A stretch of 64,000 nucleotides of DNA from Macrostomum lignano. Lineage: Eukaryota. Location: assembly GCA_002269645.1 (NCBI GenBank), contig NIVC01002094.1, positions 141,423 through 205,422 of the forward strand, in the 5' to 3' direction. The notes under the pieces are model-generated. The model was not told where the DNA came from, ran no database searches, and saw only the letters and a program-made list of their open reading frames with translations. Positions 1 to 64,000 of this stretch are shown in pieces (within the stretch, counting starts at the first letter, position 1; each line of letters opens with the position of its first letter). Position numbers and translations under genes: made by a program.

Positions 1-249
1 TCGAAAATCGCCCAGAATCTTTTCAGCAAGCTCTTTGGTTAAACCACCCTTGGCGGCCTGGTACCAAAGCTTCAGATCATTTCTTCGCTCTTTCGCAATC
101 ACCTCCATATGGTAGCAGCGGCCGCCAAGCAGAATCTCCAGCGCCTTCATCTGCGAATTGGTGCCAGTTCGCATTAGGCCGGCGCCAATCACTACGGGGC
201 CTGAGGCAGCCTGCTCCTGCGGTGCGCCAGCTCGAAGCATATTAGACAT
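1..249 (-). CDS. Sulfotransferase-family protein (Sulfotransfer_4-like), paralog 1; 5' part only, runs off window start
   Basis: Manual translation from ATG at 249: MSNMLRAGAPQEQAASGPVVIGAGLMRTGTNSQMKALEILLGGRCYHMEVIAKERRNDLKLWYQAAKGGLTKELAEKILGDFR. Same GLMRTGTNS (5'-PSB-like loop) and GGRCYHM motifs as the three complete paralogs. Confidence 0.9.
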   Translation of the reverse strand, partial: MSNMLRAGAPQEQAASGPVVIGAGLMRTGTNSQMKALEILLGGRCYHMEVIAKERRNDLKLWYQAAKGGLTKELAEKILGDFR

Positions 250-1356
250 TCCAATCGAATCAGGAATGCAGTCAAATTTAGCCAAATAACCGTTGTGACA
301 AAAAATACCGTTCTATAAATAATAAGTTTCAGTCCTTTTAGAAAACAAGTGTTTCCATCCGGGTACTTCTTATTTTATTAATTATCAAGTGCTTCACAGG
401 TGCCTAATGTCTGCGCATAGGGCAAGGACTACTCAAATAGGACAGGAAACAACGTTTTCCTGGAAAATTTCCGAAGGCAGATTTTTCAGAAAAAAATGCA
501 TTACGAAGATAAGAGGTTTTCATTTTTTCAGCACAAGAATCGTTATTGCTTTTGATATGTTGTGCCTTTATTATATGTCTATTGATAGTCAATTTAAAGC
601 CTTTTTTAAGAAAATTATGATTCCATGTTAATTTTTTATTTTACGTACATTCTATATATTAAGAATGAAAAAATGCATGGCACAGCTCGGCTCATTGGTT
701 TTATCAATCTATTTTAACATCTCTGTTACACATTGTTACAGTCAGCTAAGAATGACAAGTACGCTTTCTTATTTTTAGGAACTGGATGGACATGTAATTA
801 GGCTAAAAATTAACATAGAACCTTAATCTCCTTAACTAAAAGCTTTATGAATACCAATAGAGCTATAAGAAAGGCAAAGCATATCAAAAGATGAACACTG
901 GGCCTGCCTACTATCAAAAGCAATAACACAATTTTTACGCTAGAAAACGTCAAACCCTTACCTATAACTGTAATATATTTTGGTCGGTAACTGGTCGGTA
1001 ATATTATATTATATTATATATAATGGTCAGTTACCGACACACTTATTGGGCTTTAACTTAGTGCAAAAAAGAGAAAGAAAACGCCTAATGTGACAAAGTT
1101 ATGAAAGGCAAATTTATTGAAATTGTAATAAAACTCGCAACAGGTCAGCTGTGCAAATAATTTTCGCTAGTTGTAAAATTTCGTTACATAATCTAAAATT
1201 GTTGTGAAATTTGTTAAAATTAAACAAAATGAAAAGCGTTCAAATAAAACTACAAGAAAACTTTTTAAGAGAGTTCTTTTCAACCGTAAGTTTCGAAATC
1301 TATACTTTTAGCAATGTAAAATCACATTTATTGAGAGTTAATAAATTAGCTTAAGA

Positions 1357-4300
1357 AGCCTTCTATTGTATCGGTCAAGCAAACCTACGCAGACAGCACT
1401 TCACACCGAACCAGCAGCCTTCTATTGTATAGGTCAGGCAAACCTACGCAGACAGCACTTCACACCGAACCAGCAGCCTTCTATTGTATAGGTCAAGCAA
1501 ACCTACGCAGACAGCACTTCAGACCAAACCAGCAGCCTTCTATTGTATAGGTCAAGCAAACCTACGCAGACAGCACTTCAGACCAAACCAGCAGCCTTCT
1601 ATTGTATAGGTCAAGCAAACCTACGCAGACAGCACTTCACACCGAACCAGCAGCCTTCTATTGTATAGGTCAAGCAAACCTACGCAGACAGCACTTCAGA
1701 CCAAACCAGCAGCCTTCTATTGTATCGGTCAAGCAAACCTACGCAGACAGCACTTCAGACCAAACCAGCAGCCTTCTATTGTATCGGTCAAGCAAACCTA
1801 CGCAGACAGCACTTCAGACCGAACCAGCAGCCTTCTATTGTATAGGTCAAGCAAACCTACGCAGACAGCACTTCACACCGAACCAGCAGCCTTCTATTGT
1901 ATAGGTCAGGCAAACCTACGCAGACAGCACTTCACACCGAACCAGCAGCCTTCTATTGTATAGGTCAGGCAAACCTACGCAGACAGCACTTCAGACCAAA
2001 CCAGCAGCCTTCTATTGTATAGGTCAAGCAAACCTACGCAGACAGCACTTCACACCGAACCAGCAGCCTTCTATTGTATAGGTCAAGCAAACCTACGCAG
2101 ACAGCACTTCAGACCAAACCAGCAGCCTTCTATTGTATAGGTCAAGCAAACCTACGCAGACAGCACTTCAGACCAAACCAGCAGCCTTCTATTGTATAGG
2201 TCAAGCAAACCTACGCAGACAGCACTTCAGACCAAACCAGCAGCCTTCTATTGTATAGGTCAAGCAAACCTACGCAGACAGCACTTCAGACCAAACCAGC
2301 AGCCTTCATATTGTATCGGTCAAGCAAACCTACGCAGACAGCACTTCACACCGAACCAGCAGCCTTCTATTGTATAGGTCAAGCAAACCTACGCAGACAG
2401 CACTTCAGACCAAACAAGCAGCCTTCTATTGTATAGGTCAAGCAAACCTACGCAGACAGCACTTCAGACCAAACCAGCAGCCTTCTATTGTATAGGTCAG
2501 GCAAACCTACGCAGACAGCACTTCACACCGAACCAGCAGCCTTCTATTGTATAGGTCAGGCAAACCTACGCAGACAGCACTTCAGACCAAACCAGCAGCC
2601 TTCTATTGTATAGGTCAAGCAAACCTACGCAGACAGCACTTCACACCGAACCAGCAGCCTTCTATTGTATAGGTCAAGCAAACCTACGCAGACAGCACTT
2701 CAGACCAAACCAGCAGCCTTCTATTGTATAGGTCAAGCAAACCTACGCAGACAGCACTTCAGACCAAACCAGCAGCCTTCTATTGTATAGGTCAAGCAAA
2801 CCTACGCAGACAGCACTTCAGACCAAACCAGCAGCCTTCTATTGTATAGGTCAAGCAAACCTACGCAGACAGCACTTCAGACCAAACCAGCAGCCTTCAT
2901 ATTGTATCGGTCAAGCAAACCTACGCAGACAGCACTTCACACCGAACCAGCAGCCTTCTATTGTATAGGTCAAGCAAACCTACGCAGACAGCACTTCAGA
3001 CCAAACCAGCAGCCTTCTATTGTATAGGTCAAGCAAACCTACGCAGACAGCACTTCAGACCAAACCAGCAGCCTTCTATTGTATAGGTCAGGCAAACCTA
3101 CGCAGACAGCACTTCACACCGAACCAGCAGCCTTCTATTGTATAGGTCAGGCAAACCTACGCAGACAGCACTTCAGACCAAACCAGCAGCCTTCTATTGT
3201 ATAGGTCAAGCAAACCTACGCAGACAGCACTTCAGACCAAACCAGCAGCCTTCTATTGTATAGGTCAAGCAAACCTACGCAGACAGCACTTCAGACCAAA
3301 CCAGCAGCCTTCTATTGTATAGGTCAAGCAAACCTACGCAGACAGCACTTCAGACCAAACCAGCAGCCTTCTATTGTATAGGTCAAGCAAACCTACGCAG
3401 ACAGCACTTCAGACCAAACCAGCAGCCTTCATATTGTATCGGTCAAGCAAACCTACGCAGACAGCACTTCACACCGAACCAGCAGCCTTCTATTGTATAG
3501 GTCAAGCAAACCTACGCAGACAGCACTTCAGACCAAACCAGCAGCCTTCTATTGTATAGGTCAAGCAAACCTACGCAGACAGCACTTCAGACCAAACCAG
3601 CAGCCTTCTATTGTATAGGTCAAGCAAACCTACGCAGACAGCACTTCACACCGAACCAGCAGCCTTCTATTGTATAGGTCAAGCAAACCTACGCAGACAG
3701 CACTTCACACCGAACCAGCAGCCTTCTATTGTATAGGTCAAGCAAACCTACGCAGACAGCACTTCAGACCAAACCAGCAGCCTTCTATTGTATAGGTCAA
3801 GCAAACCTACGCAGACAGCACTTCACACCGAACCAGCAGCCTTCTATTGTATAGGTCAAGCAAACCTACGCAGACAGCACTTCACACCGAACCAGCAGCC
3901 TTCTATTGTATCGGTCAAGCAAACCTACGCAGACAGCACTTCAGACCGAACCAGCAGCCTTCTATTGTATAGGTCAGGCAAACCTACGCAGACAGCACTT
4001 CAGACCGAACCAGCAGCCTTCTATTGTATAGGTCAGGCAAACCTACGCAGACAGCACTTCAGACCAAACCAGCAGCCTTCTATTGTATAGGTCAAGCAAA
4101 CCTACGCAGACAGCACTTCAGACCAAACCAGCAGCCTTCTATTGTATAGGTCAAGCAAACCTACGCAGACAGCACTTCAGACCGAACCAGCAGCCTTCTA
4201 TTGTATAGGTCAAGCAAACCTACGCAGACAGCACTTCAGACCAAACCAGCAGCCTTCTATTGTATAGGTCAAGCAAACCTACGCAGACAGCACTTCAGAC

Positions 4301-4438
4301 CAAACCAGCAGCCTTCTATTGTATAGGTCAAGCAAACCTACGCAGACAGCACTTCAGACCGAACCAGCAGCATTCATATTGTATCGGTCAAGCAAATCTA
4401 CGCAGACAGCACTTCAGACCAAACCAGACAGCAAGGCC
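1357..4438. repeat. 59-bp tandem minisatellite (~52 copies) derived from the 3' end of sulfotransferase paralog 2
   Basis: Unit CTATTGTATAGGTCAAGCAAACCTACGCAGACAGCACTTCAGACCAAACCAGCAGCCTT. Its reverse complement contains TGG TTT GGT CTG AAG TGC TGT CTG CGT AGG TTT GCT TGA, the last codons of the 4388 CDS. Confidence 0.97.
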
Positions 4439-5164
4439 CACAGCCGAGCAGAAGCCGAAATTAGCAAGAGCACTAATTGTGTAAAAGCCAATGGCTTTCT
4501 TCTGAAATTCAGCAGTATCATTCACATTTGGAAACGGTACATCGGGTACCGGCAGCTCCAGGAAGTTGCACAATGGTTCCCAACCATCCGAAACTCGAAA
4601 CACTAACAGTCGCTCTTTGGGAATAGTTCGAATCACCGCCTCGGTGTGACGGTTAAACGCTTCAATCAATTCTTTGTCTGTCATGTCCACTCGAATACCC
4701 AATCGCGAGTCGAAGATGTTGTGATGCAACGGCAGAAAGTAGGTCAGATTGAGAAGCCACAACGATGGGGCCAGCATACAACCCATAGCCTTCATACCCT
4801 TAAAGATGGTACTGCGAACGCTCTCAACCCATCGTTGGGGATCGCGAACGCTCAGCACAAACTTGGCATTGGGATAAATCTTGAGTAGCTCAGGATAGAA
4901 AGCCGCTACAGGAAAGTCTGTTGTAGCAACAAAACCGTCAAAGATTTGGTCAGCCAGCTGTTTTGTTAAACCCTCTTTGGCAGCCTGATTCCACAGCTTC
5001 AAGTGGTGTCGCTTCTGTTTCATGATTACGAACATATGGTAGCACCGGCCGCCAAGCAGAATCTCCAGCGCCTTCATCTGCGAGTTGGTGCCAGTTCGCA
5101 TCAGGCCAACACCAAACACCAATGGACCCGTAGTGGACTGTTGCAACTTGCTATCAAGAGACAT
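4388..5164 (-). CDS. Sulfotransferase-family protein, paralog 2 (intronless, C-terminal hydrophobic anchor)
   Basis: ORF 4388..5266; likely start is the ATG at 5164 (MSLDSKLQ), matching paralog lengths. Motifs GLMRTGTNS, GGRCYHM, LSVRDP..W..S, SDGWEPLC.FL..PVP..PFP..N. Confidence 0.92.
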   Translation of the reverse strand: MSLDSKLQQSTTGPLVFGVGLMRTGTNSQMKALEILLGGRCYHMFVIMKQKRHHLKLWNQAAKEGLTKQLADQIFDGFVATTDFPVAAFYPELLKIYPNAKFVLSVRDPQRWVESVRSTIFKGMKAMGCMLAPSLWLLNLTYFLPLHHNIFDSRLGIRVDMTDKELIEAFNRHTEAVIRTIPKERLLVFRVSDGWEPLCNFLELPVPDVPFPNVNDTAEFQKKAIGFYTISALANFGFCSAVGLAVWFGLKCCLRRFA

Positions 5165-6251
5165 TGCGCTTGCTTGCGATTCAGTTGATGTTAAACAATA
5201 AAAAACGATAGCAGAAATAATTGCGCAAAGGTTACGCTTAGCTCTGAGGCACTGTGGTGGTCGCAACTCACACCCACGGATACTAGAATAACTAGACTAG
5301 ATGGGCCACTCAGCAAATTTGCGTGTAAGCTACTTTCAGTTCAGTAGCAAGTTACAGGGAAGAATTTTAATGTATTTTAAAAGACAAGGTTTATTTATTG
5401 TCTCTTACACCCCCAAGCTTAAACCCTCAAACTCCACACGGAACCTCTACCCCCGTCCCACCGCCCAATTTTTATTACCCTACTCGGTTGTTCCAATCTA
5501 AAGCTGCCATGTACATATCAGTGGACTGGCTAATGTACATTATGGCTGAACCAATTAGCAAGCTGTTTACGCCTGCAAGCTTGGGCTTCTAAACTTATCG
5601 AAGTCATTTCAGCTGCCATTATTTTTATAAAATAACGTACGTATTCTTTATTGCTACTGAACTGAAAGTAGAAAGCTGTTTTACCAAGTATATATGACTG
5701 AGTGGCCCATTTAGTTATTCTAGTATCTGTGCTCACACCCAAAAAATTAATTTTCAACTTTTGGAGATAAAAACGTTCAAGTACGAATGCACTCGTACCA
5801 GACTTTTCAAAATCCATTTTTACTTTTATGAAGATTCTAAGATATACAGCTACATTTGAGCTGGGTGACGAACTTGCTTAAACCCTCGTAACTAACCAAG
5901 GCCAACTGTGCTTAACTTAATTCGCTAACACATGGAGGAACAAAACTTCAATGCAAAATGAGTGCTAGCTTGAAAAAAATTAGCAAAGAAATAACAAACA
6001 GACTAAAGATACACGTTTTATTAGTTTCCATTAGTAACTAGAAATAAAATGGACACGCTGTACTTTTTTTGCAAATTGTAAACTAAAATAATAACAGTAT
6101 AGAATGGTATAATACCGTGACTAGGTATAGCAATGGAAATGAATAAATATTAACATATCTAGTGATAAAGAAATGCGCTAATTATATTGTGGTTTCTTTA
6201 AAATAGATTGTAACTATTCAGATTTTTACCGCGTAAAGTATTATTGGTTAT

Positions 6252-7397
6252 TGGGATATTCCTGAAGGATGGTTTATGGGATATTCCTGAAGGATGGTTT
6301 ATGGGAGAATCCTGAAGGATGGTTTATGGGAGATTTTTGAAGGATGGTTTATGGGAGAATCCTGAAGGATGGTTTATGGGAGAATCCTAAAGGATGGTTT
6401 ATGGGAGAATCCTGAAGGATGGTTTATGGGAGATTTTTGAAGGATGGTTTATGGGATATTCCTGAAGGATGGTTTATGGGAGATTTTTGAAGGATGATTT
6501 ATGGGAGAATCCTGAAGGATGGTTTATGGGAGATTTTTGAAGGATGGTTTATGGGAGAATCCTGAAGGATGGTTTATGGGAGATTTTTGAAGGATGGTTT
6601 ATGGGAGAATCCTGAAGGATGGTTTATGGGAGATTTTTGAAGGATGGTTTATGGGAGAATCCTGAAGGATGATTTATGGGAGAATCCTGAAGGATTGTTT
6701 ATGGGAGATTTTTGAAGGATGATTTATGGGAGAATCCTGAAGGATGATTTATGGGAGAATCCTGAAGGATGGTTTATGGGAGATTTTTGAAGGATGGTTT
6801 ATGGGAGAATCCTGAAGGATGATTTATGGGAGAATCCTGAAGGATTGTTTATGGGAGATTTTTGAAAAATGATTTATGGGAGAATCCTGAAGGATGGTTT
6901 ATGGGAGAATCCTGAAGGATGGTTTATGGGAGATTTTTGAAGGATGGTTTATGGGAGAATCCTGAAGGATGGTTTATGGGAGATTTTTGAAGGATGATTT
7001 ATGGGAGAATCCTGAAGGATGGTTTATGGGAGATTTTTGAAGGATGGTTTATGGGATATTCCTGAAGGATGGTTTATGGGAGATTTTTGAAGGATGATTT
7101 ATGGGAGAATCCTGAAGGATGGTTTATGGGAGATTTTTGAAGGATGGTTTATGGGAGAATCCTAAAGGATGGTTTATGGGAGAATCCTGAAGGATGGTTT
7201 ATGGGAGATTTTTGAAGGATGGTTTATGGGAGAATCCTGAAGGATTGTTTATGGGAGATTTTTGAAGGATGGTTTATGGGAGAATCCTAAAGGATGGTTT
7301 ATGGGAGAATCCTGAAGGATGGTTTATGGGAGATTTTTGAAGGATGGTTTATGGGAGAATCCTGAAGGATGGTTTATGGGAGAATCATGAAGGATGA
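6252..7397. repeat. 25-bp minisatellite downstream of sulfotransferase paralog 3
   Basis: Unit GAAGGATGGTTTATGGGAGAATCCT alternating with a ...GGGAGATTTTT variant. Confidence 0.95.
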
Positions 7398-7487
7398 CTT
7401 ATAGTAGATTCTTAAGCCGACAAAGCCAAAAAGAGAGGCAATGCACTTAAGTCGTGAACTTATTGATAAAAAAATATTTTGCAACTG

Positions 7488-8267
7488 TCAACCAAACCGA
7501 CGCAGAGCGAACTTCAACCCGAACCAGACAATCGCCCCAGCAACCGAGCAGACAGCCAAATTAGTAGTGACACTGGCCATATCGATGAAGTGAGCAAAGA
7601 ACACAAACTCATTAGTGTCTTTAATATGTGGAAACGGTCGATCGGGCACAGGTACACCCAGGTAGCTGCACAGAGGCTCCCAACCATCGGTGACTCGATA
7701 GATCAACAGTCGATCTTTAGGAATCGTTCTTTGTACAGCTTCAGCATGCCGTTCAAAAGCAGCGGTCATCTCCTCTTCAGTCATGTCAAAATTAAACACG
7801 AATCTAGATTGAAATATAGCATCGTGTAACAGTTGGAAGTAGCTGAGATCCCACAGCCACCGAGTCAAAGGTAACATCCGGCCCACAGCTCGATAGACAC
7901 GACCAATAGTGAGTTTCATGCTATTCGACCAACGCTTGGGATCGCGAAGGCTTAAAATGAACTTCGCCTCGGGATAAATCTGCGCCAACTCGGCGTAAAA
8001 CATTGCCGTAGGAAAATCTGCTGCCGCAACAAAACCGTCAAATATTTGATCGGCTAGTTCTTTAGTCAGGCCCTGAGTAGCGGCTTTGTGCCACAGTTTG
8101 AAATGATCCCGCCTCTCAGACATTATCACCTGCATGTGATAGCAACGACCGTTTAGAAGTCTCTCCAAGGCTTTCATCTGCGAATTGGTGCCAGTTCGCA
8201 TCAGGCCTGTGCATATCACTTTTGGCCCACCCTGCGACTGCTCACTTTGAGTATCCGGTTCTGTCAT
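7488..8267 (-). CDS. Sulfotransferase-family protein, paralog 3 (259 aa, intronless)
   Basis: ORF track; GLMRTGTNS, GRCYHM, LSLRDP, DGWEPLC motifs; hydrophobic C-terminus. Confidence 0.93.
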   Translation of the reverse strand: MTEPDTQSEQSQGGPKVICTGLMRTGTNSQMKALERLLNGRCYHMQVIMSERRDHFKLWHKAATQGLTKELADQIFDGFVAAADFPTAMFYAELAQIYPEAKFILSLRDPKRWSNSMKLTIGRVYRAVGRMLPLTRWLWDLSYFQLLHDAIFQSRFVFNFDMTEEEMTAAFERHAEAVQRTIPKDRLLIYRVTDGWEPLCSYLGVPVPDRPFPHIKDTNEFVFFAHFIDMASVTTNLAVCSVAGAIVWFGLKFALRRFG

Positions 8268-8394
8268 GAGTAGTTTCGATTTTTTTATTGCTGGTCTGCT
8301 TTTGATTTGCTGAAATAGAGGTTTATATATTGTTTAGGGAATTTTGTGAAGAAACAAAAAAGACCATCCTTTATGAACAAAAATAAATGGTAAT

Positions 8395-9195
8395 TAGACT
8401 CTTGTGGGAAATTAGACGATACTTTTGAGGGAAATAAGAGACTCTTTATGGCGAATTAGAGGACACTATTGAGGGGAGTTAGAGGAGACTCTTGAAGGGA
8501 ATTAGAGGAGACTCTTGAGGGGAATTAGAGGAGACTCTTGAAGGGAATTAGAGGAGACTCTTGAGGAGAATTAGAGGACACTATTGATGGGAATTAGAGG
8601 AGACTCTTGAGGAGAATTAGAGGACACTATTGATGGGAATTAGAGGAGACTCTTGAGAGGAATTAGAGGAGACTCTTGAGGGGAATTAGAGGAGACTCTT
8701 AAGGAGAATTAGATGAGAATCTTGAGGGGAATTAGAGGAGACTCTTGAGGAGAATTAGAGGACACCATTGAGGGGAATTAGAGGAGACTCTTGGGAGGAA
8801 TTAGAGGAGACTCTTGAGGGGAATTAGAGGAGACTCTTAAGGAGAATTAGATGAGAATCTTGAGGGGAATTAGAGGAGACTCTTGATGGGAATTAGAAGA
8901 ATCTCTTGAGGGGAATTAGAGGACACTATTTAGGGGAATTAGAGGAGACTCTTGAGGGGAATTAGAGGACACTATTGATGGGAATTAGAGGAGACTCTTG
9001 AGGGGAATTAGAGGACACTATTGATGGGAATTAGAGGAGACTCTTGAGGGGAATTAGAGGAGAATCTTGAGAGGAATTAGACGGCACTATTTAGGGGAAT
9101 TAGAGGAGACTCTTGAGGGAAATTAGGAAACTTTCAAGGAGAATTAGAGGAGGCTCTTAAATGAATTAGAGACACTAGAGAGGAATTATGAATGT
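8395..9195. repeat. ~23-bp minisatellite downstream of sulfotransferase paralog 4
   Basis: Unit GAGGGGAATTAGAGGAGACTCTT with variants (GACACTATT, GAATCTT). Confidence 0.93.
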
Positions 9196-9406
9196 CCATC
9201 GATGGAAATCAGAGGATTGACATAGTGAAAATACTAAAATAATGTTTACAATAATAAAGCTCATATGTTATCGACGTGATAAAGGCTGTTGAAAAATTAT
9301 TTATTCAAAAAAATAATCAGTTAAGATTTTAAAACTCCTATCAATAACTATAAAAAATGAATAATTATTGCATTGAGTTAATTGCACAAAAATTCAATTG
9401 AGATTG

Positions 9407-10201
9407 CTAGCTCTGAGCACAGGTAGAGGACCGCAGCAAGTATTTAACACCAACCCAGACACCTCCAAAGACAGCTGAACAAACTGCTAAATTAAGCAGA
9501 GGCCCGACAATCTTGAGCCCGACAATTGTTTCTAAGAATCGTTTCGTATCGTTCAGATGAGGAAACGGTTCGTTCGAAGGCACGGGCAGCTCCAGGAACT
9601 TACACAACGGTTCCCAACCGTCTGACACTCGAAATATCAACAGTCTCTCCTTCGGTATGGTTCGAATCACTGTCTCATTGTGACGGTTGAATGCTTCGAT
9701 CATTTCCGCATCAGACATGTCAAAATTGAAGCCCAAACGAGAGCCCAGCACAGCGTCACTCAGAGGCAAGTAGTGAGACAGCCCCAGAAGCCATCGCACT
9801 GGCGGTAGCATGTACTCAACTGTCAATTTAGACTGCAGAATGGTAGCCCGGACACTTCTCACCCAATCAATTGGATCGCGAATGCTCAGTACAAACTTGG
9901 CGTCAGGATAAATCTGCATCAATTCTTTGTAGAAATGAGCAGCTGGAAAGTCTGTACAAGCCAGAAAGTCGTCAAATATTTCCTCAGCCAATTCTTTGCT
10001 CAAGCCTTGGATAGCAGCTCGATGCCACAGCTGCAGATGTGACAGCTTCTCTTCCATCACAATGTCCATATGATAGCAGCGGCCGCCAAGCAGCATCTCC
10101 AGCGCCTTCATCTGCGAATTGGTGCCAGTTCGCATCAGGCCAGCGCCAATCACACGAAGACCAGCTGAAGATTTGTTTTTCCTACTAGCAGCAGAAGACA
10201 T
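9407..10201 (-). CDS. Sulfotransferase-family protein, paralog 4 (264 aa, intronless)
   Basis: ORF track; same motif set as paralogs 1-3. Confidence 0.93.
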   Translation of the reverse strand: MSSAASRKNKSSAGLRVIGAGLMRTGTNSQMKALEMLLGGRCYHMDIVMEEKLSHLQLWHRAAIQGLSKELAEEIFDDFLACTDFPAAHFYKELMQIYPDAKFVLSIRDPIDWVRSVRATILQSKLTVEYMLPPVRWLLGLSHYLPLSDAVLGSRLGFNFDMSDAEMIEAFNRHNETVIRTIPKERLLIFRVSDGWEPLCKFLELPVPSNEPFPHLNDTKRFLETIVGLKIVGPLLNLAVCSAVFGGVWVGVKYLLRSSTCAQS

Positions 10202-10731
10202 CAGTTTTGCCTGATTTAATGTTCTTTTTCAGAAACTGTAATTTGAGATTTTTTGTCGCTATTGGTGTTAAAATTTCACGTGAAGTTGGTGAATTTCGAA
10301 TCGTGTTAGATGGGATCGCTCACTAAACTTCTCAGTACATAAATTATGTATTTCAATTTCAAGTCCCTTTTTCTGGATGGGGTATTACTTCAGAATTGAA
10401 ACTTAACAAAGTTATTGCTAATAACCTATAAAGAGTCTTGCAGAAGGCATAATGTGGCAGAAATATTAGATATAATTGCTCTCAAATGAATATTTAATTT
10501 TGTTTTCTCTGTTATTCTGGAAAAAGTACGATATGGCTGCAACTACAAAAGTATCATCAACTAACTACTAACGAGTTTGTGTAGTACATGGATTGTAATA
10601 ATTAAATGTTACTCATTACCTTGTATATCATCAATAAATGCCTGTACAATGACTTGAACTGAGTATGGATAAACTAGAATAAAAATTTCTATTTATTGGA
10701 TAGATAGAAATTGACCCACTCGGAACAATTT

Positions 10732-10945
10732 ATGTCCTTGAGCAAGACACTTAACTCTGCATTGCTTCAGTTCACTCAGCTGTAAAATGGGTGCAAAACT
10801 GGGCGACCCCCCCCCCCCCAGTCCTTGGATTGAACAGCCGTACGCAGCCTTCAGATGCGCCGCGCAACAGCTGCGGCTGAGCTGTCGGTTGCAAACTTGC
10901 CCATCAAGACAGGTGTAATCTGTTATTATTATAATTATAATTGTT
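10732..10945 (+). mobile_element. 5'-truncated CORE-SINE-like element
   Basis: GTCCTTGAGCAAGACACTTAACTCTGCATTGCTTCAGTTCACTCAGCTGTAAAATGGG resembles the MIR/CORE domain (GACCTTGGGCAAGTCACTTAACCTCTCTG..CTCAGTTTCCTCATCTGTAAAATGGG, recalled consensus). Ends in a TTA-rich tail; no tRNA head seen. Confidence 0.65.
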
Positions 10946-11902
10946 ATTTTTATCTATTAGATTCTAAAAAATAGTAATAATAGCATCTAAAATCAGATTT
11001 CATCACTGAATGTCTACTTCACGTGGACAGTGACCCTTAATTGGTTTTGAACTTGTTATAGAAAAATTGGACAAGTGGATAAGTTATCTAATCTATCACT
11101 AAATCAATCAATCAAAATAAAGGAAAATAAGCGCAAGTCAAATAAAAGAGAAAACAGAAAAGTGATGCATATTTTTTTATTTTTAGATGCAAATAAACTA
11201 CACCTAATTCTATAACACATATATATATATTATCCAATGGGTAATTATACAATTATTACACAGGTAAAGACAGTCACGTGTTAGTAAATTCATAGCTCCT
11301 CTAGTTTAGTTTTAAAGATAGAATAAGGAGAAACAGCAAAACACTTAGTCAAGATAATAATATAGATATAGCCTAAACTAAGGTCGATTTTTTTACACAA
11401 GAAATACTTTTGCCCCAAAATAAAAACTCTACTAATAGTAATGGTATCATCGCGTGTTACTATTCAAATTAAATTAATTCCTGTTACACGTAGATCGGGG
11501 GGGGATTTCACAGCAGCCACTTGTCGACTGGCTCTCATGGACCAGCTGGGAACCAACAATCGAAATCCAGCGTTTGTTTTATTTTGAGTCGCCCCAGAGT
11601 AGTTTCGGAGTCGTTACAGGTAACATAGGTAAACTAGGAAAGAAGCGACTCTAGACGACTCTGGGGACCGTAGGGTCGGTATCGAAGGCGTGCCAGAGTC
11701 TATAACAACTCTATTTAGAGTACAATTGGATTTAGTAGAAAGTTGAGCGCCAACCCAGACTTAAGCATCTAGGTTATTTATTATTTTTTAAAAATCTGAG
11801 ACTACCCTTGCAGCTAAAACCAACAAAACACGCATGCTAAAGTCCACCCTAAAATATTGTTTTTAGTATCGTATTTTCAGTTTTAAAACTCTTTTTTTAA
11901 GT

Positions 11903-14900
11903 TCAGTGCCGACCAGAAGCGGCTGCAGACTGGCTGCTTCCGGTTTTGGTGCTATTTTTAGCAGCAAATTCGGCCATTCTCCGCTCCAGTTCCGGCCGGA
12001 AGTGCCGGATGAGGCCCTGGGCTGGCCAAGCGGCTCCGTCCCCAAGGGCGCAGATTGTGTGGCCTTCAATCTGCTTGGACACCTCCCACAGCAGGTCGAT
12101 CTCCTCCGGGCGGGCGTCCCCGGTGACAAAGCGATTGGTTAATCGCATCATCCAGCCGGTGCCCTCCCGGCAGGGTGTGCATTGGCCGCAGCTCTCGTGC
12201 TTGTAGAAGTCCATCAGGCGGGCGATGCATTTCACAACATCAGCCTGCTTGTTCATCACGATTAGGGCGGCTGTGCCTGCGGGGGGGGGCAGTTCACGTT
12301 GGTTAGGATTAGGGATAATTTTACAATGATGATTAGTGACGATTCTTAGGGTGGATTAGTGACGATTCTTAGGGTGGATTAGTGACGATTCTTAGGGTGG
12401 ATTAGTGACGATTCTTAGGTGGATTAGTGACGATTCTTAGGGTGGATTAGTGACGATTCTTAGGGTGGATTAGTGACGATTCTTATGGTGGATTAGTGAC
12501 GATTCTTATGGTGGATTAGTGACGATTCTTATAAGGGGTGGATTAGTGACGATTCTTATAAGGGGTGGATTAGTGACGATTCTTATAAAAGGCGGATTAA
12601 CAACAATCCCGAGAGGTGGATTAACGACAATCCTGAGAAGCGGATTAACGACAATCCTGAGTGGCGGATTAACGACAATCCTGAGGCGGATTGGCGACAA
12701 TCCTGAGAGGCGCCTCAAAGACGCACCAATGCACCGTGAACGTGAACTCACCCAGAGCAGTCTGAGCCTGAACCAGCGAGTCGAAGTCCATCAGCACAGT
12801 GTCGCACACATTCTTAGGAATCAGCGGAGTGGAGCTGCCGCCCGGGATCACGGCCAGCAGGTTGTCCCAGCCGCCAATGACGCCACCGGCGTGCCGCTCG
12901 ATCAGCTCCTTCATGGTGATGGACATCTCCTCCTCCACTGTGCAGGGATTGTTGACGTGCCCGGAGATGTTGAACAGTTTCGTGCCGCGATTGCGATCCC
13001 GACCGAAGCTGGCGAACCAGGCGCCCCCGCGTCGGCAGACGGTCGGCGCCGCGGCGATGGTCTCGACGTTGTTTACCGTGGTCGGACAGCCGAACACGCC
13101 GACATCGGCTGGAAACGGCGGCTTCAGACGCGGCTTGCCGGCTTTGCCTTCCAGAGATTCAATCAGCGAAGTCTCCTCGCCGCAGATGTAGGCGCCGGCG
13201 CCGCGGTGCACGTAGATGTCGTAGTCATAGCCGCTGCCGCAGGCGTTCTTGCCGAGGAAGCCGGCGTCGTAGGCTTCGTTGATGGCGGCCTGGGGAAAAG
13301 GTTGAGACGGAAGGGTTGATCACTCTATCAATTCGTCTATTGATCACTCTATCAATTCGTCTATTGATCACTCTATCAATTCGTCTATTGATCACTCTAT
13401 CAATTCGTCTATTGATCACTCTATCAATTCGTCTATTGATCACTCTATCAATTCGTCTATTGATCAATCTATCAATTCGTCTATTGATCACTCTATCAAT
13501 TCGTCTATTAATCACTCTATCAATTCGTCTATTGATCAATCTATCAATTCGTCTATTGATCACTCTATCAATTCATCTATTGATCAATCTATCAATTCGT
13601 CTATTGATCACTCTATCAATTCATCCATTCATCAATCTATCAATTCATCTATTGATCAATCTATCAATCAATTCGTCTATAAATCAATCTATCAATTCGT
13701 CTATTGATCACTTTATCAATTCATCCATTCATCAATCTATCAATTCATCTATTGATCAATCTATCAATCAATTCGTCTATAAATCAATCTATCAATTCGT
13801 CTATTGATCACTCCATCAATTCGTCTATTGATCAATCTATCAATTCGTCTATTAATAAATCTATCAATTCATCTATTTATCAATCTATCAATTCATCTAT
13901 TGATCAATCTATCAATTCATCTATTTATCACTCTATCAATTCGTCTATTGATCACTCTATCAATTCGTCTATTGATCACTCTATCAATTCGTCTATTGAT
14001 CAATCTATCAATTCGTCTATTGATCACTCTATCAATTCATCTATTGATCAATCTATCAATTCGTCTATTGATCACTCTATCAATTCGTCTATTGATCACT
14101 CTATCAATTCGTCTATTGATCACTCTATCAATTCGTCTATTGATCACTCTATCAATTCGTCTATTGATCACTCTATTAATTCGTCTATTGATCACTCTAT
14201 CAATTCGTCTATTGATCACTCTATCAATTCGTCTATTGATCACTCTATTAATTCGTTTATTGATCACTCTATCAATTCGTCTATTGATCACTCTATCAAT
14301 TCGTCTATTGATCAATCTATCAATTCGTCTATTGATCAATCTATCAATTCGTCTATTGATCACTCTATCAATTCGTCTATTGATCACTCTATCAATTCGT
14401 CTATTGATCACTCTATCAATTCGTCTATTGATCAATCTATCAATTCGTCTATGGATCACTCTATCAATTCGTCTATTGATCAATCTATCAATTCGTCTAT
14501 TGATCAATCTATCAATTCGTCTATTGATCACTCTATTAATTCGTCTATTGATCACTCTATCAATTCGTCTATTGATCACTCTATCAATTCGTCTATTGAT
14601 CACTCTATCAATTCGTCTATTGATCACTCTATCAATTCGTCTATTGATCACTCTATCAATTCGTCTATTGATCACTCTATCAATTCGTCTATTGATCACT
14701 CTATCAATTAGTCTATTGATCACTCTATCAATTCGTCTATTGATCACTCTATTAATTCGTCTATTGATCACTCTATCAATTCGTCTATTGATCAATCTAT
14801 CAATTCGTCTATTGATCAATCTATCAATTCGTCTATTGATCACTCTATCAATTCGTCTATTGATCAATCTATCAATTCGTCTATTGATCACTCTATTAAT

Positions 14901-16098
14901 TCGTCTATTGATCACTCTATCAATTCGTCTATTGATCACTCTATCAATTAGTCTATTGATCACTCTATCAATTCGTCTATTGATCAATCTATCAATTCGT
15001 CTATTGATCACTCTATCAATTCGTCTATTGATCACTCTATCAATTCGTCTATTGATCAATCTATCAATTCGTCTATTGATCAATCTATTAATTCGTCTAT
15101 TGATCACTCTATCAATTCGTCTATTGATCACTCTATCAATTCATCTATTGATCACTCTATCAATTCGTCTATTGATCAATCTATCAATTCGGCTATTGAT
15201 CAATCTATCAATCAATTCGTCTATTGATCAATCTATCAATTCGTCTATTGATAAATCTATCAATTCGTCTATTGATCACTCTATCAATCAATTCGTCTAT
15301 AAATCAATCTATCAATTCGTCTATTGATAAATCTATCAATTCGTCTATTGATAAATCTATCAATTCTTTAGTCGACTGATCAATCTATCAATTCTTTAGT
15401 CGATTGATCAATCTAGACTATCAATTCATCCATTCATCAATCTAACAATTCATCTAATGATCAATCTATCAATTCTCTAGTTGATTGATCAATCTATCAA
15501 TGTATCTATTGATCACTACTAATACAACGGAATCTGTTCCAATCAATTAATTAGTTAATAATCTCACCTGCAGAGTGCAGGCCTCCCTATAGAACTCGCC
15601 CCGAATGTAGATATAAGCCGCCCTGGCTCCCATAGCAACGCCGGAAACGAGGCAGCCCTCAACCAGAGTGTGCGGATCGTGCCGCATGATCTCCCGGTCT
15701 TTGCAGGTGCCAGGCTCTCCCTCATCAGCATTGACAACCAGATACCTGGGCCGGCCATCGTCCGGCTTGTGCATAAACGACCATTTCAAACCGGTTGGAA
15801 AGCCGGCTCCGCCCCGGCCGCGCATGCCGCTAACCTTCATCTCGTTAGTAATCCAGTCCCGGCCCTTCAGCACAATCTCTTTAGTCTTGTACCAGTGCCC
15901 GCGAGACATGGCCGCCTTCAGGCGCCAGTCGTGCCGACCGTACAGATTAGTGAAGATTCGATCCTCGTCTTTCAGCGGACCGAACACCGTCTTCTCTTGC
16001 TTTGGCGGCGGCGGAGGCGGTGCTGCCGCGCCTGCCGACAGCTGACGGAGAGGCAGGCGCATCAACGAAGATGAAGACGCTTGGAAGCTGCGAAGCAT
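11903..16098 (-). CDS. NDUFV1: NADH:ubiquinone oxidoreductase 51-kDa flavoprotein subunit, 3 exons, ~480 aa
   Basis: Exons 16098-15568, 13289-12752, 12276-11903 (GT-AG; total 1443 nt, in frame). Motifs [60 protein letters not shown]; N-terminal transit-peptide-like sequence. Confidence 0.97.
12325..12710. repeat. 23-27-bp minisatellite in NDUFV1 intron 2
   Basis: GATTAGTGACGATTCTTAGGGTG units grading into GGATTAACGACAATCCTGAG units. Confidence 0.9.
13315..15520. repeat. 24-bp minisatellite filling NDUFV1 intron 1 (~2.2 kb)
   Basis: Unit ATTGATCACTCTATCAATTCGTCT; explains the ITLSIRLL / INRRIDRV / SINSSIDH repeat ORFs. Confidence 0.96.
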
Positions 16099-16172
16099 AT
16101 TCTTGCTGTTGACTAAAGCACAATTTAACAATTAATTTCTTTTAAATATAGGCGATAACTCGCATAAATGAA

Positions 16173-16383
16173 GACATTGTCAGGGTGGCGATTCTCCATG
16201 GCATTGTCAGGTGGCGATTCTTAATGGCATTGTCAGGTGGCGATTCTTAATGGCATTGTCAGGGTGGGGATTTTCAATGACATTGTCAGGGTGGCGATTC
16301 TCAATGGCATTGTCAGGTGCCGATTCTTAATGGCATTGTCAGGGTGGCGATTCTCAATGGCATTGTCAGGGTGGCGATTCCTA
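16173..16383. repeat. Short 26-27-bp tandem array just upstream of the NDUFV1 start
   Basis: Unit GGCATTGTCAGG(G)TGGCGATTCT(C/T)AAT, about 8 copies. Confidence 0.88.
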
Positions 16384-17589
16384 AATATAGAGCTATTTAG
16401 AGACTGTTTTGGGGGCGATTTCACAAGCGGAGGTGTAAACAAATCTTCAATTAAAAAACAAAAGAAACACGGGAATTTCAAACAGATTAATAATGAAGGC
16501 TAAACTATAAAAGGTCAATAAGGTTGTAAATCATATCTTATCGCTTTTTTAGCATGAATACACAGCCAAAGGAATGAATTTACAGATTAGATCATATCGT
16601 ACAGAATTACAGGAATACAGTGAAATTTCCTACTAAAATATAAGCTAATATTAATTATTTTGATTTGAATTTAAACACGCCATAAAAGCCGGAGATATGG
16701 TATGCACTAAGCAAAGTAGATATTTAAAGGAGCTTCAAGTGCTACTACGAGATACCCCTAGCAACCTGAAAGTTGATTGAAAGACATTGTACTTTCGTTT
16801 TATGGATACTTAAACAGTAGAAATTCTGTAATATTTTACGTATAAAATTAAAAATAATCCTAATTTATTAGTTACACTACTTATAGTAGAAATATAAGAA
16901 AAATATTGGGTAATTAATAATAAAAACAATGCAAATACTTGATACTATCTACTAGTAGTAAAACTATTAGTTCAATGTTATTATATTTTTTACAATTTTT
17001 CAGCTGTAGACTTTTGCCTACATACCATACCTCCAGCGTTACTTCTTGACAAATCAGAATTAAAAATCGACAATAAAAATGGTAAATATAGTGAGTTAGG
17101 ACATTAAAGTCCAAGCAATTCAATCATATCGTAACAGCCTCATTTACGCATGTATATATTGGTAAGAAATACATCAATAAATATGTTTGTATATAATATA
17201 ATAAAACATGGTCAATAATAAAAATATGTAATTAATATTACATACAACGCAATCGGTCCAAGTGGAATGGAAGAGCTTAATTTAAAAAAGGAATTGAAGC
17301 ATTTTGGATTTGGTAAAAATTCGATGTAAAAAGGACAGAGCTTTTTTTATAATAACAAACTTGGTCGCGAATGAAACAACAGAAAAAACACGGTTTTACT
17401 GAATGAAACAGACAAATACTACTTGAAGTAGTGCTTTTTAGAGCCGCGTTGGAAAACACCGTTTCCAATGGTTTGTTAAAACGAAAACAAATTTAAAAAA
17501 CCAGTAAACTTAAAAACACAAAAAATGTTCCTGGAAGACACGTAAACACTGTAAAGGCTCATTCGCCTAAATATAACATCATAGTTGCC

Positions 17590-20500
17590 TCAGATCACTA
17601 AATAGTTGAGCATCTTCTGCGGATCCAAAGCCTCGTAGATGTAAAGTGGATCTCGATGACCGTTGCGTGATTTAACTGTAGCGCTGGCCCTGGCCAATTC
17701 GTCTTTGAATCTGGAAAAAAAATCGGAGTAATATTGTTTTCATCTACTGTAAGTAGAAATATAAGTAAAAAGCAACTATAAAAATTCCAGACAGAAAATT
17801 TTACTTTTAACATTGTTTTCATCTACTGTAAGTAGAAATATAAGTAAAAAGCAGCTATAAAAATTCCAGACAGAAAATTTTACTTTTAACATTGTTTTCA
17901 TCTACTGTAAGTAGAAATATAAGTAAAAAGAGGCGAAACTCTTACTCTTGCAGGATTTGCATCGAGGCCTGATCGTGGCTATATTGTAGCTCGTATTCGC
18001 CAAGCGGCTGTTCGCCTTTCTGTCGCTGGCAAAGACGGAACGATAGCACGGTGTCGATGAACTCGCGACGGCAGGGTAGCGATTGCAGACTGGCCTCAAG
18101 AGGCTGCTCTTCCTTTAGGTGGTAAAGCAGCATTGGAGTATTGAAGTATATGTTAGTTTAGTGGTAGTTCAGGAGTGATTGTAAGGGTAGTTCAGGGGTG
18201 ATTGTAAAGGTAGTTCAGGGTGATTGTAAGGGTAGTTCAGGGGTGATTGTAAGGGTAGTACAGGAGTGATCGTGGGGGTAGTTCAGGGGTGATTGTAAAG
18301 GTAGTTCAGGGGTGATTGTAAGGGTAGTTCAAGGGTGATTGTAAGGGTAGTTCAGGAGTGATCGTGGGGGTAGTTCAGGGGTGATTGTAAGGGTAGTTCA
18401 GGAGTGATCGTGGGGGTAGTTCAGGGGTGATTGTAAAGGTAGTTCAGGGTGATTGTAAGGGTAGTTCAGGGGTGATTGTAAGGGTAGTTCAGGAGTGATC
18501 GTGGGGGTAGTTCAGGGGTGATTGTAAAGGTAGTTCAGGGGTGATTGTAAGGGTAGTTCAGGGGTGATTGTAAGGGTAGTTCAGGGATGATTGTAAGTGT
18601 AGTTCAGGGGTGACTGTAAAGGTAGTTCAGGGTGATTGTAAGGGTAGTTCAGGAGTGATCGTGGGGGTAGTTCAGGGGTGATTGTAAGGGTAGTTCAGGA
18701 GTGATTGTAAGAATAGTTCAGGCGGATTTTGAGAGTAGTTCAGGAGTGATTGTAAGGGTAGTTCAGGAGTGATTGTAAGGGAAGTTCAGGGTTACAGCAA
18801 TACAGCAAGGGTAGTTCAGGGGTGATTGTATGGGTAGTTCAGGAGTGATTGTAAGGGTAGTTCAGGGATGATTGTAAGGGTAGTTCAGGGGTGATTGTAA
18901 GGGTAGTTCAGGGATGATTGTAAGGGTAGTTCAGGGGTGATTGTAAGGGTAGTTCAGGGATGATTGTAAGGGTAGTTCAGGAGTGATTGTAAGGGAAGCT
19001 CAGGGTTACAGCAATACAGCAAGGGTAGTTCAGGGGTGATTGTATGGGTAGTTCAGGAGTGATTGTAAGGGTAGTTCAGGGGTGATTGTATGGGTAGTTC
19101 AGGAGTGATTGTAAGGGTAGTTCAGGGATGATTGTAAGGGTAGTTCAGGGGTGATTGTAAGGGTAGTTCAGGGATGATTGTAAGGGTAGTTCAGGGGTGA
19201 TTGTAAGGGTAGTTCAGGGATGATTGTAAGGGTAGTTCAGGAGTGATTGTAAGGGAAGCTCAGGGTTACAGCAATACAGCAAGGGTAGTTCAGGGGTGAT
19301 TGTATGGGTAGTTCAGGAGTGATTGTAAGGGTAGTTCAGGAGTGATTGTAAGGGTAGTTCAGGAGTGATTGTATGGGTAGTTCAGGCGGATTTTAAGAGT
19401 AGTTCAGGGGCTATTATCTAGGACATTAGGTAAGGACAATTACTATATTATAGAGTTACAAATTCAGTGATTAGATTAATTGAAGATAGTTTCAACCCGA
19501 CTGTGATAGCAGATGATGAATGTATTGGGGAATTTCTAAAAACTCTCTAAGCATACTATAGCACATGTACAAACGCAAACCTGCGGATCCTGAGGCAGGC
19601 AGCCGTGCAGAGCCAGAGGATAGTTAGGCGGGAAGCCGTACTCATCGAACTGGGGCTGCCAGGCAGCAGAGCCGTGCACACAGATCATGTACATCAGATT
19701 AGTGAGCAGCGGGATCAGCTCGTCAACGTGCTGAATGCCGGATTTGCCAGGCAAGCCTTTCAATCCGAGGCCGCCCTTCTCCAACGGGTTGGTCATCTCC
19801 GCCCACCAGCCCTGCAGCTCGATGTCCTCCATCAGCTTGCGCTTCATCGCCTCCATGGGATTGGCGTAGTACAGACGGGCCGCCTTGTCGCAGTGGCCAG
19901 CGATGGCCTTGTAGATCAGCATGGCGTCCTCACTGCGGGAAGGGGAGTTCCGTGATGAGACTGATGATCTTGGGGGGAGGGGGGGCTGCCAAGCAACTGA
20001 ATATTTGGGAGGCTGGCTTAGCAACTGAGGATCTGGGAGGCTGGCCCAGCAACTGAATATTTGGGAGGCTGGCCCAGCAACTGAGGATCTGAGAGGCTGG
20101 CCCAGCAACTGAGGATCTGAGAGGCTGGCCCAGCAACTGGATATTTGGGAGGCTGGCCCAGCAACTGCGGATCTGGGAGGCTGGCAAAGCAACTGAATAT
20201 TTGGGAGGCTGGCCAAGCAACTGCGGATCTGGGAGGCTGGCCCAGCAACTGAGGATCTGGGAGGCTGGCAAAGCAACTGAATATTTGGGAGGCTGGCCCA
20301 GCAACTGAATATTTGGGAGGCTGGCTCAGCAACTGAATATTTGGGAGGCTGGCCCAGCAACTGCGGATCTGGGAGACTGGCCCAGCAACTGAAGATCTGG
20401 GAGGCTGGCCCAGCAACTGAGGATCTGGGAGGCTGGCCCAGCAACTGAGGATCTGGGAGGCTGGCCCAGCAACTGAGGATCTGGGAGACTGGCCCAGCAA

Positions 20501-23500
20501 CTGAGGATCTGAGAGGCTGGCCCAGCAACTGAGGATCTGAGAGGCTGGCCCAGCAACTGGATATTTGGGAGGCTGGCCCAGCAACTGCGGATCTGGTAGG
20601 CTGGTCCAGCAACTGAATATTTGGGAGGCTGGCCCAGCAACTGAGGATCTGGGAGGCGGGAACAACTATCAGTTACGATATTACAGGTTTGTCAACAAAA
20701 GTTATATGTTATAGCTAAAAAGTGAGCCTTGCACTCACCGATAAGGGTAACCGGGCAGCACATTTGAGTCGTACACGCCGCGGTTCTCCAGCTCTCTGTA
20801 GATGTTAATCTGCTGATCAAATCGCCAGGCTTTAAAAGCCTTCTTCAACAGCTGCCGGATGCCCTTCCTAGACAGCTGAATGTTCTGAGCAATCCAGCCG
20901 CTATCGCTGAAGAACCACTCCTTCAGCTTGGCATTGACAGCCAGCAGGTGACGGAAGTGCGGAGCTAGCATCTGGTAGAGCGGATGCGACTGCGACAGAT
21001 TCTTGCGCATAGTAACGTAGATACCCTCAAGGATGAGGTGATGCAGCAGGCGGTTAGCAACCAGGTGATAGCAGGCATCCGTGAGGTTAAACCATAGCTT
21101 AGCCTGCAGCCAGGCGTGAGGACTATCGCTAGGCATGATCGGCGCGCCCTCCTCCATGCGCTGGTTGAGCTGAATTGCCAGAGGAACCAGTTGCAATCGT
21201 TCGGTCCAGAAGAACAGAGCAATTGGAGAGCAGAACTGCCTGCCATTCTTGCACTCGACTCCCTCCATGATGCTGTAGTCAACTATAAACAGGCGCCTGG
21301 CGTCCAGGATGTGCTGCAGAGTCCAGCCTTCCAAATAGGGCTTCAACCATTCAACGGCTACGCCGAAATTCTCCGGGATAGATTTGCAGACTTTGATTAC
21401 GAACGGATTGCAGCCTTTGAGGCGTTGGGCACCGAACACGAGGTCGTGCTCAGGGCCGCTAGGATTGGCTGGCCAGCGCTGCACATACAGCGGCTCCGTT
21501 ATGCTGTGCGCACGGTAGTAAGTGGTCAGATCGTCAAAGCTGGTGAAGTGATCCACGCTGGCATAGTCCACGTCCAGGCCTTTGTTGTAGATGATCTCGT
21601 CCTTGGTCTTCTCGATGTTCCAGCGGGTGTCCTAGGAGAGATTTTGGGCGATTCTGTCAGGGTAAGATTCTGGGCGATTCTCTCAGGGTGAGATCCAGGG
21701 CGATTCTCTCACGGTGAGATCCAGGGCGATTCTCTCACGGTGAGATCCAGGGCGATTCTCTCACGGTGAGATCCAGGGCGATTCTCTCACGGTGAGATCC
21801 AGGGCGATTCTCTCACGGTGAGATCCAGGGCGATTCTCTCACGGTGAGATCCAGGGCGATTCTCTCAGGGTGAGATTATGGGCGATTCTTTCAGGGTGAG
21901 ATTATGGGCGATTCTCTCAGGGTGAGATCCAGGGCGATTCTCTTACGGTGAGATCCAGGGCGATTCTCTCAGGGTGAGACCCAGGGCGATTATGGGCGAT
22001 TATCTCAGGGTGAGATTATGGCAATTCTCTCAGGGTGAGATTAGTATGGGCGATTCTCTCAGGGTGAGATTAGTATGGGCGATTCTCTCAGGGTGAGACA
22101 ATGAGCGATTCACCTAAAATGAGATTAATGCGATATCTCAAGGTGAGATCATAGGCGATTTTTAAAGACATTCTATTCTCTGGGGTAGAAAATGAGCAGT
22201 TTCTCAGGAAAGTATAATTGCAATACGGGAATCTTACAAACTGAGAATATAAATAGGCATTTACACTAAATTAAACTGTTACCAACCTGGGAGAAAATTT
22301 CTTCGGCTGGCAAAGCCTGCAATTCCAGCGGCAGTCCGTTGGCACGCTGATAGAACAGGAGATTGTTTCTGCGCTCGGATATCTCAGCGATGCGCTCGTC
22401 CGGCATGGGGTCGGCGGAAGGCAGCGACACCTGTGGAGTGGTGCAGTGCATGCGTGCGTTTGAAATAATCAAGGGAGCTTTGAGCTTGAAGGGCGATTCT
22501 GAAGGGAGCTTTGAAGGGCGATTCTGAATGGAGATTCTGAAGGGAGCTCTGAAGGGCAATTCTGAAGGGAGCTCTGAAGGGCGATTCTGAAAGGAGCTTT
22601 GAAAGGCGATTCTGAAGGGAGCTTTGAAAGGCAATTCTGAAGGACGATTCTGAAGGACGATTCTGAAGGGAGCTCTGAAGGGCGATTCTGAAAGGAGCTT
22701 TGAAGGGCAATTCTGAAGGGAGCTCTGAAGGGCGATTCTGAAAGGAGCTTTGAAGGGCAATTCTGAAGGGAGCTCTGAAGGGCGATTCTGAAAGGAGCTT
22801 TGAAGGGCAATTCTGAAGGGAGCTCTGAAGGGCGATTCTGAAGGGAGCTCTGAAGGGCGATTCTGAAAGGAGCTTTGAAAGGCAATTCTGAAGGGAGCTC
22901 TGAAGGGCGATTCTGAAAGGAGCTTTGAAAGGCAATTCTGAAGGACGATTCTGAAAGGAGCTCTGAAGGGCGATTCTGAAGGGAGCTTTGAGAGGCAATT
23001 CTGAAGGACGATTCTGAAGGGAGCTCTGAAGGGCGATTCTGAAAGGAGCTTTGAAGGGCAATTCTGAAGGGAGCTCTGAAGGGCGATTCTGAAGGACGAT
23101 TCTGAAGGGAGCTCTGAATGGTAATTCTAAAGCCGATAAAACGACATGAAACCTGACAGTTGGAAATGCTTGCCGACTTACCTGACAGTCAAATGAATAG
23201 TAGTGCCTATCGGGATGAATCCATCTGTGCACAGGAAAGTACGAATAGAGCCACTTTCCGCCCAGGCCTTTGCGCCTGTCCCTAATGATAACTTTCTCGC
23301 AGAACCAATCGTAATTCACATATTCTACTCCAGGTTCCACTGAACGCCAGAATTCAATTTTTTGCACCTTGCCGAAACCCTTCTTGCACCAGCTGGCCAG
23401 CGGTATGGTGAATTTGTCCCTAATGCTGCCGTCCTCCTCTTGGAAGAAAGCGTTGCTCAGAGTGAAAGCTGGGGAGGCGTTACCATCTCGATCATACAGG

Positions 23501-23592
23501 TGCAGCGTGATGGTGGGGCCCTGTTCGGCCACTTTGTAGTCGCCAGTCACTGAGCAGATTTCGAAAGCAATTTTCGACGATTTGGCACCCAT
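17590..23592 (-). CDS. Animal-type lipoxygenase-family protein (PLAT/LH2 + LOX domain), 6 exons, ~695 aa, degenerate iron ligands
   Basis: Exons 23592-23182, 22430-22287, 21631-20739, 19932-19581, 18112-17946, 17710-17590 (2088 nt, frame-consistent). Motifs WFCEKVII..FPVHRWI (PLAT), PLAIQL, WLQAKLW, HPLYQMLAPHF, YPYREDA, PPNYP; ends DPQKMLNYLVI*. Confidence 0.9.
17735..17930. repeat. ~80-bp tandem duplication (~2.5 copies) in LOX intron 5
   Basis: TTGTTTTCATCTACTGTAAGTAGAAATATAAGTAAAAAG... starts three times. Confidence 0.85.
18160..19410. repeat. 23-bp minisatellite in LOX intron 4
   Basis: Unit GGGTAGTTCAGGGGTGATTGTAA. Confidence 0.95.
19985..20660. repeat. 28-bp minisatellite in LOX intron 3
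   Basis: Unit CAGCAACTGAGGATCTGGGAGGCTGGCC. Confidence 0.95.
21640..22165. repeat. 26-bp minisatellite in LOX intron 2
   Basis: Unit GGGCGATTCTCTCACGGTGAGATCCA. Confidence 0.93.
22488..23120. repeat. ~25-bp minisatellite in LOX intron 1
   Basis: Unit GAAGGGCGATTCTGAAGGGAGCTCT and variants. Confidence 0.93.
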
Positions 23593-25625
23593 GTTCTGAT
23601 CTTAAAAAAGCATCAATATTTGTGTTTTGTTATCTAGCATCATGCATATATTAAAATGCTGTTTTCTTTGAAGTCAAGATTAAGCATTAGATTTTCTAGA
23701 ACTCTTTGAAAACATTAGCAACTATTACTGGTCTCATTGTCTCATGTAATAAAAATTAAAAATAAAAAGTATGTTTACGTTTATATGGTTACAGATGTTG
23801 CTATAAATATATAGGGCACATTAAAAACTGATAACTTATTTTGACAAAACTTGATAACAAATTTTAGATCTTTAACTCTGTTTTTAAGACAAGTCACAAA
23901 TGTAAGTAGCATATTCAATAACAATTAAGTTGCATGGATTATGTAATTGCAAAAGTATGTCATGCAGATCAGAATCCCATCTAGTTGCCACTTGCAATTA
24001 TGCTTAATATTTTAAATTACAAAACACATAATTTTTTTGATTATTCTAAATATGACATAAGTTTCTTGTCATTTATTAATTAATAAGTGATAATAAAAGA
24101 TAGTAAATTAAATTGTTTTATTTAAAATGCAACTTAAAATTATCACTTATGAGTAAATAGACTTTGCATAATTTTCAAGGTAGAAATATGGCATGCTTTA
24201 AAACTAATTAAAAGTGATGTAATCACAAGTGTAAGACTAAGAGCACAGGATAGACAGCTATGCATTTATGCCCAGAGCTAACTAAGATGTGTATGTTATA
24301 TAAGGCTGGCATAGTGAAATTAAACATCTTAGTTGACAACAAAATACCAAGCCATTTTTTCTTCAATCAAACTACCAAGTAGAAATCTCTTGACAATTTT
24401 TTTCTACATAGGAATAAAGCAAAACATGCATATAAAACTATTATATAAATATATTTGATACTACAACTTAGTGATATAGAGCACCTCCTGGTTTATGTAC
24501 TTGTATTTCTATGGTTTGCAAAATATCAGTTCTTTCTTAGAAATTTGCAAATTTTTAATTCTGCTAATTTATTTGTTTAGCCATTGTGTTTTCTAAAAAT
24601 ATTCTATATGTAAAATTTGTTTAAAAATTTTCTGAATTTAATATAAACAAAACATCTAAAAGGCAAAAGAAAGCAACCATTTACAAACTCAATTTATTTT
24701 TATGTTCAATATTTTAGTTCTTCCATTTTGAAAAGTATTTAGTCTAAATCACTTTGATAGTTTCCAACCAGGCTTATTCATTTCTCTAAGGACTAGAAAC
24801 CTCAAATTAGGATTATTGAAATCCACTGAAAGTGGGAATCATCTTAATGCAGTAACTTACCTTAGAGCAATAAAAATGCTCAGAAGATGTGGCCCTCTGA
24901 TCCTACGAATGCCTAGGACTAGGGATATTAATTCCCCAGAAAATTTGCACCCCAGGGACCTAGGGATTTGGTCCCTAGTAAAGAATAGATATAGATATAA
25001 AAATATAGTTACCTAAAGTTCAAAAGCAAAATAAAGCTGAAATAAGCTAATAAAGCATTATTTCAACATTAAGCAATAGACTAATGTGAATTTTGTTTAA
25101 AAACTTTTCAAAACAAATAATTTTACTTTCGTTATTTTTTAGGTCCCCAAATGACCTTGGCCTAAACCCTAAAGGTCAAAATCAAAAACTTTTTCAGTTT
25201 CCCCAGGGAAAATGGTAATGGTACCAACTAAACTATAAAAATGGATACAGATATAGAAAGGATTTGCATACTAATATGCAGATATGGATTACTATTTTGC
25301 AGAATCAATGTGGATATAAATATATTAATGCAAAAAACTGCAGTTCTGGATGAAATACATATTTTGTTAATTGAGTTTTTACTAATAAAATTTATCAATA
25401 TTATGATAAGATCTATTAAATTTATACCCAAGTTCATTTAAAATTGTAAAGATACCAATTTTTTTTACATGTTGTCTAATGAAATAAAGGCTAAATTTTC
25501 TCATGGCACTACTTAATTAATTTAGTATCATGCAAATACAATCAGATTCAATCAGATAGTATCAGAGACTACTTCTTGGCAGTCTCTGATTGGTAGATAG
25601 CAAATTGTGATAACAAGGGGATAAT

Positions 25626-28155
25626 CAGGGACTAGTCAAACATCGGGACGGGAAACTAGGCAAATCATGGCGAAGTTTTTACGAGGCTGGTTTGTTAGCA
25701 GCTGACGAGGCTGGCTGGCTTATTTGTATAGAGCGATACTTTGTTGTCTATGGTTATTTTCTATTATTTGAAGCTTGTGATACCGTTATTTCCACTGCAG
25801 TCTAGCAGGGGATGCTTGCATTATATTATAGCAGCTAAGTTTCTGGCAGACGCGCAGGACAAGCTCAATTTTTCTGCTTGTGTTGTTGGCATCAATGCGA
25901 AGAAAGTGCAGCGTTGTTGGCTGCAAGTCAAATTACGAGTCCGAACAATTGGCTACGAAAGTCCATCTGTTTCCGAAGGACTCGGTTGAGCGAGAGCGAT
26001 GTAAAAAGGCCCTGCCGAACATCCTAGAGGTAGGCGCTATTTACTATTAAGGTAAATTGTGCCAATATATATGCAAATTTTTTCTTTATTGGCAAGTGTT
26101 TTTTCTTTTATTCCGCCTTTCAGTCCATAACAGATCACATGGGAATCTGCGCCAAACACTGGCCACCGGACACAACAATGGTGAAAAAGCGACGATTTGA
26201 GTCACCAAAGGATCCGCCTTCTATTTTCAATGGTGTTCCTCCGTCTTGCCTGGTCCAGAACCAAGGTATGACTATACTTTGAATACCTATTTGTACTTTA
26301 GACTTTAGCATTTGGTTCATATAATCTAAAATTTCTCAAGGTTCCCACCATAAATGTTTTTACATTTTAGAATGCAATAGGTATGTGAAGACAAGAGGTG
26401 TTCTCTCTGACGCACGAGGTGGCTTAGCAGATGAATTAGAGGAGTTTCAGCTGAGCGACACTATATCTTTGTGGAATGGTTTCTGTGACTCCGTACAGGA
26501 CTCTGAAATAGTCAAACGCCACTCCTTTGTGGTTACATTTCTTCAGCAGGATTTATATATGTTTTCATTGGACTCCAAAGGCGACATGCTTGTTCGATTA
26601 TTTATTTCGCCAAATTTTGCTGTTTGCGCCTACATAATGCACACGCCAGTTAATGTTCGCGACCTACTTGGATTTCAACCCACGCTGAAGTTTTGGTCGC
26701 AACTGGATGCAATTATCGTACGATGCAACAACTCTGAGTTTTCAGTTGAGAACGAGATTTCGTATTTCATGAAAAGCAACATATTAGCCATTGACAGCGC
26801 AGCGCTAGAGATTTCGAATCCAACTATTAAATTCTTGCTTGAAGAGTTAAAGCTAACACTGGACTCACCAACTGCTCGCAGATATAGCACTACTATCATC
26901 CGGAAGTCGGCCTTACTTTACCTGATCAGTAGCTCCGCCTATTCATATATTAGAACACTCATTCCGTTGCCTCATCAGCGCACGCTACGACATCAACTCG
27001 CAGGAATGGGAGAGGTGGGCACGGAGGATGATGCACTCAAAATTACGCGATCGGTTTTTTCAAAGATTTCTGGTCCTCAGTGAAATTGCATTCTGATGTT
27101 TGATGAAATGTACGTACAACCTTCCATTCAATATCGGTGCAAACATCTGATGGGACGTGCTAGCGACGATCCCAGTCAGGCTGCACGAACAGTCCTAGCC
27201 ATCATGGTAAAGCCTCTTTTTGGTGGAAAGCCGTTTGTGATGCGATTAGTGCCCATTTTTCTTCTGGCTGCAGACTTTCTTCGACATCAGCTAAGTCACT
27301 GCATAGGCATCATCAACAGTCAAGGCAGTCGCGTAATTGCACTGGTTTGTGATAACCATCCTGTGAATCGAAAGTGTTTTTCTCTTTTTCGTGACAACCT
27401 TCATATCAAGCCCTGGATTGGCAGAGATCCCTCACAGGAGTCTGTTTTCTATATGATAAACGACTCAGTGCATCTGTTGAAATGCCTTAGAAACAATTGG
27501 CAAATGGAAAAAAACTGGAATACTCACACTCCATGTACCAAGCAGTGGCCAGACTATATTGGCAAAGTGGAACGATTTGATCAGAGTATACAAAAGCGAA
27601 GAAAATCATGTTGTAAAGCGATCTGGTCTAACCTTCGAAGCTTGCTACCTATCCAGCATTAAAAAACTAAAGTAAGTCTAGCTTAGTAAACTAGTAAGTA
27701 AGGACCAGACAAGTTCACATCTACTGAAAATTCCCGACTATTCAATGCTTAAATTTGTTAAATATTTTTTTGCATTTGTTCATTTTCTCGTCTATGTATA
27801 TATATGTTCAAACTTCACATATTTTAATGCTCACATCCACTGTGTGAGTTAACTTTTTATTGTTCGTCTGTTCTATGTTCACTATTCACCCCTTACAAAT
27901 AGCCCTCAATGTTACCTTATATGTTTTATGAACTATTTTTCCAGTGCACTTTCAAGTAAATATACACAGTTCATAAAAGCACCTGAATATTAAAATTCAC
28001 AGATATACTCATAATAAAATATAAAATTTATTGAAGATTTATTGAAATATTGAAATAGCTACTGCTGCATTGGCACGGCCATAGATTTAACCAGCCTTGT
28101 AAAAACTTCGCCATGATTTGCCTAGTTTCCCGTCCCGATGTTTGAGTAGTCCCTG
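25626..28155 (+). mobile_element. P-superfamily (THAP) DNA transposon, internally deleted and defective
   Basis: ~65-bp TIRs (CAGGGACTAGTCAAACATCGGGACGGGAAACTAGGCAAATCATGGCGAAGTTTTT.. at 25626; inverse ends at 28155). Perfect 8-bp TSD GGGATAAT at 25618-25625 and 28156-28163. Confidence 0.93.
25895..27685 (+). pseudogene. THAP-domain P-element-like transposase pseudogene
   Basis: Spliced 25895-26029, 26124-26265, 26371 onward: MRRKCSVVGCKSNY...LFPKD...CAKHWPP (THAP). Then MFDEMY, CDNHPVN, DSVHLLKCLRNNW, and after a frameshift AKWNDLIRVY..KLKVSLA. In-frame TGA at 27081-27083, frameshift at the A-run near 27510, C-terminal half absent. Confidence 0.88.
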
Positions 28156-28571
28156 GGGATAATGAGCTACAACTTGGTAATGACAAGCAATGACTTATCA
28201 TCATTAGCTTGTTGACACTGCTGATTTGTTTCTTTCTAACAAGAAACAATTTTCCATCATTATTCACAATAATTTTGAATGAGAACAAATTTATCTAAAA
28301 ATAAACAGAAACAAAAATATAACAAAATACTTAATCAATGTTTTGACAAAACTAAATCTGAAGATTTTCAACATTTGCAATTTATATCCACATTGATTCT
28401 ACAAAATAGAAATCCACCTCCATATCAGCATGCATTTTCATAGTTTAGTTGGTACCTAGGGAGGATTTTTCAGGGTTAATATCCCTATCTAAGACTGAGA
28501 ATATTCCCTAGAAGAGTAAATTAGAAATATAGGAATTAGGATAGAAGATAATGCCATAAGACCATTCAGGC

Positions 28572-30612
28572 TGGTAGATAAATACATATTATTATACCTT
28601 TTTACTTTCAATTCTGAAATATCTACACTCAATATTGACATTTTTACATTCAATTTTGACTGTTTATGGTATTGCTTGTTAAAATGTTCAACCTATTTTG
28701 ATAAACTCAAATGCAATAATGACACTTTTCAAACCAAAAAATGATAAACTCCAACTTTTATTAACAATTTGCTAGCAGATTGGAGTAATTTACATTCAAT
28801 TTTGATATCAGCCCTAATGGGAAAAGTGAAATTTTCCCAGACATGCATACAGCATGTTTTTTAAATTTCAGGTCGGCGCAACGGCTGTGGCCAGGTTGCA
28901 GTGCAACGTGGCACAGTCGTGCGGCATGGTGCGGTGGCACAGCGCAGCAGAGCATGGGAGGTATTGCGCGCGCAGCGCGGTGGTGCAACGTGGCGCAGTG
29001 CAGGAGGTTGTGCGCACGGTGCGGCACAGCAGTGCAATGTGGCGCAGCACGGAGCAGCATAGTGCAATGCAACAAGAAAATATCTATGCAGCATGACGTA
29101 GAGCAACTTTTAGGGCTAAATTTTTGGCCTTGGCGCACTTTAAAGCTAAAGACTATTGCTTCTTGGCATGCATCCGAGCAGTTTGTGCAAAAATTCCAAT
29201 AGAGGATATTAGGATACAAAACAGTGACTTTGCCTTACCATCTATAGAATAAAATTGCTTATGTGCATGCATTTTGATAGACAGCATCATAAAATTACAC
29301 ATTATATTATTAGCACACATTGAAACATTATTTTGAAGTCATATTATATTCTGTATAGTAGCAGGTCTACAATTCTAAATACAAAGTTAGCAACAATAAG
29401 AGGCAATTTATTATTGACTATAAGAATGATGACAACTTTTTTTACCTGGCTGATGCCTTAGGGATCACAAAAACCATAGCATGTCTTTATTAGCAATCAA
29501 TATTAATATAAAGCTATCAAAAAGTTCAAACATTCACATGAGTTAATTAAGATTAAAACATGTTAGAATTCATAGAGAACTCAATTGATCCTAGTATTAT
29601 TCTGGCTAGGAGCCATAGTTCAGATTATGAATTAGTGTATACTAGGTTTAATGATAGAAAAAATGATGAGACCTTGTTTGTATACCAAGTATGCACACTA
29701 ATATAAAAAATTGTCATTGACACAATGTTTTTGCTATGTTATATACACTAGGATATATCTTGATCTATGCTAAAAATAGTAAATACCTTATATCCTAGCA
29801 TATATGTTGCCTTCCAAACTATAGCCTGGGAGTGCCAAGTGATACCAGTGATTAGCAAACACTCTTCAAAGCAATGAATTCTTGCTAGATCAGTCAGGGT
29901 ACATATGTCTAGCTAGAATTAAGATCTAAGCTATAATTGTCACTTTTAAATTATTATATTAATTATAATATTATATTAATTATATTATTATATTATATTA
30001 GTATCATTATATAATACTAATTATTATTATATAGCCCTTAGACATCAAGTGGTTCTTAACCTATAGGTTGTGACCCTTAATACTAATGGTCAATGGGGTT
30101 GCATGGCTATTTTCTAGGGGTTACAGCATAGTAAATATAAGTATCCCATACATAATAATATATTATATAGATTTTAAGAGGTTGCAAACATTAAAAAATG
30201 ATGCAAGTGAATAAATTGGATCTGCCTAGCAAAACTAAATCAAAAAGGTTAAGAACCACTGCCTTAGGCCTAGTCTATAAAAATTTATGTATATCTACAA
30301 GTTTTGTTCCATAGATAAGGGGACAAAGGCCCTATTTTGTACCACTATCAAAATTGAATACACACTCAAAATTATTAGCAACTTGTTAATTAAGGTTAGA
30401 GTTTGTCATTTTTGGTTGAAAATTGTTATTGTTACATTTGAGTTTGTCAAAATAGGTTGAACATTTTAACAAGCAATACTGGACTGTCAAAATCAAAATA
30501 TATCACAATTATTATTAAAATAAATCACAAATAAATCAATAGTAACTGCAGATTTTTCAAAATAGAAAATAAAAAGATATAATAGATAAATTATAAATAC
30601 ATATATTACCAG
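28572..30612. repeat. Foldback-like segment bounded by ~190-bp imperfect inverted repeats
   Basis: 28572-28752 is the diverged reverse complement of ~30395-30612 (e.g. GTATTGCTTGTTAAAATGTTCAACCTATTTTGA(T/C)AAACTCAAATG). Confidence 0.75.
30047..30261. mobile_element. Small hAT/Charlie-like MITE
   Basis: 15-bp inverted termini AGTGGTTCTTAACCT (30048-30062) and AGGTTAAGAACCACT (30246-30260), resembling CAGTGGTTCTCAAC hAT ends; TSD not clean. Confidence 0.55.
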
Positions 30613-32227
30613 AAGACAAGTATATATTCATGCACTACCACGGCATAAACATGTATAATATCTATAAAAGTACATAAAAAAATATAAAAGCAACCCCTAA
30701 GGCTAGGACATTACATCATTAAGCTTTATTATAAATGTAACTTTCTATGAATAACAGACTGCAAACATTACATAATTTGATTTTTCACATTTATAAAATT
30801 ATGAAGCATCAATCAACTCACTCATAGGCCTAGGCATGCTTTTTGTCTTGGGCATTGCCCGTTGGGCCAAGGCATGAAATGTTTTGTATCTGTCTGTAAT
30901 AGGCCACCTGTATTAACAATCAAGAAGAATTAAACTATCTAGTAACCTAGTGTCAATTTCAGTTGTTTTACTTATTGAAGAACATGTATATTTGATGGTA
31001 CATATATTGTTTATAGCAATTATAATAATCTAGAATCTAGATATTGATATACACGTTACATCCATGTCCAATAGGCCTATGATAATATCACATAAATGGA
31101 ATCAGAAATAAAAATGTTGAGTATGTCTTAATGTGTGACAAATTATATAGTAAGTAGTAGTAAGTAAGTAAGTAGTAAGTAGTAGTAAATTTGGCTCAGG
31201 CTTAAGGAGCCTGTTTTGCCAGTATAATCCGATGTATTTAGTATTAGTTCAAAAGGTTAAATTTTTACACGAGTTACGATACGAGTTACGATATTTGTGA
31301 AAGTAAGGTATTTGAAAGAGCGTCTAGAATTTTTTAAAACGGTTTTCCAACTTCGTTAGCTTCTCATTTTAAAAATATTTCTTCCTTGATAATAATATAT
31401 TAACAAAACTTTTAGAGTTATGGTCTACTACTTGTTTCTACTTTGCTATAGAACCACCATGCTTTGACAACAATTTTTCTAAACTAATGATTGCACGTGT
31501 CCTTGGACAAAATAAAAAGTATTTAATATTTCGTGGCTATCACACCTGTGTAAGCTCTTTCAAGACTTCTTCGCGTACTTCGGACCTCAAAACCTGGTGT
31601 CTGTAATTCAACCAGAGTGTAAGAACAGTCGAGAACGAGGGCAAATACTAGTAGAATAGCTCCCCTTTTCTACTAGTATTTCGACTGAAAGGGCAAAATC
31701 CACTAGAGAATTATAGTTTATCACAGTTTATGCTGGTCGTTATTTACTCATTTTAGCGCCGCAGGCAGGCACTAATTGCCTCGATACGGTTTTGTCAAGC
31801 CTCAAAGTTTCGTCAGCACGTCGACCAAGCGTGTCCGCATCAGCTCCGACTTCCCTCGGTGGTGTCACCCGCCTCATCCAGGCGGAGCTGCTTCTGGACC
31901 TTCAACAGGTGGAATTAGGTGCATATAGTAGTAGGTGCAGCCGCGAGTAGCAAAGCTCGCATTCTTATAGCTTTCCTCTTCGTCCAGTACATGCATGTAC
32001 GTATACCATGCACTTCTGGCATTTCGGTAAATTAAGTAAGTTACGCGATAAAATCGTAAATCAGGTAATTTTTCAGGTGGATTTTTACTAGATATAAGCT
32101 TTGTTTTTCTGGCATTTTTAAAAGACGATTAAAAGAAGATTTTTTGCGTTGTTTTTTCGACAAGACTCTCATTTATATAGGTAGGTTTTCTCGGCGAATT
32201 CTGCATTGAAAATTAGAATTTTTTTAT

Positions 32228-35200
32228 CTAGCGTGGAAATTCAGTTGAGCAGCCAATTAAAAGCAAGCAGGCAGCCAAACCAATGGCAGCTACAGCCGAG
32301 ACGCTGCCTTCTCTATTGGCCGAGTTGCACTTGTCAGAATTGCATGAGCTGCAGGTGTACATAGTGATGAACTTCTTAACTTCAGATAATCCATCCAGCT
32401 CACAATTTCCACTACCTCCTTTAACCTGAAAAAATGAGGTAAATGACTGTCCCTAGATGAAGTTCTGTTTACTCATTCTTGGCAGATCTGTTCTTACTTA
32501 AATTTCTTAACAGATCTGTTAATTTTTGTTAACACATTCTTAACAGATCTGTTCTTACTTAAATCTCTTAGCAGATCTGTATCTGCTTTTGTCTTACAAG
32601 ATCTTACAAATCTTTGCAAGCCATTTTTTATTGTTTGGTACGTAAAAAACATTCGTGATTTTTTAGAAAATACTTATGAGGTAAAGAGAAAACAAAATTT
32701 CTAACTGTATATCAGAAAAAAGACTTTCGTATATTTTCACATTTCTCTGCTGGATCTTGTCAGATCAGTTCTTGCAGATCTGTACAGACCAGTTTTGAAA
32801 GGTGTCTAAATTGTTTTTTTCCACAAAATATTTAACATAATAGTAATTACGTTTTTTTAATGATTTGTATTTATTTTACTTGTTCTTCTGGCAGCCAACA
32901 GTAAATGAATTTGTTTAAATATTCTTTCCGCAGTTCTGAACATAGTGGACCCTTATTGTTTGAATTCTCGCTCTTGCAATATCCATCATCTCAGTTCTTT
33001 CTTTTGACTTAGCCGAATACGTAATTTTTAATTCCTTAAATTGTTTCATAGTGTAGTATCACTATTTTTTACTTTTTTAGCCATAATAACTTTTTTGATT
33101 AAGTATAGCTATGGCTTTAAATGAAGAGCAGATCGCGTCATCAATTAAAAAAATTTGACATAATTGACAGACTGACTATAAAATGTATGATATGCTATAT
33201 ATATATATCTATATCATATATATATCTAGGCTTGTTTCCTACTCCCAGGCCTATAAGTATGAGTAGGCCTAGGCCTATGACTTTGTTCTATGCTTTAATA
33301 GAAACAGAATGCATGTCTAGACCTAGTGATGTTGTCCATTAATAATTCATTAATCCATTAATAATTCAGAAATTCAGTTACATACATAGATCAGTATTTT
33401 TGTAGGGCCTAGTCTTTTGCATTTCATTATATTATATTTATATATACATACCTAGTTCTAGCCCCTAGGCTAGGGCTAGGCTAGTTCTAGTGACCTAGCT
33501 AGTAAGTAAATCTTAATTAAATAGGTCTATTCTGTTTTTGTTTGTTTTATATATGCTTATCTAGATTTATAAATAGGTAGACTGACATATCTGTAAAACT
33601 TGGTTTTAATCCCTCCTTGATTTTAAACACTTAGGTTAAGAATGTAATGTCTATTTTTAGTAAATAGTGTTATAACTAGGCTTATCATTTTAATTTTAAA
33701 ATAAAATAGGCCCTACTCTACTAAAAATTGTAATTGCTATATAGGGTATAGTTTTTCTGAATTAGAATTAAACCTGGATGCTTAAATATAGGCTTGTGGT
33801 TGTTAGAAAGTTATCTTAAGCCTTGACCTACTATTTGAAGAATATAGATAGGCATAGCAAAATCTAAAATTATTTATACTAGATAAGCCTAGATAAATAA
33901 TATGAAAAATATAGAATAGAAGAAAAACAGGTCTAAATTTAATTAGACCAAAGAACTTTTACAAAAGTTATTACTCTGACTATTTAAAAACATAACAATG
34001 ATATTTGTTTTATGTTTTAGTTATTTTGAATTGAATATTAATGTTTAAAATCCCAGAACTTTACTACAATTTTCCCTTTCATTGCAGCTACTTTACATGG
34101 TCAATATGGCATCGCTACTTATGGGTTCCAAGCTTGTCTTTATACAAATGATTGCTAAAAGTGGCAAGCATCCTATGATTGCTAAAAGAAAAAATGAAGC
34201 CAGCCTAAAGTAAAAATGCAACATGATAAAGAGCCCTAAAGTATTACTAAGAGCTCTTATAGACCTACTTTTATTGATAACAAAGTAAGCTTTCTAGCAA
34301 TATTGACTTTAAAATCTTTCAGTACTGGACTCTTTCAGTTTCAATTATTTGCAAACCAATTTAATTGTACATTGTAGTAAAAGATGCACCTGGTTTTTTT
34401 CAAATGTTTCTGCTTCTATTTTTTAGTTTCTAAAAGTATTGCTCACCCTAATTTTATTAGTCCATTGTACCATTAGTATTTTTTTCTATTGAATGTGTGC
34501 TTAACTTTTGTTTTGAAGTTGACTTATTTTTTGCTTGTGCTATTTCCCTTGTGCATACAAGTTTTATTTCATGAGCATATATGTGTATTTGTTTACATTT
34601 TCACAAATAAATATGTCTACTTTATTTTAATTGTTCAATGGCATTTGCTTTTGTTCTGGCAGCTTACTAGCACAATACTAAAAGTGCAGAATCAAATAAG
34701 AAAGTCCTGTCATAACTCGTGTTCTTTATTGGAATTAAATTAGTGCATTAGGGTTTTATAAATGGATTACTAAACAGATCTTGGAAGATTTGATAAGACG
34801 GACAATGCATTCAATTGGTAAAGCTTAATACATCTTACAAGATCTGCCCAGATCTCCTAAGATCTGCTCGTGCAGACAGTGCAAGATCTTCCTGCAGATC
34901 TTGTAAGTTCTGCCTATACATTTTAATAGTGCAGATCTGTTACGTTCTTGCAAGAACGTAGCGAGAAGCTCCAGACAGATCTGCTAAGAAATGGCATGAC
35001 GATTTCATCTAGGGTGTTAACTGGAGTCCTACCAAATGCTCAGGAAATCCGCCAGACTCAGTGGTGCGCATCTGACTCACGATATATTTGCCATCCGCAT
35101 AGCCGTGAAGTCGAAAACATTCTTATAAATTTTGTTTTCGTAATCTTTATGTTAATGCTTAACAATGGATTATTAATATTATTATTATTGATTTTGTTAT

Positions 35201-35453
35201 TGTTCGTATCGCAGTCAACAGTAGTAGAGGTGTTAGTCTTGTCACCAGTGTAATCATAGCACTCTATACTGTTGGTCATGGCTGTAACAGACAAATTAAT
35301 AAATTACACTGTGAGTGTATAAATGCAATAGTTCGCGTAATTGTATGAAAGTACAGTTTTGCATATAGTCGGGATGCTCAATTAGCTTACCAAAGCACGC
35401 AAACAGTACGATGGCAGTAGAGGAATTGTTCTTTTCAAGGCGTTAAGTGGCAT
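32228..35453 (-). CDS. Candidate GPI-anchored Ly6/uPAR (three-finger-like) protein, possibly defective
   Basis: Last exon 32425-32228: VKGGSGNCELDGLSEVKKFITMYTCSSCNSDKCNSANREGSVSAVAAIGLAACLLLIGCSTEFPR* (C..C.SD.CN plus hydrophobic tail). Upstream exon candidates: 35121-35033 (CFRLHGY..), from 35281 (AMTNSIECYDY..VDC), 35453-35391 (signal-like SSTAIVLFACF, needs a 1-nt shift). Exon-2 donor unresolved. Confidence 0.55.
32451..35014. mobile_element. Non-autonomous TIR DNA transposon (CCC termini, 3-bp TSD) inside the Ly6-like intron
   Basis: Termini CCCTAGATGAA / TTCATCTAGGG, 11 bp perfect and ~40 bp imperfect. TGT duplicated on both sides; AGATCT-rich subterminal repeats at both ends; no transposase ORF seen. 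Confidence 0.8.
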
Positions 35454-36093
35454 TATTAATCCGCACGGTTTCGAAATTCGTTTAAATTGATTTTATTATG
35501 ATTTATGCTTCTTTGGACGGTAAGACAAGGAATTATAAATCTAGTAGGATTTAGAGATTTTTAACCAGCTAGCCACTTCGCCCATAGAGATAGTCGCAGT
35601 TGTTAAAGTTTTAAAGTGTTAAAGTATATGGGTAAGAAATTTTAAAGTGACCCAAAAATAGAAGATCTATAAGTTTTGCTCATAGACTATTTGAAGACTC
35701 CGAAAGTAGACGTCCTGTTTTAATGCAGAGCTATTAATAACTGGCGCTTTTTTGATCGAAGAAGCTTTAGCATTGATAGCAATTGCCCATTCTCCTCTGC
35801 CCGCGCCAGCCCCCTGCCTGCCAGTCAGACTGTCCTTAAACGCATTCGCTCCCTGCTATGTTTGGCTGCACAATCCAGATTGTAGTAGTGTCTACTCTTG
35901 GCCCCGTGTCATCCTACATACGATTTAATTCTGCTGCCGCTGCCAATTCTCGGGTCTGGAGTGGCTCGGACGCCAGCAGCTGGCACAAATGTTTAGCAGC
36001 CAACAATCCGTGTGCCGGCAACGATTGCCATACCAGTGACAGCACCGCCGTCGGCAGTCTCATCATCTGTAACAGCGGCAACCACCGCCCTCG

Positions 36094-49904
<13,811 letters not shown>

Positions 49905-49906
<2 letters not shown>

Positions 49907-49956
49907 TTGATTGACTGATTGGCTCCTTGATTGATTTATGGATGGATGGATGGATG

Positions 49957-49987
<31 letters not shown>

Positions 49988-50009
49988 GGATTGATTGATT
50001 GACTGATTA

Positions 50010-50048
<39 letters not shown>

Positions 50049-50049
50049 A

Positions 50050-50105
<56 letters not shown>

Positions 50106-50149
50106 GTTGGTTGATTTATTGGTTGGTTGATTGATTGATTGTTTGATTA

Positions 50150-50185
<36 letters not shown>

Positions 50186-50268
50186 GTTGCTGACTTATTG
50201 GCTCCTTAGTTGATTGATGGATGGATGAATGGATTGATTGATTGATTGATTGATTGATTAATTGATTA

Positions 50269-50351
<83 letters not shown>

Positions 50352-50360
50352 AATTAATTA

Positions 50361-50391
<31 letters not shown>

Positions 50392-50392
50392 A

Positions 50393-50435
<43 letters not shown>

Positions 50436-50445
50436 AATTGATTGC
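49905..50445. repeat. (GATT)n microsatellite starting at the nAChR stop codon
   Basis: ...ATGGAC TGA TTGATTGACTGATT... continues as imperfect GATT repeats. Confidence 0.95.
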
Positions 50446-51713
50446 TTCCATGGTTCCATTATTGATTATTTAGTTCCATTATTAATTGATTGGTTCTATT
50501 GTTGATTGATTGGTTCCATTATTGAAGTATTGGTTTGATTGTTTTGCCTGCTTAAGACGGTAATTATTTAATTAACTTTTTGCATTGATACCAGTATATT
50601 TATTAAATAGTAAGTTGGTTAATTTATGGCTTGATTTTTTACTAAAGGATTGAATACGATAACATGATGTATTGATAAAAAATCGTACGTTCTGTTTATT
50701 TATTTTGGTTGTGTCTAACTTTGTATCTATAACTGTCTGATCAATTGTTTGATTTGCATCAAACGAAAATTTTATTATTATTTTAAAATTCTAATTTATT
50801 TTTTTGTGAAAAGAGTTTTATTAATATTGGCTACTCCAATTCAAAGCAACTGGATTGCAGCGGAGACTTTTGTCAGACCAACAATCAGCAACGAATAACC
50901 ATTTTGAGCAATTCATTTTTACTAGCGACTCATTTTTCGCATTCCTTCGTTTTTATATACGCAATCTGCAAACTTACTCTTGTCTCGATTTTTAATACTC
51001 TTAGTAGCATATTCGAAAATTCACGGAGAAAGCATTTTCCTAATGAATAAGGCGGATCAAATTCAAGATAAAGAATTTTATAATTTTTAGATCGCGTCTT
51101 CTGGCACATGCATGTACTTCGAATATTGTACCAGTTTTATATTTGTTGTACGAATAGGACTTTGCTTTGCATTAATTTTTTACTGTTTTAATCAGGTTGT
51201 AAAAGCTTAAAGGTTGTAACCGATCGATTTTTCATTCTATACTTTTTCCTCTACAGTCTATATACAGTCCTATATATCGAAATTATTTATATCGAAAAAA
51301 AAATTACCCTTAGAAATCTTACAAATGATAATTTTAACCCCAAGTTTTGTTATCAAAGCAAGAGAAGAGATGCTTGCAAATAGACTTGCTATTTTAATGC
51401 CGGAAATTAAAATACATTGTAATCATACTTTGACTGACAAATTATCCGCTTGATTTCTTTGTTTATTTTTATTGTTAAGAAATGAAATTTATATTGGGTG
51501 AGACTTTTAAATAGGAGAATAAAGATATTTTGTTATGATAGCACTGGTATGCGCTTATAACGAGGAAAAATTATTAAAATTTAAGGATGTTAAAGAAATT
51601 TTTGTTTAAATTAACAACTACTCTAAAAAGCCTCCACCACAGCCAAGTGGATAATTATAGTTTTCGTCAAATCGAAACAAAGCAGATTTCGATCTTCATT
51701 GAGATCAGCTGAA

Positions 51714-54700
51714 TCAAGCCTCAACACAATGACATTTATTAATGTGATACAAAGTGACGTCCATTTTGGAGCCGTCCTTGCAGTAGACAGTCTTCTTGGT
51801 AGGCTTCGGCTTGTAGCTTTCGGGTTTGCAGCACTGGCACACGCCCATCACCTTGACCTCGCCCTACAACGATTTAAAAAAGGCACAGAGTGCAAATGAA
51901 CTTATCAAAGTGAGTAAGTTGAAAGCCTACCAATTAAGCTAGAACATTTATGATCCCGTGCCATGTAACACTGGCTCACTCAGCATCGAATGTCCCGCCC
52001 CATGCACTTCCGATATCCGCTCACCTTGTCATTAACCGTCACTTGGTGGCTAGACGGGCAACCGCCGGTGCACCAGTCGACCCAAATTGGCCGCACCAGC
52101 TTGCAGGTCGGCTTTCCAGGTCTGCGCAACTCGCGCACAGGCTTTTTATCTCGATGGCAAACGCGAATGTAGGCCCTGAAGCAGCACGCCTTGGCGGAGT
52201 CCAGCACCCGGCTGACCAAATCTCCTGAACTCGCCAGCAGTTGCTGATCAGCCTGGGTGCATGGAGGCACCTCGTCGGGCGTCAACGGTCGCGATGTCAG
52301 GCGGCCGTGCAGGCAGACGGTCTTGCTGCAGTTGCCGAGGTAGTCAATGCTGGTGAATCCGTTCGGATAAGCCCTGCCGTCGGCGTCTCGACAGCCGAAA
52401 CAATCCTTTAGACTGATGCAGGCGCCCGTGGCCGAGTCGCGAACTGTGCCAGGCTTGCACTGGCAGCTTGGACGGCAGTTCGAGTCAGGCTGCTCGGCGG
52501 TGTCGGGGTTGAGCAGCTGCTGACAGGTGGTTTCGCACCTGCCCGAATCCGAATAGACGTCGTCCGGTCGGCAGCAGGCGCCCTCGTCGCCGAAACAGTC
52601 GGTGTACTTTTGAGCCGGGCCCGAGCACTCGGCACCACCGCCGCTGGCCGGCCGAGCAATGGAGCTGAAGTTGAGTTTGAATTTGAGGCACCGTCTTAGT
52701 GGTCGTTAGGTTAGTTTTATTCACAAATCTTTGACGTCGGTGAATGATGACTATTTTAGTGCTTCCCATTATTTATCCCGATGACATGTGTATTATACCA
52801 ATGTGGTTCGAACCAATATTTTTGCAGGAATCATTACAGGTAATGGAGTCAAAGGTGTTAATGATCTGTTTGTTCATAAAATACATGTGCATTTTCAGTG
52901 TTTCTGATCTACAATATTCATTTTTAAAAACTGTTTTGACTCTTTCAAACTGTATAAGTACGGTCCCTTTGAAAAGCCATACTATATTCACAGCTAAGCG
53001 CAACTCACCGCGACCACAGCTGTTTTCCAGTTCCGCAGGTGACATTGCAGCCGCCCACCTTCTTCCAGGTGGACCATTCGCAGTCCACAGAGCAGCTCTT
53101 CTCCTCGCAGACGAACCGTCCGTTGGTGCAGGTGCAGGTGTTGCAGTCCTTCGCCACCGTGGAGCCCGGCGGCATCAGCCGGCTGGAGTCGTCGGGATGA
53201 GCGCAGCTGCAGCCGTCAACGCTGACGCAGGTGTCACCTTCGCGAACTCGGTCGCCTGAGCAGCCACAGCCCTGCGTGAAATTTGATTTTCAACGTTTAA
53301 AATAAACGCTTAAATACAGATGGTCTCTCATCTAGAAATTTTAAAGCAAACTTTCGATCAGAAACGGTGCCTCTGTCAGTGACTCTGACACACGTATAAG
53401 TTTCTGATTCTTTTGAATCGTTGCAACCATTAACGGTAGCTTCTAGCGATCCCTAGGATAAAATGTCTCGACAGAAGTACATCTAATCTATATAACCAAA
53501 TTTGGCAGACTGATCCGGCAAGTAACGGAATGGACAGGTTTTTTCCGGGTTTTTACTTCTCTTTGGTGTCCGGTGAGACCACAGGAGCACCCATAAAGTA
53601 ACCTAGAGTCTGGCACCGGATCAAATCAAATGCATTGAATGAATCCCATTCGAAACGTCCCATTCAGGTGAATACTTACCAAAAGCTATAGTTAAAATTC
53701 TAAAGTGGAAATCCTATTTTCAGTATGTTCTAAAGGCTCAGAAGTCGATTTTTCTGATATCCAAACGAGCGCTTGAGAACAAAAAGTTGAGGGTCAGTCT
53801 CCGGTCCTAGTTGGCTTGGTCGGTAGCCCGACTTTTGGTGCTTAAGTCCACTGTTCTGCTTTATTCTACCTTGGGCACTGAATGTACTGGCGTCGCTAAT
53901 GTGTTTGGAATGACAGCAGATTTGCGAAATCATCGATGCTTCCATATCACCCATTTTGCCGCTTTAAATGAATCAGCTGCTCACCTGAACGCATCCCACA
54001 TCCTGGCACTCCTTGTTTTGTCGGACATCCTCGCAGGTTCGCCAGCAGCGGGTGGCACACGGGATGACTGTCTCCGGGCCGCTGCACTTGGTCTCGTTGC
54101 AGGGCATCAGGGCTGGCTTGTACTCGCGGTCGCGGCACTCTTGGCCATCGTTGGCCGAGGGCCTCAGCACCGGCCGAGTTCGAACTTGTTCGCCAACTCC
54201 ACAGCTAGGATTGTACACCGTGCCGACGCAGGGCTTGACAGTTTCGCTCCATTCCGACCACTTGCCGACTAGGCAGTCAACGGGGCACTGCCGGGTGCAG
54301 CTGACGATGTCGTAGGTGCTGGGACAGGCACGGCCGCCGTTCGCTGGGTGCTGCGTGACGCTGCGCAGTCGGAGCCGCTGGCCGACCGCGGTCGGGTTCA
54401 CGCCGTCGCACTGGGCAAAGCAGGTGCCATTAGTCCAGTCAGACACCTGCAGAGTCGGTTGTTTTATCAGAGCAGAAAAGTATTAGAGAAGGAAATGTGA
54501 CATTGTGAATTCGGACAGCCAGTCAGTTTCTAAAGTATGCCGACATGTATCAGATAGACATTACTGAGACAAGAAGAAACGCAGATTCAACTAGCAAGAC
54601 CCTGGTTTCCCTCATGCTTGTGTTCCAATAGGCTTTCTTTAAAGATGTACTTTGAAAAATACATAAAGGACACAAAATTTCCTAAACGTATTCTTGATTT

Positions 54701-57700
54701 AAACGTTCCGAAACTTGTACGCAGCAACAGCAACAGCAAACCCCGTCACCTAAACTCACGCTTTCACCAGGTACAGAGAAGTTACACAATGCCCTTTAGT
54801 GATTCTGCTGCCAAAAGAGCATATCAACCGGTCTGTGATCAGGATGCCATAACTAGTAAAGGCCCTTCTACATACATTTGTGGATCACAAGTGACAATTC
54901 TTAACTTCTGCACTGTCTTTCGTTGAGCATGCGGTATGATTTTCGGAAGCTGATCGGTACTTTAAAGAGTTTTTTATCCCACTATCTCGCAAATTATTTT
55001 ATCTTTCCCAGCTGTACAAACCTGACAGTCAACTGGCAGTCGGCAGTCCTGCTGATTGCACGGCTGCTGGTCCGTGTCGAGGCGGCCGCTCTCGTCAGGC
55101 GCACAGTTCCTCGTGTCGTTGACGCACAAGCGAACGCAGATGCGGCTGCGTCGTCGCGTTCCTGTGCCGCACGGCGCGCTGCAGCCGGAGAAGTCCGACC
55201 ATTCCGACCAGCTGGGAGGCGGGATCTCCGAGCTCATCTGACCGGGCAGGCACACTCGCTGGTGGGTGTAGAAGCTGCAGTAGCAAACGCCGCAGCCAGT
55301 GTCCGACGGCATGGTCTCTCCGGGCGACACCAGGTTGCCGAATCTGTCTACGCAGCCCGGACAGCGCTGCGCGTTGCACGGCTCCGAGTCGACAGCGGAA
55401 CCAACGCAGGCCCTGCCCGAACCGCGGCGTTGCGTCGCAATCGATCTGGTGCGCGTCCGGCTACCGCCATCACAGGGCCGGCTGCAGGGACCCCAGTCCG
55501 ACCAGGGGCCCCAGCTGCAGTCGCAGTTCGCGGTGGGCGCACACGTTGCAATCCCGTTCAGGCAGCGGGCCTGGGAGCAGGGGCCGCAGCGCATTGCCGT
55601 GAGGTCGCACGTGCATTGATCAGGCTTGACGCACACGCCGGTTGATTCATCGAAGACCAATCCGGAGTCGCAGAAGCAACCCGTGCTGCAGGTAGTCACA
55701 TCTGTGCAGGTCTCATTTGTCACGTGGCCGCACGTGTAAGGACACGAAGTGCTGCTGCATTGTCGGACAACCTTGCCACCCGAGCAAGCTGCCGAGGTCG
55801 TGGTGGAACCGCACGGATGCACATTGCATAGGGCGCTCGAAGTGCTGGCGTCGTCCTTCAGGCAAGCTCCAGAAGATTTGCGGGAACGCGTTTTGATACC
55901 TCCATTACAGGACTGGGAGCACTCGGACCACGCAGACCACAAACTCCAAATGCAAGGACAGTCATGAGTGTTGCAAAGTTCTGAATCCTGAAAAAGGTGA
56001 ATAACGTATAATGCAAACACAATACGCTCTTATTAGGAAACTAAAACACTTTAAACAAAGTAACAAAACCACAGCTTTACCGTAAACTCATTTGCACTGC
56101 AAGAAGCACCTCCAGGTTTTGCAGGAGACGCTACAGTGCGATTCCGAAAACGTAGTCCAGATCCACAGCTGGCTGAACAAGCACTCCATGACTGCCATTG
56201 ACTCCATTGACAGTTCTGACTGCAGTTCGATATTGCACAACGAAGTGCGCCATTATCGCAGTTGCAGTGACCACAAGAAAAAAGCACGCTAACACCAGAC
56301 TCTAAAATATCACCGTCGCTGACTTTCTCAGAAGGCGAAGTCAATCCCTCCGATCCATCCAGCTCAACCCAAACGTCAGAAGGATGCACACCGGTCTGTT
56401 GCACAACTTCACCAGCTGAGAACTGACACTCGCAGTCGCCACGAGATAGACACGGAGGAGGCGTAGCTACAAAACGAAAAAAATAAAGTAAAAACAATCA
56501 AAAAACCCTCAAACCACACTATGAAAAATTGCGAACACATACTTGGCTCAACAATTATGCAGGTTGCAGTAGCCGTCGCCACAACGCTTGGCGTAGTCGT
56601 TGCCGAAGTTGTTGACACTGTCGTACTACTAGAATTGGGAGTAGTAGTGGTGTTCGCTGTTGTTGTTGTTGTGCTGGGCGTTGTTGTTGTCGGCGTAGTT
56701 GTAGTTGTGCTCGGTGTCGTGGTAGTTGATGTTGTTGTTGTGCTCGTTGTGCTTCTCGGTGTTGTTGTCAGCTTTGTGAAGCAGCCTAGCATGCTGACTT
56801 GAATCGGGATCCTGTTACCGCCCTCGTTTTTGAAATTAAAAACCAGAGCGATTCGATAAGCTTCCAAGCCCAATCCACCAACAGAGGCGCACGAGATGAA
56901 GTCGAACATGCAGGTGGCTACTTCAGCGGCACCGACAGCCAGTTTGACTGAAGTGAATGGAGACACCGCGTCTGTTGCATACTTTAGCTCCATTGACGTA
57001 ATGAATCCTGGACTTGTCGTTGAAATCGATATTAGTCCGATGATCGAGTTACTAAGATCGTCTCCGCTGACGTTGAAATCGAACTGAATGCTATCCGTTG
57101 CTGTCGACGGTGTTGCCACACGGTTTATATTCAGTCCTGTGCTAGTCGGACGCAGCAGGTCGTACTCGGACGTCGGAATCAGTCCAACGCCCTGAGTGGA
57201 GGCGCTCACCGTGATGTCGCTCACACTTATTATGCTGCTGTCGGCCATGAGATTTGTGTCAAGACAACGAGTGAAGCTTGTAGTCGACTTGCTCTTCACG
57301 CCTTCTGTAGTGGTAGACGTGCTAGATGTCGTCGTTGTCGTTGTCGGCGTAGTCGTGGTCGACGTCGTCGTCGGAGTTGTTGTAGTAGTAGGCGTTGTCG
57401 TAGTAGTGGTAGGCGTTGTCGTAGTAGTCGTCGGCGTTGTCGTAGTAGTCGTCGGCGTTGTCGTAGTAGTGGTAGGCGTTGTCGTAGTAGTCGTAGGCGT
57501 TGTTGTTGTTGTGGTAGGCGTTGTCGTAGTAGTCGTAGGCGTTGTTGTTGTTGTGGTGGTGGTTTGTGTCGTCTTTTGTGGGAAGCAGCCATATATTCCG
57601 ATCTGTATGTCAACAGAATTCCGATCGGTCACTGAATTGTAGAAAATCTCAAATCGCATCACCGTCGAGTTGATGGTCGAAGGCGTCGGCGGGATGCAGG

Positions 57701-60700
57701 CAAGCAGATTTGACTTGCACGCGGTGAGGTTCGCGCCAGAGAAGAAGTAAGTGTCCCAGGTGACTTGCGTGTACGTCTGCTTATTGTACAACCGCACAGC
57801 CTGAATGTCAGGAGTGTTGAAAGCGAGCTGGATCCGACCGACAATGGTGGCTTCTGGACTGCCTGCAGACGTTTCAATTTCAATCAGGATGTTCTCGTTC
57901 GGATTGGCAAACGACGAAGGCGTCGGTCTGTTTAGGTTGAATGGAACAGGCGAAGACAGACGCAAGTAGTTCAACTCAGAGGTGGCGTAACCGCCAAGCT
58001 GGGTTCCGTTGAGGATGCGCATTGCTGATAACGGAATCACGGTCTCGTCAGCCAGACCATCAAAATCAATGCAAATTCCAGGTTGAGTAGTTGTTGCCGT
58101 CGTCGTTGTCGTTGTCGTTGTCCTAGGAGTAGTAGTGGTGCTCGCTGTTGTTGTTGTTGTTGTGCTGGGCGTTGTTGTTGTCGGCGTAGTTGTAGTTGTG
58201 CTCGGTGTCGTGGTAGTTGATGTTGTTGTTGTGCTCGTTGTGCTTCTCGGTGTTGTTGTCAGCTTTGTGAAGCAGCCTAGCATGCTGACTTGAATCGGGA
58301 TCCTGTTACCGCCCTCGTTTTTGAAATTAAAAACCAGAGCGATTCGATAAGCTTCCAAGCCCAATCCACCAACAGAGGCGCACGAGATGAAGTCGAACAT
58401 GCAGGTGGCTACTTCAGCGGCACCGACAGCCAGTTTGACTGAAGTGAATGGAGACACCGCGTCTGTTGCATACTTTAGCTCCATTGACGTAATGAATCCT
58501 GGACTTGTCGTTGAAATCGATATTAGTCCGATGATCGAGTTACTAAGATCGTCTCCGCTGACGTTGAAATCGAACTGAATGCTATCCGTTGCTGTCGACG
58601 GTGTTGCCACACGGTTTATATTCAGTCCTGTGCTAGTCGGACGCAGCAGGTCGTACTCGGACGTCGGAATCAGTCCAACGCCCTGAGTGGAGGCGCTCAC
58701 CGTGATGTCGCTCACACTTATTATGCTGCTGTCGGCCATGAGATTTGTGTCAAGACAACGAGTGAAGCTTGTAGTCGACTTGCTCTTCACGCCTTCTGTA
58801 GTGGTAGACGTGCTAGATGTCGTCGTTGTCGTTGTCGGCGTAGTCGTGGTCGACGTCGTCGTCGGAGTTGTTGTAGTAGTAGGCGTTGTCGTAGTAGTGG
58901 TAGGCGTTGTCGTAGTAGTCGTCGGCGTTGTCGTAGTAGTCGTCGGCGTTGTCGTAGTAGTGGTAGGCGTTGTCGTAGTAGTCGTAGGCGTTGTTGTTGT
59001 TGTGGTAGGCGTTGTCGTAGTAGTCGTAGGCGTTGTTGTTGTTGTGGTGGTGGTTTGTGTCGTCTTTTGTGGGAAGCAGCCATATATTCCGATCTGTATG
59101 TCAACAGAATTCCGATCGGTCACTGAATTGTAGAAAATCTCAAATCGCATCACCGTCGAGTTGATGGTCGAAGGCGTCGGCGGGATGCAGGCAAGCAGAT
59201 TTGACTTGCACGCGGTGAGGTTCGCGCCAGAGAAGAAGTAAGTGTCCCAGGTGACTTGCGTGTACGTCTGCTTATTGTACAACCGCACAGCCTGAATGTC
59301 AGGAGTGTTGAAAGCGAGCTGGATCCGACCGACAATGGTGGCTTCTGGACTGCCTGCAGACGTTTCAATTTCAATCAGGATGTTCTCGTTCGGATTGGCA
59401 AACGACGAAGGCGTCGGTCTGTTTAGGTTGAATGGAACAGGCGAAGACAGACGCAAGTAGTTCAACTCAGAGGTGGCGTAACCGCCAAGCTGGGTTCCGT
59501 TGAGGATGCGCATTGCTGATAACGGAATCACGGTCTCGTCAGCCAGACCATCAAAATCAATGCAAATTCCAGGTTGAGTAGTTGTTGCCGTCGTCGTTGT
59601 CGTTGTCGTTGTCCTAGGAGTAGTAGTGGTGCTCGCTGTTGTTGTTGTTGTTGTGCTGGGCGTTGTTGTTGTCGGCGTAGTTGTAGTTGTGCTCGGTGTC
59701 GTGGTAGTTGATGTTGTTGTTGTGCTCGTTGTGCTTCTCGGTGTTGTTGTCAGCTTTGTGAAGCAGCCTAGCATGCTGACTTGAATCGGGATCCTGTTAC
59801 CGCCCTCGTTTTTGAAATTAAAAACCAGAGCGATTCGATAAGCTTCCAAGCCCAATCCACCAACAGAGGCGCACGAGATGAAGTCGAACATGCAGGTGGC
59901 TACTTCAGCGGCACCGACAGCCAGTTTGACTGAAGTGAATGGAGACACCGCGTCTGTTGCATACTTTAGCTCCATTGACGTAATGAATCCTGGACTTGTC
60001 GTTGAAATCGATATTAGTCCGATGATCGAGTTACTAAGATCGTCTCCGCTGACGTTGAAATCGAACTGAATGCTATCCGTTGCTGTCGACGGTGTTGCCA
60101 CACGGTTTATATTCAGTCCTGTGCTAGTCGGACGCAGCAGGTCGTACTCGGACGTCGGAATCAGTCCAACGCCCTGAGTGGAGGCGCTCACCGTGATGTC
60201 GCTCACACTTATTATGCTGCTGTCGGCCATGAGATTTGTGTCAAGACAACGAGTGAAGCTTGTAGTCGACTTGCTCTTCACGCCTTCTGTAGTGGTAGAC
60301 GTGCTAGATGTCGTCGTTGTCGTTGTCGGCGTAGTCGTGGTCGACGTCGTCGTCGGAGTTGTTGTGTAGTAGTAGGCGTTGTCGTAGTAGTGGTAGGCGT
60401 TGTCGTAGTAGTCGTCGGCGTTGTCGTAGTAGTCGTCGGCGTTGTCGTAGTAGTGGTAGGCGTTGTCGTAGTAGTCGTAGGCGTTGTTGTTGTTGTGGTA
60501 GGCGTTGTCGTAGTAGTCGTAGGCGTTGTTGTTGTTGTGGTGGTTTGTGTCGTCTTTTGTGGGAAGCAGCCATATATTCCGATCTGTATGTCAACAGAAT
60601 TCCGATCGGTCACTGAATTGTAGAAAATCTCAAATCGCATCACCGTCGAGTTGATGGTCGAAGGCGTCGGCGGGATGCAGGCAAGCAGATTTGACTTGCA

Positions 60701-63700
60701 CGCGGTGAGGTTCGCGCCAGAAGAAGTAAGTGTCCCAGGTGACTTGCGTGTACGTCTGCTTATTGTACAACCGCACAGCCTGAATGTCAGGAGTGTTGAA
60801 AGCGAGCTGGATCCGACCGACAATGGTGGCTTCTGGACTGCCTGCAGACGTTTCAATTTCAATCAGGATGTTCTCGTTCGGATTGGCAAACGACGAAGGC
60901 GTCGGTCTGTTTAGGTTGAATGGAACAGGCGAAGACAGACGCAAGTAGTTCAACTCAGAGGTGGCGTAACCGCCAAGCTGGGTTCCGTTGAGGATGCGCA
61001 TTGCTGATAACGGAATCACGGTCTCGTCAGCCAGACCATCAAAATCAATGCAAATTCCAGGTTGAGTAGTTGTTGCCGTCGTCGTTGTCGTTGTCGTTGT
61101 CCTAGGAGTAGTAGTGGTGCTCGCTGTTGTTGTTGTTGTTGTGCTGGGCGTTGTTGTTGTCGGCGTAGTTGTAGTTGTGCTCGGTGTCGTGGTAGTTGAT
61201 GTTGTTGTTGTGCTCGTTGTGCTTCTCGGTGTTGTTGTCAGCTTTGTGAAGCAGCCTAGCATGCTGACTTGAATCGGGATCCTGTTACCGCCCTCGTTTT
61301 TGAAATTAAAAACCAAGCGATTCGATAAGCTTCCAAGCCCAATCCACCAACAGAGGCGCACGAGATGAAGTCGAACATGCAGGTGGCTACTTCAGGCACC
61401 GACAGCCAGTTTGACTGAAGTGAATGGAGACACCGCGTCTGTTGCATACTTTAGCTCCATTGACGTAATGAATCCTGGACTTGTCGTTGAAATCGATATT
61501 AGTCCGATGATCGAGTTACTAAGATCGTCTCCGCTGACGTTGAAATCGAACTGAATGCTATCCGTTGCTGTCGACGGTGTTGCCACACGGTTTATATTCA
61601 GTCCTGTGCTAGTCGACGCAGCAGGTCGTACTCAGACGTCGGAATCAGTCCAACGCCCTGAGTGGAGGCGCTCACCGTGATGTCGCTCACACTTATTATG
61701 CTGCTGTCGGCCATGAGATTTGTGTCAAGACAACGAGTGAAGCTTGTAGTCGACTTGCTCTTCACGCCTTCTGTAGTGTAGACGTGCTAGATGTCGTCGT
61801 TGTCGTTGTCGGCGTAGTCGTGGTCGACGTCGACGTCGTCGGAGTTGTTGTAGTAGTAGGCGTTGTCGTAGTAGTGGTAGCGTTGTCGTAGTTAGTCGTC
61901 GGCGTTGTCGTAGTAGTCGTCGTCGGCGTTGTCGTAGTAGTGGTAGGCGTTGTCGTAGTAGTCGTAGGCGTTGTGTTGTTGTGGTAGGCGTTGTCGTAGT
62001 AGTCGTAGGCGTTGTTGTTGTTGTGGTGGTGGTTTGTGTCGTCTTTTGTGGGAAGCAGCCATATATTCCGATCTGTATGTCAACAGAATTCCGATCGGTC
62101 ACTGAATTGTAGAAAATCTCAAATCGCATCACCGTCGAGTTGATGGTCGAAGGCGTCGGCGGGATGCAGGCAAGCAGATTTGACTTGCACGCGGTGAGGT
62201 TCGCGCCAGAGAAGAAGTAAGTGTCCCAGGTGACTTGCGTGTACGTCTGCTTATTGTACAACCGCACAGCCTGAATGTCAGGAGTGTTGAAAGCGAGCTG
62301 GATCCGACCGACAATGGTGGCTTCTGGACTGCCTGCAGACGTTTCAATTTCAATCAGGATGTTCTCGTTCGGATTGGCAAACGACGAAGGCGTCGGTCTG
62401 TTTAGGTTGAATGGAACAGGCGAAGACAGACGCAAGTAGTTCAACTCAGAGGTGGCGTAACCGCCAAGCTGGGTTCCGTTGAGGATGCGCATTGCTGATA
62501 ACGGAATCACGGTCTCGTCAGCCAGACCATCAAAATCAATGCAAATTCCAGGTTGAGTAGTTGTTGCCGTCGTCGTTGTCGTTGTCGTTGTCCTAGGAGT
62601 AGTAGTGGTGCTCGCTGTTGTTGTTGTTGTTGTGCTGGGCGTTGTTGTTGTCGGCGTAGTTGTAGTTGTGCGGTGTCGTGGTAGTTGATGTTGTTGTTGT
62701 GCTCGTTGTGCTTCTCGGTGTTGTTGTCAGCTTTGTGAAGCAGCCTAGCATGCTGACTTGAATCGGGATCCTGTTACCGCCCTCGTTTTTGAAATTAAAA
62801 ACCAGAGCGATTCGATAAGCTTCCAAGCCCAATCCACCAACAGAGGCGCACGAGATGAAGTCGAACATGCAGGTGGCTACTTCAGCGGCACCGACAGCCA
62901 GTTTGACTGAAGTGAATGGAGACACCGCGTCTGTTGCATACTTTAGCTCCATTGACGTAATGAATCCTGGACTTGTCGTTGAAATCGATATTAGTCCGAT
63001 GATCGAGTTACTAAGATCGTCTCCGCTGACGTTGAAATCGAACTGAATGCTATCCGTTGCTGTCGACGGTGTTGCCACACGGTTTATATTCAGTCCTGTG
63101 CTAGTCGGACGCAGCAGGTCGTACTCGGACGTCGGAATCAGTCCAACGCCCTGAGTGGAGGCGCTCACCGTGATGTCGCTCACACTTATTATGCTGCTGT
63201 CGGCCATGAGATTTGTGTCAAGACAACGAGTGAAGCTTGTAGTCGACTTGCTCTTCACGCCTTCTGTAGTGGTAGACGTGCTAGATGTCGTCGTTGTCGT
63301 TGTCGGCGTAGTCGTGGTCGACGTCGTCGTCGGAGTTGTTGTAGTAGTAGGCGTTGTCGTAGTAGTGGTAGGCGTTGTCGTAGTAGTCGTCGGCGTTGTC
63401 GTAGTAGTCGTCGGCGTTGTCGTAGTAGTGGTAGGCGTTGTCGTAGTAGTCGTAGGCGTTGTTGTTGTTGTGGTAGGCGTTGTCGTAGTAGTCGTAGGCG
63501 TTGTTGTTGTGGTGTGTGGTTTGTGTCGTCTTTTGTGGGAAGCAGCCATATATTCCGATCTGTATGTCAACAGAATTCCGATCGGTCACTGAATTGTAGA
63601 AAATCTCAAATCGCATCACCGTCGAGTTGATGGTCGAAGGCGTCGGCGGGATGCAGGCAAGCAGATTTGACTTGCACGCGGTGAGGTTCGCGCCAGAGAA

Positions 63701-64000
63701 GAAGTAAGTGTCCCAGGTGACTTGCGTGTACGTCTGCTTATTGTACAACCGCACAGCCTGAATGTCAGGAGTGTTGAAAGCGAGCTGGATCCGACCGACA
63801 ATGGTGGCTTCTGGACTGCCTGCAGACGTTTCAATTTCAATCAGGATGTTCTCGTTCGGATTGGCAAACGACGAAGGCGTCGGTCTGTTTAGGTTGAATG
63901 GAACAGGCGAAGACAGACGCAAGTAGTTCAACTCAGAGGTGGCGTAACCGCCAAGCTGGGTTCCGTTGAGGATGCGCATTGCTGATAACGGAATCACGGT
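51714..64000 (-). CDS. SCO-spondin/mucin-like giant secreted glycoprotein, 3' portion (discoidin-like/Thr-rich repeats, TSP1, TIL, VWC-like, C-terminal cystine knot)
   Basis: Exons >64000-56543, 56466-56081, 55987-55022, 54446-53985, 53271-53009, 52664-52025, 51863-51714, frame-consistent. Multiple WSxWSxCSxSCG..R.R TSP1 repeats, TIL-type C-rich modules, and a CTCK end (WCTGGCPS...CQCCKP...VYCKDG...INKCHC). Confidence 0.88.
56766..64000 (-). repeat. 1491-bp coding tandem repeat (497 aa; ~4.9 units in window)
   Basis: Anchor AAGCAGCCTAGCATGCTGACTTG recurs at ~56779, 58270, 59761, 61249, 62738 (spacing 1491, 1491, 1488, 1489). Confidence 0.97.

What the first reader, a model, noticed from the sequence alone, without database searches (positions are those of the whole stretch)
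1327..4438. A 3-kb minisatellite born from a gene's own stop-codon region, apparently inside its 3'UTR
The 59-bp unit is the last 12 codons of sulfotransferase paralog 2 (WFGLKCCLRRFA), its TGA, and ~20 nt of UTR, copied ~52 times directly downstream. The first AATAAA on the gene strand after the stop appears to be at 1332-1327, just beyond the far end of the array. This implies that an original ~60-nt 3'UTR was stretched to ~3 kb, so the mRNA would carry ~52 copies of its own terminal coding sequence (inference). The seed sequence, direction and founder unit are all readable, which gives a rare direct view of minisatellite birth. Possible effects are long-3'UTR NMD, multiplied RBP/miRNA sites, or repeat-triggered small RNAs against this paralog.
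Basis: partly seen in the sequence, partly recalled or inferred. Interest (0 to 1): 0.72.

Follow-up and report, generated by a model that had tools for sequence, protein, structure and literature searches.

The report
Old minisatellite copying a gene's stop region

Summary
Window 1357-4432 holds 52.1 head-to-tail copies of a 59-bp unit (97% matches). Unit 1 (4427-4368, minus strand) is the real end of a single-exon Sulfotransfer_4 gene (CDS 5164-4388): 12 codons WFGLKCCLRRFA, TGA and 19-20 nt of flank. The first AATAAA on the gene strand is at 1332-1327.

The window is Macrostomum lignano Mlig_3_7, contig NIVC01002094.1. The same gene and array, with identical junctions, occur in two other contigs, with 33 units in one and 28 and 31 units on a duplicated gene-plus-array cassette in the other. 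So the array is not an assembly artefact. It is also not a fresh birth, because it predates an old cassette duplication. It turns over quickly: 52 versus 33 units between copies whose CDS is 100% identical.

The array is tolerated because each unit carries the stop codon, so the ORF is unchanged. Tandem repeats cover 32% of this window and a published 15% of the genome.

Whether the array lies in the mature 3'UTR cannot be decided here. The PAS argument is weak, although annotation numbering hints that the array is transcribed in a polycistronic unit. My verdict is a new member of a known kind (a boundary-spanning VNTR, like the F7 intron-7 VNTR), of modest interest.

The parts
4388..5164 (-). 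Single-exon CDS (258 aa plus stop) of a Sulfotransfer_4-family protein with a hydrophobic C-terminal segment and a basic tail ...AVWFGLKCCLRRFA*
   Evidence: ORF. Pfam PF17784 E=5.5e-64. Identical to annotated M. lignano proteins P0001 and P0103.
4368..4427 (-). Unit 1 of the array, the in-situ founder position: last base of the Val codon, 12 codons, TGA (4390-4388) and 20 nt of 3' flank. It is a 60-nt variant (AGA, CCGATAC, AATATGAATG).
1357..4367 (-). 51 non-coding units (47 of 59 nt, a few of 60 nt, last one truncated). All keep the TGA. There is a 9-10-unit higher-order block HAAAA(D)FE...
1327..1332 (-). First canonical AATAAA on the gene strand after the stop, 24 nt beyond the array. It is probably the ancestral poly(A) signal, now 3,055 nt from the stop.
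   Evidence: Present in the flanks of W, L002 and L001b but not L001a. Positional counterpart CAATAAG in the paralog at 7488.
1333..1356 (-). Unique 3' flank TCTTAAGCTAATTTATTAACTCTC between the truncated last unit and the AATAAA. Its first bases TCT are the inferred distal microhomology.
1..249 (-). Start of the next same-strand Sulfotransfer_4 paralog (runs off the window). It is a possible downstream cistron.
   Evidence: (L001 17541-18272)
7488..8267 (-). Upstream paralog (259 aa) ending ...VWFGLKFALRRFG*. It is followed by its own unrelated 25-bp x46 array (6245-7396).
9407..10201 (-). First paralog (264 aa). It is followed by a 23-bp x33 array (8396-9158).
5275..5731 (.). MITE-like insertion with terminal inverted repeats, about 110 nt upstream of the ATG.

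Best explanation
This is an established, selectively near-neutral minisatellite (VNTR) in Macrostomum lignano.

Origin (inferred): a 59-bp segment spanning the stop codon of a Sulfotransfer_4 gene was duplicated in tandem, probably by slippage between two short TCT microhomologies 59 nt apart. A T>G change at the new junction is fixed in every unit. The duplication then expanded.

Tolerance (shown): each unit carries the gene's own in-frame TGA, so the first unit still ends the ORF normally and the protein is unchanged. The same process inside a CDS destroys the gene, as seen in a paralog copy in L002.

Evolution (shown): the array evolves by unequal exchange or replication slippage of single units and multi-unit blocks, with array-specific homogenisation. 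Copy number differs (52, 33, 28, 31) among the four assembled copies while both junctions stay fixed.

Age (shown): the array is older than a tandem duplication of the whole gene-plus-array cassette.

Transcription (inferred, not shown): RNA polymerase probably reads through the array, as part of a long 3'UTR or an intercistronic stretch of a polycistronic unit. The displaced AATAAA at 1332-1327 is the ancestral poly(A) signal. I expect little function beyond lengthening that region.
For: Array and unit content.

Source organism and contig.

The same 5' junction (..GCTGT|CTGGTTTGG) and 3' junction (GAAGGCT|TCTTAAGCTA) occur in all four copies, with 52, 33, 28 and 31 units.

W and L002 have a 100% identical CDS and a 99.8% identical upstream kilobase, yet differ by 19 units in blocks.

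Higher-order periodicity is seen at lag 7 in L001a (TRF period 418) and lag 10 in W. Mean differences per unit are 0.6-2.5 within arrays and 2.8 between W and L001a.

The L001 cassette duplication has flanks of 71-86% identity while the CDS stays 97.6% identical.

The C-terminal motif is conserved in paralogs without the array. All 136 non-coding units keep TGA.

Tandem repeats cover 32% of the window and 15% of the genome. The assembly is redundant because of the DV1 karyotype (PMC5730564). Repeats inflate intergenic distances in M. lignano operons (PMC8629364).

A 70-bp x6 array inside the CDS of a paralog, in L002 only, shows the same process acting without the stop-codon 'safety'.
Against: No transcript, poly(A)-site or small-RNA data could be reached, so the neutral reading and the read-through claim are both inferences.

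The microhomology is only 3 nt and needs an extra T>G change, so the initiating mechanism is not proven.

The variants in the ex-coding part of the silent units look coding-like: 5 of 7 variable columns are third codon positions and 6 of 9 changes are synonymous. A purely neutral array does not predict this.

Array lengths come from one PacBio-based assembly and may be imprecise.
Confidence: 0.8

Rival explanations
1. One reading: the whole array lies in the mature mRNA as a roughly 3-kb 3'UTR ending at the AATAAA at 1332-1327. It changes the fate of this paralog's mRNA through long-UTR NMD, about 50 GU-rich protein-binding sites, or small RNAs.
For: There is no AATAAA or ATTAAA between the stop and 1332. 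The AATAAA just past the array is kept in three of four copies. It is positionally matched by CAATAAG in the neighbouring paralog. The sense strand is G/U-rich.
Against: The AATAAA is lost in copy L001a, although its CDS is intact. The neighbouring paralog shows that genes here lack a canonical AATAAA before their arrays anyway. Sense RNA from four units is no more structured than shuffles (z = +1.87), so it does not form dsRNA on its own. Copy number ranges from 28 to 52 with no sign of constraint.
Confidence: 0.35
2. The array is outside the mature mRNA. Cleavage and polyadenylation occur in the first unit or units at weak signals, so the array is intergenic, or intercistronic spacer that is discarded.
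For: Forty-eight units contain AATAGA, a known weak variant of the hexamer in other animals (my own knowledge). It is followed 12 nt later by GGTTTGGTCTG...GTGCTGTCTG, a GU-rich sequence like a downstream element. The GenBank gene set excluded transcripts overlapping repeat annotations, yet this gene was kept in all three contigs. Repeats are common between cistrons of M. lignano operons.
Against: Unit 1 in W and L002 has AATATG rather than AATAGA. Hexamer usage in M. lignano is not documented in the papers I read. The criteria of the annotation filter are unknown.
Confidence: 0.35
3. The array is an assembly artefact, such as a collapsed or inflated repeat or a chimeric join.
For: The single assembly is PacBio-based, redundant and repeat-rich.
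Against: Four independent instances in three contigs share exact junctions. Their variant maps are different but alignable (KBAABAF...DAAE versus KO-ABAF...DAAE). The flanks differ by indels and substitutions.
Confidence: 0.03
4. The silent units act as a reservoir that exchanges with the coding unit. Unequal crossover or conversion moves array units into the expressed position, so selection on the protein tail filters array variants, and variants such as Leu>Val can be swapped in.
For: Five of 7 variable columns in the ex-coding 36 nt are third codon positions (hypergeometric P = 0.03). Six of 9 changes are synonymous (P = 0.005 under uniform mutation). 105 of 136 silent units still encode the exact peptide and 28 encode a single L>V. 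The CTC and GCC variants occur both in coding units (L001a/b) and in array units.
Against: The density of variable columns is the same in the ex-coding part (7/36) and the ex-UTR part (4/20). With a transition-biased null the synonymous excess is only marginal. One of the sites is a CpG. The test was post hoc on very few sites.
Confidence: 0.1

Closest known systems
Human F7 intron-7 37-bp VNTR, whose first element spans the exon 7 / intron 7 boundary (PMC1557585)
   Same: It is a minisatellite seeded from a segment that spans a functional gene boundary. The signal (there the 5' splice site, here the stop codon) is reiterated in every unit. Only the first copy is used, so the gene product is unchanged.
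   Different: The boundary here is stop codon / 3' flank rather than exon / intron. The array is far longer (28-52 units against a handful). The downstream signals here are inert for translation rather than competing pseudo-sites.
Classical 3'UTR or 3'-flank VNTRs, such as the SLC6A3/DAT1 40-bp 3'UTR VNTR and the HRAS1 downstream minisatellite (from my own knowledge, not checked here)
   Same: The unit is tens of bp and sits at the 3' end of a gene. Copy number varies between copies and there are internal variant repeats.
   Different: Those units are not copies of the gene's own terminal codons. It is not shown that this array lies within the mature mRNA.
Microhomology-mediated tandem duplication, MTD (S. 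pombe, PMC8639346)
   Same: It is a likely initiating event: a duplication of the interval between two short direct microhomologies (here TCT...TCT, 59 nt apart).
   Different: Only 3 nt of microhomology can be inferred, and the junction base is G rather than the expected T. MTDs are usually two-copy and reversible, whereas this one expanded to dozens of units.
Repeat-inflated intergenic regions of M. lignano operons (PMC8629364) and the genome-wide tandem-repeat load (PMC5730564)
   Same: Same organism and same class of sequence. The array lies between same-strand genes that are annotated elsewhere in this cluster as multi-gene transcriptional units (Mlig019790 g1/g2 with a 23-mer array between them).
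   Different: Those papers treat repeats in bulk. None describes an array seeded by a gene's own stop region.

Membership tests
Minisatellite / VNTR | Head-to-tail tandem array with a unit of about 10-100 bp and a length of 0.5-30 kb | tested here: met
   59 bp x 52.1 = 3,076 bp, 97% matches
Minisatellite / VNTR | Copy-number variation between alleles or copies with fixed flanks | tested here: met
   52, 33, 28 and 31 units with identical junctions in three contigs
Minisatellite / VNTR | Interspersed variant repeats and block (higher-order) structure that indicate unequal exchange | tested here: met
   24 unit types. Maps of W and L002 align with block gaps. Minima at lag 7 and lag 10.
Minisatellite / VNTR | Shared core motif with other minisatellites of the genome | tested here: not met
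   GATTCT is shared by five 23-27-bp arrays of the window, but not by the 59-mer
3'UTR VNTR | Array lies between the stop codon and the used poly(A) site of the mature mRNA | not testable with these tools
   Only hexamer positions are available. T-fill poly(A) data exist publicly but cannot be queried here.
Boundary-spanning VNTR (F7 IVS7 type) | First unit spans a functional boundary, so the signal is reiterated in each unit | tested here: met
   Unit 1 holds the real stop. All 136 further units in four arrays keep TGA in the same position.
Microhomology-mediated tandem duplication | Direct microhomology at both ends of the duplicated interval | tested here: inconclusive
   The 5' context is GCTG[TCT]GG and the 3' context is GGCT[TCT]TAAG. 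The observed junction GGCT-G-CTGG needs an extra T>G change.
Sulfotransfer_4 (PF17784), for the host gene | Full-length match above Pfam's gathering score | tested here: met
   216 bits against a cutoff of 22.8, profile positions 2-215 of 215
Intercistronic region of an SL-trans-spliced operon | Upstream and downstream genes in one transcriptional unit, with the downstream gene SL-trans-spliced | not testable with these tools
   There is only a hint. In L002's contig, Mlig024016 g3/g4 are preceded by exactly two annotated genes, one of them this gene. Names are hidden and no SL-read data are available.

The most novel reading that the evidence does not exclude
The array is not inert. Its roughly 50 silent copies of the terminal 12 codons plus stop exchange with the expressed first unit by unequal crossover or conversion. 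Selection on the protein's tail then keeps the silent units 'coding-like' (third-position and synonymous bias). Array length, through a 1.6-3 kb GU-rich 3'UTR or intercistronic spacer, sets different expression levels for otherwise identical gene copies.
Probability: 0.1. Interest if true: 0.55.

Novelty: new member of a known kind. Interest (0 to 1): 0.3.

Why it matters
The locus is a clean teaching example. It shows why a tandem duplication that includes the stop codon is tolerated, while the same process inside a CDS of the same cluster (the L002 70-mer) kills the gene. Four copies of the locus also give a ready-made series for measuring minisatellite turnover against flank divergence in a model flatworm.

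There are practical consequences too. Such arrays split RNA-seq-based transcript models and can mislead 3'UTR and operon annotation in M. lignano. They also complicate primer, RNAi-probe and knock-in design for this gene family.

It does not open a new class of element. Its regulatory relevance is unproven.

Tried and rejected
- Exact-sequence look-ups of the 258-aa proteins, hoping to find RNA-derived contigs, found nothing on record.
- I tried to read the transcriptional-unit names of the gene and its downstream neighbour. The names are not given for these proteins.
- Rfam scan of the whole window: no family reached its gathering score.
- RNA folding of four units gave z = +1.87, less stable than shuffles. 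I therefore rejected self-folding dsRNA as a source of small RNAs.
- The test for a shared minisatellite core linking the 59-mer to the other arrays was negative for the 59-mer.
- A full-text search for a VNTR that 'spans the stop codon' found no paper. Wasik et al. 2015 is not held.
- Assembly artefact was rejected, because four instances have distinct but alignable variant maps.
- 'The gene captured its C-terminus from a pre-existing satellite' was rejected. The tail motif is conserved in paralogs without the array and the 29-mer core occurs nowhere else in the window.
- The bacterial, viral and metagenome collections were not scanned, because this is an animal genome.
Full report
**What is there.** TRF reports one array at window 1357-4432 with period 59, 52.1 copies, 97% matches and no indels. 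On the minus strand a single-exon ORF runs from the ATG at 5164 to the TGA at 4390-4388. It encodes a 258-aa Sulfotransfer_4 protein (PF17784, 216 bits).

The gene ends ...GTC TGG TTT GGT CTG AAG TGC TGT CTG CGT AGA TTT GCT TGA. The array unit is CTGGTTTGGTCTGAAGTGCTGTCTGCGTAGGTTTGCTTGACCTATACAATAGAAGGCTG. That is one base of the Val codon, the 12 codons WFGLKCCLRRFA, TGA and 19 nt of flank. Unit 1 (4427-4368) is the real coding end. The last unit is truncated at ...GAAGGCT (1357) and is followed by unique sequence TCTTAAGCTAATTTATTAACTCTC and then AATAAA at 1332-1327.

That AATAAA is the first one on the gene strand after the stop, and there is no ATTAAA in between. A 29-nt core of the unit occurs 52 times, only inside the array, against 0 expected by chance.

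**Where it comes from.** The protein is 100% identical to annotated proteins of Macrostomum lignano. Exact look-ups place it in assembly GCA_002269645.1 (Mlig_3_7) on three contigs:
- NIVC01002094.1 (locus L003) is the window itself. It gives the same TRF rows, and a unique 41-mer from the window is found only there.
- NIVC01001518.1 (locus L002).
- NIVC01001483.1 (locus L001).

Wudarski et al. 2017 report that this assembly is redundant because the DV1 line carries extra large chromosomes. They find 180 Mb in non-repeat blocks that are at least 95% identical, and simple plus tandem repeats make up 15% of the genome (PMC5730564). In this window the arrays that TRF scores highly cover 32% of the bases.

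**The array is shared, variable and not young.**
- L002 carries the same gene with 33 units.
- L001 carries the gene-plus-array cassette twice in tandem. Copy a is the gene at 10001-10789 with 28 units, mostly 60-mers in a 7-unit higher-order repeat. Copy b is the gene at 14279-15055 with 31 units.
- All four copies have the same 5' junction (..GCTGT|CTGGTTTGG) and the same 3' junction (GAAGGCT|TCTTAAGCTA). This indicates a single origin.
- W and L002 have a 100% identical CDS and a 99.8% identical upstream kilobase. Their arrays nevertheless differ by 19 units, and their unit maps align with block gaps: KBAABAFCIDDADDAAHAAAAFEAAHAAAADFEAMHAAAADFEDINADAAE against KO-ABAFEI--ADD-----AB--AAH--APB--A-HAAAADFE----DAAE. 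Their downstream flanks differ by indels, so they are distinct loci and not one locus assembled twice.
- Units are more alike within an array than between W and L001a: 0.6-2.5 against 2.8 differences per unit. There are periodicity minima at lag 7 (L001a) and lag 10 (W). This is the usual signature of unequal exchange and concerted evolution.
- The spacer between the two L001 cassettes contains a diverged copy of the downstream flank, 2.5 decayed units of the upstream 25-mer array, and the gene's upstream region at only 71-86% identity. The two CDSs are 97.6% identical. So the cassette duplication is old, the array already existed at that time, and CDS plus array have probably been kept similar by conversion (inference).
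- W's upstream and CDS resemble copy a (97-99.4%), while its downstream flank resembles that of copy b (92%). This fits a one-cassette locus derived from a two-cassette one by exchange between the arrays (inference).

**Direction and mechanism of origin.** The tail (V)WFGxKxxLRRxx is conserved in the cluster's other paralogs (…VWFGLKFALRRFG, …LWFGAKFCLRRWG, …AWFGAKYCLRKYF), and they have no 59-mer array. The repeat was therefore copied from the gene, and the gene did not capture its tail from a repeat.

The two contexts are GCTG[TCT]GGTTT at the 5' end and GGCT[TCT]TAAG at the 3' end. They suggest slippage between TCT microhomologies 59 nt apart. Every inter-unit junction reads GGCT-G-CTGG, so a T>G change must have been fixed before or during expansion (inference). 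Microhomology-mediated tandem duplication is a documented source of such events (PMC8639346).

Because the unit includes the stop, the ORF is untouched. All 136 silent units in the four arrays keep TGA.

**A younger birth in the same cluster.** In L002 only, the first paralog of the cluster contains a 70-bp x6.1 array (98% matches) made of its own mid-CDS sequence. This shifts the frame and ends the ORF. The window's copy (9407-10201) is intact. This is a copy-specific, evidently recent birth, and it shows what happens when the duplicated segment does not include the stop.

Each paralog is also followed by its own unrelated minisatellite. The 25-mer has 46, 46.7 and about 94 units, and the 23-mer has 33, 31 and 14 units, across the three contigs.

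**Is the array in the mRNA?** This cannot be decided here.

- Removing the array leaves 42 nt between the stop and CAATAAA.
- The neighbouring paralog has CAATAAG about 35 nt after its stop.
- The AATAAA is kept in three of the four copies.

- Copy L001a has lost the AATAAA (CAGTTAACACG), although its CDS is intact.
- The neighbouring paralog also has no canonical AATAAA before its own array.
- 48 units carry AATAGA followed by GU-rich sequence. AATAGA is a weak hexamer variant in other animals (my own knowledge).

On transcription, M. lignano has many polycistronic transcriptional units resolved by SL trans-splicing, and repeats are known to inflate its intercistronic distances (PMC5730564; PMC8629364). 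In L001 the two upstream paralogs are annotated as Mlig019790 g1 and g2, with the 23-mer array between them. In L002's contig, Mlig024016 g3 and g4 are preceded by exactly two annotated genes, the truncated next paralog and this gene. They are probably g2 and g1, so that unit would read through the 33-unit array (inference; names not shown).

The sense RNA of four units is no more structured than shuffles (z = +1.87), and no Rfam family matches. T-fill poly(A)-site data that would settle the question exist publicly.

**An unexplained detail.** In the ex-coding 36 nt of the 136 silent units, 5 of 7 variable columns are third codon positions (P = 0.03). Six of 9 distinct changes are synonymous (P = 0.005 under uniform mutation, weaker with a transition bias). 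105 units still encode the exact peptide and 28 encode a single L>V. Two variants (CTC, GCC) also occur in coding units of L001.

However, the density of variable columns is the same in the ex-UTR part (4/20 against 7/36). The numbers are small and the test was post hoc. It may reflect exchange between the coding unit and the array, or it may be chance.

**Comparison and verdict.** The element meets the defining features of a minisatellite/VNTR. Its closest described analogue is the F7 intron-7 VNTR, whose first element spans the exon/intron boundary (PMC1557585). Here the boundary is the stop codon. I found no paper describing a stop-spanning VNTR, but the kind is known, the genome is saturated with such arrays, and no function is shown.

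I rate it a new member of a known kind with modest interest (0.3). The 'birth' framing is not supported and the '3'UTR' framing is untested.

Noticed in passing
L002 4948-5374 (NIVC01001518.1); the counterpart in the window, 9407-10201, is intact: A 70-bp x6.1 tandem array (98% matches) made of the mid-CDS sequence of the first sulfotransferase paralog. It frameshifts the gene and the ORF ends at L002 5089. It is present in only one of the three contigs, so it is a recent, copy-specific minisatellite birth from coding DNA.
   Followed up: partly
window 6245-7396 and 8396-9158; L001 6571-8936 and 5249-5575; L002 7793-8959 and 6098-6809: Each tandem paralog is followed by its own unrelated minisatellite (a 25-mer and a 23-mer). 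Their copy numbers also differ between contigs: 46, 46.7 and about 94 units for the 25-mer, and 33, 31 and 14 for the 23-mer.
   Followed up: partly
window 1357-4367 and the arrays in L001 and L002: Variants in the ex-coding part of the silent units are biased to third codon positions and synonymous changes (5/7 columns, 6/9 changes). 105 of 136 silent units keep the exact 12-aa peptide. This is unexplained and may be chance.
   Followed up: partly
L001 10001-16844: The gene-plus-array cassette is duplicated in tandem (28 and 31 units). The second copy has about 8 amino-acid changes and is not annotated. The window's single cassette looks like 'copy a' upstream and 'copy b' downstream, as if it was produced by exchange between the two arrays.
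   Followed up: partly
window 6245-23132 (arrays at 6245, 12331, 16175, 21646, 22487): Five different 23-27-bp minisatellites share the hexamer GATTCT/AGAATC. Only 8 of 500 shuffles reach this level of sharing. It may be a common core or common descent. The 59-mer lacks it.
   Followed up: partly
window 5275-5731; window about 257-706; L001 13100-14060: A MITE-like element with terminal inverted repeats lies about 110 nt upstream of the gene's ATG. Other copy-specific insertions sit in the flanks, at window 549-890 (a long imperfect inverted repeat) and as about 1 kb in the L001 spacer.
   Followed up: partly
window 56051-64000, minus strand: About 1.49-kb tandem coding repeats encode a Thr/Pro-rich mucin-like protein (open ORF of 1,290 aa at 56409-60281). 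They lie next to thrombospondin-type-1-like Cys-rich ORFs (53973-56020).
   Followed up: no
window 12331-16380 and 18163-23132: Introns of an NDUFV1-like gene (exons at 12669-13211 and 15547-16131) and of a PLAT/lipoxygenase-like gene (20735-21571, 22384-23592) are largely filled with 23-28-bp minisatellites.
   Followed up: no
L001 1778-1880: An interstitial (TTAGGG)x17 tract lies next to a 23-mer array whose unit itself contains TTAGGG (window 12331-12585).
   Followed up: no
window 26385-27662, plus strand: Two adjacent ORFs (232 and 188 aa) look like fragments of a transposase-type gene. They were not searched.
   Followed up: no
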